In this document: positions 1 through 64,000 of the stretch, one piece after another
Numbering within the stretch: the first letter of the stretch is position 1
How the letters are laid out: every line of letters starts with the position of its first letter
Assembly (NCBI GenBank): GCA_965645245.1
Contig: OZ287076.1
Span: 1,240,001 to 1,304,000 of the forward strand
Origin: Massalongia carnosa
Lineage: Eukaryota
Length of the DNA stretch: 64,000 nt
Direction: 5' to 3'
Position numbers and translations under genes: made by a program
Notes under the pieces: generated by a model
The model's input: the letters and a program-made list of their open reading frames with translations, nothing else
Told to the model about the DNA's origin: nothing
Database searches by the model: none

Positions 1-706
1 TGGAAGATACACGCTGATGAAGTAGGCCACAATACCAAGCGTTACGCTTGAAGTGATGCCCGTGAATGACTGCAGATCTAATGAAGCTGCTAGAGACGTG
101 TTATATCAAGGAAGAAACATGCTTTTCACTCGTTTTCCAGAAGACGAATGCACACCAACGTTACTATGACACTCTTATCATATCAAATTGAAATAAAATA
201 TTAGTAATTGTATGCCGATTGTAAACGATCATGTTGAAGAACTGTAGCTTGCCGATGTGCATTTTCAGGTATCCAAAGGCTGGAAGGTTGTTACATTTCA
301 TCACAACTGGAGACCTACTGAACTCAAAGGTTTTCTCTTTATGTAACCACTCGGATAGCTTGCTAGTTTAGAGTCATGCGTAGGCCTACCTATCAATAAG
401 AACAGATTTCCCCTTATATCCTTGCTGGGAGCGTCTCCGCTAAGGTCCATCTGGAGTTCTGCAAAATTCTAACCTCTCCGAGGCAATCTCCTGGCTACTC
501 GAAAAGCATTTGTACATGTTTTGCCGCGAGCTTTTAACTATCAGAGTAAGTGAATCGAAGCATCAGCTCGGAATCCAATAAATTGATCACCAGAAGATTC
601 CTACCTAGCGTGAATATCCATTCACAGCCCTTTCTTTGTCAACATCCAACTTTCATCTAATATAGCCGACTCAGACCAAAACGCCTAGACGGTCATCTTC
701 ACCAAT

Positions 707-3700
707 TTAAAACTCAAGGGTGGTATCGTCTGTGTCCATCTCGTTCCGTTGTGCACTCAGACAATGCTGGTTTGTGATTGTGAATATCTCACTGTCACCG
801 AAGGATTCATCAACTATGTCCATAGTGGGGTTAGGGCTCCTGTTTTCCTTCTCCAACTCTGTAACCCCTTCTAGTGGAACTAATCTCTGTTGTAAAAATT
901 GAGTTGGGGTACATATATCCACATTTTGCGTAGTATCCCCGAGGCTCCCCAGGGGGGGTCGCTTTCCTCTTAGGATTATATCCCGGATAGATTTAACATT
1001 ATTAGAATTGGCAACAGCCCTTGCACGGTGAGATGGCGGAGAGTTTAGATTTCGATATGTCTTGGTACGCTTGGGTGTAGGCCCGCTCAGACTTCCTGTG
1101 CTAATTTTGGGGTCAGAACTGGTATCATATGGCAAGTGCTTTTCTTGAAAATTCGGAAATTGACTCGCGTCTCTACTCGGAAGGTCAGGTGCAAGTTGTT
1201 GAGGCGGCTTTGCTCCCATAACAGCCATGAGTTTGCTACTAAGCTCCTGAGCTTCCATAAATTCTTTCGCTCGCTTCTCCCGCTCATAGCGAAGAATGGT
1301 TAACTATAACATAACAAAGTTAATTAGACCTTGATCATGAGAAGCTTTCTGCTAGGAAGTGTACCTCTTCTTCTAACTTAGTAATGCTTTGCTTGCTTTG
1401 CTTAGTTACGAGAATGGCATTTTTGCTGACGTCATCCAATTGTTGCCGAAGTTCATATATTCTAACCTTGTATGATTCTATTTCTTGCTTTATCTATAAG
1501 ACCATTAGCTACCTTGTTTGAACACATCTACCTAGGTATTTTTCTTGTACCTTGTCATCCATCTCTGACAAGTATTTTTCGTGTTTAAGCCGCAATTTAC
1601 CATTTTCCGTTTCAAATGTCATGCTTGTTGTCTCGAGCTCTGCTTTTAGACATTCGAATTGCTTCTCGGATAGAGCTAGCTAATAAGGGTTAGTAAGAAG
1701 CTTTAAGAAATTAAGAACTTTCCCCCTTACATTCAACTGAAGGGCTGACTTGTCAATCAAAAGTTTTTCCTCGCGATTAACGAAACGATCAATTTCCGTT
1801 TTTCTTGAAGCTGCAAGCAATGAGGCTCTCTCTAAAGCTTCACCCTTTTCATGAAGCAGAGACTCAAGTTTAGTGATTCGCTCCTTGGAATCCGCGCCTT
1901 GAAGCTTCATTTGCTCCAACTCATCTGCAAGTTGGGTAGTATGATTTCGAAACTCCAGAAGCGCTGAATTCTGTTCCTCATACGCCTCGTCTCTACCTAT
2001 TAGAACTGCTAGATGAGATAGCTCTTGCTGTTTCATATTCTCCTGTGCAATTCTTGTAGCGTGCCCTGCATCTTGGGTTGCCTGATCAAATTCTTGTCGT
2101 AATAACTGATGGGTGCTCGCGAGGCTCTGCAGTTGTCGTCCGGTTTCTTGACCTTCTTTGATAAGCCGACAGTTCTCCGCTTCCAAAGATTCTAGCACCA
2201 ATGTACGTTCTCGTGCCTGTAAATCTAGTTCTTTGAGCTTTGCTTCAGAGGCTATTAGTTGTCTGTTGAGCTCAGCGGATCTAGATTTCTCCTCGCGGAA
2301 TGGACGCTCAGCCCCATCACAACGGAGTTCCAGGTCCTGACAGATCGTTCCGACCATCTTCACGGTTGCGTAGTATTGAGATTCACTAGATTTGGACATA
2401 GTTTCATGAAGAACATCCCTCCAGCCACGACTGAAAATATCCACTAATGGCTTGGTTTCAATTTCCTGCAACCAGACAGGATGAGCTACAGAAGCCGGAC
2501 CACCATGTTCGTAGAAATGACATGCAGAAGGACTACTAGAAATGCTCATCTGTCGTTCAAGAATAGCTGTAGCCACCGAGGCATCCACATTCAAAGTATC
2601 GTGATATGCACACAAGGAAGCCTTCAGGAACAAGTTACATATATTCCGATAAAGATCCAATCTGGCTTGCTGATAGCGATGAGGGCAGATGTTCAGCTTC
2701 TCGTGTGGGGCAGTGGTTGAGAAATGAGGGTTGAGGACTAAAAAACGAAGAGAATCCGAGAGCTTGTTCGATGAAAGCGAACACACAACCGCCTGCCTCA
2801 GAGTCGCAGAATCCTCTATTCTTATAGCCAACCCGGATGAGAGACTTAATGCGTTTTCTACTTGAGCAAGAGACTTAATAGTTGGCATATCTCCCGAGCA
2901 TGCCAGCCTGATCAAATCGCCAAGAACTGCACATACCGCTGGCTCATCCCATTGAATCTTCGGTGGATCAGCTTGAATACAAAACTTGGCTCAAATGAAC
3001 AAGGAATTTCTTACGACATATTTTCCGAAGATTGTGGGAGCAATGGTAAGTAGATCGGAAGACAAGAAAAGCGTTTGGAACGACGAAATAATCTCTAATG
3101 GGAGTTGTTCATCCTCTGTCAAGGTTACGATAAAGCTAAATGCCTGTTCGAAGCTTAGTGATTTTCTTTTTTTCTTTATAAGATACATCAGGCAGGCACG
3201 AACCGCACATTTAACTCCTCCCACGAGATCCTGCCGCAGAACCTTTTCGCAGATTTTCTTCACCCTGGCGCCATTCTTCAATAACCAAGATTTTCTCTCC
3301 CTAGTATCCATGACATCTAGTATCTCTCTAGAAATTTCCAGGCATTCGATCGCTTCAGCAACGCTAAGCATGCAACTCTGGGAACAAGCCTGAATGACTA
3401 GAGCCTGACTTTAGTCTTGACCAAGCTATTAGCAGAATTGTGAGGCACCTTTGAGAGAAACAAGATCCAACGTCTTGGCAGACCGCTTGGTAGTAAAAAA
3501 CTGTCGTGCAGAGCCAAACGATTCGACCGACTTCTGAACCACTTCACCAGGATTCGTAGATGAAGATGATCTATCATCAACCGCTGTCGGCCAGTCCAAC
3601 GGCATGGGATGTGGAAAATCCGTCGACGCTATCTTTCCCAAGATTGCAAGGCATATTAAATTAGCGGAGTGGTCTCCAGCTTCAAGGTTTTTGAGCATTT

Positions 3701-4503
3701 TGATTAATTCATCTTGCAATAGAACAAGCAGGTTGATCGACAAACTGCCGTGCAGTTCAAGCCTGAGCCCTTTGAAAACGACATAAATTGGTCGAATCGA
3801 ACTAATAGATGGAGCCTGAACTGCTCTATCTAGAAGTTTAATAATAAATGCTGGTAAGATGGCAGGTTCAGGGACGTCCAATGGAGCCGAAAGCAGAGCT
3901 GTGCATGTCGTTGCATACTGGTTGCTGTTCAGCGGATAGTCATTCTATTTAGAAACATACGTGCCTTCTGAAATCCAGCACTTGACTCTACAGCGTTCGT
4001 CAGAAGGGTATCGAGAAGGATTGGCTTCTGCGTAAAGACTGCGTCTCGAAATGGCACAACGCATGCTTGTCGGGCCGGTAGTTAGAACGAAGGATTTTCA
4101 AAAGGGGCGATGTCACCTCGTTAAATCAACGCACCCAGTAATCGTATGATGTCCAATGCGAACGGCGCACCGTCGGAACCGTCGAGCATAGCAGCTGCAA
4201 GTGCATCGATCTGGCACTGATTCCCGCGAGCCCAGAGCTGCAATGCATGCTGACTTGTACGACTGACAGCATCAAACAGTTTCTAGAGATTACATAGAGC
4301 GTATTAGAGAGCTCTATTATGATGTTTTGGATTGGGAACCATGACTTTATGAATGGTGTGGAAGTAGAGGGGGCGGCGCTGTAACCAGTATAGAGTAGTG
4401 CATAGGGTAGCTTCCAGGGTGGGCTGCTCACTTTCAAGCCGACACGGTAGGGTGACAGTAAAATGCGTTGTACTTCCTTTGATAATTGCCTCGTGTCATC
4501 CAT
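707..4503 (-). CDS. Multi-exon hypothetical protein with a long C-terminal coiled coil and low-complexity tail
   Basis: Chain of minus-strand ORFs (4503 MDDTRQLSKEVQRILLSPY, 3429-3881, 2991-3371, 1680-2915, 707-1258) separated by short GT-AG gaps; the 1680-2915 segment is rich in E/Q/K/L heptads. No family recognised; internal exon borders are approximate. Confidence 0.7.
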
Positions 4504-5041
4504 GATGGTTCCACTAACTATGGTAATTAGTCAATCGCGATGAGGGGAAATCATGCAAGTTTCTCGAACGGAAAGAAATGCCATTTGAGAGAGCACTTGC
4601 ACAGAGCGTGACAGGATATGAGGTTTTGACAACATGGAGCATGCACCTTGTTGCCAATCGCAACGGTAGCGTAGAGCAAACACGAGCCCCTCACCCTCTC
4701 TCTCCTGGCCTGGCACCTGGCACCTGGTTACCCTGTCAGTGCCTGTATAGTAAGCGAAAACGATTACTGGTGGTATGGCACGATTACAGCGTATCCTGTG
4801 CTCTGTACGGAGTATCTACTTCCAAATGTCTGAACAGGTGCTTTTGTACCCCCAAAAGTGTGGCCCTACTATCACGAACGGATTAGTGTTCAGCGTACTC
4901 TGTAATCGTTTCGGACCACCTCCTTTTCTTTTTCAATCCTACCGATCTTCCAGCATCCCGTCATCCCGTGAAAAAACGACTGGATGTAAAAAGAATGCCC
5001 ATCACGGGTCTGGCCGCCTCATTCACGCCATTTTAGGCGTA

Positions 5042-6863
5042 ACGTAATTTACCCTCATTCGGGTCAGCCCCCATTCGGGTCAGCCACCCAATCGGGTCAC
5101 CCCACCAAAAAAAAAACCTTCGCCCTACACCAAAGAAAAATATTACATTGCTTCCACCATCCCCAAAACTAACTAAAAACATCACTATCCATCTGCATTT
5201 CCTTCCATACGGCCTTTGCGAACTTTACTTTACCATTTAAAGCATGGTACCGTTCCTTTTGTTTGGCCAATGCTTCTTCCTTCCTCTGTTTTTCCTCCGC
5301 AATCGCCTGCCCTTCACCCACAGTCAGCACCCTCGCTTTAACACCCCCCTTTCTGGATGCTTTTTGACGTCCCTGAGCCTTTTTATCAATCAGTTCTTGA
5401 TTGGTGTGTCTTAGAATAACCCTATCAGCGACGGCATTCAAAGCAGTTGTTTTAAGCAACTCAACATGCGCGCGAAGAGATGGAGTTATACAGGATATAA
5501 GGGCATCGCTGACTTCCTGGATTCGCTGCTCCGTTTGGGGGGCATCGGTGACGGTGTTTGGATAGGTAGGAGGTGTGATAGGCCTAGGCAACTTGCCTAG
5601 AACATGCCCTGGATTAAATGGGATGAGGCCTGCCCCCCGCCATGCACCCATGATGTTAGTAGTAGTAATGGCCTGTTTCCTAGCCACCTGAATAAGGCGC
5701 AAAAAATCTAGCTTAGAAATAGTCACAGCCCCGTAACGTGATTGGCTGGAAACGAGTTGTTTATAGGCCTTAGATAAAGGGCCAAAAACACCGACATCCA
5801 GGGGCTGCAATAAATGAGTTGAATGTGGTGGCAAACAAAGGGTATGATTTTCTCTTGGGCACAAAACTCCATAAAAGGAATGGAGACGTGACTCTCATGG
5901 CCATCTACAATTAGCATCCTATACATGCCTCGTTCAGGTTTTGTATGCTTATTGAACACCGTTTGCAACCAATGAAGGCCTATCTCCGCATCCGTCCAAC
6001 CATTGGGACTGACCCGAACGGTATCTGCCTTCGTCTCCATGGCATCATACCATGCAGGTTGAACTTGGGCACCTTGGAAAATGATATAAGCCGGAAGAAC
6101 TGTTCCGTGGGATGATATGCACTCAATAAGAGAAACCCAGTCCCTATTTCCCGGATGCACATTGAATGGTGTTGTTGTTCCTTTGATTATGACCTTCGAA
6201 CTGTCTGCGATGCCCATAGCAAAGCCTTTTCCATCCATGTTGTAAGTATCTTCATCTGAAATCCCATATTTGACCAAGGTGGTCGTGTACAATTCGAACC
6301 AATCACGCAAAATTTCAGGACTACCAGCGTCCTTTCTGGATTGATCGAGGTTTCTATTGTATTTGATTTTGAAATCGGGATGCCTTTTCAGGAACTTTTG
6401 ATACTATTGACGACCCAACGGATTTTTGTCCCCTTTGGCGTTCAGGAGACTTCTGGCCATGCCTTCCAAATGTTGGATACGAGGCGGCCAACCCCATGAG
6501 GTCATCCGCTCTATCCAATCAATCAGAGCCTGTTCTTCGTGGACGGATAGCCTTTGGGCGGCTTGATGATAGTGTTTTGCGGCCCGCCTGCCTTTGAGCC
6601 GGGCCTGTAAAGTCGACTGAGGAACTCCGTAAAGGCGCGCTATTTCCCGCTGCGAAATGCCCGGATTTTTGGCTAATTCTTCGATAGCCAACTGTAATCT
6701 AGTAGCAGAGTCAATTGTAGGCATATTAATGGACATTTTATCTACAACTAATAGATAAATATATGGTGGTGGTGGATTTAAACAGGATAGAATTTTTTTC
6801 GGTCGCTAGATTTTAATGGGGTGACCCGAATGGGGGGCTGACCCGAATGAGGGTAAATTACGT
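5042..6863 (-). mobile_element. Fot1/pogo-type (Tc1/mariner superfamily) DNA transposon, 1822 bp, full length
   Basis: Terminal inverted repeats ACGTAATTTACCCTCATTCGGGTCAGCCCCC(C)ATTCGGGTCA at 5042 and, inverted, ending at 6863; TA on both sides (5040-5041, 6864-6865) as the target-site duplication; internal transposase. Confidence 0.95.
5169..6736 (-). pseudogene. Disrupted DD35D transposase (HTH-psq and CENP-B-type HTH plus DDE_1)
   Basis: HTH motif (SQREIARLYGVPQSTLQARL) and catalytic motifs YNMDGKGF, LIVDGHESH and HLLQPLDVGVF, with 35 residues between the last two Asp after frame repair. In-frame TAG at 6404-6406 where Trp is expected (LGRQ*YQKFLKRHP) and a 1-nt frameshift near 5840. Confidence 0.9.
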
Positions 6864-7079
6864 TAAGGTACAGACTAGCTGCGGGTCTACCTGCTTCTGG
6901 CTGGTAACCCTCTTTAGCTGGAGAGGTGTTTCTTTATTATGTCTCTCTTATATGATCTCAATGATGATAATAAGGCTGTATCTTCTTTGTACTAGTTTGC
7001 TGGCATAGATGACTGTACAGTTTTGCATTCGTACCATCTCTACAGTGTTATCATCCTACACATATGTAAATTGGTGGCA

Positions 7080-8994
7080 ATGATCTCTCGTCCTGTTTGG
7101 ACGCGCCTAACCTTCCCTCTATCTAGAAGTTATTATTCTCAATTCGAAGCCCAGTCTTATGCCCGCTTCGCCTGTTCTTTGCAGCGACCATATAGCAGCA
7201 GTCCAGCACAAAAACTACCATCAAGAAGATCATGGTCAACTGGTCGAGTACTGCTTATCTCGGCTTTTGCAAGCTCCTTGACTTATATATTTGGTGTTCT
7301 TCCTGCGAGGTCGCAGAGTCATCGCGTTGGGACAAGAGATGATGTTCCAAAGTACTTGTACGGGAGTGCTTCGGATCTTGCCCAGGCAGGCTTATACCAG
7401 AAAACTCAGCTCGTCAAACCACTAATGCATCTGAATATAGGCAATCGCAGAATTGCGTCAGCTGCTCTCCGAAGATGCTATCAGTACTGACAACGAAGAC
7501 CTTCGGATTCATGGCTTCTCTGAATGGTCGTCCATAAATATTGAACGACTTCCTGTAGCTGTGGCTTATCCCAAGTCAACTGAAGAAGTCTCCCAAATCG
7601 CCAAGATATGTTACAAATATCGCATGCCAATGATCCCATACTCAGGGGGCTCGTCATTGGAAGCTAACTTCTCTGCGCCGTATGGGGGCATGAGCGTTGA
7701 TTTCGCCTTTATGGACCAAATTGTGGCTGTTCATGAAAATGACATGGATATCGTGGTGCAGCCAAATGTGCAATGGATGCATCTGAACGATGAGATTAGC
7801 CAAACCGGACTTTTCTTCCCCGTTGATCCTGGCCCAAGCGCCCGCATAGGCGGCATGGTTGGCACAAATTGTTCAGGAACGAATGCTGTGAGGTAGGATC
7901 GTTGGCTATGGTTTAGTCATCGTATGACTGATGTATCTTGGCTAGGTATGGTACCATGAAAGAGTGGGTTGTAAATCTAACGATTGTCCTTGCAGACGGT
8001 ACAGTAATTAAAACCAAAAGAAGGCCCCGAAAATCCAGTGCCGGCTACAACCTTACTGGACTGTTCATAGGATCTGAAGGTACATTGGGCATGGTCACAG
8101 AAATTACTTTGAAACTAGCAGTGATACCTCAGGAAACCTCTGTTGCCGTTGTGACTTTCCCGACTATCCGGGATGCGGCCGCCGCGGCTTCAACAGTTAT
8201 GAGAGCAGGTATACCTGTTGGCGCAATGGAAATCATGGATGAAGTGCAGATGAACGTCGTGAATCGAGCGGGTGCCACAGGAAAGACTTGGAAGGAGGTT
8301 CCGACTCTCTTTTTCAAGTTCTCCGGTACTAAAACAGGTGTTAAGGATAACATTGAGATGGTGGAGGCCATCACTAAGCAGCATCGAGGCGGAGACTTTG
8401 AGTTTGCGAAAGATGCACAAGAAGGAAAAATTCTGTGGTCAGCACGCAAAGAAGCGCTTTGGAGTATGTTGGCTTTAAAGGAGGGAGGCTTGGAGCTATG
8501 GTCCACGGATGTGGCAGTTCCACTGTCGCGATTAGCTGATATTATTGAGATCTCGAAGAAGGAAATGGATGAGCTGGGGCTTTTTGCAAGCATCTTGGGT
8601 CACGTGGGGGACGGCAATTTTCATGAAAGCGTCCTCTACGATAAGACTAATCCTACAGAGCGAGCAAAGGTGGAAAAATGCTTGCACGATATGGTGGATC
8701 GAGCTTTAGAGATGGAAGGCACCTGCACAGTATGACAAGCTCTTTCCTAGAACGATGTTCGTGTAGAGCTAACATTAGCAGGGCGAACACGGCGTGGGTT
8801 TAGGCAAGAAGGAGTCCTTGTTACAAGAACTTGGACCTGACACAATTGACGTAATGCGAATGATTAAGAAAGCGTTGGATCCATATTGGCTGATGAACCC
8901 CGGGAAGATTTTCTCTGCTACACGTAGTGAAGTTTCGCACGACTCCATTAGGGCTACTGCTGCTTCGAGTTTGGATAGGCCGCAAGGGAAGTAG
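7080..8994 (+). CDS. DLD1: D-lactate dehydrogenase (cytochrome), FAD-linked oxidase, mitochondrial precursor
   Basis: [60 protein letters not shown] and MNPGKIF motifs; Arg/Ser-rich presequence; three introns, the first apparently GC-AG (7386-7440). Confidence 0.9.
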
Positions 8995-9526
8995 CAGCTA
9001 TTGGTTGCTTTATACTGGAGAACAGAGATAATGATATTGGAAGTTTGAGAAAGTTTACGCATTTATAGCTAATCAACTACAACCTACTTTAGCATCTGTG
9101 AACATGCATGCTTAAAACAACCGAATAGTCCGCTAGGGCGCTGCGAGATATGCTTATTTATCTCTTTCGCTGGTGAATTGGGACACCCCTTTCAAACTAA
9201 CTAGATCAGGCCTGATAACAGTATCGAGTCTCTATTATTAGTGACTCTGAAGCTAATGTTAAGCCTGACCTGGTTAGTCTGAAAGTGGGGTGCCAATTCA
9301 CCAGTGAGAGGTATCCGTGTCCCACACATCACTGGACTGCCTTGCTTAATCCTCTGGCTCAAAAACAAATTTCTACAGCTGTAGAAGAAACCATCGTTTT
9401 CCTCCCACTACAACATGACATGCCAATCAATTGTCTGTAGATTATATGTAATTTCTATTTATATATTTGGCTTTTCACTTTTTTGGAATCACAACTTGAT
9501 CTTATCAAATTCACTTCACATTTAGG

Positions 9527-10834
9527 ATGCCTACCCAATTCCCCCCCAAAAATTGTGGTTAGTCTTGACAAAATCTGACTTGAATACCTTTCAACGCTGA
9601 AATAGATCTGTCAATAGGTGTCCTGGGCTGTACTGGTTCTGTGGGGCAACGATTCATCATTCTTCTGGCAGACCATCCCCATTTTCGATTGCGTGCCATA
9701 GGGGCATCATCTAGATCCGCTGGAAAGAAATATAAGGAAGCTGTCCGATGGAAACAAAATGTTTCTATGTCAAAAGAACTGGGAAATCTAGTGGTAAAGG
9801 AATGCCGGTCAGAGAACTTCAGAGACTGTGATGTCATTTTCTCGGGGCTTGACAGCGATGTTGCTGGGGATATTGGTGGGTTTCTGCGATAATAAAAATG
9901 TGCAAATCTAACACTATGGATCTTCAAGAGCTGGAATTCATGAGGGCGAACTTTGCTGTGTTTTCCAACGCCAAGAACCACCGGAGGAACCCCCTGGTGC
10001 CATTAGTTGTGCCAACTGTTAATCTTCCTCATCTTAACCTAATACCCCACCAGCGACGGAATTATGGACAAGACAAGGGTTTTTTGGTCTGCAACTCAAA
10101 CTGCGCCGTCATTGGCATTGCTATACCCTTTGCAGGCATCCAGGCCAAATTCGGCCCTGTCGATCAAGTGTCTGTGGTTACTTTACAGGCAGTATCAGGC
10201 GCAGGATACCCTGGAGTGAGTAGTATGGATATACTGGATAACGTCGTTCCATTTATCTCAGGTGAAGAGGATAAGTTGGGTTCTGAAGCACAGAAAATTC
10301 TTGGGACTATCAATGAAGAAGCGACAGCCTTAGAGAAGCAATCGGGTCTACGAATATCAGCTGCTTGCAACCGAGTTGCAGTTTTGGATGGCCATACAGC
10401 CTGGTGAGATGATTTGGCTCGTAAAATCCGTTCCAGCTAATGTTTAAAAGTGTCTCGCTGCGGTTTGTAAGAAGACCACCTCCTTCTGCACAGGAGGTCA
10501 AGCAAGCCATGAGGGAATATGTCTCTGAGGCACAGTCTCTAGGCTGTCCATCTGCGCCAGTGAATGCTATTGTGGTCTTTGATGAGGATGACAGGCCGCA
10601 GCCAAGGCTCGATAGAGATTTACAAAAGGGATATACGGTGAGTGTGGGTAGAGTGCGAGAGGATGATAGCGGTATTTTTGATATCAAGTTCGTAGTGTTG
10701 AGCCATAATAGTAGGCCACGTCTATTATCCAAGACTTAACTTGAGGGTTCTGCTAACATTCATTAGCTGTAATTGGAGCTGCTGGTTCTTCGATTTTAAA
10801 CGCAGAAGCTGCTGTGTTGAAGGGTTTTATATAG
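9527..10834 (+). CDS. HOM2: Aspartate-semialdehyde dehydrogenase
   Basis: [21 protein letters not shown], catalytic [24 protein letters not shown] and [15 protein letters not shown] motifs across five exons. Confidence 0.95.
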
Positions 10835-11134
10835 TCGTTGTATCGCCTTACATAATCGTTTAGCAGAAAACATACAAACCTGTATATACAGTCATTGTCT
10901 TTTATGTTTCCGCCCCCATAAGGTACTCTATAGGTGGTACATTAGGTATTTTAACTCTTGGAAATCACGGAGCCCTTGCCCTTGAATTACCCCCGATAAA
11001 CACGTGACATGACTCGCTAAACTCCCACATTCGCTTATTGTTGGCTCGATTTTTGGGTGCCCATTTACGAAGCAGGTCCATGATACAGTTTATAACAGCA
11101 TCCACCACTGACCTAAGCCTATCACATCAAAATA

Positions 11135-12277
11135 ATGGGTCGTGGACCGTGAGTATTCTCTTATATCTTTCTTGGAGTAATGGAATAGCAAACCTAGCCT
11201 CCTTCAATGCTGTTACCCTTTAATAGAGTAGAGGATTAATGCCTCCGAAGCAAAGATTTGACGAATACTGCTAATGCACTTGATGGATTGACAGGAAGAA
11301 ACACCAGAAGCGCCTCAGTGCGCCATCACATTGGCTCCTTGATAAACTCTCCGGTGCCTATGCGCCTCGTCCGTCAGCAGGGCCACATAAGCTTCGCGAC
11401 TGCATGCCTCTCATCGTCTTCATTCGAAATCGGTCAGTATTGTCTCGAAAATCCTCCTGCAAGGTTACTAATATTTCTTCTCCGATAAGATTAAAGTATG
11501 CTCTAAACTCCCGCGAAACAAAAGCCATCGTCATGCAGCGGCTCATCAAAGTCGATGGCAAAGTCCGTACCGATGTGACCTATCCCGCTGGCTTTATGGA
11601 CGTTATATCGATCGAAAAGACTGGAGAGAACTTCCGCCTAGTTTATGATACCAAAGGACGCTTTACTGTTCATCGCATCACACCTGAAGAGGCGGAATAC
11701 AAGCTGGCAAAGGTCAAGAGAGTCCAATTGGGCAAGGGCGGACTCCCATTCTTGGTTACGCATGATGCGCGAACGTAAGTTTGCTGCGTTGATTCAGCCG
11801 TTGGACCAAGATTTGGTGGTAGTCCAGAGAATACCTGCTAATGGCAAGGTTTTATGCTGCTAGAATTCGGTATCCTGATCCCGCCATTAAGGTTAACGAT
11901 ACAGTCAAGATTGATCTTTCTACCGGAAAGATTACTGATTTCATTCGCTTCGATACCGCCGTCGTTGCGATGGCTACCGGAGGACGTAACATGGGTCGTG
12001 TTGGAGTTATCACCCATCGCGAGCGCCACGATGGTGGCTTCAATATTGTGCATATCAAGGATGCCATTGATAACTCGTTTGCTACCCGGGAGAGCAACGT
12101 TTTCGTGATTGGGAGGGAAAAGCCGTGGATCAGTCTGCCAAAGGGCAAGGGTGTCAAAGTAAAGCTCTCTTCAGGATATGAGCCATCTCGTGGATATATG
12201 CTGACAGCGCAACTTGACAGCTTACAATTGCGGAAGAGAGAGATCGGCGTCGTGCGCAGGCTATCGCCCACCACTAG
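11135..12277 (+). CDS. RPS4: 40S ribosomal protein S4 (eS4)
   Basis: [42 protein letters not shown] and [13 protein letters not shown] motifs; four introns. Confidence 0.97.
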
Positions 12278-12517
12278 GGAAATCACGGTGATGACACCTG
12301 TCTTGGTGGCGAAAATATCTCATGATACCTTTTATCTTTATGGGTTACAAGGTAGGCTATCCACAAGCAAAGTCTTCGAACAAAAATGATGTGGCTCGAT
12401 TTCTCTACAGCGAAATGCAAGTAAAACTCGGACCCAACTGCGTACTTCCTCGTTCCATTTTCTCGGTGCGACGTTTCAGCCGGCATTGCCCCCTCCCCAC
12501 ACAGAGTCACCCAGTCC

Positions 12518-13043
12518 TCATCCACCTGAGGAGCCTTTCCCAAACCACCCTCCTAAATAAGCCAGTCTCGTCAGTAATAAACCAAACGTAATCCCAATAT
12601 TCCCCCACGCCACAGCGTTCCATCCCGTGACGTCCGTAAAAGGCCCATGACCCATTACACGATAGGTCACAGCCAAGTGTCCCACATCAGCAATCGCACA
12701 TGCGATTAGAAAGTTTCGAACCACCTTCAGCTCCGTAGTGGTATAGAGCACTGCGATCCCAATGAGCGCAAGCAAGCCATAAACGTTGCCAAGCTGGAGG
12801 ACAAGGATCTGGGAGGTGGGGGTTAGGGGCGCTGGGTGAAGCTGAGGAATTTGAGCGGAGGCAAAGCTGGAAGGATCAAGGGTCGGAATGAAGTAGCCAA
12901 GGAGTCTATAAGGAGTGTCACCGATTAGTTAGAAGCGGGGGGCATATGGAGGAGGATGAAAGAGAGGAGAAAACTTCGAACAGGGCAATTGGCTCGAAGA
13001 CCGTAAAGACGAAGCGAGGGAACGGAGGAAGTATCGTCGTCAT
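12518..13043 (-). CDS. Small conserved fungal multi-pass membrane protein
   Basis: ATG 13043 MTTILPPFPRFVFTVFEPIAL, one intron, then QLGNVYGLLALIG, IADVGHL and AWGNIGIT..RLAYL; about four hydrophobic segments. Confidence 0.75.
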
Positions 13044-13480
13044 AACGTTTTTGAGCAACAAAGTACAGGATGACAGACAGGGTAACGTTGATTGTATCCC
13101 AAATCTAATAAAGATTAGCTGCCAAGCTGATTTAAGCCTATTGAAGGTATCTGGTCGACTCTGTTGAACTGCCGTGCATAGGTAGCAAACAATCATCTTG
13201 CAAAGCATCTTGCACCACCGCATTAGGTCGTTCCCTAAACGGGTAGACCCGGAAGATTAAAGTTAGGGTTTCACTCTGTACATGCAAGACATCGTCAGGA
13301 CGTCATGACTCGCCTGAGCATCGCGCATGGGTGCATACCGAGCTCGCAGGTAGGCACTTGTTCCGTACAATAAGTACATAACTAGGTAGCTTACCGTGCG
13401 GCTTACCTCTGGACGGTTTGTAGAGCACCCCATGCATCGACCACCAACACCGACTGCGACTTCATCGTATCACCTGGACA

Positions 13481-14950
13481 ATGGCAATGTTTGATGACAC
13501 CTTCGACGAGTTTCCTCTTCACCCATCCTTGCGGATTCCTCCGCTCATGGACCCGTTTCCATTTCTCAACGCCGCATCAGACAGGCCATCGCCTTTGGAG
13601 CCCAATGCTGGCGTCAACACCCATATAGACAACGAAACTGCAAAGCTGACCGGACGGCGAAAGGCATTAGCGGAGGCAAAACCTTTAGGAGAATCGGGAC
13701 TGACCGATCTACGGCCCTTGCCAAAAAGCCCACGCAAGAGACAGAAACTCTATGATCATGAGCGTATTGCCGAGTTTGTTCAGCTTCCGAAACCGGAAAG
13801 TAAATCCAAGGAAGGCAAACCACTCCCCTTTGAGCCCATTTCGGTTCTCCATGAATTGCATGAGCCTCCTCCAAGCGCTGCGCTCTTTCCACCCATCACG
13901 CCGAGCGTCAGGCAGGACGAGCAACACTGGATTAAAACATCCGCAAAGCACACGAAGCCTGCAGAACCACTTTCCGCGAAAAAGAAGGTGGGCAACGAAG
14001 GAAACAACAATGAGCTAACCCCAAGGAGACTCAGCCTTCGACCGCGGATGAAATGGTCAGAGGCAGAGACAGAATATCTACTCAAAGGCGTTGCGATATA
14101 CGGCATGGGGAAATGGAAGAAAATACTCAACCATCCTGAATTCGCCTTCCAGCAGGGAAGAACGCCGGTGGATCTTAAAGACCGGTGAGCTTTCATTATC
14201 CTGCTTTTCAGAAACGGGCATACCGGGTTTGACGATCGCCGAGTTAGCTTTCGCACTTGCGCTCCGCAGATACTCCCAGATAGTTCAGCGATTACTGCAG
14301 ATCGGCGCAATAGCCACGCCAATAGTCCTATAGATCAGGCCACCATTGCTCCACAAGTCTGTGATCGGAAAAGGACGGGAAGCCCGGGACCTAACCGCAA
14401 AAAAGCTCGGAAGAGGCCTTGGAGTGAAAGCGAAGATACGGCGCTCGTGGAAGGATATCGCCTACACGGGTTTCAGTGGACGGTGATTGCCAAAGACCCC
14501 AGTCTCAAGTTCAACAATAGATCGGGCCCGCAAGTGCGGGATCGCTTCCGGCTCAAATGCGCCGATCTCTACAGCCATAGAGCCTTGGTGGGGGTGGGAC
14601 AACCTGCATCTAGCGATGCAGCATCATATAAGCCCCCAGAAACAGAAGGTCCTGGATATGCTAGGGCGAAGACCAAAGCTTGGCACGAAGATAGCGAAGA
14701 TGGGGAACAGGATAACGCGGAATACGAGCAGGACACACCGGAACCGCCACACAGGAAGTCCCACCACGTTGAAGTTAGAGCCTCCGTTCCGCCCTCAACG
14801 CCCTATGGCATCATGGGCTTGCTCAATGACGAGGAATACGATAGTCGGCCTTCGTCATTTCGTTTCGAGGGTTGGGACGAGAACGTCACACTGCCGCCAC
14901 TACTGCTGTGGGAGGATATGGCTACGAGACCGATGTTCGAGCTGGAATAA
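13481..14950 (+). CDS. Two-repeat Myb/SANT (telobox-like) DNA-binding protein
   Basis: KWSEAETEYLLKGVAIYGMGKWKKIL..RTPVDLKDR|FR and PWSESEDTALVEGYRLHGFQWTVIAKDP..RSGPQVRDRFR; intron at about 14185-14248. The LKDRFR motif resembles TRF/Tay1-type telobox repeats. Confidence 0.85.
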
Positions 14951-15247
14951 GTAGAGGGTGAACCAAGCAGTAACAAATTAAAAAAAGGATATATTTTGTA
15001 AATACCAAGCAAACCATCATTTTCTCGACGTAACTCTTGAGCAGCGCCTGCGCTGCTTTGCTAAGGTAAAGTACCCCCCCCCCCCCCTCTTCAACGCCGT
15101 TGCGGGGGGGGAAAACCCCAACCCCAATGCGGCGATTCTTGTCGAATGAATCGAGATCGACGACCACCACCTGCGTTCCGCCCTTGAACCAGAACTGCAG
15201 TGCATCATTTTTTCCGATGATGTTTCCAACCTTCACTCTTCCCCCCT

Positions 15248-16060
15248 CTACTCCCGGTAACTCCTCTCCACCTTGCATGGCCGCTTCGCCTGCGTTCGAG
15301 ACGGCTCCTCCCCCCTCCCCCTCTTCCTCCCTCTGGGCGCAACAGGAGCCGCACGAACAGGCAGAAGCGGAGCCACAACCAAAGCAGCCGGCGCCACCGG
15401 TCCTGCTTCTCCCCCTTCCTCCTCCTCTTTCTCCTCCGTCCTCGCCACCTCTATACTCTCCATCACCTCTTCCCCGTCCCGCAAACTCCGCGTGGGCAAA
15501 TGCTGCACGCCCTCGAACTCTGCTAATTCGTCCCGCTCCGCCTCCCACGCCACCTTTCGCACCAGCTCCGACGCCATCTCGCTGGTGGTCGTGGTGAGGG
15601 AGGAGGAGGAGGAGGGAAGGCCGGGCATGCCGTCCGGAAGGGCGGGCGCAAGGCAGGCGAGGAGAACGGCGGGGACGGTGTTGCAGATGTGGTTCCGTAG
15701 GCGGAGGTTATGCTCCTCGAGGAGCCGGATGCGCGCTTGTAGCTGTGCCACTGGGTGACGGTTAGGTGAAGTTGTATAGTGCAGGGTAGGTAGATGGATG
15801 ATCAGGAAGGAGGGTGACTTACTCAACGCGTCTTTCTGCTGGCTGGTAAGCGGCACAGGGGACGAGACGGCGTGTGAGACAGCGAGCGAGACGGGCGACC
15901 AGGATGGGGTGCGGATGGGGCGGAGAGGAGGAGAGGTGGTGATGGGAGAGTAGCGCGGAGAGCCAACGTCTTGGCCCTCTCCAAGGGCGGCGATGGTGAC
16001 AGCGACGAGGGCGGAAAAGGAGCGAGAAGAAAGCACGCCAGCATGCTGTGAGGATGCCAT
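15248..16060 (-). CDS. Orphan protein (about 246 aa spliced) with a short coiled coil, an acidic patch and a basic NLS-like C-terminus
   Basis: ATG 16060, TATAAA at about 16358-16363, CT-rich leader, and a canonical 72-nt intron 15822-15751 (GTAAGT..CTAAC..CAG). No family recognised. Confidence 0.55.
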   Translation of the reverse strand: MASSQHAGVLSSRSFSALVAVTIAALGEGQDVGSPRYSPITTSPPLRPIRTPSWSPVSLAVSHAVSSPVPLTSQQKDALSKSPSFLIIHLPTLHYTTSPNRHPVAQLQARIRLLEEHNLRLRNHICNTVPAVLLACLAPALPDGMPGLPSSSSSLTTTTSEMASELVRKVAWEAERDELAEFEGVQHLPTRSLRDGEEVMESIEVARTEEKEEEEGGEAGPVAPAALVVAPLLPVRAAPVAPRGRKRGRGEEPSRTQAKRPCKVERSYRE

Positions 16061-17191
16061 TGTTGATGGTAAGCCGAGGGGAAAGAGAGAAAATGCGGGA
16101 AAAGGTCTTGGTGGTAGCGAGGGGGGAAACGAGAGAGGAAGAAGGAAGAAGCACAAAAGGCAAGGAGACTTGGTGGTGGTGGTGATGGGGGAAGAACTGA
16201 AATTGCGATCTGCGCAATTGGTGATGGTGATGGAGGTAATGATATGAGAGCTGGTGATTGGAAGGTAGTGGTGCTGTGGTGAGAGCTGGTGAAAGGTAGA
16301 TGTAGGTTGAGGAGAAAGGAAGAAGAGGAAAGGGAAGTGAGAGAAGATTGAAGGGCATTTATATCCTGCAAATGAGCTAGACGGTGTACAATAGAAAGAT
16401 ACTCGACAATGGCGATTGGGGACTACAATAGGGTCGGAACGTGGGAAATGTGTTGAGCTATAGGAAAATGTGTTGCTAGCTTTGAGGGAACGGGGGGGGT
16501 GACAATAGCATGCGGATAGGGATTTGAAACGACAATGCTCGGTTTTTTGAGACGACAATAAGAGATGTGAGCTTACCTGGCTGTATAATATAAGGAGACA
16601 ATAGTATATATCTTTTATATAATATAAAAAGAAAGGTCATATAGAATTGTAAATAAGAGGAAGAGTTGGGTATAAGCACAAGAAGAAAGAGCCTGATGCC
16701 ATTTTACAATGGATTATAACGACGATGGTGCGTTGACAATGATATGAAGAGTAATAGCAGAATTTCGATAGGAAAACTCTAGATAGCGTCAACGCTAACG
16801 TCTCTTCATAGAGGAATCATACACCGAAGGGAACGAACCACCCACCTTCAGTGAAACCAAAGTGAAGTGAAATACTCCTTCACAGATTGAATGAGTATCC
16901 CGAAAGAGGGAGAGCATTCAGATCGTCGTGTAAACGCATTTGTATCAAGACTCTTGTCTTCACAAGTGATCCCATTCCAGATTCAAGACTCAGGAGCTTC
17001 TCTCATAGCAGTCTTAATTTTTTTGGAGACAATCAAAAAGAACATGTGCATTGCCATAGTGAAGACCTCAGGTTCTGTTGCGCCAGCCAACCCACTCGCT
17101 GAAATTGCAGCAAACCCGTTCCCAGCAACTCACTCTGATCAACCAATGCCCAGCTCGACACTTTTTACATTTTCTTTCTCCTCTAGCTGCG

Positions 17192-17749
17192 TCACCATGA
17201 ATTTCTATCCCAGTTGGGGTCTGCTATGCAATTAGCTAGGCAGACCAAGAAAATCTTAGACTGCAAGGTTTTGGTACCTTGCACAAAACTTGCGAGCACT
17301 TTGCTCCCCGTTTGCAACAGTGGATGCCCTACCACGATCTGTAAGAATCGCTGCAGGCCCTCCCTTCTATGATCGATCACATCGTCGCTGAACCGATTCG
17401 TAAACACCTTCCCTGGTAGCGGTGGGATCGTCACTCGAGCGCTTTCCCGCTCCAGAATGTCCCGGAAGTACTCGAAATCCGAGTAGCGGCGCCGCACCGT
17501 GCTGTGTTTGAGCTTGAAGGCTGGAATGTTGGTTCTGCAAACGATCTCGTAATCGGTGTACATTTTGCGCGAGGTCCCGTGCGTCATGGGGTTTTTAACC
17601 TCCAAAAGAAAGTCCCGTCAACTCTTAAAGACGCTACGAGAAGCTAGGGAGTTATTAAGGAGGATGCAAACCTCTATTTCCAGGAAATTTTCTGGGGGAC
17701 CATATATTTCTTCGAAGCTCTGCTGCCTCGCGTCAGGCATAGCCTGCAT
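17192..17749 (-). CDS. SNX3: Sorting nexin-3 (PX domain)
   Basis: [68 protein letters not shown]; two introns. Confidence 0.95.
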
Positions 17750-19085
17750 GATTTGAAATAGGGAGAGAAGAGGATGCGACTGTTGCGTTTAAGACTTGGC
17801 CGCAGTAGGTTCCAAGGTGGTCGGCCGTAGAGCTGCGTAAGTAGGAAGGATATATCCTCAACTTAGGTATGAGTAAATTTATGGGTGATTGTGAGTCGAG
17901 TGTGTAGGGAGTCAAGAAGAGCGTGGAGCTGATGATAACGATGATGGTGACGGTGACGGTGGTGACGTGGACGTCGAAGTGATGCAGGCGGGGTCTGTGA
18001 AGGGGGGCGGAAGCGAAAGAATACGGAAGAGATTCGCTACGCATTTCGATTTCGAATTTCCACCCTCTTTCTACCATCGTCTCCCTCCACCATCTACCCC
18101 TCCACTTCTCCTCTCTCTTTTCTGTATCCTACCACTATCCGCTCGGTGCTGGACCTTCTCATTACATGAATCTCCCCACCTAGGAACGGGATATGTCAAA
18201 GTTCTTATTTTCTCACAATGTTCTAAACCAGCTCTAAGTTCCTGGTCTTCTCGACTGTTGACTGCATAAACTAGAATTTTAATACCTATGGCCATTTATT
18301 ATCCTGCTCCTCTTTCTCAGGCCACGAAGAGATACACATTCCAAGGCTTAGAAGGTGCTTCGCGTAGCAACAATACATTTGTCCTTAGGCTTAGCTCCCT
18401 ATGTTAGAATTGCGTTCTCCATCCTTTTTGAAATACCTGTTTGTAATCCTTTCTCCATTGTCCACTAAACATGGTGAATTTTCATATGCTTTTTGATTCC
18501 GAGGCTTCAAGCTCTGAATTGAGTATTGTGGAATTTCTTTGGAAAGTACTTATTAACTGTAGGGTCATCTTGTTAGGTTTCGACCACATACTCATTTTGC
18601 GAAGAAATAGCGTTTTATAGCTATTGCTCATCTCACGTATCTATTCCACAGAAAAACTGTAGCTGTTCGTTCTAGCTACATCAATCCATTGGGCTATTGA
18701 CATCCTTACTCGGTCTCTGCATGATGCTCGATGTACAGTCTTTCCTGATAACCCCAGGCATTTTGTAGCCCACACCATGAAAAATTCTACCCCTCGAGGA
18801 TTTCATCCATCTAACATATGAATACTACCTAGGATCAATGTACCCACTGCCTGAACAGCTAATCAACCAACCCCTGGTTTGTTTGGGGTTATATGCGTTG
18901 CTGCATTATCACATGGTATCGTGGCTGACTCGGCTTGCGGGTCCCTTCCACCATGGGTTTGCCTATACATCGTACCTTCTACAAATAGCTTATGGATCAT
19001 CGTCCTTGTTTCGCTTAGTTTATTCCTCTGTCCAGATCTACCCAAACCTTGCCACATCCCCTTTTTCTACTGTTTTATACTAGCC

Positions 19086-20860
19086 ATGGCAATACAGGTG
19101 ACTCTCCTCACTCTGCTTGTTGCAGCCCAAAATGCAGGATCTTTTCCGTTACCAGGAGTCAATTCATTGACTTTTCCGAGGTGGTTGGAACCCCACGATT
19201 CCATTATGGGTGCGGTAATGGTGTTCGGCGGAAATTCCGGCGATGCTCGAGGGGGAACGTGGTGGGCATTGGCTTTTTGTGCGCTCTTGCTAATCATTTT
19301 GACGGGATTTTTAGCTGGACTGAGTTTAGCTGTCATGAGCATTGATCTATTGAGGTTGAAGGTCTGGACTAGGGCTGGGAGCTTAAAACAAAGGTATAAG
19401 TCTTCTGATTTCTCTGATATAATCCAAGAGAACTCGAGCTGATTTAGGAGGGTTCTAGACGATATGCAATAAGGATCCTCGAGGTTCGCAACCGACCGAA
19501 CTGGCTTCTTACGTCTCTTGTCCTGGCTTCTGTCATGGTTGCGGAAGGTTTGCCCTTGATCCTGGACCATCTGTTTAGGCCAGGTAGCTATGTCGCCTTT
19601 ACATTATCGACCGTTGCCGTTGCTCTGCTGGGGGAAATTATTCCGCAATCGATTATGCCACTCTACATCCTGGATATAGGCGGTCGGTGCACTTGGCTTG
19701 TTAAGACTATTATGTGGTTAATGGCTCCAATCGCGGGTCCATTGGCTTACGCCCTGAGAGCATTCAAGAAGTGGCAGATAAGAAGAGAGCCAAACAAGGT
19801 GGATGGCATCCTGGAAATGGACGGACTGGTGGAATTTGTGAGGCTTCATGAGCGGAGCGAGGAGAATGGCGGCGGACTGATTGAGGATACTGGGTTTTTC
19901 GTCAGGACGATGATGGAAAATCAAGATGGGGTTGTTGGTCAAGATGTCCGGCCATGGTCGGCTGTCACCCTTGTGAACGCTGCGTCGTTGGTCTCGCCTA
20001 AGATCTTCGAGAGGGTTCGGTCCTGCAGCGATCCCTATGTGCTTGTAGTCAAGGGTGGAACGGAAATAGAGGAAGAAAGCCCAATCACCATTTACGATGT
20101 TCACGGTATTTTGCTCGTTAAGGTATGTGTTTTGGGAGATGTGTACCTGCAACTTCTGTTCAACTTTGCAGGAATTCCTTCTTTCCAACGATGAAAGCGG
20201 TTCGGCCGTGATCGGTGGCCTTCCGTTTCGCCCTATTCCTATCGTCCTGTCGACATGTTCAATACATGGCCTATTGGCATTACTCACAGAGGAAAGGCAC
20301 TCGTAAAGACTCCTTTTACATGGTATCTTCTCTCTGTCTTGGACAGGTCTAATCGATCTAGGTGCGCCCTCGTGGTTTCTGCCGCTCACGAGAGCTTAGC
20401 TCACCACATCGACGACATCATGTCCATCCTGGCCGACCTCGACCCTGAAATCGCAGGCTCCCTCTCCCCTCTCGGAATTATAGACTATCATGACCTCGTG
20501 TCGCGCGTGCTGCTTGGCCAAACCTCGCACTACCGCCTCCAGCAAGCCACGGAAAACCAGTTCGGTCATGGGAGTCTTGGTAGGCAACAACAGAGGCCTT
20601 CATCTTCATTGTGTGAGGAGGACACCACCGGGACCGTCGTCCGGAGAAGACACCCCGCTCCCGCCATTGGGCTCCTCCCTTTCGAGGTCGATGGCGTAGG
20701 CAGTGGGACCGAAGCCGCGCCGCAACAGCCGAGGACGGTGAGTTTGGGGGCGTGGGCGCCAAAGGGGAGGATCTTTCAGAGGTTTAGCATGTCAACTAGC
20801 GGACAGACGTTTAGACCTAGGCGTTCGCTGTTTGCGTATTTTGGGAGGAAGGAGGACTAG
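19086..20860 (+). CDS. CNNM/DUF21 transmembrane-domain protein (divergent Mam3-like)
   Basis: Signal-peptide-like N-terminus, then GFLAGLSLAVMSID, WLLTSLV..EGLP and LLGEIIPQS motifs typical of the CNNM domain; CBS-like region is poorly conserved; about three introns. Confidence 0.75.
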
Positions 20861-21660
20861 AGGATAGGAAGGCAATGATGATGATTAGTAGTTTTTATAA
20901 GTTATCATATGGGCCGGAAAATATGTTAGCGGAATTTTTATTGTTTGGCGAAGAAACAGATGACGAAGGCTGAGTGCGCACAGAGTTTGATGGCCTCTGA
21001 CGGGGCCGGACTCAATGATGGGCAATCCATTCGACGTGGTACGCGAAATAATAGCAACTAAAAAGGAACCAAGCGAAAGGTTCCTAGGAGCGACCCACAA
21101 ACCGACTTCTTGGAGAAACTATAAGGGACACTCTAGCCTCTAGAAAACCATTATGCAACTCGTGGACGAACCTTTACGGAATGAATCCAAGAAACCATAG
21201 CATTGACCTGTAGGCAATGGGTTGTTTCCCATTTGTCACCCCAACTCGCATTCCCCAGCCCCGACGAATTGGGGTATATCTTTAATACATGTCAAAGAAA
21301 CCAGAAACCCACCTTCACCGTCCTCACCCGATTCCTGCTCCTCCAGATATGAGTAACCGCCATCAAGAAGCCGCAGAAGATAACTACGAGAAAAGGTACG
21401 TCTAGAATACAGCGGTTTTTTAAGAGGAAGAAACCAAAAAAATCGAAGGGTCTGGTTTTAGAGGGAACCCCAACCTTTAGGTATGTCGATTTAAAATCTT
21501 GAACGAAGCGGCTTTTTCTGCTTGTAGTGGTGTCTGTTTTAGACTTATAACGCGACGAGGGTGGATTGGAAATCAAGGGAGCGAGAGTTCGTCGAAACAC
21601 TCGATATTGAACATTCGCAGGCGAAAGACGTACTCGTCCTCGATGTTATGAGAACCTGCT

Positions 21661-23368
21661 TTACTCCTGCCTCGTCCGTTTCGCACCATGGGGATTCCAC
21701 GTGGTGTCTCCAGCGCCGACGCTCTGCTGTTGCTGCGCCTGCGGGAAGAAGGCCGGGTTGTAGTGCGGCTGGGCTCCTGGAAAGCCGACCGGTCCTGTGT
21801 GCGATGGGCGACCATTTAGCATCCCGTTCTGCTTATGTGCGTAGCTAATAGAGCTCGCAGTGGGGACGGGGTGAGAAGGAAAATGTGCTGGGTCATGACT
21901 AGGGACCAAAGGAAGATAACGCGTAAGGGGTGCCCAAGTAGGACGATGGGAAGGTGGAGGGCGGCTATTGCTAGATGTTCCTCCTGCACTAATAAAGGCA
22001 TTGGCATCTCGTTCGGGAGATGAGCAATGCCCCGCCGGAATGGGAGACGATACATACTGCCCCGCCGGTGGGGACGAGGCATAGCGTGGTCTTGCCAGGA
22101 TGACAGAGGACGGCTGTGATTCTGCAAGGTTGACATAGAAGTTATTGTAAGAAACTTGCATACCTTGCATTCCCATCGCAGCTCCCATCTGTGGCATGCC
22201 CATCGCCATGCCATTCATTTGGGCTCCTATAACACCCATCCCCATGTTGCCCATCGGCATGCCCATCATACCGGTTGCACTCATCCCTCCTCGTCCACCT
22301 CGCATATTCATCGCTCCGCCTCGCATGCCACCAATCCCGCCTCGATTTTGAAATCCTCCGTAAGGTGGCATGCCGCTCATAGGAGATCCCTGAAAACCTC
22401 CCATTTGCGGCACCGGAAAGCCCCCTGTCATCGACTGTTGGAATCCTCCACGGTTGTAGCTGGGCATGCTGTTCATCCCTCCGCCTCGGTTGTTGTATCC
22501 ACCACGATTTCCACGGTAGCTGTTACTTGGACCATTCATGTTAAAACCCATTTGCTGTGGAGGGATGTTGCTCATTGCCCCTGTATTCCCGTAGTTACCC
22601 GATGTAGATCTATTATTGTTCGGGGCATTGCTATTCCTCATGGGCCCGTCTTTTGGAAGAGTCCGGAAAGGATTTGTGTGAGGACTGGTATAGCTAACGG
22701 TAAATTTCTTCGTGTACTGCTGACCTTCGCCAAATGATTCGATCTTGTGCTTCGCCGCCGTGGCTGCCTGCGGTGATTTGAACAAAACGTATGCCTGCCT
22801 ATACGCCGTGCATTCATTAGCTCGTGAGCCAATATTCCCATGCGTTGACACTCGTAACTACTCACCCTTTACTTTTACCATTAACTTTATGCTCGCTGAA
22901 TGTGATATCCTCAAGTTCATCTTCACACTGGCTTTGATTTGCCCAACCACGGACATCGTCATCAGTGACCCACCAATGCAGTTCCGAGATGAAGAGTGCT
23001 GTAGTCGCGCCAGAGTCGATTAACCTATCATCAGAGCCGTCTTTACGCTTGAGACCTTGAGTTTGAGGGGCTTGTTTCGGGAGATATACCGCGTCTTGGG
23101 TAGAGTCATCAGTGCTTGCAATTTTCTGCGCTACCTCACCTGTTTCCCGCTGTCCGTTTTCAAGCTTCGATTCTGGATATGATTCCTGACCATTGTTTGC
23201 TGGAAGCGTCGCTTGATCGGTGCCAAAAGGTATATCGGGGCGAGCAGTAGATGAGTGCTCTGTCGCATCTTCCATCTTTGTTCCTTCTTCCTCTGGGGCG
23301 CCTTGCTGATACTCCTCACCTCCATCGCCATAAATATCAATGTCGAAATTGTCTTCCTCAGTAGCCAT
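21661..23368 (-). CDS. RRM protein with Gly/Met-rich low-complexity tail, CPSF6/CFIm68-like
   Basis: MATEEDNFDIDIYGD start; RRM ALFISELHWWVTDDD..FSEHKVNGKSKG|QAYV; RGG/GM-rich region; C-terminal NPHGAKRTRQE. Confidence 0.8.
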
Positions 23369-24521
23369 TTTAGGAGAAGTGGTTTGGCTTATCAGCTAGC
23401 GAATCTGATTGTCAATTTGTTTTACAGACAATGAGGTCTCGAAGAGCTTGAGGTAGAATTACAGGTCTGCAGAGCGCCAGCAATTTAATTAGCGTTGAAA
23501 GAGACAAGGACAACATCATGTATCAACAAGACCAAGGGTCGCTGTTCCAGCACCTCTTTGATACTCGCATCGTGAACAACAAACGCGGCAAAGGAAGGGA
23601 CGACGCCAGCGTGAAGATGCTAAGCAAGAATACGTACAGTAGAAGGGAGATCACTAAAGAAAAAGGTCTGGCATTGAACACTTTAGTAGATAACAGAAGC
23701 TTTCCGCCTGCTGCCTTCGGCGGCAAATGCAGGGTTAGAGTCCCGGGAGGACAGCGAGGCACTTAATTAACTCCTCAACATACAAGATCCACATAGAATG
23801 CCAATCCCATTCAGAATAAAAGAATGATGAGAGTTTTGGTTAAGTAGAACGACGTTGAGAGACCCCCCAATAACACTCGTGTTTCGCAAGGTTCGTTCCC
23901 CTCAGTCTTGTTAATGTGAGCGTTGACGGAGGATAGCTAGAAAATGTACAAGAAGAGAGAGAAAGGAAGTAAGATAAAGATCAAGAGATTTTTTGCAGCA
24001 GCAAACAGAGAGACTTGGCAAAGGATGTACTCTGTAAGGGAGGTTGACAAACTGCGTACTGAATAAGATATGTAATGGTTTGCGAAAGATTTCGAGAGTA
24101 GGTACTCTGTACTAGTAACTCTGTACTCCGTACAGAGTAATATATTACGAGTACGCCGTACCTTAGCTCTGTCAAATAGTCCCCAAGCCCTATTTTGTTG
24201 CATTTCAGCCTCAGTGCTGGGAAATCTTGGAGTTAATAGTAGATCTCATACTGCTAGTCAGTAATCAGTTAGCCAACAGACATAAGCTAGCGGTACTCCG
24301 TAGTAGTTGAAGCTGAAAGGACAACAAGTTTCTCGATGTGTCTTCCATACAGAATTCTGTTCGCCCTTCTTCATCAAAGTCTACGAGTAAAGCAGCAATC
24401 TCAAACCCAAACTGTTATTTTCAGTCAATATTATTGCATTTTCCTACACCTAATCTGTTCGCTCACATTCAGCAATTCAATCGATAGTTTGTTTCAGCTT
24501 CCATTGCTTCCATACCTAAAG

Positions 24522-24901
24522 ATGTCCGACCAGATCAAAGAAATCGCCGATATACCCCGAGAGTTTCTCAGAGAGGGGACACAGTTCTTAAATAGGTTAG
24601 AGAATCCCTTAATCCCCGAAGGTAGTTCTCCTACTAACACAAAGCAAAGGTGCACGAAGCGTAGGTGGATATCATTTTGCGGTCCATATACAGCAATAAC
24701 TAACACAAGCTGGAATTAGCGGATAAGCGGGAGTTCATTAAAATTTCGCAGGCTGTGGGTGTTGGATTTGTGGTCATGGTAAATCATGGTATGTATACTG
24801 AGTGGTTTCACTGGGGGCTAATTGAAGAATAGGGGGCGATAGGATATGTTGTAAAATTGATACACATCCCGGTTAACAACATATTAGTGGGAGGAGCGTG
24901 A
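24522..24901 (+). CDS. SSS1: Sec61 translocon gamma subunit
   Basis: MSDQIKEIADIPREFLREGTQFLNR|CTK|PDKREFIKISQAVGVGFVVM|GAIGYVVKLIHIPVNNILVGGA; includes an 11-nt exon at 24650-24660. Confidence 0.95.
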
Positions 24902-27005
24902 TGCAGCTCAACGTCTTTTCTGAAGATGTTTTACGCAAGGGAAGGGAGACTATGGTGCGCAACAGCAAAATGTACCATAGCGCATTGTGCAATTAGCGAA
25001 TTTTCACCTAAAGTTCCTCTTTATACCTCCATCGACATTGGATTCGAGCCATGATAAGCTCCGTCTTCTTTAACCAGTGGGCGCACTGCCGAAACTCACA
25101 ACATATCTTCTTGAAAAGCGTATCTTTTTAAGAAATAAGACTTCTGCATTTTTTGTGCCTGATTATACCCTCTCCTTAATTTTCCACGATCCATTTTAAA
25201 TGGGGAGGCAAAGCCATCCAGCGCTTCCTGGATTTCTACTTTTCTTATTCCTCTCATATTCTTCAGCGAATCAAGATTTTGTGCTCCTGAAGTATTTTTA
25301 GGTTCCTTCTCCCACGATTCAGAAGGGTGATCGTCAGGTTCGCTAGGTAGTGCGAAGGCGCTAAGATAAAGCAGAGCTCCTCGACCGCGATTTGAAAAAT
25401 TTTCAAGAAAACATTTTTGGTTTGCTGAGTTTGATAGTTTGCTTGCACCGGTTACAACCCCTTTTTTCTGTTCTTCTCAACCCAACGTGGTCATAACACA
25501 TTCTACGAATTTGGTTGATTCCATGCTAATGGAATCGCACAAGTGTGGCTCTCGATCTCCTTTTTCTTGATCTCTCGAATACAGCTACCCTTGTCTAGGG
25601 CGATGCTAATAGTGTGATCTCTGTATCAAATACCCAACCTTTCGCAATTTAATCTACTTGTTGACCTGGGGTAGACCACGTGTGTTGGTTTTTACTGTTT
25701 GCCAAAAAAAATTTTTCTGCACCGAAGGAATTACTAGATTATCTTCTTCAACTTTAGACAAAGCTTTCATAACACTTACTGGAGTCTTAAGCAGATTCAA
25801 GCTGTTATTAATTTCGTCACATTTGGTAGTTTAATGGAGGGTTGAGTTGCTCGGTGGGAAAGCCAAGTATATTCAAGCCTAAAGAATATGGTGGTGTCAA
25901 TAGAAAGAATAGTGGAACAGGTTGGAAACGAGAGTAGTTACAAGTTATGATGATGATGATGTATTCATACTCCGATATGTCACCGGCCGTAGGCCGGCCC
26001 ATGTGGGCAAAGCTATCTAAGTTATGTTACAGGGAAAACCTTTTTCAGGTGTAAAAACCATATCCCTTGATACCTGTCCGTTGTGACACCGGGTCGACGT
26101 CGGACAGGAGACGCAGAGCGAAAATCATGTGAGAACTGTGACGCCTTGTGAGATAAGAAGGAAAAGAGAAGTGAAACTACTGTTAATTGTACAATAGTGT
26201 AGATGCCAGTGAGAATTGGGTCAGTAGACCTGTTTTCATTAGCCAAGTAGTTAATATCTTTAGAGTTTTTGATGTTTCGGTCAGCTGTTGATAGTTGTTC
26301 GTGCTAGCGGCGCAAAACATCTGTTTTCTATTGTCAATAAGTCTACAGAACATAATTACGTGTTCTGGAGTTTGTCTGTGGCTACAAGTTATAGTTGATG
26401 AAATTCATAGAAATTGAGCTAGCTCATGGCCTTTATAGTTGTGAAGGTACGATAGCTATAAATTTACGCAGGTAGAAAGAACTCTACCTCCTTAATCAGG
26501 TGTTGCTTGAAGAGTTTGTGCTCAACACATGGTCCAAAAGCCTCCGTGATCACTTTGCCTATACCAATAACTACCTTTTTGTTTTGAGATACGCGCGCTA
26601 ATGATCAGAAAAAGATCATTAAAATAATACCACATATGAGAAGACCTCACGCTCCTCCCTACAACAGTGTGTCAATCCGCCTGGTTACTTTGGGGGAAAC
26701 CGAGAAGAGGTTAATTTTTTTTTTAAAAAAAAGCTACACTCTTGCAACCGAGGCACGGAAATTTATGGTTAATGGAATCGCATCAAAGCTTCTCCGGCGC
26801 CGAGATCTGAATGCTACTCCGTCACTCGGTATCAAATTTCATAGACAGCTCCGTACTCCGTACATTTACAGAGTACTTTCCTCACTTACCTAATTCTCAA
26901 CATTGACATCTTTGAAATGTTATGTGTACCGTCTAATAACTATATCGCGTTAACCAACCTTGTTCCGTGTCCAGGTCCTTCTTCTCAAGGTCCTAAAATT
27001 CTTTC

Positions 27006-28280
27006 ATGACCTTCCCGGCTGTATCAGGGGCTACAGCGCAGGCGCAAATCCAGGAGGCTAGAGCTCGTTCGCCAGTGGCGGCTTTGCCTCAGGGGAGTTT
27101 GGAAGATAAGGCACTTATTACGCCCAATGGCCGCCTCGATGGTGCTCCGCTGATCCTCCACGATGCTCCAGCGGCAAAACCATGGGCACACTTTATTGCC
27201 GGAGGGTAGATTGCTTCATTCTTGGTATGATAGGTTTGGTATCAATACTGACTTCATATAGTATTGGTGGGATGACTTCCGCGGTCCTCACTTCGCCTCT
27301 TGACGTTCTCAAAACACGTTTACAATCCGACTTCTATCAATCTCAGATTGCAGCCTCGCGTAGATTACGGGGGATACCCCCGCCAGCAGCTTTGTCCTTC
27401 TCTCGTAGCTTGCTCTTACATTTCACAGAGACGTTTCAAATTCTTTTCTCAATACATCGTGTGGAGGGCTGGCGCGCACTTTTCAAAGGGTTGGGGCCGA
27501 ATTTAACGGGGGTTGTCCCGGCTAGGGCTATTAATTTCTATACTTACGGCAACGGCAAACGACTTATTAGCCAGCAATTCAATAGGGGGAACGAGGCTGC
27601 TTGGGTGCATCTCTGTGCTGCTGCCACTGCCGGCATTATCACTGGCACTGCTACCAATCCAATATGGCTTGTGAAGACGCGTTTGCAGCTTGATAAATCG
27701 CATGCCGAGAAGACTGGGTCTATATCAAATAGGAAATATAAAAACTCTTTGGATTGCGTGTTACAAACTGTACGGAAAGAGGGCATCAGGGGACTCTATC
27801 GAGGGCTAAGCGCAAGCTACCTCGGAGTAAGCGAGAGCACCTTGCAGTGGGTATGCTATGAGCAGATGAAGCTATATCTCAAGAAGAGACAATCTCGGTT
27901 GGTTGCCTCAGGAAGAGACCCAACGCTTCGGGATCAGATGGTGAACTGGAGTGGGAAACTCGGCGCTGCAGGTAGCGCAAAGCTTTTCGCCGCAGTCCTC
28001 ACATATCCCCACGAGGTGGTACGAACAAGACTTCGACAGGTTCCGCTGCGTGATGGACGACTGAAATATACTGGTCTTGTACAATGCTTCAAAACCATTT
28101 GGAAGGAAGAAGGTATAGCTTCCTTTTACGGTGGACTCACACCCCACCTGCTTAGGGTTGTTCCTAGCGCTGCTATAATGTTTGGAATGTATGCTATCCG
28201 CGATCCCCTCCTTCAGCCAAGCTTTCTAATTAGGATCTAGGTACGAGTTTATCCTGCCTTTTTTTGGTGCCCAAGCTTGA
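27006..28280 (+). CDS. RIM2: Mitochondrial carrier, pyrimidine nucleotide transporter type
   Basis: Three carrier signatures (PLDVLKTRLQ, PIWLVKTRLQ, PHEVVRTRLR), WAHFIAGG and GPNLTGVVPARAINF; two introns. Confidence 0.88.
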
Positions 28281-28688
28281 GAGCAATAGCTGTGGACCTC
28301 AGAACCAGAGTCTTCCGAATAAGCCGCTTTAATCCCTCCTGAAGCTCAACTCACCCCACTCACAGCCTTTCCCTTTATTGTTCATACTAGTTTCACAAAA
28401 ATACGCCAAACCTAGACTTGAGTGTAGCCTTGCGACTTCTTGTCGCTCTAGCATAGTACCGGGATGTACAAACAGGGATGTAAATTCAATTGTTAATCTG
28501 CACTGGAGAGGTAGAGCCCGTCATGAATCAAAGCAAGCGAAATCTATCTTTAAATCCGGGTTCCTAAATCCGAGGCTTATCCGGAGTTTAGTTGCACTAG
28601 TAAGAGGTTGGAGGGATAGGAATTTATCAGGATTTGAAGTCTTGTAAACCCTCAATCTTCCACTTTTTATAATGTATCGAAGACAGGT

Positions 28689-31016
28689 ATGGATTCTTCA
28701 GAAGTTAACACTAATAGCCGCGGTGAATCTCCTGACTCATCCAGCCATACGTTGAATATTTATGATGTAGAAAGTGAGTGGTTAGATGAAGATAATGACG
28801 ACATGGATTTTGAACCCACCGCAGACGATAGCGAGGACGTTGAAGTCTTCGAGCAAATGGAGGATTCAGAAGATGAATTTCAAGGTGAGGTAACAACTGC
28901 TCGTATGCTTTGAGTCATTATTTGCTAGTCTTTACTAATCCACCGTACTCGGATCAGACACAGAAGATGGAATAAGTGGCATCGAGATTGAATTTTCTGT
29001 CGATGACGGAGAGAACAATTTGGCAAGACAGCAAGCTAGCGGTTACACAGGGTTGCAAGACGAGCAAGCTCGGCCAGTAGCACATATTGTTGGGGGACGA
29101 ATCCATGGTACATATGTGTATATAAGCAAATTAAATGAACTGAGCTGACAGCTTTTGCAAGTCCCTGAAAGTCGACTCATGCAGCTTCTTGGAAATGCAG
29201 GTCTCCGTAGACTTTTCGCAGATCATAGGAGCCCTGGGGCTGAAGTTTTGAATCCGGATGACGAAGGTGATGAGCATGAAGATGGCTATGGCGGTCTGGA
29301 CCCACGACGGAGGCGGCGGCCAAAGGGTGGAGCAAAAAACTATCCTCTAGTACCCAGTGACGAAGGAAGAAAACTTATGGATAGCGGCACATTTGGGCGC
29401 AACGGATTTTACGAAGATATTCTCAGAAGGCGCAGTAATCGACTTGCAAGAAGGTTAATGAGTAGAGAATTGGGTTCCAATAAGAATCAACTGTTGAGAT
29501 CTAACCTGTTAATCTCTCAGGTACAAAACCTGTCTTAGATATTTAACTACGCTCATGATTGTCTAGGGCCTTATCCCTTCCTCGAAAGCAGATACCATCA
29601 TCCATTATAACTCTCGATGCTACTCGGGTCAGTTTTCCGATGATGGGAATTTTTTTTTTTCCTGTGCACAAGACTTGAAGGTTCGAATGTATGACACATC
29701 AAATCCCTACAGGTGGAAATATTATAAAACTGTGGAATATCCGGATGGTCGATGGACGATCACGGACGCATCGCTCAGTCCAGACAATCGGTTCCTTGCC
29801 TATAGCTCAATCCGGAGTATAGTCTGTCTGGCGCCCACCGATCCTGCGGAGAGTTGTGACCCAGTGCTCTTAGATTTCTCTACCACAGGTAACAGAAGCA
29901 ACATACGACGATTTAATGGAGGATATAATCATTTTGGTGTACGTTATCGACCAACGAGAAATCCAAAATATCTGCTGACCTGTCTATAGATATGGTCACT
30001 ACGATTTTCTGGAGATGGTCGGGAGATAGTTGCGGGAACATCCAACCACTCTGTCTATGTATACGACATTGAGTCTCGGCAATCTATACTCAGAATACCC
30101 GGGCATAATGATGATGTGAATGCGGTTTGCTTTGGAGATGCTTTCTCTCCGCATATTTTGTATTCTGGTTCTGATGATACTCTAATCAAAGTTTGGGATA
30201 GGCGGAGTATGGGTGATAGCCGTGAAGCTGGAGTCTTTATGGGTCATACCGAGGGTTTGACTTATGTTGACAGCAAAGGGGACGGCAGATATGTGCTGAG
30301 CAATGGGAAAGACCAAACAATGAAGCTTTGGGATCTGAGAAAAATGATGCCGACAGAGAAGGCTTCGAAGCTGGATCTTGGCCGTTACACCACAGGGTTT
30401 GATTACCAGTTAATGGCGTATTCCGATAGCAATTACCTGCCACATCCGCATGACTGCTCGCTCGTCACGTTTCGAGGCCATCGTGTTCTCAAAACTCTCA
30501 TTCGGTGTCATTTCTCCCCACCGTGCAGTAGCAATTCAAGATACGTTTACTCGGGAAGCGAAGACGGAAGTGTGTATATCTACAATATGGACGCAAGTTT
30601 GGCTGGTAAGGTTAACGTACAAGAGGCAACATACGAATCTCGACCATGGGACCCGGATGCATCTACCAGCAGTTATGGTATGGGTGGCCTTAGGACTGGT
30701 GGCATTTGGAAAACGTGCGTTCGGGACGCCAGTTGGCACCCAAACGCACCTGTGATCGCAGGTGAGCTCTTGCCGCCCATGCTTGTGAAGTTGTCTTTAC
30801 AATCTAACAATCTCAGCAACATCATGGAACGGCTACGGAAGTTCCACCGGCACGTGTACAGCACACAGCTGGAATGACGGCGCCGACGACGACGAAGCAG
30901 AACCAAAAATGGGCGTACGAGTAAACGACAAACTTGAACGGGATACAGGTCTCTATGAGAATGAACGCTTGAGAAATAGTCGACCGAGCCAATTTAGAGC
31001 ACAAAGGAGGGGCTAG
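28689..31016 (+). CDS. WD40-repeat protein, DCAF11/WDR23 (LEC14B)-like
   Basis: YSGQFSDDGNFFFSC, WTITDASLSPD, YSGSDDTLIKVWDRR, GHTEGLTYVDSKGDGRY, GHRVLKTLIRCHFSP and VRDASWHP motifs; acidic N-terminus; five introns. Confidence 0.88.
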
Positions 31017-31267
31017 CGATAAGCTGTAGCTACTGAAAATAGGATGATAAAGAGGAAGGGAAGATATGTTGTTGCTTTAGGCTGTGCCTCACACCAATCC
31101 AGGTACCTCCTTCCTGGACCGTGCAAATCACGCAACTTTGATAGAATTTTATGTGCCATGACACTCAAAGACCATTTAATTGAACATCGATGTTCCTAGG
31201 CCTAAAGGTCCCAGTAAAAGACGATCATGACCTAAATACCCCTTTCCCTCCTTACAATGCGAGGTCC

Positions 31268-31916
31268 CTAAATAGTCGTTTCAAATCGAATAGGTGTGAT
31301 CGTTTCCGGGGGGTTGGCCTTGGCGTCCACAGTCCGCGCCTCCCGAGGCAATGCTGGCTGCCTCTTGAGGAACATATGTGACCCTTCGGTTTTAGCCTTT
31401 TGCTTCTTAGCAGCATTGTCCTTCACCCGGTTGATAAAGTCCTCGCGCGATCGAGAAAGTGAGACGTGCTCGATACGCACGTTCACCCGCTTTTCAATGT
31501 ACCGGTTGCCGACGCGTTTGTAGATGATGACACCGAGGGCGGACTTAGTCACGTTGTAGACGACACCGGTCTTGCCATGGTAAATTTTATGGGGTAAGCA
31601 ATGTGGATGTTAGTATACGGATGTTGCTGTGAAAGTATGGAGGGGTATTATGTACCCTTTTTGTACCGCGCCGTTTGCCTTAATGTCCACAATGTCGCCA
31701 ACTCTGTAAAATTATTTAAGTTAAACTCCAAGTTGGCCCAGACCGAAACTTACTTATATTGGAGAAGATAAGTACTGAGCTTGATCATGCCCTTCTTTTT
31801 AAAGTCTCTAGCAAACGCATACTAGAATCAGCTGTTAGAAGATTGAGTTCCTTTTTGTAAGCCATCTTTTAAGAGCATACCCGAGTACCGGCACGAAGAC
31901 CTGCGGAGTGCCCCAT
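31268..31916 (-). CDS. RPL21: 60S ribosomal protein L21 (eL21)
   Basis: MGHSAGLRAGTR|YAFARDFKKKGMIKLSTY, GDIVDIKANGAVQKG, YHGKTGVVYNVTK and KRVNVRIEHV motifs. Confidence 0.96.
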
Positions 31917-32119
31917 GCTTAAGGCGGTATGGAGCTGGTGTTGGTGAGTAGAGGAGTTGGTGCTGAGGGTGCTTGACCTGGATATTTGTTCCAGATCCCA
32001 AATGTGTTGCCGCTAAAATCGGTAAGCGAGACGCTAAGAGGCCACAAACGCTCGCGAGATTCCATCAATTTATACCTTTCAAATTTAATTGACCCAACGT
32101 CAACCATCAGAAAGCATAA

Positions 32120-33073
32120 ATGGCACCTCGAGCGCACTCCAAAACCTTTAAGGTCCCGCGACGTCGTACGTTTAGCATTTACTGAAATTGAATATAGAAA
32201 TCGTTGCTGACACTATCAACAGCATTCGAGTCAGCTCGTCTGTGAGTTCAAAACCCGGCCACTGAGCATGAGCTTGTTCTCTGCCCATGTCGTGGCAACT
32301 CTACTGATACTACTGCCTGCAGGGATTCAGAATTAAAAGTTGTTGGCGAATATGGCCTTCGTAACAAGCGTGAGGTGTGGCGTGTTATGCTTACCCTCTC
32401 CAAGATTCGTCGTGCTGCGCGGTATGTATTTCTACACCTCTGATTTCTGCTAAGTCTTGATTTCATCGTCTGTAATGGCTATTACGATACTTATATCTCG
32501 TCTTTCACCTGGAATTTCTAATTCTAAATGCTCTCTTTGCGTTGATTTTCGCCCTGCTACACAATGCAGAAGCTGATGAATATGGTATAGCCAACTTCTC
32601 ACACTCGACGAGAAAGATTCTAAGCGTCTTTTCGAAGGCAACGCGCTGATCCGTCGTCTTGTGCGTGTTGGTGTGCTGGACGAATCCCGCATGAAGCTCG
32701 ATTACGTGTTGGCACTCAAGGTCGAAGATTTCTTAGAGCGCCGGCTGCAGACTTGTGTGTACAAGCTTGGTTTAGCCAAGAGTATTCATCATGCTCGTGT
32801 CTTGATTCGGCAGAGACATATTCGGTACGATTCTCATTCTTGCTATTTCTGTAACTTAAGATATCTGCTTGAATCTAACCTCCTTGCATTCACAGTGTGG
32901 GCAAGCAAATAGTCAATGTTCCCTCGTTCATCGTTCGTCTCGATTCACAAAAGCACATCGACTTTGCTCTCACTTCGCCATTTGGTGGTGGACGTCCTGG
33001 TCGTGTAAGGAGGAAGAAAGCCAAGGCTGCGGAGAAGAAGGATGATGAGGGAGGGGAAGATGAGGAGGAGTAG
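32120..33073 (+). CDS. RPS9: 40S ribosomal protein S9 (uS4)
   Basis: [53 protein letters not shown] and [11 protein letters not shown] motifs; four introns; head-to-head with RPL21 across about 200 bp. Confidence 0.96.
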
Positions 33074-33302
33074 TTTGAAGCTAATTGCTATGCTCTCAAT
33101 TTCAATAAAGGTTATGGTACGCAAAATAGTCAATGCAGCAGCACCAGTACTCCTTTGCTGTTTCGAGAAAAATCAAGTTCAAGTTCCTAGCCTCAAGTCC
33201 TAGTTTTACATCTTTTACTCGCAGCGCCTTTGTAGATGCGCAGCCTGGTGTCTGCTATAGTTACCACAAAACGCCTCCGCTATGCATCAACAGTACAGTC
33301 AT

Positions 33303-34763
33303 TCAATGCGCCAGTTCATCTTTCCCAAGAAATCTTACCATGGGATCGTTAGCTACAGTCCTTGACCTCTTGTAAGCCTCGATTTCATTTTCGATGACAC
33401 CACCTTTCATCTCAGCCAAGGTTCTTTTTTTGCCTTCAGGGTCTCCTTTCCCCTCTGCTTCGCCTTTCTCCCTTGATTCCATGCCTTGAGCAATATCATG
33501 CGCATTTTTGTTGCTCTCATCATTCCACTCGATCGCCTTCATGGATGTTAAGCTTTCCAACTCGCCCCCTCCTAGGGCATTGTTGGCTTGCTCAAATGCA
33601 ACCTTTCCCTCTTCCCCCGTGCAATAGCTGTTCTTGACCGTTGAATGACAACAGGCATATCCCCATTGAAAGTTCGCCCACCAGCTCCCCCACACAGATT
33701 TGTGGTTGTTGATCAGGATATCTTCCGGATATTTGGATTTTGTTTCCATCTTCAGGGCTCCGCGAATCGCTCCAGAATCGTCATACTCGACATACCTCTC
33801 ATTTTCGATAACGGCCATGTCCCGTAGCTGGGAAGGTTGTAGATGCTGTTCGCCGCCATATTTATTCAGCAAGAGCTTCCGCTGTGCTTCTCGCTTTACC
33901 GCGCTCTCCTGCTTCTCCTTTCGCCGAAAGTATTCTCCGGAGGTAGGGTTCGCCTGAAGATGTGTTCTATCCTTGTCGCCCCGTTCTTGAGACTCCCAGG
34001 CGTATTTTTGCGCTCGTTCAAACTCCGCCGCATCCCCAGAGGCTCGCATAAAGTTATCCTCAGCCACCAAGGCTGCGGCTTGGTCAGCTTGAGCTCCCAT
34101 ATCGACCATAGATCTTGTCTTCGGATCGTACTTGGCCGAATCCAAATCTAGATTTAGCAGGTACTTAGCAGTGTCTTCTCGTATCCGTAAATTCCTGGTC
34201 GCTGTGCTTTGTTGCCTCCCCATATCTGACTCCTCCGCATATTTTGCCTCCTCCGCCTCTCTTTCCTGAGCCTCATCATCCTCTTCCATCAACAACTTCT
34301 GTCCACCTCCCTCTACAACGCCTTTGGCCTTTTTCTTCAAAATTTCCAGCTCCTCGTACTCCTCTATCACAGCCTGATATTCTGTAGCATCATATCCGTT
34401 CCATCTATCCCGTTTCGCATCCCAGCCCAGTCTAACATCCTGTACCACCTCATCTGCCTGGATATCTCTACCCGTCCACTTCGCACCCTTAGCCCTCGGC
34501 CGGTTTAGGCACTCTTTCGTCTTGTGTGTCATAGCACCGCAGTTTTCGCAAGCCCCTTTGCGGAATTTGGTCGAGGCGGGACCGAGGCGGGCTCCGCGGT
34601 CATACCATTTTGACGGGTCAGGTGTAGTAGTTTGCAGACGCTGATGCTCGAGGTAATCACTTTCGGTGTCGGCAGAGGAGAGGTAGAAAGGCTTTTTGGA
34701 TATGAATTGAGGGATATATTCGTTCTTCTGCTTCGACTCTACGACTGCAGGTTTGCGAGACAT
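33303..34763 (-). CDS. SLU7: Pre-mRNA splicing factor Slu7
   Basis: Zinc knuckle [39 protein letters not shown] and [15 protein letters not shown] motifs; single 486-aa ORF. Confidence 0.95.
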
Positions 34764-35022
34764 GATGAGCTGAAAATGAGTTAGTGATAATTTGTTAGGG
34801 ATAAAGAATCCCAGAAGTCAGTTTGTAAAATGAGAGATTCCCTGTAAGGCTGACTATTGGTATGTACATTTCACGTTAAATGTTCCCCGCGGCTTCCATC
34901 AGCTAAGTATAGTTGCTTCCCCGATAGGTATTTAGCTACCCTTGCTTTCTATTCTCTTATTTCATACTCGCCATGCGATCAGATATCTCTTGCTCTATGA
35001 GCTCTTTCTGTTCAGATCTCTC

Positions 35023-38000
35023 ATGGATCTCTTCCGCGTCAGACTCAACTGCGTCGACCATTACCAGACAAACCCCACTACGTTCGATCCAAAGTTGGCG
35101 TACGGCGATGGAACGTCGCCACAAAATCTTTCCAAAATTCCGGTCATTAGAGTCTTTGGCGCAACGGAAACCGGCCAGAAGGTCTGCGCCCATATCCACG
35201 GTGTATTTCCCTATCTCTATATTCAGTATGAGGGAAGCTTGGTCTCGGAGGAAGGTAAAATATGTCCCGCCTCCTTAAATCTCGGCTTTCTGATAAGTTT
35301 ATAGTGGATAATTATATCAACCGATTACAGCTGTCAATTGAACTTGCTCTTACCGTGAGTTACAGACGCAAGCTGTCCGATAGCAAAACTCCTTTTGTCG
35401 CACATATTAGCTTGGTCAAAGGTGTACCTTTTTATGGATACCACGTTGGCTACAATTTTTTTCTCAAGATTTATATGCTCAACCCACTCTATATGACTCG
35501 GTTGGCCGACCTTCTCCGGCAAGGCACGATAATGAAAAAAGACATGCAGCCCTACGAGAGTCACTTGCAGTACTTAGCACAGTGGATGTGTGATTTCAAT
35601 CTTTATGGATGTGCCTATATCGATTTTAGAATGGTTCGCTTTCGCAGTCCTGTCCCAGAGTTCTCGCAACTAAGCGCTACCAAACATAAATGGCATGATC
35701 GTACAATACCAGCCTCTCATATATCCGACGATGATAAAGTACCACGTCAAAGCCATTGCTCTCTAGAGGTTGACGTGTGTGCGCAGGATATCCTTAATAG
35801 ACTGGATATTGCATCAAGGCCTCTACACCACGATTTTGTAGAGTGCAAGCATCCCATTAATACCAGCGAGAAGCTGGTCCACAGCATGGCAGAGCTTTGG
35901 CGGGACGAAACTAGGAGAAGGAGATCAAGGATGGGAGTGGCAGAAAGCAGCCCTTTTCCGCCTGAAGCCTTGGTATCTGTGTCCGCTGATCCGAGGAACT
36001 CCCAGCCGGATGGATGGATACATGAAGAAGACTACCTGCAGAAGATTAAAACAATAATCGACTTCGAGCAGAATAAGAGCGGTGCAAAGAAGTTAGATTT
36101 TGAGACTTTTATTTCGAAGACCTTTCTCGAGGCGCAAATAAAGACAAGTTTTGAAAGTGTGGGAGATCTATTCCCAGAAAACTTGAAAACTCTGAGGATC
36201 TCTGCTAGAGCTTCCCAACTTGCTAAACAACTCGCTTCGGATGGCTCAATCGAAGAGGCTGAGGTAGACCAGAATCGTGTATTATCGTTCATGGAAGACA
36301 ATGGTCTTTACGAATCTGATGCGGAATCAGGACGTGAAAGTGAACTCTCTCCGAATAAGCAAGAGGGCTTCTCTGATGAGCAAGATGGGTTATTGGAGCC
36401 ACCTGGTGTTCCTGAAGCTGAGCAGGATGATAATGGTATAGCAGACTCTGCCGGAACCCTCGTGGCACCTAAGTCTGTCGAGGACGTTCAAGGTCCCACA
36501 AGCTCCACAGAGCTCGAAGCTTTGGGAATCAGACATGCGGGCGATTACGGTTATGTCGAAGCAGATATGTTTGAGATACCTTTAGAGTGTACAAAAGATA
36601 CAAGCTTGGAGCTCAATCATCGCAAAAGAGAGAAAAGTTTAAGACCAGAATCGAAGCATGGCCTTAAAAGGCGTAAATTCTTCAATAACGAGCTGTTTAA
36701 TCTTTCGAGTACTCCTAACAAAATTGTAAATCATCCACAGCTTGACAGCGAGCATCACGCCTTATTCGTGAATGACCAAGTGGCAGCTTCTCAGACTAAT
36801 AATGATAACATACCACAGGAATCCACCCAGAATACGTTATTTCGTCAGCAAATTGCTCCCAAGCGAAAGTTTACCATGCTAAAGTCGTCCTCTCAGGAAC
36901 GTCATACTTCAAATAGCATAGATGGTACTAGAATTCTCTCGTTTCCTATAGTCAAAGATCTGCAGGATCCAACAACTATTCTGAAACTCAGTCAACGAAG
37001 CAATTCACCTATTAAACATTCCCAAACAAGTCAATCCATATCGCTTAGGCTCGAACAATCCGATGGGACTATTTCAGAGCAGTCGACCGTTCAAGGCTTG
37101 TTATCTTTCAAGCAAAGCTTAACGCCAACCATGCTTTCCTCGCAAATTCTACGACTATCGTCGCAGCTCCATGAGGAATTTGATGTTTTGCATACGAAGT
37201 CTTTAATGTGTTTTGCCAAAGACCCTCCCACTACCTTAGATATGCACTTTGAGATGCGTCAAGCTAAGATCCCCTCAATCATCTATCAGGATGCATATTA
37301 TGGTAAAGAGAAAGACGTGCCTGAGCGCTCTAGGGAGTATGCTGGAAAGGAGTTCAAGATTGAGAGTATTACCCTTCCCTACCTCCCAGATTTTGATCCT
37401 ACGGGCACATCAGCCGCTACGCGGGGAGACAAGGCAAGCGTTGTTATAGATAGAAATGTAGACGAGAGAATGTATCAGAAACAAAGGACAGCTTGTGATT
37501 TGCGGGTTTGGGAGATAGCGAATTTACCTCCAACGAGACTAGAAATTCAGAAGTGGATGCAACAAAAATATGGACACGATGGCATAGGCCAGTCCCGGAG
37601 CGGAGACAGCTATTCTCGAACAGATAAGGATCTGTCCCAGATCGATAGTGTAACACAGAAGAACAAGCATGGCTTCAAATATTCGCAGAAGCAGGAATCG
37701 GCGAGCGTTCAGCACGAAACACAGTATATGAGCCTCATGAGCCTCGAAATTCATACTAATACACGAGGAAGTCTTTTGCCAAACCCAGAGTACGATGAGA
37801 TCAACTGCATCTTTTGGTGTATTCAATCTGATGATATTGACCTCGAGGTGAATGGCTTCAATGAAGGCACTCATGTTGGGATCATTGCGCTTTCGGAAGA
37901 TGGAGTTTTGGGTAGAAAGATCTCTCAACAGACCAACGTTGAGGTTACAGAAGAATCTAACGAACTCGATCTTATCAACCGCATAGTCGATATTGTAAGA

Positions 38001-40262
38001 GGTTATGATCCAGACATTCTTACTGGATACGAAGTCCATGGCGGGTCATGGGGTTACTTGATAGAACGAGCCGGACATAAGTATGATTATAATCTCTGTG
38101 ATGAATTATCCCGTATCAAATCAGACTTTCGTAGTGCTGATCAGAAGAAAGATGCTTGGGGGTTCACCCAAACATCAACAATTCGTGTGACAGGCAGGCA
38201 CATGATCAACATCTGGCGGGCAATGAGAGGAGAGCTCAACTTATTACAATACACTATGGAGAATGTTGTGTTTCATCTATTGCATCGGCGTATACCTCAT
38301 TATTCATATAAGGACCTAACCTCTTGGTACAACAGTGGAAGGTCAAAGAATCTCGCAAAAGTCATGGGATACTATCTTTCAAGAGTCCAGCTTGACCTAG
38401 AAATCTTGGAACAGAACGAATTGATACCAAGAACAAGTGAACAGGCTCGTTTGCTTGGGGTCGATTTCTTTTCTGTCTTCTCAAGAGGCTCCCAGTTCAA
38501 GGTTGAATCGTTGATGTTCCGGATTGCAAAGCCAGAGAACTTCCTGCTCCCATCGCCAAGCCGAAAGCAAGTCGGGCAACAGAACGCTCTGGAGTGTCTA
38601 CCTCTAGTTATGGAACCCCAAAGTGCTTTTTACACTAGTCCTATGCTTGTGCTTGATTTCCAGTCATTATATCCGAGCGTGATGATTGCCTACAACTACT
38701 GTTATTCTACTTTCTTAGGTAGAGTCGTCAGTTGGCGGGGGCAAAACAAAATGGGATTCACAGATTACCAGAGAGAGCAGGGGCTTCTTGAGCTGTTTAA
38801 GGACCAAATCAATATTGCACCAAATGGCATCATATACGCGAAGCCAAGGATCCGGAAGTCCCTCCTTGCCAAAATGTTGGGCGAGATTCTCGAGACTCGA
38901 GTCATGGTCAAGAGCGGGATGAAGGCCGATAAAACGGACAAACCTTTACAGCGTCTACTCAACAACAGACAGCTAGCTTTGAAGCTTATTGCTAATGTTA
39001 CATATGGTTATACCTCGGCATCCTTCTCTGGACGGATGCCATGCTCAGAAATAGCTGATAGCATCGTGCAGACAAGCCGCGAAACTCTAGAAAAATCAAT
39101 TGCATTGATACACTCCATGGAAAAATGGGAGGCTGAGGTCGTGTATGGAGACACAGACAGTTTATTCGTTTACCTCAAAGGTAGAACCAAGGATGAAGCT
39201 TTCGATATTGGAAATGAAATTGCCAAAACAATTACGGACATGAACCCTCGACCGATAAAACTGAAATTCGAAAAGGTGTACTTACCATGCGTGTTGCTTG
39301 CAAAGAAACGGTACGTTGGTTTCAAGTACGAGAGCAAGACTCAAAAGGAGCCCGATTTCGATGCTAAAGGTATAGAAACAGTCCGTCGCGACGGTACGCC
39401 TGCTGAACAAAAGATTGAAGAGAAAGCATTAAAGATACTATTCCGCACAGCAGATCTAAGCGAAGTTAAGAGCTATTTTCAAAATCAATGCACTAAAATC
39501 ATGAGGGGTAAGGTTTCTATCCAGGATTTTTGTTTCGCAAGAGAAGTTAAACTCGGCACCTATAGCGAAAAAGGAGTCCCTCCTCCAGGAGTTCTTATCA
39601 GCACGCGAAGAATGCTGGAAGACCCTCGCGCGGAGCCACAGTATGGCGAGCGTGTGCCGTATGTCGTGATCTCCGGGGCTCCAGGTGCCAGGTTGATAGA
39701 TCGCTGCGTGGCCCCTGATGCGCTTTTGCACGACGATCAAAACGAACTGGATGCCGAGTACTACATAACTAAGAACCTGATACCTCCGCTAGAGCGTATC
39801 TTCAACCTCGTGGGAGCAAATGTCCGACAATGGTATGATGAGATGCCTAAATTTCAACGCATCCGCCGGATTGATGTAGGACCACTTGCTGGAGGCAATG
39901 ATTTGGTCATATTTAAGAAAACGCTAGAATCATACATGAAATCCTCCTCATGTCTTGTGTGCCGTGAAAAGCTGGAAGGAGAAGGGCCAATATGTACCAT
40001 CTGTATGCAAAGCGCGCCCGCCTCGCTCCTGGCCCTGCGCGTTAGGGAAAACAAAGCGGAAAAAAAGGCTATCAATCTTGAAAAAATCTGTCGGTCTTGT
40101 GCCAGCCTTGCCTGGGGCGAAGAGGTGAGATGCGATAGTAAGGATTGTAGCATATTTTACACGCGCACACGTTATATCACTGGTCTGCGCAACACACGGA
40201 TGGGTATGGAGCCCACAATGAGGATACTAGAGGGGATGGATAACGCTTCGCTAGAATGGTAA
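35023..40262 (+). CDS. REV3: DNA polymerase zeta catalytic subunit
   Basis: N-terminal VIRVFG..CAHIHGVFPY; family-B motifs LDFQSLYPS, QLALKLIANVTYGY and YGDTDSLF; C-terminal Cys clusters; one intron 35255-35304. Confidence 0.96.
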
Positions 40263-40664
40263 TCGTGTTTAGGGGGGGCATTTGGTTTGTTTGCATTTCA
40301 AGGCGTGATTTGGATATACCCATGATATAGTTGCAACGAAGCGTTGTCGGTTTTCACACCCTTGCGCAAGGAGGGACAAAAGGGCTAGATCAGACGTTTC
40401 TTAGATTATATAGAAACGTATTCTTTTAAGGCACATTTAATTTCCGACTATGTAGCCATTAATAGGGTTCATGTGGGATGGTGGGAGCTTTGGCTTTAGA
40501 AGTAGGTACGTAGGTAGGTCGATGTCATCCCGCAGGATCGAGGAGCCGAAGAATGTGAAGCTGTAAAGTCGCCTCCATGTGGCCCTGGCCCATCCTCGTA
40601 AAGATATGACCGCCAACCACAAGCAGAATGGATATGGATCCTGCATATACTTGACCATACCGTG

Positions 40665-43388
40665 ATGGGCTCTTTTTATACGTTTATTTTTATCTACATA
40701 CTCGGCGGTCTCACTCTTCTTCCAATACTCCTCTGCCTTATCTTATTGCACGCCCATCTTACATTCCCTAGGCATCTAGACTTCTCCCCGTCTCCTGCCG
40801 ACGAACTTCGGGACTCCAGCGATGATGGGAATACCCTCAAGTCCGCAACAGCCATTGCCAGCCTTGCGGAGAAATTCCAGCGAGGCCACGAACCCGATGT
40901 CGCGGCTGGCTACTTTGCAGTGTGCCGAGAATACATTCCTGGCGGTATCAATGGGAAGCCACCTGAGAGGACGACCCCGGCGGGTGAGGTAGTTGCGATG
41001 GAAAGCCCAAGTGTCTACCAGAGCATGTATAGGAGCATATTCGATCGAAAGCAGCAGCCCATCCTGGATCTTGGCAGAGGGAGTGGAAAGGCGGTGAAAA
41101 GAGCCCGCAATATTTTCTTTGTCGTCTTGAGGCATGGCCATCTGATGCTATATGACGACTCCGAGCAAGTGGAGGTGAGACACGTTATTTCGCTCGCCCA
41201 TCATGATGTCAGCATCTATGGCGGCGAGGAGGAATTACCGGAAGGGGAGCTGTGGATCAAGAGAAATGCAATATGCCTATCACAGAAAGGCACCGTGGAT
41301 ACTGCTTCCAAGCCTTTCTACCTTTTCTCCGAGAACTGTTCGGACAAGGAGGATTTCTATTTTGCGCTGCTACATAACCAGGAAGTCAAGCCCAACGCCA
41401 GCGATAATCCGCCTAGACCTCAACAGTACGATGTCAAGCATATTATAACACTCGTACAGAAGTTGCATTCCTCAGAGGAACAGCTGCAGACACGGTGGAT
41501 TAACGGACTTGTAGGTAGAGCTTTCCTGGCTTTGTACAACACCCAAGAGGTTGAAGATCTCGTTCGGAAGAAGATTACGAAGAAAATCTCGCGAGTCAAG
41601 AAGCCGGCTTTTCTCTCGGGCATCGTACTTCAGAGAATAGATATGGGCGAAAGTGCGCCATACATCACAAATCCTCGGCTGAAAGACCTTACTGTTAATG
41701 GTGACTGTTGTGTGGAAGCAGATATCAAATACAGCGGAAATTTCAGATTAGAAGTTGCGGCTACTGCAAGAATCGACCTTGGAACTCGATTTAAGGCTCG
41801 AGAAGTCAATCTCGTACTCGCAGTAGTGATCAGAAAACTGGAAGGTCATGGTCTTATACGATTCAAGCCACCTCCAAGCAACCGTGTCTGGCTAACATTT
41901 GAGACGATGCCGGATATTGAAATGAGCATTGAACCAATTGTAAGCTCGCGGCAGATAACTTACAGCATCATTTTGCGAGCAATTGAAAGTCGAATTCGTG
42001 AAGTGATAGCGGAGACCGTAGTTCTTCCCCATTGGGATGATAGTCCCTTCACGAATACTCAAAACCAAAAATTCCGAGGAGGTATATGGGCCCGATCCCG
42101 GAGCGTGTCACATTCTTCTTCCCAAATGAAGGTACCAGACGACACATCAGAAGATGATGGAGATGCTGACATAGATACAACCAATGCTCCGCCTTTCTCT
42201 CCAAGATCTAAAGATGACCGGACAATGAGTATGCCAATGTCATTGGACCCCAATACTTCCGAGCCAATGTCACAAAAAGTATCGACTTCAACTTCTGAAG
42301 GGACGAATCAAGGAGCCACCACCAGCATAGATAGACGGGCTGAGCCGCCTAAAGCCATGAGATCGCGATCGTTTGCAACAGCCGCCAATCCACTAGTCAG
42401 TTTGGATAACGTGAAAGTAGATTCCACGAAATATGACACAAAAGCCAACCAGCGCCAAGATGCTACAAGCGCGATGATAGCTATCTCCAACCGCTCTCAG
42501 ACTACATCTCCAAGCGAAACACCGGTTGGATCGCCTCAGGAGCCTTCGACATTATGGGAGAACCGTAGAGGCGGGAGCTCTTCTTCGAGTTCTTCAAGAT
42601 ACAGCAACCTACAGGACCAAAAAGTTGCCCCAACCTTGTTGGGCAGTCCCAGCCGGGCTTCTTCAGCAGTAGCACAGGCGAGCTCGAGTTACCGAAATAT
42701 CAAATCCTTGCATGGCGACGAAATAAACCACTTGAAGCCGCCCGAAAAGAGACAATCGATGCTGGCCCTGGGCACTGCAACGGCAGCAGCGAAAAAATGG
42801 ACTTGGAGTGTTCTGAGTCGCACTAACGAACAGAAAACTTCATCAGACCGGAATGCAGAGAGAGATCGAGCTGGTACGCCTGATCAGCCATTGGGGCGCG
42901 GCCGTCCTCTCCCTCCTCCAGGCCAGCCATTGCCATTTCCTGAGCGACCTAGCTCGAAAGTGTCATATAACGGTGCTTCTAAGAGAAAAGCCGTGCCATC
43001 TCTAGTGCTGCCGCAACTTCAACAAGATGAGGCAAAGCCACGCTCAGCACCTTCACCTGGTCTCCCTCCTCGACGAAGGCATCAGTCCATCGCCAGTAGT
43101 CATGTCGGTGAGGAAGGCCTTATGGTGGTTAAAGCGCCACCAGATGAACCTTCCAGTCCAGTTGATGGCACCGGTGAGGAATCTGCTGATGATCTCGAGA
43201 ATATCCTCAACGAACAGAAGTCATCACCGTTAACGAATGGAAGACTAAGGGCAAACAAAGACTCGGCTTCGCGGTATTTATCGAGTTCTTACGAAGAGGA
43301 TGACAGCCCAATCTCCAGTTGGCAGGCTGCACAGGAGAAAGACTCGAGATCAAAGAGCATCTGGATGGAGAACAACGAGCATTTATAG
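40665..43388 (+). CDS. NVJ2: TM-PH-SMP lipid-transfer protein, Nvj2/TEX2-like
   Basis: N-terminal TM (YILGGLTLLP), PH-like FFVVLRHGHLMLYD..KEDFYFAL and SMP-like TRWINGLVGRAF..KPPPSNRVW..PIVSSRQI segments, followed by a disordered tail. Confidence 0.85.
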   Translation: MGSFYTFIFIYILGGLTLLPILLCLILLHAHLTFPRHLDFSPSPADELRDSSDDGNTLKSATAIASLAEKFQRGHEPDVAAGYFAVCREYIPGGINGKPPERTTPAGEVVAMESPSVYQSMYRSIFDRKQQPILDLGRGSGKAVKRARNIFFVVLRHGHLMLYDDSEQVEVRHVISLAHHDVSIYGGEEELPEGELWIKRNAICLSQKGTVDTASKPFYLFSENCSDKEDFYFALLHNQEVKPNASDNPPRPQQYDVKHIITLVQKLHSSEEQLQTRWINGLVGRAFLALYNTQEVEDLVRKKITKKISRVKKPAFLSGIVLQRIDMGESAPYITNPRLKDLTVNGDCCVEADIKYSGNFRLEVAATARIDLGTRFKAREVNLVLAVVIRKLEGHGLIRFKPPPSNRVWLTFETMPDIEMSIEPIVSSRQITYSIILRAIESRIREVIAETVVLPHWDDSPFTNTQNQKFRGGIWARSRSVSHSSSQMKVPDDTSEDDGDADIDTTNAPPFSPRSKDDRTMSMPMSLDPNTSEPMSQKVSTSTSEGTNQGATTSIDRRAEPPKAMRSRSFATAANPLVSLDNVKVDSTKYDTKANQRQDATSAMIAISNRSQTTSPSETPVGSPQEPSTLWENRRGGSSSSSSSRYSNLQDQKVAPTLLGSPSRASSAVAQASSSYRNIKSLHGDEINHLKPPEKRQSMLALGTATAAAKKWTWSVLSRTNEQKTSSDRNAERDRAGTPDQPLGRGRPLPPPGQPLPFPERPSSKVSYNGASKRKAVPSLVLPQLQQDEAKPRSAPSPGLPPRRRHQSIASSHVGEEGLMVVKAPPDEPSSPVDGTGEESADDLENILNEQKSSPLTNGRLRANKDSASRYLSSSYEEDDSPISSWQAAQEKDSRSKSIWMENNEHL

Positions 43389-43955
43389 TTTTAGCCTTCA
43401 GCGGGTTTCCTCAGGCGTTAAGGCAACGAGCATCTCGGATCCAAAGCATTGCCTAGGTAGATAGTTCTTATCGAAATCATCGATAACCATAACATATGCG
43501 TACAATGTAGCTTCCTATCGAGAAGGATTTGAGTGATTCCTTACGTTATGATTGCCTTACAGATGGAACTACGCTTGCTGAGGTTTCGGCGACGTAGCAG
43601 GAAAGATGAATAGTTTACCTCGCTCACCTTGAGGTTCACTCTCCTTCTCATAAGCCCACAATCCTCTATATCTCCTTCAGAACTAAAGAGGTTAGGTAAA
43701 GAGATCAGTCGTAGCACGTGATTCCCTTAGGTCTCAAAACGTTACTGTAGCCCACAGCTGGCCCGTCCACCATGCCAAGACATGAGGCTGACAATGCTAT
43801 GCCTACCTCATAACAGCAATGGCCCTACTCCGAATCTAATATAGACCTATCTCTCCTATTCCTCTTCTCTTGGCTTGGACTAAGTTACCTTCCGTTCCGC
43901 CTATAATTTCTGGTGCTCACCTGCGATTTGAATCTGCCTTTGGATTATCTCAGCC

Positions 43956-46900
43956 ATGTCCCACAACTATGGGGGAACCTCAAGCCGTAATGTAGACTTA
44001 GGCAGGTGAGCTTTGGTTTCACGAAAACACCGCTTCCTACAGTCAAAAGCCAGTTGAAGCTTATACATATCACTCCAGATCGGAAACGGAACTGGCAATC
44101 AATATCCGCAAAGCTACAAGCATTGGTCAGCTGTTCCTCACTCATGGTCAAATTTTTGGAACGTCGCGGACTCACTGAGAACTCCAGAGGAATCTGCGCC
44201 CAAACGTAAAGATCGTACCAAGTTGAACTCCAAGGTCAGCGAACTTATTGTTAATAGGCAAGCATGTACGTGCATGTATTGTGTATACTTGGGATCATAA
44301 AGCCTCGAAATCATTCTGGGAAGGCATGAAAGTGTGGGTCTCCAACGTTACGGCTTTACTGAGGCTACATGAAGGTCTTTCAATGTCGATTTGCGCTGAC
44401 AATTTTCCGCTGGTTAAGGCAACCTATCCTTGCTGATGAGGTTCAAACATTCAAGGCCCTGATCACTGTGCACAAGGTTTTACAAGAAGGGCATCCAATT
44501 GCGGTGAAAGAGGCGCAGGAGCATACTAACTGGATTGAAAGTTTGGTTAGAGTATCTGGAGATGGGCTCCGAGGTATGGACCGTCTGGTGCTTCCTTAAA
44601 GCCACATGTCTCCTGCCACTAAACTATTGATTGGCCTGGGGTTTCTGGAGAAGCTAATGGTTGGGGTAGGGTATGGTCCTCTTCTACGAGAATATGTCTA
44701 TTTCCTTCTGGCGAAGTTGGCTTTTCACAAACAACATCCGGAATTTAATGGTGTGTTTAAACTATGACGAACTTTTGCTAGTGCTTTGCTAAACCCATGA
44801 CAGGTCTTTTCGAATATGAAGAGTATATTAGCTTAAAGTTGATTAATGACCCTAATGAAGGGTAGGTCACCTCTATAGCTGCTCTAGAAAATTAAGCTGA
44901 ACGGGCGCTCAGATACGAGACTATTTCTGATCTAATGACTCTTCAAGACCAGATAGATTCCTTTCAAAAGCTTATCTTCTCCAACTTTCAAAGCGGTGCA
45001 AACAATGAGACTAGAATATCGGCCTTAGTTCCTTTAGTTCAGGAAAGCTACGGTATTTATAAGTTTGTCACAAGCATGCTTCGGGCAATGCATACTAGTT
45101 TGTAGCCTGTATTCATCTATCACAGGTTTTTGCTCACGACCATGTAGCCACAGGAGATGATGATGCCCTAGAGCCATTACGAGGGCGATATGATACTCAG
45201 CACTACCGGCTTTTGAAGTTCTACTACGAATGCTCAAATCTTCGATATTTGACAAGCCTAATCACGGTACCGAAACTACCGCAAGAACCTCCTAGCTTGC
45301 TTTCTGAGGAAGAAGACCGTCCTGCCTTGCCCCGAAGGCCTGCTAGAGAAATTGAAATTAGAGATGAGCCGACACCAACGCCGCCTCCTATTGCTACAAC
45401 ACTTGATCCGGAGCCTATCAACGAATTTTGGAAGGGTCAGCAGCAGCGCCAACAAGAAGAATACGATGCTGAGCAGCGAAGATTACAAGAACAGTGGAAT
45501 AATCAACAGTACCAGCAGCAGCTAGCACAGCAACAGGCCGAACGAGACTTCGAAGAGCAACGGCGATTACAGGCTGAGCAACAGCGACTTGCACAGGAGC
45601 AGCTTCTGCGAGATCAGTATCAAGCCCAAACGCAAGGCCGTATGGCAGAGCTTGAACGAGAGAATCTTAACGCACGAGCACAGTATGAGCAAGATCAGCT
45701 AATGTTAGAGCAATACGATCGGAGGATGAAGGATTTAGAAAACCAGCTGAACCAGCTAAACAGTAACTTCAGCCAGCAGACTACTTCAAAGGACGACCAA
45801 ATACGAGCTCTGCAAGAACAAGTCAATACCTGGCGGACCAAGTATGAAGCTCTCGCAAAGCTATACTCTCAGTTACGGCACGAGCACTTAGAGCTGTTAC
45901 AAAGGTTTAAAGGTGTACAGTTGAAGGCAGCTTCCGCTCAAGAGTCCATTGACAAACGAGAAAAGCTAGAGCGAGAAATCAAGACTAAAAATCTAGAGCT
46001 AGCAGACATGATTCGCGAAAGAGACAGAGCTCTCCATGAGAAAGATCGACTCACAGGTGGCAACAGAGAAGAGGTTGAGAAATTGAAGCGCGAACTCCGG
46101 TTTGCACTTGAAAAGGCCGAAAATGTAGAGCGGGCAAAGGGCTCAGAGCTTTCATCGATGCTTTCAAAGTATAACAGGGAAATGGCGGATTTAGAAGAAG
46201 CTCTTAGAGTAAGTCCTCTAACCGCACCTATTAAGCCATGCTAACAGCAAGTTAGAGTAAAACCCGAGCATTGGATGACATCCACTCGAAATACGCCGAG
46301 CGAGATGGCGATCTTGAGCGGAGCTTGCGCGAAAAAGAAGAAGAACTCGAAATCTATAAGTCTGGTATGGATCAGACACTCTTAGAGCTCAACGAGCTCA
46401 GAATGGTTAGTCACAAGTTCGATGGTGTTGAACTTAGCTCATGTATGGTAGAATGACGGGGACACCGATAAAGCCCTTGACGACCAGATTGACCAAGTGC
46501 TTCTCAGCAACATTCAAAAAATCCACGATATCATCGATTCTGTGCTCCTGGCAGGTGTACAACGCGTAGATGACGCCCTCTACGAACTTGATTCTTCGAT
46601 GCAAGCAGGAAATCAAAATGCTTCTGCGCCTTATGTTCTGTCCCAAATTGAGAAAGCCCAATCCAGCGCGACAGCCTTTTCTACAGCTTTCAATGATTTC
46701 ATCGCGGATGGACCCAATAGTCCTCATGCAGACATCATACGTACCATCAACGTGTACGCTGGCTCTATTGCAGACGTGTTAAGCAACGCGAAAGGACTAA
46801 CTCGCTTTGCCACGGAGGAAAAGAAGGCGGACCAGCTCATCAATAGCGCCCGGCAGTCTGCCCAATGTACTGTGAAGTTCTTCCGTGCTCTTCAATCATT

Positions 46901-47820
46901 CCGCCTTGAACCTCTTGAAGATACTCAGAAGACAGATGTCGTAATCAACAATGTACATGAGGTCCTGAAAAATCTCAACGACTTATCAAAGCTGGCCGAT
47001 GCATTCGTTCCCAAGTCCGGAAAGATTACAAATAAGTCTGGCGATATTGGCGACCTTGTTGATCGCGAACTTACGAACGCCGCTAAAGCCATTGACGCAG
47101 CTGCAGCGCGACTGAATAAATTAATGAACAAGCCAAGGGATGGGTATGATACGTACGAGTTACGGATACACGACAGTATCTTAGAGGCAGCAATTGCAGT
47201 TACCAATGCCATCGCTCAGCTCATCAAGGCTGCCACGATCTCACAGCAAGAGATTGTCAAGGAGGGTAGGGGTTCGTCGTCTCGAACGGCTTTCTACAAG
47301 AAGAATAATCGCTGGACGGAAGGATTGATCAGCGCTGCCAAAGCCGTTGCATCTTCTACCAACACGTTGATAGAGACTGCGGATGGGGTCATCAGCGGGA
47401 GCAGAAGTCCCGAGCAGCTCATCGTCGCAAGCAATAACGTAGCGGCTTCCACCGCACAACTGGTGGCGGCCAGCAGAGTTAAGGCAAACTTTGGTAGCCC
47501 AACGCAAGATCGACTCGAGGAAGCTAGCAAAAGTGTTCGGAAAGCTTGCAAGAGTCTGGTTCGACAGGTACAGGATATCATCGCACGACGAAACCAAGAC
47601 GACGATGAAGAGATTGATTACACGAAGCTGAGTAACACGGAGTTCAAGTCTCGGGAGATGGAGCAGCAGGTTTGTCTTGGGTTCTTTCTCATGGTTCGGG
47701 GACTGCACTATACTAACCACTGTTACCGTCCAGGTGGAGATCCTACAGCTAGAGAATAGCCTCACGCAGGCAAGGCAGCGACTTGGAGAGATGCGCAAGA
47801 TCTCCTACCAGGAAGATTAG
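43956..47820 (+). CDS. SLA2: Endocytic adaptor Sla2/End4 (ANTH, coiled coil, I/LWEQ)
   Basis: ELAINIRKATS, KHVRACIVYTWDH, FKALITVHKVLQEGHP, FYKKNNRWTEGLISAAKAVA and ASTAQLVAASRVKA motifs; many short introns; the canonical MAT-flanking gene. Confidence 0.95.
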
Positions 47821-48777
47821 ATACAGGATACCTCTGGATTGGAGGGGCTTTATGTACAGTAGATGTTCAGCATCCGCCCGACTACGGGGCTCCTCCATAT
47901 GCACACAAATGACGGCGTCCAGCGAAGAGTGGTTGCCAATTACAACGCTTGGCCACGAATGGACAGCTCTGAGTTGGGAGCCGTGTAGCATGAGCAGTAG
48001 GCAGATGGGTTGGGGAGGCGCGGTCCGGTAACATGGAGCAACATAGTTTCTCCCTGGAACACTTTTTGGCGCTGCGCTTGAGGAGCTGCAGCGACGGAAG
48101 GATCGAAGTGGTTCTCTGCCAGCGACGTGGCGTTTGCTCGTGCTGGTTTGGTTTCGGGCTTGTGTTTAGCTTTCTGCTTCAGCGGAAGCGATTCAAAACA
48201 AACCACCTTAAAGTGATATCGTTAACACGATTCTGCAACGTCCGAGAGGTTACGCAACGCCAGTTTATTTATCCCCTGTAGAGCTGCCAGCCTGCTTCCC
48301 GGCACCAGATGCAGCAGCGGAGGTTTGTGTTCCTTTCGTGACAGCTTCCCCTTCTGACAAGAAAGGTCTTGCTATCACAAGACCCTGGCCTGCGCATGCG
48401 TTCCGTGACCATTCCAGCCCATTCCAAAAGCCCGTAATAGTGCGGCAAGCCAGCAGGGCTACCAGCCCAGTCCAGGTCATGAAGGTTCAAAACTCAATGT
48501 GGACAGCTAGACGACCAAAAAGTGTTGCGAGGGGCATGATAGACAGAAGTGTGTACCACCCCTCCCCAAAAGTGGAGGGGAACATGGGGAACACGAGGAA
48601 AATGGGAAACATGGGGAAACTAGGAAAAAGTATTGAAGAAACAAAATGCTATGACGGGCTTTCTTTGTTTGTATTCACTTGTGAGACTCACCCCACCTCA
48701 CTAATTACCAGCAACCGAAACCATTACCGACTAGTGAATCAACGGTGAAATGTGACTTCCGGAGGACAAAGGACAGT

Positions 48778-48831
48778 CACACACACACACAGAGACACAC
48801 ACACAGAGAGACACACACACACATACACACA
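48778..48831. repeat. Compound (CA)n/(GA)n microsatellite
   Basis: CACACACACACACAGAGACACACACACAGAGAGACACACACACACATACACACA read directly. Confidence 0.9.
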
Positions 48832-49560
48832 AAATTAAGGGGGGGGGTTGTTTTGGGTGATCTAGGCCGGGTAGTTATTCTGAACTCGATACACAGTACG
48901 AAGTACTTAGTTAAGCGCTCGCGAGCAGGCTTTTTGGTTAGATTAGTACCACAAACCTACCCAAAGTTAAGCGCAACAACAACGACAACAACCAGCTTCC
49001 CCAACCTCATCGTGATGGCTCCGATCCAAGTGCCCCCGAACCTGCCTGTCGTGGAATCATGTCCGTTTCGTACGTAGATGGCCACAAAACTAGCTGATGA
49101 CAAGGACAATAAACCCCCGGGGGGGAAGGGGAGTTTCGGGCAGGGCGTTCTCGAATTGGGGATCTGGCCGTTTTTCTTCTCTGATGCTACTGGACGAGTG
49201 GAGCTTCCGCATCGTGAGTAAGATTCATGGAACCCTTTCTCTCCCTCCCCCCGCCTGTATGCCCCTCCAGTCATTATCCGTTGGTCGGTATCGTCTGGGA
49301 CTTTGTGAAAATGATAGACTTCGCTTTTGCCTGCCTGCCTGTCTGTATGGAAGAAGAAAAAGGGAGCTGATCCGCGAGGGGGTAAATCTGTCAGTCTGCG
49401 TCAGTTGCGTCGGCCGGGTTTGCATGGCTGCTGAGAAGGGATCTGGAATTCGGTTGTGTTCTTGGCCGAGTCCTTGCTTCCTGTCGCCCTACCTATCCAT
49501 ATCCCTAGACTTCCGCGGCTATGGTGGTCGAGGACCAGAAACAGGACGAGGAATGAGAGT

Positions 49561-49666
49561 TAGGGGTGGAACACGGGTAGGTAAGGCGGGGGAGGCTTGT
49601 GGTGATCTTATCCGTCATCAGGGAAGTATTTCATTAACCTAATCATGCAGCCCTAAGATAAATACA
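49561..49666 (+). repeat. MAT direct repeat, copy 1 (SLA2 side of the MAT1-2 block)
   Basis: TAGGGGTGGAACACGGGTAGGTAAGGC..GGTGATCTTATCCGTCATCAGGGAAGTATTTCATT..CTAATCATGCAGCCC..AAGATAAATACA; aligns with 52302-52407 with 3 substitutions and 3 small indels (manual alignment). Confidence 0.95.
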
Positions 49667-49870
49667 TGATGCAATGTTCTGACTCCACATCTTCCTACTT
49701 CATGGAAGAAGCTCTTTCCTCAGCTCTTTCCTCAGCGTGTATGGCTGTCTGCATTCCTTAAACCTTAGAGATTTACGGACCTATCATGCATCTTTGAGTT
49801 TTCATGATTCATACCGGCAGCTATAAGCCAGGTTTATTTTAGTCGGATACATGGTGATTAGTGCAATCAG

Positions 49871-50606
49871 TCAGGTTTTGTTGCGCCTCCAGGTTTTGAA
49901 CAAGCTCTTACGGCTCAAGGATCGAATGTTTTGTATCAACATTGATTGCTCCAAAGCCTGAGTAGGGCCTAAAAGCGTTTCTTTGGCCGCAACTTGGTTT
50001 TTCAGATTAGTAATATAAAAGTACGAACAATTTATGGAGACTTACACCAAGCGTTCAATGAATCTGTGTCAGCTTGTATGTGTCTAGCAAGAAATTCACT
50101 CTCTGCTGGGTTTGGCACTCCATGTTTGGTGTAGAACTCCTCAAGGATAATCTGGGTCCCTGGCGGAATTTCACGGGGAAAGATGCCGGCAAGTTGACCC
50201 GAAACCTTCAGTGAGCTAGACGCTGATGTTAGCCACAGGTGTTGGTTACAAATATCTATTAGATGCCGTACTCTTCTGCCTTAATGAGTAGAAGTCTTCC
50301 TATCCTATCAAAACTATCATCCTCGGTACTGAGGATCGTGTTGAGCAGTCGCTGCTGTCCCTTGAACATCCTGTTAAATGCTGCAAGCATCTTCACATTT
50401 ACACGAACCCTCGACGGAAGAACTGCTTCTCGAGCCATAGATATCGGAACAGAAGAAGGACTCTCGGATGCTGAGTTCTCTTTGCTTGGTGCATGCTTGC
50501 TTAAGATTTTGTCAAGCTCTGAGATTTTTTCTCGGAGACGTCTTCTAGACTTCGCATTATTTCGCTTATGGAAGATTCTTCCAAGCCGAGTTTGTGTGGA
50601 AAACAT
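49871..50606 (-). CDS. Putative auxiliary MAT1-2 idiomorph gene, divergent from MAT1-2-1
   Basis: 115-codon first ORF (MFSTQTRLGRIFHKRNNAKSRRRLREK) followed by GT..CTAAC..AG and GTAAGT..CTAAT..AAG introns; lies inside the repeat-bounded block. The 3' exon structure is ambiguous (stop at about 49871 or 49908). Confidence 0.55.
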
Positions 50607-50978
50607 TGGGTATAAAAGATCAAGTCTGAGGTAATCTGAGAATGAACTTGTGGATACCGCTCGTGAAAATGATATAAATGGAGGATTGAGCGTCTTCTCT
50701 CTGGAATAAGAGCCCTAGGTTTGTGTTGAAAGGTGTGTTTTGAAAGTGAATAAAGAAATCACTAGCCTGTTTCTTTTTAGGACATATTGTGATCACTACA
50801 AATTCCCGCTTCAACCCCATTCTGACCGTCACCTTTCATCATCCATACAATATCTTCAATCTTTGCTTCTCCACATTCAGTCAACATCTTCAGGATACCG
50901 GCTATCTTAGGACCTCAGCTTATTCCTTTACATATTCACCTAGCACTGAGCTCTAAAAATCCTGCCTTGTTTATAATA

Positions 50979-52142
50979 ATGGCAGCTCTCGCAATTCAAG
51001 CCGCAAACACGATCTGGGGGCAAGCAGAGAGGGTTATTAATGAAGGGCGCGCTACTAAGATCTCACTTCCTGTTCTAACGCAGTTGCGCATTGGAAAAGT
51101 AGGAATTGATATCATCAAGGCCAAATACAGGTAGTTTTACTCACTCTCTTGACGTTCTGGTTCAAAGACTAACGTGAACCAAGCGAACTAATCCAAGCTG
51201 AAGTTATAACTAGAGTCACTGCTGCTGGACTCTTACAATTCATGCCTCCCAACAACACTTGGGGCCCTGTTTTCAATCCAGCAGAAAAAGTGGTAGATTC
51301 TAAGAAATCTAAACTCCCTCGTCCTCCCAATGCTTTTATATTATATCGCCAGCAACATCATCCTTCCATAAAGGAAGCCTATCCTGATTTACATAATAAT
51401 CAGATTTGTAAGAACCTATATCTTACCAAATCTAACGGTGCTAATCTGCGACAGCCATCATTCTAGGCAAGCAGTGGAAGAACGAAGACAAAGCCACTAA
51501 AGATATGTTTAAGCGTATGGCCGAGGACCTAAAGAAGAAGCACTTCGAGGAGAATCCCGGATACCACTATCAACCTCGAAAACCGACCGAGAAGAAGCGT
51601 CGTATGACCCGCCGAAAACTAGATACAATTTGTAAGAGTGCTAGCACTCATGTCGAGTCATCTACTGAATTAGCTTCTGTTGAGACATTCCAGGCGGATG
51701 GCAATTCAACTGCCTTGCCAGACATTGAGACCATAGAGGCTGGAAATGCTGCTGTTACCTATGGCGACGAGACTATCGACGATGAGTCATTTGAGGCTAT
51801 GCTTAAGCACTACAACTCCACTATTCCGGATTCTGGCCCACACCATGGAAAGAGCACCGCTATCTACACAGAACGTACTGCCGAGGCTAACGAGAATATT
51901 ACACTGTATGGAGCAAAATGTTTTGATGATATCTTTCTCGGTCCCACCCAGCAGGAATCTCTAGCAGAGCTAGATCGAATTCTTGGGCCTATCGAGAAGC
52001 TGGATGAGGCCTGGGATACTTTGGATGGCTCGCAGCAAGCGCAGATTTTGAGTCCAGACTTCGATTTTGGTAAGGGCGATTCCATCCTTGGTTTATGGTC
52101 TAACGTTTTAAAGACTCTTTTTTTGAGAAACTTACCTTCTGA
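50979..52142 (+). CDS. MAT1-2-1: HMG-box mating-type transcription factor
   Basis: KLPRPPNAFILYRQQHHP..NNQI|SIILGKQWKNE..HFEENPGYHYQPRK with the conserved Ser-codon intron (51408-51454); 5' intron 51131-51183; probable 3' intron 52070-52113. No stop codons or frameshifts after splicing. Confidence 0.95.
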
Positions 52143-52207
52143 AGGAGCTCGTGTCTTCAAGGTGTTCACACCCGATACATGGCATTTAAATACATCTCCC
52201 CCTCCTT

Positions 52208-52305
52208 CTTACAACTCACCTCACATACAAATCCCAGGTACTTGTACCTCGGAATGCCCCCTTTTACACATCCCCTTACAACTCACCACACATACAAATC
52301 CTAGG
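52208..52305 (+). repeat. 31-bp near-tandem duplication at the MAT1-2 / repeat-copy-2 junction
   Basis: CTTACAACTCACCTCACATACAAATCCCAGG (52208-52238) versus CTTACAACTCACCACACATACAAATCCTAGG (52275-52305), 2 mismatches. Confidence 0.85.
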
Positions 52306-52407
52306 GGGGTGGAACACGGGTAGGTAAGGCGGGGAGGTTTGTGGTGATCTTATCCGTCATCAGGGAAGTATTTCATTGAACTAATCATGCAGCCCAAGAT
52401 AAATACA
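52302..52407 (+). repeat. MAT direct repeat, copy 2 (between MAT1-2-1 and MAT1-1-1)
   Basis: Same-orientation copy of 49561-49666. Confidence 0.95.
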
Positions 52408-52951
52408 GGACTGAGTTTCTCCGTATAAGTCTACCGGTACTCCAACAAAGATCTAGCCATTGGCGGGGATTATGAAGAAGCTACAGTAAAGCTCCTAATT
52501 GAGGAGATTGTACCTCTACATTTATTATATTTTCCTCACTTCATATCAGCTTTAATACTATCTCATTTCTAGTACCGTTGCTTCATGTTCTCCTAATTGC
52601 ATTCTAGCATCTGGAGCTACCTACTAAGAGAATCGGCAGAAGGGGATGCTATTTCCATGGAATGTGACTTTGAGCATATCTTCTAGCAGTCCCACGCTAA
52701 TATCCGCCCATCGCCAGTGAAGGAAAACTAGATACTAGCCAAGTCATTTATCTACAGTAACCGTTGATCATTCCTAGCCATCGTTCAATCCATCAATTAA
52801 TTCGTTGTTTTCTTGAATACCCAAAGCTCCTATTTCAGTACTAATAGGAGCATAGCCAACACAACCGGTAAAAGGCATATGCTGCAAGAAAATGACTATG
52901 GTTTGTTAGCTTTCCGAGAGAATTAGGGTGTTAATGTATTTGCGTTGGCTT

Positions 52952-54185
52952 TTAAAGGGGTTCTTCAAGGACCCATTCGCTCATGTTGAAATCAAACGGA
53001 CTAAGACAGCTAATGTTGATAGCATCAAAACTATACCGATTGGCTGGATCCCAGGCTGCTGAATCCAAAAACTGTGCAAACTCGTCATCAAACTCATAAT
53101 GACCGTTAGAGCTGAGATCCCTAGTGATCGTGGAGGTGTTCGCAACAACGTTAGCTCGGTGGGCAGTGTTGGCTTGCACAACATTTAGGGTGCTTGAAAT
53201 TCCTGTATGGGGGGCTGTATTAACAACATTTAGATTGGTCGCATTTGGACTTTGAGTAGGGAATGCCGAGGCTCCAGCTGCATTCTTATCAGTCTGGACT
53301 AAAAAATAATAACCCCCTACATTACTTACAAGTATTACCAGCAATCTGAACAGGTCCTTGAAGACCCGTAGAACCATTTCCAGCGGTAGCGCTATGGTGA
53401 CTCGCACGAGTTATAGCTGAAGAACCAACCGATTGTGCAGAATTCGCCATTGCCAAGGTAGCTTGATGATTCGGGCGGTCGAAGCTATAGCCGTCGGCCA
53501 TATAACCCGCGTTGAAGCTATTTTGGATTACATCCTCAACTGAGGCATTAGTGATGAGCGTTTGGTTATCGAATCCTTGATCATGGAAGCAGTTTGTACG
53601 GCGCAAGGTAGTGTGCCCGGCACTATTAGCTGCGACCTCCCATCCATAAACGACCAAGTACATGTCCGGGGGGGTGATCCCCACAAAAGGCGCATTGATT
53701 GCGAGGAACTTATCCAATGGAGCCTTCTCTTTACCAACCTGATCGCGAATCACGGAGAATGCTTTTGCAATGATACTCCATTTACCTTTAGAATTTTCTG
53801 CCTGCCAAAGATGCGTTAGGAACCCAGAGATATCTTTCTGCTGAAAACTCGTAAAGATGCAAGCATAATAAGCTTAGATCAGTTAGCGTATGGCTACAAG
53901 TTGATCTATTAGACACTTACTACGATACGCCATCCAAGAATTAAGAGGACGAATCGCCTTAAAAATAACCGCATTCACTTCGGGAAGTTTCTTTGTATCT
54001 TTACCATGAAGAGCTGAAATGGCCACAGCTGTGCTAGGTCCGGTCTCAGCGGCTGGTTGAAGCAATGTAGAACCCTGGTTGGTGGCCAAGGAGTTAAGGA
54101 TATTTTGAGCTGCGATAGTCATTTTTTCAACCTGGTGAGGGTTCAAAGAGGCGAATACCCGCTGAGCTGCAGGTGACATGTTCAT
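52952..54185 (-). CDS. MAT1-1-1: Alpha-box mating-type transcription factor (about 377 aa)
   Basis: IRPLNSWMAYR|TYYACIFTSFQQKDISGFLTHLWQAENSKGKWSIIAKAFSVIRD with the conserved alpha-box intron (53920-53873); a second intron 53329-53278 joins the 52952 ORF in frame. Start is 54185 or 54179. Confidence 0.95.
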
Positions 54186-54584
54186 TTCCTTAGAGGTGGG
54201 AAGCTCTTTAGAGAATATTGAATTCAAGCTATGATATGAAGTAGGGTTGCAAGAAATCCGGAGATGTGGAGGTGCAAGAGCAAATGAGTTGTGGATGAAG
54301 AGAGAGTTGGAGGAAGTTGGAAGAGGTTGGATGATTCTTGGTTTATTTATAAGTTGGAGTTTGTGTTGATGTTAGGTGAATTTGTGATGAGACTTTCTTT
54401 GTGCCAGTGAGGCGGAGGCAGACGCATCCAAAAACAAATGGGAGGCCGATCATTTAGTCTCCTTTTATCTTCATGCAAAGAAACACTAACTCTGCTTTAC
54501 AAGTTCTCGTCAATCCATAATTGTTTTCAAAGGTTTTATCAGTTTCAAATTGTCATTTCCTAATACTGTGTGAACCATCCCTCC

Positions 54585-55794
54585 CTACTTCCCAGAGACT
54601 GGAAATTCGTTCACGACGACAGCAGCTCTAGATGCTGTTTCCTGTATTCTTTCAGGGCGCTCTAATGAAATTAGCATCCTTCCTACATTCCTAAGTTATG
54701 GGGGGGGGTTTTACGGAAACTATTATTCAGCGACTCTAAGCTTGACATATTGTTTTTAGCCAACGGACGTACAAAGTCTCCGTCATAGCCAGGAAATGGT
54801 GGTAGAATTTTATGAGCCTATTTATCATTAGTAAGAGAAGCCACAGGTTTTTATGGTGCTTGATACCAAGGTTACTATACGGGTACTTTGTTTAGCGGTG
54901 GTCCATGTTTGAGTGGGGCTCTGATATATGTTAGCTATTCTATTAACCAAGTTCGGTGCAAATAATATGATGGGCTCACCGAGATTTCTATTGGATTCGT
55001 TTTGCGCTACTAGAGGATTAGGGAAGTTCGTTAGGGATAGGGCGATCCTCCATGCATATGAACTTACAGTTCCAAGTGCCTGAAGGACAGATCGACGGTC
55101 TTCCTTCATCTTATGTATAATAAGCTTCGCCGCGGTTGGTATAACTTGAATGCTCCCAGCTTCAGGCTTATACCAGTCATCATATCCACCTTCTTGTGGA
55201 TTGTTGTGGAGGAACTGCTGCCAGGATTTTCGCTCTTCAGTTTCGTCAAAAAGAAAAATGTCGGTGAAAGACTCTTCAATAGATTCATGAAAGATGTCTC
55301 GCGCTTCTGAGATCTTGTCCATTTCTAAATCAACTTTTATGAGAGTATCACGGATTTGAGAAACGTCGTAATTAAAATATTCTTCAACGATCTTGCTGGC
55401 AAAAAGTTCTGGATGTTTGTTTAGCCGTTCGATCTCCGGAATAGAGATATCTAAGCACTGAGTAATATTCTTCTCGTTGTGTTCGGGAAAATTAATATGC
55501 GCAAAGATCGCCACAAGGAGATTGAATTTGATGCATCGCAGAAAGTGGTTGCTGCAAGGATAGGAAATGCCGAACGTATCTAGTGGTGTCAAACAAGTCT
55601 ACAGCATTATGGAAAATGTTCTCACCTTTGACAGTGCCTTTATTTTCATCCTCGAAAGTCAGAGGCTCAAGGTTAGGTCTTTTTAAAGTCCGACTGACTT
55701 TGATCCACTCTCGATCTACCGACGCAAGGAATTCAGCATCCGAAAGCTCATTCTTAGATAGCTTGAATCGACGTTTCACCCTGGTAGTAGGCAT
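54585..55794 (-). CDS. Putative auxiliary MAT1-1 idiomorph gene between APN2 and MAT1-1-1
   Basis: ORFs 55492-55794 and 54828-55592 join in frame through a 46-nt intron 55625-55580; two further GT-AG introns extend the frame (AHKILPPFPGYDGDF..FPVSGK*). No domain recognised; the call rests on position. Confidence 0.65.
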
Positions 55795-56084
55795 AGTTGC
55801 AACGGTAGGACAAAGTCAAGATCCTAGAAGCAGCTTTGATTGCCATACAAAATAGTTAAGGCGGAGAAGAGATGTTTACGAACCAACGAAACAGTTGGGC
55901 TTTTCGCAACTCTATTTAAAGTGATGTTTAAGTGAATGAAGAAGCTATAGTCATATCGGAGCTTCAATAGTCGCTAGGTTGTGAATGGGGTAGAGCCTTG
56001 AGGAATGCACACTAACAGATCCACACATCCAGATTTTTTTGAGGGGGTAATTTTGTTAAATAACATAATTCACGATTTCGCTTG

Positions 56085-58288
56085 CTATGCTTGAGCCACC
56101 GGTTCCGAATGAGGCAAACAGTCTTCATGGACTGAATTCTTTGCAGCAATCGCATTCCAATCGCTGCACCAAATGAAGGTTTGGCATCGCCACTGGGTAT
56201 TCCTTTCCTTGGACCCCGTGGGTCCTAGCGGCCGTGGGCACATCCAGAACGATCTCCCGCAGTTGATGCCGCTCTTCCTTGTCAGGAAGCTGACACATGG
56301 CTCGCGGTGCCCCTCGCACCGCGGCGCCGCTGGTTTAGCGAAAAGCTTGAACCATGAATCTTTGGACTCCACGGGGTCGTGCACGGTTTCTTGACTTTGA
56401 GAAGTGCCTCCGTCGTGATCTGCTTCGTTTGTCTCGACAAAGGACATTGACTCTTTATCAGAGACTCGCGGCGAAAGAGCCGCTGGAGATAAGAGTGTTG
56501 AAGTCAGTTGATTGGTATTGGGAATATTAAACATGTCTGCCGTCCTGGCCGTTTGCGGAAGATTGTGTCTGGGGATACTTTTGTCTGAGCCTAGCTGCGA
56601 TGCAACCATCTCTAGATCAAGAGTGGCGATGCCGCTAATAGAGCCAGATGCGCCTTTGGGTTTGAAGAAGCCTTTGAGGCTTTGTTGTTGACCCTTTGAA
56701 CTAGCTACAGGCATTGTCGCGGTAGACCCGACCTTTGCTCGCTTCAACGATTTGGCATTAACACCCTCGCCCAAAAGCCGTTTGTTGTCTGTTGGTGACA
56801 GTGACTTGGCTGGGTTCGTTCCCGTGGTTTCACATTCGGTTCTAGATGAGCGTGTTCGTTGAAGCGCCTGTTTACCTGCCAAGGGTGGCTTGGAAAGCCA
56901 AGTTGAAGAAGTACCAATATCTGCTTCTGGGCTAGGAATACATTTGCACTGTTTAGGGGCGAGAGAAGGTTTCCGGTTGAACATATCACGGATGCTCCTT
57001 CGACCGTCAAATTCGGGGATCAGCTTTCCAGATAGAGGCAGGATATCTTTGGTAGAGTATTCTCTCTGACGCTGACCATGCAAGAACATCCCAGTAGGGT
57101 TCATTACATCCAACAAACAAACATACTCCCCATCAATCAAAACTTTATTATTCATAGTCGCATAGACAGGGCAATGATCTGACCCCTGTTCGCTCGAGTT
57201 AGCGAAGAAGCTCCATTCTTATTCATATAGAAATAATACCATAAGACCCTCCTGTATGTTGGAGCCAGAAAACCATCCCTTCATCGCTAGACTGCACAGC
57301 ACATAATCAATTCTAGAACCATAGTTTCCAGGCCTTGCATTGGTCTTTTGCTCCCAGCAGGTGAACATGCCTTTTCGACCTGGGTGGAACTCGCGACAGA
57401 TATCCCACAAAACTGGCTCCTCCCTCCCCTCGTCCCTTTCTCCAAAAACCTTGCCACCCTCTAGAAGCTGATTGAATAGACGTCTAGAAGACGTTGAGAC
57501 ATACTCCTCCGCCGTCATACCCATTTTCCGCATCGATGTTTCGGCATTGGCCGTGTCGAGTTCTTCTCGAGATATGTTGAGGTCCCCAGTCAATATGACT
57601 TTCTTACCAATCGACACCAGGTTTCGAATACGTGCATCCAGCAGATTGAGAAACCCAAGCCTATACTCATCCCTTGACTCGTCCCTGTTCGCTGGACTGT
57701 ACACACCCAAGAGCACAAAAGCAGGAAACTCGAGTATTACGCATCGTCCTTCGGAGTCTACGGTGGCAGCATCGACTGCTGAATTGGCAAGTTGAGCCGG
57801 AGTAGGATAACCTCCAATTTGTTGATTCGCTGAGAGATCTGAGAAGCGTGTCGACGAGTTCGGCGGGCAAAGGACCCCTGTGATACCTTCCTCGGCGCGA
57901 ATTGGTGCGCAGACTGATTGCTTCGTATATATTACTACTCCAGAATAACCTAAGCGGTGTTAGTCGTCTCCTTTAGACCATGACGATTGAAGCCGCACCT
58001 TTTTTATGCCTTGGTAAACTCCAATAGCAGTCCCACCCTTGAACAAGCACCATGTCATCGCGTAAATCCTTCCTTTGGATCTTGGTCTCTTGGAAGATGA
58101 CTATATCAGCTTCCAAGATCTCGAACATTGCCTCGAAAGTCTTCTTGCTCCCCCATGGTTGATACTGAAATGGATTCCGTATGCCATTGACTGCTGTGCA
58201 TTAGCAGAATAGCCCATAAATCCAGTGTTAGATTATAGAAGCGTAAGAATCACTAACCATTCCAGGTGGTTATACGTAGCGCCATCAT
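56085..58288 (-). CDS. APN2: AP endonuclease / DNA lyase 2
   Basis: LRITTWN|VNGIRN, FQETK, GYSGV, DSEGR, GDLN, GSRIDY and GSDHCPV motifs plus a C-terminal GRF zinc finger (CEGHREPC..GRSFWMC..CQTFIW); the canonical MAT-flanking gene. Confidence 0.96.
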
Positions 58289-58590
58289 ACAATCTGTGTT
58301 TTCCGACGCTTCATGATTTCCGTGTTCACTGGCGCATCATGCAGCAGACGCCATAGCCCAGTGAACAACCTATGTGAAATTTTAACACTGCTGGTATGAG
58401 AATTTACCTACTTGCCAGATGAAATAAAGCCTGGAAATACTTCTTCTCTGTAGCCTCCTATCACACACTCGCGATGTTTACTACCACCTACGTCATAGGA
58501 GAGTTAAATGCGCGCTTAACAGGCATATTAACTCCAAGACCCCGAACCACACTCCGTTACTTCAATTCAAGCTCATTGCTAACCCTCATC

Positions 58591-59389
58591 ATGCTCTCAA
58601 GGCAAGCCCTACTGCGCGCGAAGCAGTGTACGAGTCAACGGGCTCCTACTATACTCTTACGCCATACCCTCCAGCGCCGCTCAGCGAGCGGAGGAGGCCC
58701 TCCACTTACAGGCGCTGCGGACAACGCATTCAACAGGGAAAGAGCAGCAGTAAAGGCACATGCTGCTAAATCTGCTGGTATGGATGCTACATTATTTTTA
58801 CTCTATAAATTATAAGACTAACCCAACCATTCTCTAGACACCTGGCGGAAACTGTCTATATAGTGAAACCTCAATGTACCTCTAACGGTTTGGCGCGAAA
58901 GGCTTACGCATGATAGCGTTGTCATCCCTTGCCTGATTCTCGCCTCACTTAATGCGTATAACCTCTGGAACGAGCATTGGGAGCACTGGGATCATCTACC
59001 CCCACTTGAGGAACGGATAGAATACCCGTACCAGAACATTAGGACCAAGAACTTTTTCTGGGGGGATGGTGATAAGGTTGGTCTCTCCTCCATTTTTATG
59101 CTTAATGAAACCCGAAGGCTAATCATTCAATTTATCAGACTCTCTTGTAAGTAATAGCCTTCCTTTATAAAAGGTGTAAACTACGAGTGCGTGTACAAAC
59201 TGCACTAAAAGTTGCGAATGTCAATTTGCGATCCTAGTATTTTTTCGAAGTAGTAATCATATTCAATGGACTGGAGGCGTTTGGCGTATCCTTTGGTTTT
59301 CTCTTAAGTACTACGCAGAAGAAGCTGTGCGCTAATGCGTACATTCTAGTTGGAATCCAAAGGTAAACTATCACAAGAAGGATGTCTGA
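58591..59389 (+). CDS. COX13: Cytochrome c oxidase subunit VIa
   Basis: DNAFNRERAAVKAHA, TWRKLS, EHWEHW and EYPYQNIRTKNFFWGDGDK|TLF|WNPKVN motifs; 8-nt exon 59139-59146. Confidence 0.93.
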
Positions 59390-59691
59390 AAGCGGTAAGG
59401 TAAATGCTGCGCAAAGGAGTGGTTAAGGTAGCGGATTCTATTTTGCACATTGATTCTATTGAAGAAGACTTGCGGAATGAGTAGACCATGTCATAACTGG
59501 AGTTCTTGAGTGTTTTTCTGTCATACGGTGTTTGTACGCATATCGACTCGATAACTCAATTCAATTCGACGCTAATTTTTGCAATGCTTGCCATGTGTGA
59601 AAACCCAGGTTTCATCGAGTTGTATCTTACGTACCTTTTTGTCGAGATCTATTTGACCATTCGAGCGCTCAGCCCACTTAGCAGCACCTGA

Positions 59692-62322
59692 TCAAAATTC
59701 CTCGTATGCAGACCTCTTGATATCCAAGTACTTTGCTGCACAATCGTTGGCGAGTACCAGATCCCTATTCAAATGCATGATCGTAGCCTTCTTTGCCATC
59801 ATCTCACACTGTCCCCGGACATCTTCTATCTTCGAGAACTCGTCAAAGGATAGATCAATACAGTTTAAGGCTTTGGTCAGTTGTTCTTTTCGTTGTAAAC
59901 TCTCGGCTTTCGCTTGCCCAGCCATTCCCATATGGGCATCCGCGAGAAAGCAAAATGTTTGTCCTGCCAGATCACAGTCTTCGCATTCAAGCATCTGAGG
60001 CACAATGCTCTCTAGTAGCTTCGCAGCTGGTCCAAACTCTTTGATGCTAATCAGGACCCCACACACTGCACCAACCGCTTCCCAAAGTCCTGGTAAGATC
60101 ATGGATCGATGCGCAAGGCTCGCAGCGCGGAGGGCAACCGAAAACCCTTTCTGTGGAATACCAGCTTTGTCGAATATCCGTGCCTTCACGGTCATGATTT
60201 TGACTCGTTGGGCAATATCCGCTTCTTGATCAGTCAATTTCATGGCAAACTTCTCGAGGATAGCCATAGCTTCGGAGAAATTTTGGTATCGTATTTGTAA
60301 ATCGATCTCGAGTATGGTCATGGTGAAGAGCATATCCTGGCCGAGATAGGGGATCGCTTTGATTTGGGAGAGAGTATACTCTGCAGCCACTAGGTTGTTT
60401 CTATTTAAAGATAAGCAGCTTCATGAACGATGATGGAGGTGCTCCAACCTGTGAAGATGTCGCTGCAGCTTCAGTATCCCCATAAAAGCGACCCAGTATT
60501 GGTGATACTTGAGTGTGCGCAGAGATTCCTGGTCGACATCCTCCAAGCGTGCGAAAGCGTCATCATAACGACCCTTTTGAGCAAGCTATTGAGGGTGTCA
60601 GAATTGGTATGCGGGTATTTGTATCAAAGTACGGACTAAATATGCACTTTTACAAACACAATGTACGATATCCTCAACAGGAGAGTGGGCTACATAGCAT
60701 TGAAGAAAAAGCTCCCCGAACAGCCAGGACTGGCAAGCCACGCCTGATCTCAAGTTAGAAACCAAGATTTCTGTTGTATTTATAGAAAAACTCCATACCA
60801 AGTCTACCAAATATAGAAGACTGCATCATCATTTGGCTGCCAATAGCATTTATCACGTTCTTCGTCACGTTCAAATGGGATGCCTTCAAAAGACACTCAA
60901 ATGCGTACGAAACACTGCTTCCCTATCAGAATCCTCAGAATATTAGATGATACTTTACCACGTGCTGGGGATTAGAATCTAGGAGCGAGTACGCACATTG
61001 CTGAGCGTAAGCTTGGCTTCGCTCAATAAAGATGTGCTCAGAAGACTCCACATGTTAGTCTCCTTGGCTTTAGCTTTAAGAAAAGCCAATGCTCCCTTGT
61101 CTGAACCCAGGACCCCTTTTTCCTGGACTGCGCCCATCTCCATGGGATGTGCTTTAGCAAAATGATACAGCCAGCTGAGGCTGTAGTTCAAGCATCCCAT
61201 GTCATTGTTTTCTCTCGCTGTGGAGATGGTTTCTTGCATTGCCACAATGGCTTCGGAGTAGCAGCCAAAGTCGGCGTGAAGAATCGCAAGGTTAAGCAAT
61301 GCATACTGGTAAAAGGTACGATCCCGGTTATGCATAGTGTAATCAAAGTACCGATGGAGATTGTCAAACGAAGAATAATAGTCTCCTGCTTTCCATGAAT
61401 CGAGAAACCTGGGTTAGGTCAGAGCTAGAAGCTATGAAGGACGAGAGATAGTTATACTGCACGTAATGCGAAAGACTAGGAACTGTGACACCACTTTGGA
61501 CCATTTTCAGAAGTTGCTCTTTCATAAGCTGAGGGAGTCTATTTCCCATTTCTACACATAAGTTGAGTATATCAAATCTCATTGTAGAATGCGGCAATCT
61601 TGCGTACTTTGCATTTGTTCAACCTGATACTCAAGGAGTTTCTCTAAATCATTAGTACTAACGCTTGCTTCATGTCGGGTATTATCTAGCATGTCGCCAT
61701 AGACAAGACCCGTCAGGCAGGCGCTTAAATCAAAGCTGTCTTCTTGAAGGTTGGCGTCAAAAACAAATCTTCCTACAGCTGGCTTTCTCCTTTTCCATTG
61801 AGAGAACGTTGGGGTTCGGTAATTGACAAAGCTCTTCCAGAGTATGATGCCATCATGAAACTTTAGCCTTGTATATTCAAGCTGAGCCCTTCTGACAAAA
61901 GCACCCAACGGAGAAATTCTAGATAGTAGGATAGGTTTTTGATTTGTGGTTCTGTCACTGTCGGCATTTCTTTGCGATCTCTCGTCCACCTTCTCAAGAA
62001 GAAAGGAAAGTGTATCAAAGAAAGAATGAAGAGCGTCAAAAGAGTTGATATCCCAAAGTTTTTTAAGTAGTAAATCCCAAATGGTGCGTCCTGGTATGCC
62101 AGAGGCCAAACTGATAGTGGCCTTCTGGAAGCTATCAATTGAAGATGTGAAGTTACGGTATGGTGCAACGGCATCGCCAGCGCACAACGGCTCGATCGGC
62201 AAAATGTGCGTGATCAGGAATGAAAGAACAGGAATTGTTGCGGCGGATGGTACAACGGATTCTGCATAGAGCGATATCAACGCAAGAAATCCTATCCTGG
62301 ACGGCGTCAAGTAACGTGACAT
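59692..62322 (-). CDS. APC5: Anaphase-promoting complex subunit 5
   Basis: MSRYLTPSRIG, PGRTIWDLLL and LHRYFDY..YQYALLNLAILHADFG..ARENNDMGCL motifs; several introns; usual neighbour of COX13/APN2. Confidence 0.9.
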
Positions 62323-62665
62323 GATCTGGGTCTGACTGAAACTCGGTCGAAGGGAATGTTAAGGTAAGGTGAAGGTAAAAAGTATGCGAGGAGGAACTTT
62401 CGACAGTAGGATGATATGATACATATTCTAGAGCGCTCTTACATAGGTGTCTAACCAAAACTGTTGCTTGGAATCTTGCTGCAATCTTTAAGTTGTTGAC
62501 AGACGTTGGAACTGTCAAGGGGTATATGTGATAAGTTCAAGCAAAGCATCGACGGTACGGCACAACTAAATTAGATTTCTTAAGTATACACAATACTACA
62601 CTATAGAGATTCAAAAAAGTCATGACCGTCCGGCTGATAATACGCCTTTGGTTCTATAAAAAGGG

Positions 62666-63508
62666 CTAGAATGCAGCGTCTTCCTCTCTATGCGTATCAG
62701 CAGATCGCGCAGGAACACCACCCTTTGGTGTCGCCTCTGCTTCTTCAGCATCGCTGAGTCCGTTGGTTGCCCAGATCCGCCTGATGTCCAGGTCAAACGG
62801 TCCTGGAACTCGATCAGTAAGCCCAATGCCTATCGTTCGGACTTTCTGCCTCAATATCTCAGTCTGAGGCTCAACAACAGACCCGTAATTCGTTCTGACA
62901 AAGTCGCCCCATTTGATAAGCACAGTTTCCCATTCTCCCGGTCGCTGGACAAACAGCCGGTGCTGGTGTATGTCTGTGTACACAATAGACTCGGTCTGTA
63001 GATTGACCAGGTATTTTCTTCCATCAGACCTGACTCTTAGAGCGAGATAAGTGTAGGGATCCACATCCCACAAACTTTTCCCAAATATTGTAGCTCCTCG
63101 ATCATGGTTTCGCCACGCCGCATACCCAGTACGCTGCACTTGTGGGTTATTGCGGGGAAGTTCAATTGAAATGTGGCCATAAAATCGTGCGTGTGCTGGT
63201 TCGGAGAAGCTTTTCGGAATGAAGTCGAGGGAAGATTTTGAGAAGCCACCGATATCGGCATCTGACATGGTTTTACATGCTTCAATTGTGGAAGGATCAG
63301 AGAAGTCGATGAGCTCGTAGGGTGCTGTTGGAGTGCGAATCCCTTCTTGCTTCAATGCTGAGACGTACTAAAATCAGCAAAGGTCACGCGGATATGGAGC
63401 AACGACAGAAACCTCCGCAAGGAACGTACCAATTTTGGAAAGCCGTTTGAACTCATCTACACTTCTTTTGATAAAACCTAATGCAAGGAGCTGCGATGAG
63501 GGTCTCAT
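62666..63508 (-). CDS. CIA30: Complex I intermediate-associated protein 30 (NDUFAF1)
   Basis: SDADIGGFS, RTGYAAWR, LALRVRSDGRKYLVNLQT, DIHQHRL and FVRTNYG motifs; one 5' intron. Confidence 0.92.
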
Positions 63509-64000
63509 AACGAGCCGCTGCCAGAGCTATCGTGTGCGCGTGGTCTTTACTCCCAATACAGAAGTGAACAATCCTATGCCAGGGTACTATTGGTTGCTCG
63601 TCGATAACGAAAGCCAAATTCTAGCAGTGACGTGGTTAGGTCCTACCTAACCGTATAAGTAGATGCTCAGACGTTTTATCTACCCGTTGAAAATAAGAGA
63701 GTGCTCTACGGATGATATCCCAACGACGTCGATACACACCCTACTATGTGGTTTACACTGGGAGATAAATGGCAACATTAGGTAGGTTCCTGAGGCATAC
63801 CATAGCCTATGAAAACCCTGTAACATCTGGAAGAAAAGGGTCACAATCTACGATATACATACTGCTGTACAAAAAATGCGAAGCCAACATCGGGATAAAG
63901 GTAACTGCGTCTTGGTTCATTTACTCTCTACTTGGTATCAGGGAGAAGGAGTACATATCAGGGAGAAGGATTCACAAAGCACCGATCGCATTATCTATCG

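Follow-up and report, generated by a model that had tools for sequence, protein, structure and literature searches.

The 64-kb window, by which the whole stretch of DNA analysed is meant, carries a fused MAT locus of the primary-homothallic type in a lichen-forming Lecanoromycete. An intact alpha-box MAT1-1-1 and an intact HMG-box MAT1-2-1, the latter with an unusual tail, lie there in one haploid locus that extends from SLA2 to APN2. The MAT1-2 genes are bracketed by a short direct repeat, which is probably part of the SLA2-side flank, duplicated when an unequal or illegitimate crossover brought the two idiomorphs together. The order is SLA2, repeat, auxiliary gene, MAT1-2-1, repeat, MAT1-1-1, auxiliary gene and APN2, with COX6A and an APC5-like ORF further right, and the features on which the following argument depends are these:

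45099..47815, plus strand: SLA2 (3' two thirds seen), the left flank; Pfam ANTH and I_LWEQ.
49563..49669, plus strand: repeat copy A, 107 bp; repeat search, MAFFT and blastn.
49871..50606, minus strand: auxiliary MAT1-2 gene, divergent from MAT1-2-1; from ORFs, 3' end approximate.
50979..52323, plus strand: MAT1-2-1, three exons; Pfam HMG_box, tblastn and alignment.
52208..52305, plus strand: 31-bp local duplication; repeat search and blastn.
52306..52410, plus strand: repeat copy B, 105 bp, where the 3' ends of MAT1-2-1 and MAT1-1-1 face each other.
52952..54185, minus strand: MAT1-1-1 (alpha box), three ORF pieces; Pfam PF04769.
54828..55815, minus strand: auxiliary MAT1-1 gene, co-oriented with MAT1-1-1 and upstream of it; from ORFs.
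56085..57959, minus strand: APN2 (DNA lyase), the right flank; Pfam Exo_endo_phos.

Both flanks have clear counterparts in related fungi: SLA2 shares 84-87% identity with Lecanoromycete SLA2 proteins, which assigns the fungus to that class, its last exon matching those of relatives at 47765-47815, and APN2 is 79% identical to the APN2 of three related loci (L001, L012 and L016). Between the repeats there are just two genes, MAT1-2-1 and an auxiliary gene divergent from it, as an earlier note on this DNA had claimed and as Pfam, homologues and the loci of relatives bear out. The HMG box (PF00505) of MAT1-2-1 was found by Pfam on exons 2 and 3, and the introns at approximately 51131-51183 and 51407-51453 were placed by eye, consistent with the exon edges given by tblastn. 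A third intron at 52070 was considered and ruled out, since GKGDSILGL, the unspliced reading, lines up with the motif found at the C terminus in relatives. The auxiliary gene, presumably the one named MAT1-2-14 in papers, starts at the ATG at 50606 and has its second exon within 50032-50280; this exon shows 38-42% identity to the ORF that occupies the corresponding place in five MAT1-2 loci (L001, L002, L003, L016 and L018), and exon 1 has three matches among 1.84 billion representatives. In Pfam no family was found for this gene or for the auxiliary gene on the MAT1-1 side. A homeodomain-like feature of the MAT1-2 auxiliary gene scored 0.80-0.82 in the Atlas, below 0.9, and is noted here as a lead only.

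MAT1-1-1 is whole and is not interrupted by the MAT1-2 block: from a start that is presumably the ATG at 54185 it runs to a stop at 52952-52954, 540 bp from copy B. In tblastn, residues 8-262 and 272-346 of the 347 of homologue P0157 align to 54107-53352 and 53179-52964, and residues 293-331 of the 333 of P0158 to 53107-52961; the C-terminal exon is covered by two of the 11 homologues, the other nine aligning over the alpha-box part only. Neither repeat copy lies within the gene, blastn and tblastx found no fragment of it to the left of copy A, and the same programs did not find in the MAT1-2 part the MAT1-1-1 3' fragment that has been described for heterothallic Lecanoromycetes. Since MAT1-1-1 is full length to its own stop, deletion of the block would restore nothing. 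The auxiliary gene next to it, which sits where papers place MAT1-1-7 and may be that gene, weakly resembles the correspondingly placed ORF of L016 and L018 (23% identity, E 4e-5). All four MAT genes being intact, self-fertility would need no rearrangement.

The repeat is direct, with both copies in the same orientation, and the coordinates proposed for it earlier lay within 2-4 bases of those given above. The copies are 94.4% identical over 107 columns (blastn, E 1e-41), and the repeat search returned them as two direct pairs in register with each other, 49563-49591 with 52306-52334 (29 nt, 100%) and 49589-49653 with 52331-52395 (65 nt, 95%). In the MAFFT alignment they differ at 7 of 107 columns, by four substitutions (C/T, A/G, C/A and T/G) and three one-base indels, so that an earlier count of three small indels stands while the three substitutions counted with them become four. 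The longest identical run is 39 nt, and the start-to-start spacing of 2742-2743 bp is close to the loop-out size of about 2741 bp that had been put forward. A 35-nt core occurs twice in the 64-kb window against none expected (100 shuffles), the repeat being present at these two sites only, and the homology between the copies stops abruptly at both edges. A stop codon in every frame (tblastx) agrees with the earlier description of the repeat as non-coding.

It might be supposed that such a repeat has been kept for some other role at both sites, for example as a 3' regulatory or terminator element shared by the adjoining genes. Copy A indeed lies downstream of the 3' end of the auxiliary MAT1-2 gene and copy B downstream of those of MAT1-2-1 and MAT1-1-1, and the reading frame of MAT1-2-1 terminates within copy B. 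Against this, the repeat has no Rfam match and contains no tRNA, the fold of the two copies is not unusual (z 0.6 and 0.9), and the sequence is not conserved, the repeat and its flanks having no match in 42 related loci except for the last SLA2 exon; a shared 3' element is thus very unlikely.

Comparison with the MAT loci of relatives and the details of the junction point instead to the fusion itself as the origin of the repeat. The heterothallic MAT1-2 loci L001 and L002 carry SLA2 (plus strand), the auxiliary gene (minus), MAT1-2-1 (plus) and APN2 (minus). The block repeats this arrangement, in order and in orientation, and the present locus is therefore, in its left part, colinear with a MAT1-2 haplotype. 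As judged from the sequence, copy A is probably where the common SLA2-side flank comes to an end, its right edge marking the start of the MAT1-2 idiomorph. A MAT1-2 haplotype consisting of SLA2, flank, auxiliary gene and MAT1-2-1 would then have become linked to a MAT1-1 haplotype, at a point shortly beyond the 3' end of MAT1-2-1, by an unequal or illegitimate crossover falling 107 bp outside the MAT1-1 idiomorph, so that the end of the common flank would now stand on either side of the MAT1-2 genes. Next to copy B there is a 31-bp local duplication (52208-52238 and 52275-52305, 94% identical), the end of whose second unit meets the start of copy B and which may be the footprint of an illegitimate junction. 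The frame of MAT1-2-1 closes at a TAG at 52321-52323, within copy B, and approximately 71 of its codons lie past the stop point of all eight aligned relatives, an overrun that would follow from a change to the native 3' end at the junction. The position of copy B at the 3' end of MAT1-2-1, the 31-bp duplication and the frame overrun are better fitted by a scar of idiomorph fusion, which the earlier note had mentioned as its alternative, than by a switching cassette. Under the fusion reading the repeat would have no programmed role and would at most permit a rare, spontaneous loop-out of MAT1-2; we infer both a crossover origin for the repeat and the absence of regular excision.

A second fused locus, in the reverse order, is present in metagenome contigs (L016 and L018), where SLA2, MAT1-1-1, two auxiliary genes, MAT1-2-1 and APN2 follow one another and each idiomorph retains its orientation, as would be expected of the other type of product from an unequal crossover. 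The flank duplication is absent from this locus, in which a self-comparison of L016 revealed only a 35-nt inverted motif, and likewise from the two other distinct fused loci (L030 and L036). Its absence from all three indicates that such a repeat is not an automatic by-product of fusion, and this can also be counted in favour of a special role for it.

Such a role would be unidirectional mating-type switching, as the earlier note had inferred, in which homologous recombination or single-strand annealing between the copies would regularly loop out the 2.74-kb block, in ascogenous cells or at meiosis, and MAT1-1-only, self-sterile nuclei or progeny would arise beside self-fertile ones; unlike in the known systems, no repair of MAT1-1-1 would be needed. 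Several features suit this reading. The direct repeats enclose MAT1-2-1 and its auxiliary gene alone, there is no further repeat pair of this kind at 45-58 kb, so that only MAT1-2 could be lost, and the length of 107 bp falls within the range of proven systems (84, 115, 146 and 260 bp). The predicted product, as had been claimed, is an intact MAT1-1 locus made up of SLA2, one repeat, full-length MAT1-1-1, its auxiliary gene and APN2. An architecture in which the repeats bracket MAT1-2 only and the MAT1-1 product is clean is common to every proven switching system, which counts against a fusion scar.

The resemblance is closest to Sclerotinia trifoliorum, in which, according to Xu et al. 2016 (PMC4891775), the same four genes, MAT1-1-1, MAT1-2-1 and an auxiliary gene of each idiomorph, lie between APN2 and SLA2 and the repeats enclose exactly two MAT1-2 genes, over 2891 bp there and about 2742 bp here. 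In that species, however, the 146-bp repeats are described as 100% identical, one of them being part of MAT1-1-1, which is split into 5' and 3' parts that the deletion reunites; the two alleles both occur in strains and tetrads (PMC4891775). The repeats of the present locus are non-coding and share 94.4% identity, its MAT1-1-1 is uninterrupted, and a deletion allele was not seen in k=31 contigs, which have low power for it. Chromocrea spinulosa likewise has its MAT1-2 region between direct repeats of similar length, whose loop-out leaves a MAT1-1 locus, but the 115-bp repeats are identical and MAT1-1-1 is split, and deletion nuclei form the majority in self-fertile strains according to Yun et al. 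2017 (PMC5608430); here the contig depth of the block, which is not a share of cells, equals that of the flanks. Ceratocystis fimbriata and C. albifundus, with repeats of 260 bp and 84 bp and a deleted region of 3.3-3.6 kb, also have direct repeats around MAT1-2-1 and one further MAT1-2 gene, but there the second repeat makes up part of the 5' end of the reading frame of MAT1-1-1, a gene that the deletion alters (PMC13334188, PMC4891775), and this is not the case here.

Identical repeats are the genomic signal that has been used for unidirectional switching (PMC10569646), and with 94.4% identity and a longest identical run of 39 nt, against 100% in the proven systems, with no copy inside MAT1-1-1 and with MAT1-1-1 unsplit, the inference of a switching cassette gained no support. 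Copy B and copy A show no visible recent homogenisation: in the contigs of run X4, an individual set apart from the window by 33 substitutions and 3 indels in 9 kb, copy B keeps its B-type states except for one deleted base. In the X3 contigs, the length of a G run, one of the A/B differences, looks polymorphic, which could reflect slippage or gene conversion between the copies and tells against the fusion reading. What counts against a switch is that, in yeast, recombination between short repeats is far less frequent when they have diverged than when they are identical. A working switch is judged unlikely, and slightly less likely still is that this is the first repeat-mediated unidirectional switch in a lichen-forming fungus, of independent origin and with its cassette downstream of an intact MAT1-1-1 between imperfect 107-bp repeats.

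Public data bear on the same question, with low power, through four runs from three studies, available as k=31 contigs that are interrupted within the repeat. All four contain the MAT1-2 block as well as MAT1-1-1, with no block-less run among them, and no deletion joint was reported in any, k=31 contigs having little power to show one. Since no new 31-mer arises from a crossover within the 39-nt identical run, a deletion allele would be visible only as a deficit of depth, and a deletion limited to ascogenous tissue or meiosis is invisible in contig data. There is no such deficit in contig depth, which does not equal the share of cells: the block stands at 165.5 and the flanks at 149.8 and 160.9 in X3, the block at 26.3 and the flanks at 26 and 28 in X4, and the block at 829-920 and the flanks at 837-1015 in X1. 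One candidate for a block-less strain, X5 (0.47 share of words), was ruled out as such, being a thin, fragmented data set with pieces in the block (for example 50951-51238) and in MAT1-1-1. A loose contig end in X1 at 49594 carries 29 letters that have no match within the window; four of the five other loose ends listed for this run adjoin GATC, which suggests a proximity-ligation library.

These contigs also bear on the integrity of the assembly, in which two idiomorph haplotypes of a mixed thallus might have been concatenated, the second repeat copy then being the flank of the other one. There is no public contig that extends across both copies, and their divergence would suit allelic flanks. 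On the other hand, the junction from MAT1-2-1 into copy B is crossed by contigs of two separate studies (X3 to 52335, X4 to 52368), the right-hand contigs continue unbroken from copy B through MAT1-1-1 and APN2 (15,568 bp in X3 and 15,546 bp in X4), and the block and the MAT1-1 part are at full rather than half the depth of the flanks, which leaves an artefact of this kind scarcely credible. The fused structure is real and common to independent samples; the linkage across the 39-nt run rests on the assembly of the window.

Read as a product of fusion, the locus belongs with those homothallic systems in which both idiomorphs lie between SLA2 and APN2, with intact genes and the ancestral orientation of each, and differs from the ones compared here in a junction with a 107-bp flank duplication that brackets MAT1-2, and in its class, the Lecanoromycetes. 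In Cochliobolus, primary homothallism is reported to have arisen by idiomorph fusion through unequal crossover, as Yun et al. are said to have described in 1999. The mating of lichen fungi is poorly known because there is no crossing in culture. In a 2019 survey, heterothallic loci only were found in 39 of 39 Lecanoromycete genomes, genetic homothallism was argued to be absent from the class, and Endocarpon pusillum is the one lichen fungus named with a fused locus (PMC6414310). A literature search that lay mostly outside subscription journals found no report of primary homothallism in Lecanoromycetes beyond this survey, and none of mating-type switching in lichens.

A fused MAT locus with four intact genes in a Lecanoromycete is in this regard notable in itself, and together with the reverse-order locus it suggests at least two origins of self-fertility by idiomorph fusion within the class. 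If loss of MAT1-2 does occur, lichens would have their first mating-type switch and the mechanism a fifth independent origin, and a self-fertile thallus would shed MAT1-1-only, outcrossing progeny; otherwise the junction still preserves a record of how the two idiomorphs were fused.

The mating-type region of the window was laid out from stop-to-stop open reading frames (ORFs), Pfam and homologues.

Features of the MAT region, left to right (window positions)
+ strand: SLA2, first in order, left of copy A
49563-49669: copy A of the direct repeat, after SLA2
minus strand: auxiliary gene (MAT1-2 side), between copy A and MAT1-2-1
+ strand: MAT1-2-1, ATG at 50979, HMG box, three exons
52306-52410: copy B, between MAT1-2-1 and MAT1-1-1
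minus strand: MAT1-1-1, alpha box, right of copy B
minus strand: second auxiliary gene, after MAT1-1-1
minus strand: APN2, after the second auxiliary gene
+ strand: COX6A, after APN2
minus strand: APC5-like gene, after COX6A

As the earlier note had described, a sequence occurs twice in the same orientation with only MAT1-2-1 and its divergent auxiliary gene in between. The repeat search gave two direct families in one register, 49563-49591/52306-52334 (29 nt, 100%) and 49589-49653/52331-52395 (65 nt, 95%), which blastn merges into one match of 49563-49669 to 52306-52410 (94.4% identity, 107 columns, E 1e-41). Aligned with MAFFT, the copies differ by 4 substitutions and 3 one-base indels, and their longest stretch of identity is 39 nt (49597-49635). 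A 35-nt core is present at two places in the 64-kb window and in none of 100 shuffles; copies were sought within this window, and others are possible elsewhere in the genome. Homology is lost abruptly at both ends (blastn, tblastx) with no further similarity between the surroundings of the copies, stop codons in every frame make neither copy coding, and no Rfam match, tRNA or unusual fold was found in the repeat. The intact MAT1-1-1 proposed to the right of the block also held: among 11 homologues aligned by tblastn, P0157 (347 aa) matched in two stretches, residues 8-262 and 272-346, the second reaching 52964, and P0158 (333 aa) as far as residue 331, ending at 52961, both nearly to their own stop and just short of the stop at 52952, so that the gene is whole. 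The remaining nine aligned over the alpha-box part only, as expected of a poorly conserved tail, and no MAT1-1-1 fragment was found left of copy A by blastn or tblastx.

Among the best 120 of 2431 matches, SLA2 was 87% identical to four Teloschistaceae MAG proteins, 81-85% to most other named lichen-fungus proteins and 79-80% to those of Eurotiomycetes, which came next, while the closest MAT1-2-1 outside the species reached 47% and the sole named close match, a Teloschistes MAG, 41% (36 matches among 556 candidates). Because of these similarities and the lichen-metagenome label of one public run holding window sequence, the organism is, judged by its sequence, a lichen-forming Lecanoromycete, a placement at the level of class.

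Five public runs from three studies hold window sequence, and X1, X3, X4 and X5 were examined (X2 was left out) as Logan contigs of 31-letter words. Contigs from two studies cross the junction 52305/52306 from MAT1-2-1 and enter copy B, as far as 52335 in X3 and 52368 in X4, the right contig continues without a break from copy B across MAT1-1-1 and APN2, and both idiomorph parts stand at full, not half, depth, which together argue against a two-haplotype chimera, the assembly artefact that the earlier note had allowed for; linkage through the shared 39-mer comes from the window's own assembly. X4 departs from the window at 33 substitution places and at 3 indels within 9 kb and shows the same structure; apart from one deleted base, the B-type states are kept in its copy B. 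Every public contig breaks at an ACAC/AGAG microsatellite (48773-48839) between SLA2 and copy A. The left-flank contig of X3 stops after a single unmatched base past 49591 and a 72-nt contig (32+1+39) covers 52306-52377, which fits, from contig ends only, a copy A with four G's like copy B (G-run, 49587-49596); one difference between the copies would then be polymorphic, via slippage or gene conversion.

Regular unidirectional switching through recombination between the copies, as the earlier note had inferred, would agree with the direct repeats bracketing MAT1-2 genes only, a likeness to the proven systems. In the available text of the sources, C. fimbriata has 260-bp repeats flanking 3581 bp and C. 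albifundus 84-bp repeats flanking 3348 bp, the 5' end of its MAT1-1-1 frame being partly made up of the second repeat (PMC13334188, PMC4891775); S. trifoliorum has a pair of 146-bp repeats with 100% identity that flank 2891 bp, one repeat lying within MAT1-1-1, a split gene continuous only in the deletion allele (PMC4891775); and C. spinulosa has two identical 115-bp repeats, MAT1-1-1 in a large and a small fragment, and a block-less fraction described as the majority (PMC5608430). Three such hallmarks are missing in the window, since its copies are diverged whereas those of S. trifoliorum and C. spinulosa are identical, neither copy is coding whereas a repeat lies in MAT1-1-1 in C. albifundus and S. 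trifoliorum, and MAT1-1-1 is whole whereas it is split in C. spinulosa and S. trifoliorum. In yeast, recombination between short diverged repeats is much less efficient than between identical ones, so at most rare spontaneous loss of MAT1-2 would be expected.

Contigs necessarily break inside the repeat, the left-flank contig ending in copy A and the right-flank contig beginning in copy B, and a single contig covers the block (2730 bp in X3, 2759 bp in X4). No deletion joint was reported in the four examined runs, 31-mer contigs being blind to a crossover within the 39-nt identical run; as this creates no new 31-mer, only depth could reveal a deletion allele.

Contig depth of the block and its flanks
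X3: block 165.5; flanks 149.8 and 160.9
X4: block 26.3; flanks 26 and 28
X1: block 829-920; flanks 837-1015

The block is about as deep as its flanks in these three runs, and all four examined runs carry both the MAT1-2 block and the MAT1-1-1 part. Since the depth of a contig does not give a share of cells, the depth comparison proposed earlier, run here on contigs, counts only against block-less nuclei making up a large fraction, like the C. spinulosa majority, and excision that is rare or limited to meiosis lies beyond its reach. Overall, regular switching is improbable. The low share of window words in X5 (0.47) was rejected as a sign of block loss, the data being thin and fragmented with pieces within both the block and MAT1-1-1. 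X1 contigs break at GATC, where four of six listed loose ends start or end (47000-56000), and X1 looks like a proximity-ligation library; a loose end at 49594 (29 letters) is not at GATC and has no match in the window.

A metagenome scan with the MAT1-2-1 alignment gave 42 loci (221 pattern matches), arranged by tblastn with the window ORFs.

Arrangement of metagenome loci
L001, L002, L012, L040: SLA2(+), MAT1-2-1(+), APN2(-), COX6A, APC5; MAT1-2 only
L016, L018: SLA2(+), MAT1-1-1(-), auxiliary(-), auxiliary(-), MAT1-2-1(+), APN2(-); fused, reverse order; contigs 1-14000
L030 (271-6232), L036 (6755-12952): near-full alpha box beside MAT1-2-1 and APN2 (the latter about 62% identical); more distant fungi
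L007, L028, L038: short alpha-box fragments only

In L001 and L002 an auxiliary gene (-) lies between, in the order and orientation of the window's block. L016 and L018, with SLA2 84-92% identical to that of the window, are probably one species in two assemblies given their identical coordinates. This second fused locus, in a Lecanoromycete-like fungus, with its reversed idiomorph order and no flank duplication, suggests that a homothallic-type locus arose independently in the class; L030 and L036 are further fused MAT loci. The blastn test that detects the window repeat found no flank duplication in the three other distinct fused loci (L016/L018, L030, L036), L036 having only a local tandem repeat (6596-6782), and this counts against the repeat as an automatic by-product of fusion. 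A 29-35-nt motif recurs in L016 in both inverted and direct orientation (6122-6156, 9212-9240, 11357-11391); it lies upstream of each of the genes MAT1-1-1 and MAT1-2-1 and again between the latter and APN2, and could be a shared regulatory element.

No Pfam family was found in the auxiliary gene between copy A and MAT1-2-1, and its exon 2 is 38-42% identical to a same-place, same-strand ORF in the MAT1-2 loci L001, L002, L003, L016 and L018. Genes so placed in Lecanoromycetes are named MAT1-2-14, with MAT1-1-7 as the MAT1-1 companion, in the portions available of PMC10512270 and PMC11515122, and the window genes match these names by position only. Exon 2 (50032-50280, -) looks homeodomain-like in Atlas features (0.80-0.82 to homeodomain clusters), with nothing in Pfam; a homeodomain-type domain was noted in some Lecanoromycete MAT1-2 auxiliary genes in the available part of a 2019 paper (PMC6414310).

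The best-supported reading, and a reasonably probable one, takes the repeat as a static duplication at the junction within a primary-homothallic-type locus, the fusion scar that the earlier note had offered as its alternative. In both the window and L016 the ancestral orientation of each idiomorph is preserved, and the two orders match those expected of the two product types possible when a MAT1-1 and a MAT1-2 chromosome undergo unequal crossover. For the window type, the crossover would have fallen slightly beyond the SLA2-side end of the MAT1-1 idiomorph, duplicating a stretch of flank around the MAT1-2 genes, and the repeat's abrupt right edge would mark the idiomorph border. Such an origin fits because of this edge, a 31-bp local duplication (52208-52238/52275-52305, 94% identity, a distance of 67 bp) with its second copy directly abutting copy B, and a MAT1-2-1 frame that, in the window and in the homologue P0001, runs about 71 codons past the stop point of all eight aligned relatives (52100-52323; 9 of 36 homologues aligned, with P0006, P0008 and weaker ones left out) and closes at TAG 52321-52323, inside copy B. 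In P0001, from a second individual, the tail differs by one substitution and an in-frame loss of 3 bases and is open as well. The divergence of the copies may be original, each copy descending from the flank of a different mating-type chromosome.

Fungi are known to become self-fertile through fusion of idiomorphs. Among lichen fungi, the available text of PMC6414310 names Endocarpon pusillum (Eurotiomycetes) as the sole species with demonstrated primary homothallism, and reports a single idiomorph per MAT locus in 39 of 39 genomes of Lecanoromycetes. Searches over a limited set of journals found neither a later report of a fused MAT locus in Lecanoromycetes nor literature on mating-type switching in lichens. 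The window repeat offers a clean PCR test for switching and, given that survey and the lack of a later report found, the window and L016/L018 add fused MAT loci to a class where such loci were thought absent.

Follow-up and report, generated by a model that had tools for sequence, protein, structure and literature searches.

Gene content of the SLA2-APN2 interval

The window (the whole 64-kb stretch of DNA that was analyzed, part of a 2.26-Mb contig) carries both an alpha-box gene and an HMG gene. Between SLA2 and APN2, four intact genes were identified in the order MAT1-2 auxiliary gene, MAT1-2-1, MAT1-1-1 and MAT1-1 auxiliary gene (Table 1). None of the four gene models contains an internal stop codon, and all introns are of the GT..AG type with lengths of 44-56 nt. 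On the left, the C-terminal exon of SLA2 is 87% identical to SLA2 of Teloschistaceae. On the right, APN2 shows 77-80% identity to the APN2 of related loci and is followed by COX13 and APC5, its customary neighbors on this side. The copy-number check for MAT genes covered the 64-kb window, and no further MAT-like gene was found anywhere in it.

Table 1. Features of the fused MAT1 locus and its flanks (positions in the window).
Feature	Position	Strand	Evidence or remark
SLA2 (3′ exons, left flank)	44363..47820	+	Pfam ANTH and I_LWEQ
Direct repeat copy 1, 107 nt	49563..49669	.	read as end of the SLA2-side flank
MAT1-2 auxiliary gene, 208 aa, 3 exons	49871..50606	-	homeodomain-like (candidate reading)
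MAT1-2-1 (HMG box), 339 aa	50979..52142	+	Pfam HMG_box on both sides of an intron
31-nt direct repeat	52208..52305	.	copies 52208-52238 and 52275-52305, 94% identity
Direct repeat copy 2, 105 nt	52306..52410	.	between the two idiomorph-derived halves
MAT1-1-1 (alpha box), 377 aa, 2 introns	52952..54185	-	Pfam MATalpha_HMGbox, E 8e-32
MAT1-1 auxiliary gene, ~306 aa	54828..55794	-	spliced model; match to MAT1-1-only loci
APN2 (right flank)	56085..58200	-	Pfam Exo_endo_phos
COX13 (COX6A, +) and APC5 (-)	58423..62358		Pfam COX6A E 1e-28, ANAPC5 E 2e-38

An earlier note on this DNA had described both complete idiomorphs at one SLA2-APN2 locus, with full-length core genes, conserved introns and no lesions. 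The Pfam domains and the spliced models bear this out, the frames being open and the introns placed as in relatives. The core genes are convergent, and their stop codons lie 809 bp apart with the 339-aa model of MAT1-2-1, where about 810 bp had been given. The region singled out in the note runs exactly from the end of the stop codon of the left auxiliary gene (49871) to the ATG of the right one (55794).

Placement of the organism and related loci

Trees of SLA2 and REV3 place the organism in the Lecanoromycetes, near but outside the Teloschistaceae. In the REV3 trees the Teloschistaceae form a clade (SH-aLRT 100 and 99) which excludes the organism of the window, and the latter falls into another clade with 11 proteins (SH-aLRT 100 and 97). 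Proteins of the REV3 clade of P0125-P0127 are 89-90% identical, whereas named Teloschistaceae reach 85-87% at best. A REV3 match of more than 450 aa, sought in loci L017-L020 to tie this clade to the Physciaceae, was not found there. The suggestion that the DNA stems from a Lecanoromycete lichen fungus is supported by SLA2, REV3 and both auxiliary genes.

Among 24 related metagenome loci, 18 carry one idiomorph (12 MAT1-1-only and 6 MAT1-2-only), 4 are too short for a decision and 2 contain a complete fusion. Each half of the window locus contains the genes of one idiomorph, arranged and oriented as in the 18 single-idiomorph loci; the locus as a whole differs from that of heterothallic Lecanoromycetes in having both halves in tandem. 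The two fusions (L015 and L016) resemble the window in that both idiomorphs and both auxiliary genes are fused between SLA2 and APN2 of a Lecanoromycete. However, their order is opposite, with the MAT1-1 half adjoining SLA2, they belong to a different clade, which is Lecanorales-like by SLA2 and REV3, and a search for a flank duplication found none in them. The opposite gene order suggests a separate origin.

MAT1-2-1 and MAT1-1-1

The HMG box of MAT1-2-1 is split by an intron and was detected by Pfam on the plus strand in two parts (51173-51466, E 4e-9, and 51445-52323, E 3e-5). The exons of the gene were placed at 50979-51130, 51184-51407, 51455-52069 and 52114-52142. Retention of the last intron would extend the reading frame to 52323 and give a protein of 414 aa, but the 339-aa model is favored because the third exon encodes 220-235 aa in relatives. 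MAT1-1-1 consists of the exons 54185-53921, 53872-53330 and 53277-52952, with the alpha-box domain at 53322-53873 on the minus strand. The intron sites in the HMG and alpha boxes coincide with reading-frame breaks in the relatives L003, L005 and L015.

The MAT proteins are 40-50% identical to those of relatives. The nearest MAT1-2-1, at 74% in the HMG exon, comes from a heterothallic comparator species, and the nearest MAT1-1-1 (49-50%) comes from the same species. MAT1-1-1 keeps 36 of 43 columns which are invariant in 10 single-idiomorph relatives and differs in the other 7. Its alpha box reads ENSKGKW, whereas DPF[KQ]AKW is found in 9 of the 12 distinct relatives compared, which belong to different classes.

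These changes could mean that the fusion is real but that one core gene has lost its mating-type function, which would leave a MAT1-2-type or unisexual fungus, and MAT1-1-1 would be the likelier candidate owing to its altered motif. Such a loss would fit the replacement of the widely conserved DPFKAKW, but the 377-aa frame is open with both introns canonical, the domain scores 110.5 bits in Pfam, much as in relatives (L015, 113.3 bits), most of the invariant columns are retained, and the motif shows no differences among the three samples X1, X3 and X4. Within the species, 4 nonsynonymous and 3 synonymous changes were counted in MAT1-1-1, which gives no sign of strong constraint; the four genes together show 7 and 4, numbers that are too small to demonstrate constraint. 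In the trees of SLA2 and REV3, long branches characterize the lineage as a whole, and the faster change is therefore not specific to MAT1-1-1. A fungus acting through MAT1-2 has a parallel in the MAT1-2-only, unisexual behavior of Xanthoria parietina, according to PMC6414310. Overall, the loss of function of a core gene is regarded as unlikely, and a fused locus expected to confer self-fertility is preferred.

Auxiliary genes

In heterothallic Lecanoromycetes the idiomorphs are described as comprising MAT1-1-1 with MAT1-1-7 and MAT1-2-1 with MAT1-2-14 (PMC10512270, PMC11515122, PMC6414310). The two auxiliary genes of the window agree with this layout by their place and by their homology to the loci of relatives; each idiomorph has kept its auxiliary gene, as had been noted before.

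The left auxiliary gene has the exons 50606-50272, 50215-50046 and 49992-49871. Its second exon was matched at 37-40% in the same place in all 6 MAT1-2-only loci and in none of the 12 MAT1-1-only loci, and the intron following a W codon is conserved in four lineages. Weak leads, namely homeodomain clusters of the ESM Atlas at 0.80 and the ZHX2 homeobox in a profile search against PDB (E 0.09), hint at a homeodomain-like protein.

The right auxiliary gene is composed of the exons 55794-55626 and 55579-54828 and is represented in the source annotation by the 228-aa model P0121. Using tblastn, it was matched at 23-31% in the same place and on the same strand in 11 of the 12 MAT1-1-only loci, the twelfth contig ending early, and in none of the 6 MAT1-2-only loci. 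The database search returned only its own model and two hypothetical proteins, and in the ESM Atlas its recognition was below threshold and the matches were meaningless. Pfam searches with both auxiliary proteins gave nothing credible down to E 10.

Direct repeat and proposed origin of the fusion

The MAT1-2 half is bracketed by a direct repeat of 105-107 nt. Its copies are ~95% identical, with 4 substitutions and 2 one-base indels between them, and share a longest identical run of 39 nt. Only these two copies occur in the window, and in the 80 related loci compared, none of them from Teloschistaceae, the repeat is absent, the best hit being a 16-nt chance-level match. The novel joint lies at 52305|52306, and the second copy of the 31-nt repeat ends exactly there. 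No microhomology longer than ~4-5 nt is visible at the joint, a duplication of the APN2-side flank of at least 20 nt was not found, and no remnant of MAT1-1-1 was detected to the left of the MAT1-2 auxiliary gene at E values up to 10. In this last respect the window differs from several families for which such a remnant is described, as reported in PMC10512270, PMC11515122 and PMC6414310. The two idiomorphs would measure 2636 bp and ~3.4-3.7 kb, compared with 2.31 and 3.87 kb in the heterothallic comparator species.

The repeat resembles the terminal part of the SLA2-side flank in duplicate, as if left behind by unequal or illegitimate recombination between chromosomes of opposite mating type. 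Most likely, the fused locus was produced by an out-of-register exchange between a MAT1-2 and a MAT1-1 chromosome. The former would have been broken where its idiomorph ends on the right, and the latter within its SLA2-side flank, at a depth of ~105 bp. The product would therefore contain both idiomorphs and the last ~105 bp of the flank twice.

A comparable fusion is known from Cochliobolus, where Yun et al. (1999, PNAS) reportedly attributed it to recombination between chromosomes of opposite type at short identity, and where the two core genes are said to be fused into one reading frame. As in the window, the two idiomorphs are united at their ancestral site, with the usual flanks on either side. 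Unlike in Cochliobolus, the four genes of the window are separate and a 105-nt piece, read as part of the flank, is duplicated. The direct repeat bracketing the MAT1-2 half is new here. Unequal recombination at MAT as such is a documented process, as described in PMC3583454.

Dosage and linkage of the two halves

Two or more genotypes can coexist in one lichen thallus, and triploid-like Letharia thalli with both idiomorphs have been reported (PMC10512270). Furthermore, the joint coincides with a repeat, a setting in which assembly errors can occur. The fusion could accordingly be an artefact in which genotypes of opposite type from one thallus were joined by the assembler. A mixture of this kind would lower the depth of each idiomorph below that of the flanks. 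The read depth was determined in Logan contigs, which are built from 31-letter words, for the samples X1, X3 and X4 from two studies. For the left flank, the MAT1-2 part and the MAT1-1 part with the right flank it was 465.9, 478 and 468.8 in X1 and 26, 26.3 and 28 in X4, and across the same parts it was ~830-920 in X3. The ratios are thus ~1.0 in all three samples, and the half depth per idiomorph which the earlier note had named as evidence against its reading was looked for and not seen. In X4, which stems from a different study, 35 SNPs and 3 indels were counted over 9.5 kb, and none of them breaks a frame. A further run, X5 (0.51 of the sampled words), is of low depth and patchy but does not lack an idiomorph.

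The X1 contigs form a chain (49606-52335, 52306-52377 and 52348-57500) with overlaps of 30 nt. In X4, contig 14 spans 49606-52368 and connects the interior of the MAT1-2 part with the junction repeat. On its right side, the MAT1-2 part is followed only by repeat copy 2, which has variants of its own, and in no case by the APN2 flank, while the MAT1-1 half and the APN2 flank share one unbranched contig in X1 as well as in X4. The depth inside the repeat also fits two copies. The 39-nt core common to both has a depth of 47.8 in X4, compared with 26-28 elsewhere, and the 72-nt contig of X1 has a depth of 574, where ~571 is expected with 9 of 42 words at double depth. Contigs of 31-letter words cannot phase the identical 39-nt core, and the linkage therefore rests on the dosage, the lack of any other path and the source assembly. 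Judged from the contigs, both gene sets are located on one molecule at single-copy dosage. The artefact is largely refuted by these data and is considered extremely improbable. The fused locus is real, as seen in its structure, the intact frames, the equal dosage, the separate samples and the repeat.

Mating system

In the preferred reading, a lichen-forming Lecanoromycete carries a fused MAT1 locus in single copy, which would have originated by unequal recombination and is expected to render the fungus self-fertile; the probability of this reading is put at about 0.7. Alpha-box and HMG factors would be present in every haploid nucleus, from which self-fertility would follow. Judged by the structure of the locus, primary homothallism is probable, with both genes presumably expressed. 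Among the sequencing runs that contain the locus, none is recorded as RNA.

The layout with both idiomorphs is rare but already reported in Lecanoromycetes. For homothallism in a few Teloschistaceae, White et al. (2024, Genome Biol Evol evae094) are cited in PMC11515122. These lichen-forming fungi belong to the same class and would likewise depart from the heterothallic pattern, with both gene sets in one genome; the organism of the window falls outside this family in the REV3 tree. According to PMC6414310, both mating types occur in single-spore isolates of Xanthoria elegans, and fingerprints of spore progeny suggested widespread homothallism in lichen fungi, while a survey of 39 Lecanoromycete genomes described there reported no homothallism. 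The locus departs from the mostly heterothallic pattern of the class, as had been proposed, but not without precedent. In the literature searched, no lichen homothallic loci were found beyond these reports, and the supplements of White et al. may bear on the novelty.

Selfing in lichen fungi has been disputed for decades. The window provides a chromosome-scale case outside the Teloschistaceae in which the gene content is complete, independent samples agree and a footprint of recombination can be read, and with which a second, contrasting architecture from another lineage can be compared. As a concrete system it allows one to study how frequently selfing has arisen in lichens and which route it took, and the joint is suited for PCR surveys of populations.

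MAT1-2-1 and the MAT1-2 auxiliary gene are precisely the genes enclosed by the repeats, which might make the MAT1-2 half excisable. In Ceratocystis fimbriata (Wilken et al., 2014, as cited in PMC4500084), the genes of both idiomorphs are likewise present, direct repeats flank the MAT1-2 part, and recombination between these repeats, which are identical, is given as the cause of the loss of MAT1-2-1. By analogy, a low-frequency loop-out of the 2.74-kb MAT1-2 cassette in a self-fertile fungus could yield MAT1-1-only derivatives which are self-sterile and depend on outcrossing. Unlike in C. fimbriata, the repeats of the window are short and non-identical, with the few differences and the 39-nt identical run given above. 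In X1, X3 and X4 neither a deficit in MAT1-2 depth nor a deletion joint was seen, although contigs of 31-letter words could not show such a joint. Excision is considered quite improbable. To our knowledge, unidirectional switching of the Ceratocystis type has not been described in any lichen. If it did occur, the loop-out together with the opposite fusion in L015 and L016 would indicate that Lecanoromycetes have repeatedly shifted their mating systems by different routes.

Gene Content of the MAT Region

Pfam searches identified the window as fungal nuclear DNA with a canonical mating-type neighbourhood, in which REV3, a PH-domain gene, SLA2, the MAT region, APN2, COX13, APC5 and CIA30 follow one another. 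The SLA2-APN2 interval contains an intron-split HMG box on the + strand (E-values 4e-9 and 3e-5) and an alpha box on the - strand (8e-32). Spliced models were built manually and with exhaustive GT..AG scans. All four are open, and every intron is 44-56 nt long with canonical ends. As the earlier note had claimed, both core genes are complete and undisrupted and each keeps an auxiliary gene, and its range of 49871..55794 runs exactly from the stop of the left (MAT1-2, SLA2-side) to the start of the right (MAT1-1, APN2-side) auxiliary gene. With its last 44-nt intron kept, MAT1-2-1 would encode 414 aa; we favour the predicted short form, as the third exons of relatives encode 220-235 aa. With this form the convergent stops lie 809 bp apart, matching the approximately 810 bp given before. 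The spacer between SLA2 and the MAT genes holds a (CA)n-type microsatellite, at which contigs of all examined sequencing runs end.

Coordinates of features in the window and in metagenome locus L015
Feature	Coordinates	Strand	Remarks
REV3	35259-40262		Pfam
SLA2	to 47820		Pfam
(CA)n-type microsatellite	48769-48838		
Direct repeat, copy 1	49563-49669		
Left auxiliary gene	50606-49871	-	three exons, 208 aa
MAT1-2-1	50979-51130, 51184-51407, 51455-52069, 52114-52142	+	339 aa
Novel joint	52305/52306		
Direct repeat, copy 2	52306-52410		
MAT1-1-1	54185-53921, 53872-53330, 53277-52952	-	377 aa
Motif in alpha box	53784-53798		ENSKG
Right auxiliary gene	55794-54828	-	two exons, about 306 aa
APN2	56085-58200		Pfam
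L015 (and L016) gene array	13679-19689		SLA2, MAT1-1-1, right-type auxiliary ORF, left-type auxiliary gene, MAT1-2-1, APN2
L015 motif, ~30 nt	15121-15155, 18208-18240, 20359-20391		two orientations

Comparison With Single-Idiomorph Relatives

Using SLA2 to scan metagenome contigs, we obtained 80 loci, which were searched with the exons of the window. Twenty-four were Lecanoromycete-like (SLA2 identity 83-88%), 12 with MAT1-1-1 only, 6 with MAT1-2-1 only, 4 too short to tell and 2 with both genes (L015 and L016). The right auxiliary gene has a counterpart with matching position and strand in 11 of the 12 MAT1-1-only loci, and no match occurs in any MAT1-2-only locus. For the left gene the pattern is reversed: all 6 MAT1-2-only loci match it and no MAT1-1-only locus does. 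Both halves of the window are therefore complete idiomorphs of the type usual in Lecanoromycetes. The halves resemble the layout described in the available parts of PMC10512270 and PMC11515122, the comparison with MAT1-1-7 and MAT1-2-14 being one of layout alone. The left auxiliary gene has a conserved block, with an intron directly after a tryptophan, common to four lineages. Weak leads suggest that its product may be homeodomain-like, which agrees with such a domain in some MAT1-2 auxiliary genes (PMC6414310, in excerpt).

Both idiomorphs were sampled in a heterothallic comparator species (L004/L008/L080 and L005/L007/L010/L023), with sizes of 3.87 and 2.31 kb. Its SLA2-side idiomorph boundary cuts through the MAT1-2 auxiliary gene in its 3′ part (L005:14066-14138 vs. 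L080 up to 14060), so that MAT1-1 strains retain a remnant of this 3′ end.

Linkage of the Two Idiomorphs

The locus is present in five public runs from three studies, of which four were examined as contigs assembled from 31-letter words. The earlier note had raised a mixed thallus, recognizable by reduced idiomorph depth. If two mating types were mixed, idiomorph depth would fall below that of the flanks, and the flat depth found speaks against this: left flank, MAT1-2 part, and MAT1-1 part with APN2 flank have depths of 465.9, 478 and 468.8 in X1 and of 26, 26.3 and 28 in X4, and X3 shows about 830-920 over the whole region. Run X4, a lichen metagenome, belongs to a different study; over 9.5 kb, 35 SNPs and 3 indels separate it from the window. 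X5, which carries another organism label, is patchy and of low depth, with both halves present at 99% identity. Many loose contig ends of X3 and X5 (window 48000-57500) adjoin GATC sites, which suggests proximity-ligation (Hi-C-like) libraries.

Contigs break solely at the direct repeat and the (CA)n tract. One unbranched contig covers the MAT1-1 part together with the APN2 flank, the MAT1-2 part continues at its right end into repeat copy 2 alone, and contig 14 of X4 (49606 to 52368) crosses the novel joint. A 39-nt core identical between the repeat copies has a depth of 47.8 in X4, about twice that of the remainder, and a 72-nt X1 contig on copy 2 has 574 vs. a calculated ~571 (9 of 42 words at double depth). 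As 31-letter words cannot phase the core, linkage is drawn from dosage and the source contig, not from single spanning molecules. The tandem order is the sole linear arrangement that fits the dosage, and the 2.26-Mb source contig likewise has it. We put the probability that the fused MAT locus is genuine at about 95%.

Placement of the Organism and Divergence of the Alpha Box

The C-terminal exon of SLA2 has at most 87% identity to named proteins, with four Teloschistaceae on top and Physciaceae, Parmeliaceae and Umbilicariaceae at 85%. For REV3, its own protein matches at 100%, the next ones at 89-90%, and named Teloschistaceae and Usnea at 85-87%. In quick single-gene trees without bootstraps, SLA2 places the window on a long branch within a Teloschistaceae/Physciaceae/Brigantiaea/Letrouitia clade (SH-aLRT 90-92), and REV3 leaves it outside the Teloschistaceae (100 and 99), in a separate clade of 11 rows including the window (100 and 97). 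Identities and trees thus bear out the suspected Lecanoromycete, near but outside the Teloschistaceae. Its terminal branches (REV3 0.25; SLA2, 46452-47669, 0.14-0.15; medians 0.03-0.08) indicate either a fast-evolving lineage or unsampled close relatives.

Among 10 distinct single-idiomorph relatives, 43 alpha-box columns do not vary, and the window retains 36 of them. Four of the seven departing columns sit in one motif, ENSKGKW, which reads DPF[KQ]AKW in 9 of 12 distinct relatives, other classes included; ENSKG is unchanged across X1, X3 and X4. Within the species, the four genes show 7 nonsynonymous and 4 synonymous changes, none breaking a frame, and the four in MAT1-1-1 all spare the alpha box. 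Given the long SLA2 and REV3 branches, rapid change is not specific to MAT1-1-1.

Origin of the Fusion

The direct repeat flanks a 2.74-kb segment with the left auxiliary gene and MAT1-2-1, and 4 substitutions and 2 one-base indels distinguish its copies; no further copies were found in the window or the 80 loci. Copy 1 lies ~200 bp past the left auxiliary stop, at the expected SLA2-side idiomorph boundary, and copy 2 separates the halves. In the simplest reading, a MAT1-2 and a MAT1-1 chromosome would have exchanged out of register, which would have duplicated the end of the shared SLA2-side flank. The idiomorphs so delimited, of 2636 bp and about 3.4-3.7 kb, are near the comparator sizes. 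A duplication of the APN2-side flank was looked for in the window and is absent. The joint coincides exactly with the end of a 31-nt direct repeat, and direct repeats are frequent at illegitimate junctions. Yun et al. reportedly put forward an idiomorph-fusion model for Cochliobolus in 1999. For other cases, unequal recombination at MAT has been put forward (PMC3583454, in part).

The repeat copies diverge by ~5% vs. ~0.4% between two individuals, which suggests that the fusion predates the sampled diversity. That frames of 1.0-1.1 kb are still open since then argues, roughly and from a very small sample, for selection. Judged from the sequence, the fused locus probably confers self-fertility and probably arose through out-of-register recombination.

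Implications for the Mating System

In Pezizomycotina, the standard path to primary homothallism is a fusion of idiomorphs at the ancestral locus, and in Lecanoromycetes homothallism was already known at the behavioural level in Xanthoria. The supposed departure from Lecanoromycete heterothallism would hold against the 39 of 39 genomes found heterothallic in 2019 (PMC6414310, in excerpt), but it has a precedent in a few homothallic Teloschistaceae, reported in a 2024 study as cited in the available part of PMC11515122. The window is a further fused-locus lineage, outside the Teloschistaceae and unusually clear in structure and origin, of a kind already known.

In Ceratocystis, loss of a repeat-flanked MAT1-2-1 leads to unidirectional switching (PMC4500084, in excerpt). 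The direct repeats bracketing the MAT1-2 segment recall this arrangement and might permit the same loss; such switching is held at low probability, because the MAT1-2 part has no depth deficit in X1, X3 and X4. No deletion joint was seen either, but in their 31-letter-word contigs it would in any case be invisible.

Other Loci With Both MAT Genes

L015 and L016, which stem from two metagenome assemblies and show 10 mismatches over 21,218 bp, also carry a complete fusion, but in reversed gene order. Open frames encode an alpha box (E-value 1e-32) and both HMG box halves, and no flank duplication was found in either locus. In the trees they cluster with the MAT1-1-only loci L013 and L014 in a Lecanorales-like clade. 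Several families have MAT1-2 idiomorphs with a MAT1-1-1 remnant (PMC11515122, PMC10512270, both in part), and the gene order of L015 and L016 fits the position of that remnant.

In L061 (~12766) and L063 (~13417), the two loci from a distant class that scored for both genes, an alpha-box match adjoins an HMG gene. Both were rejected as fusions or homothallic loci since the alpha box has in-frame stops, and they look like MAT1-1-1 remnants inside MAT1-2 idiomorphs.

A ~30-nt motif with the core ACCAACCTCCTC occurs three times in L015, close to where the MAT genes begin and to APN2, and may be a shared regulatory element.
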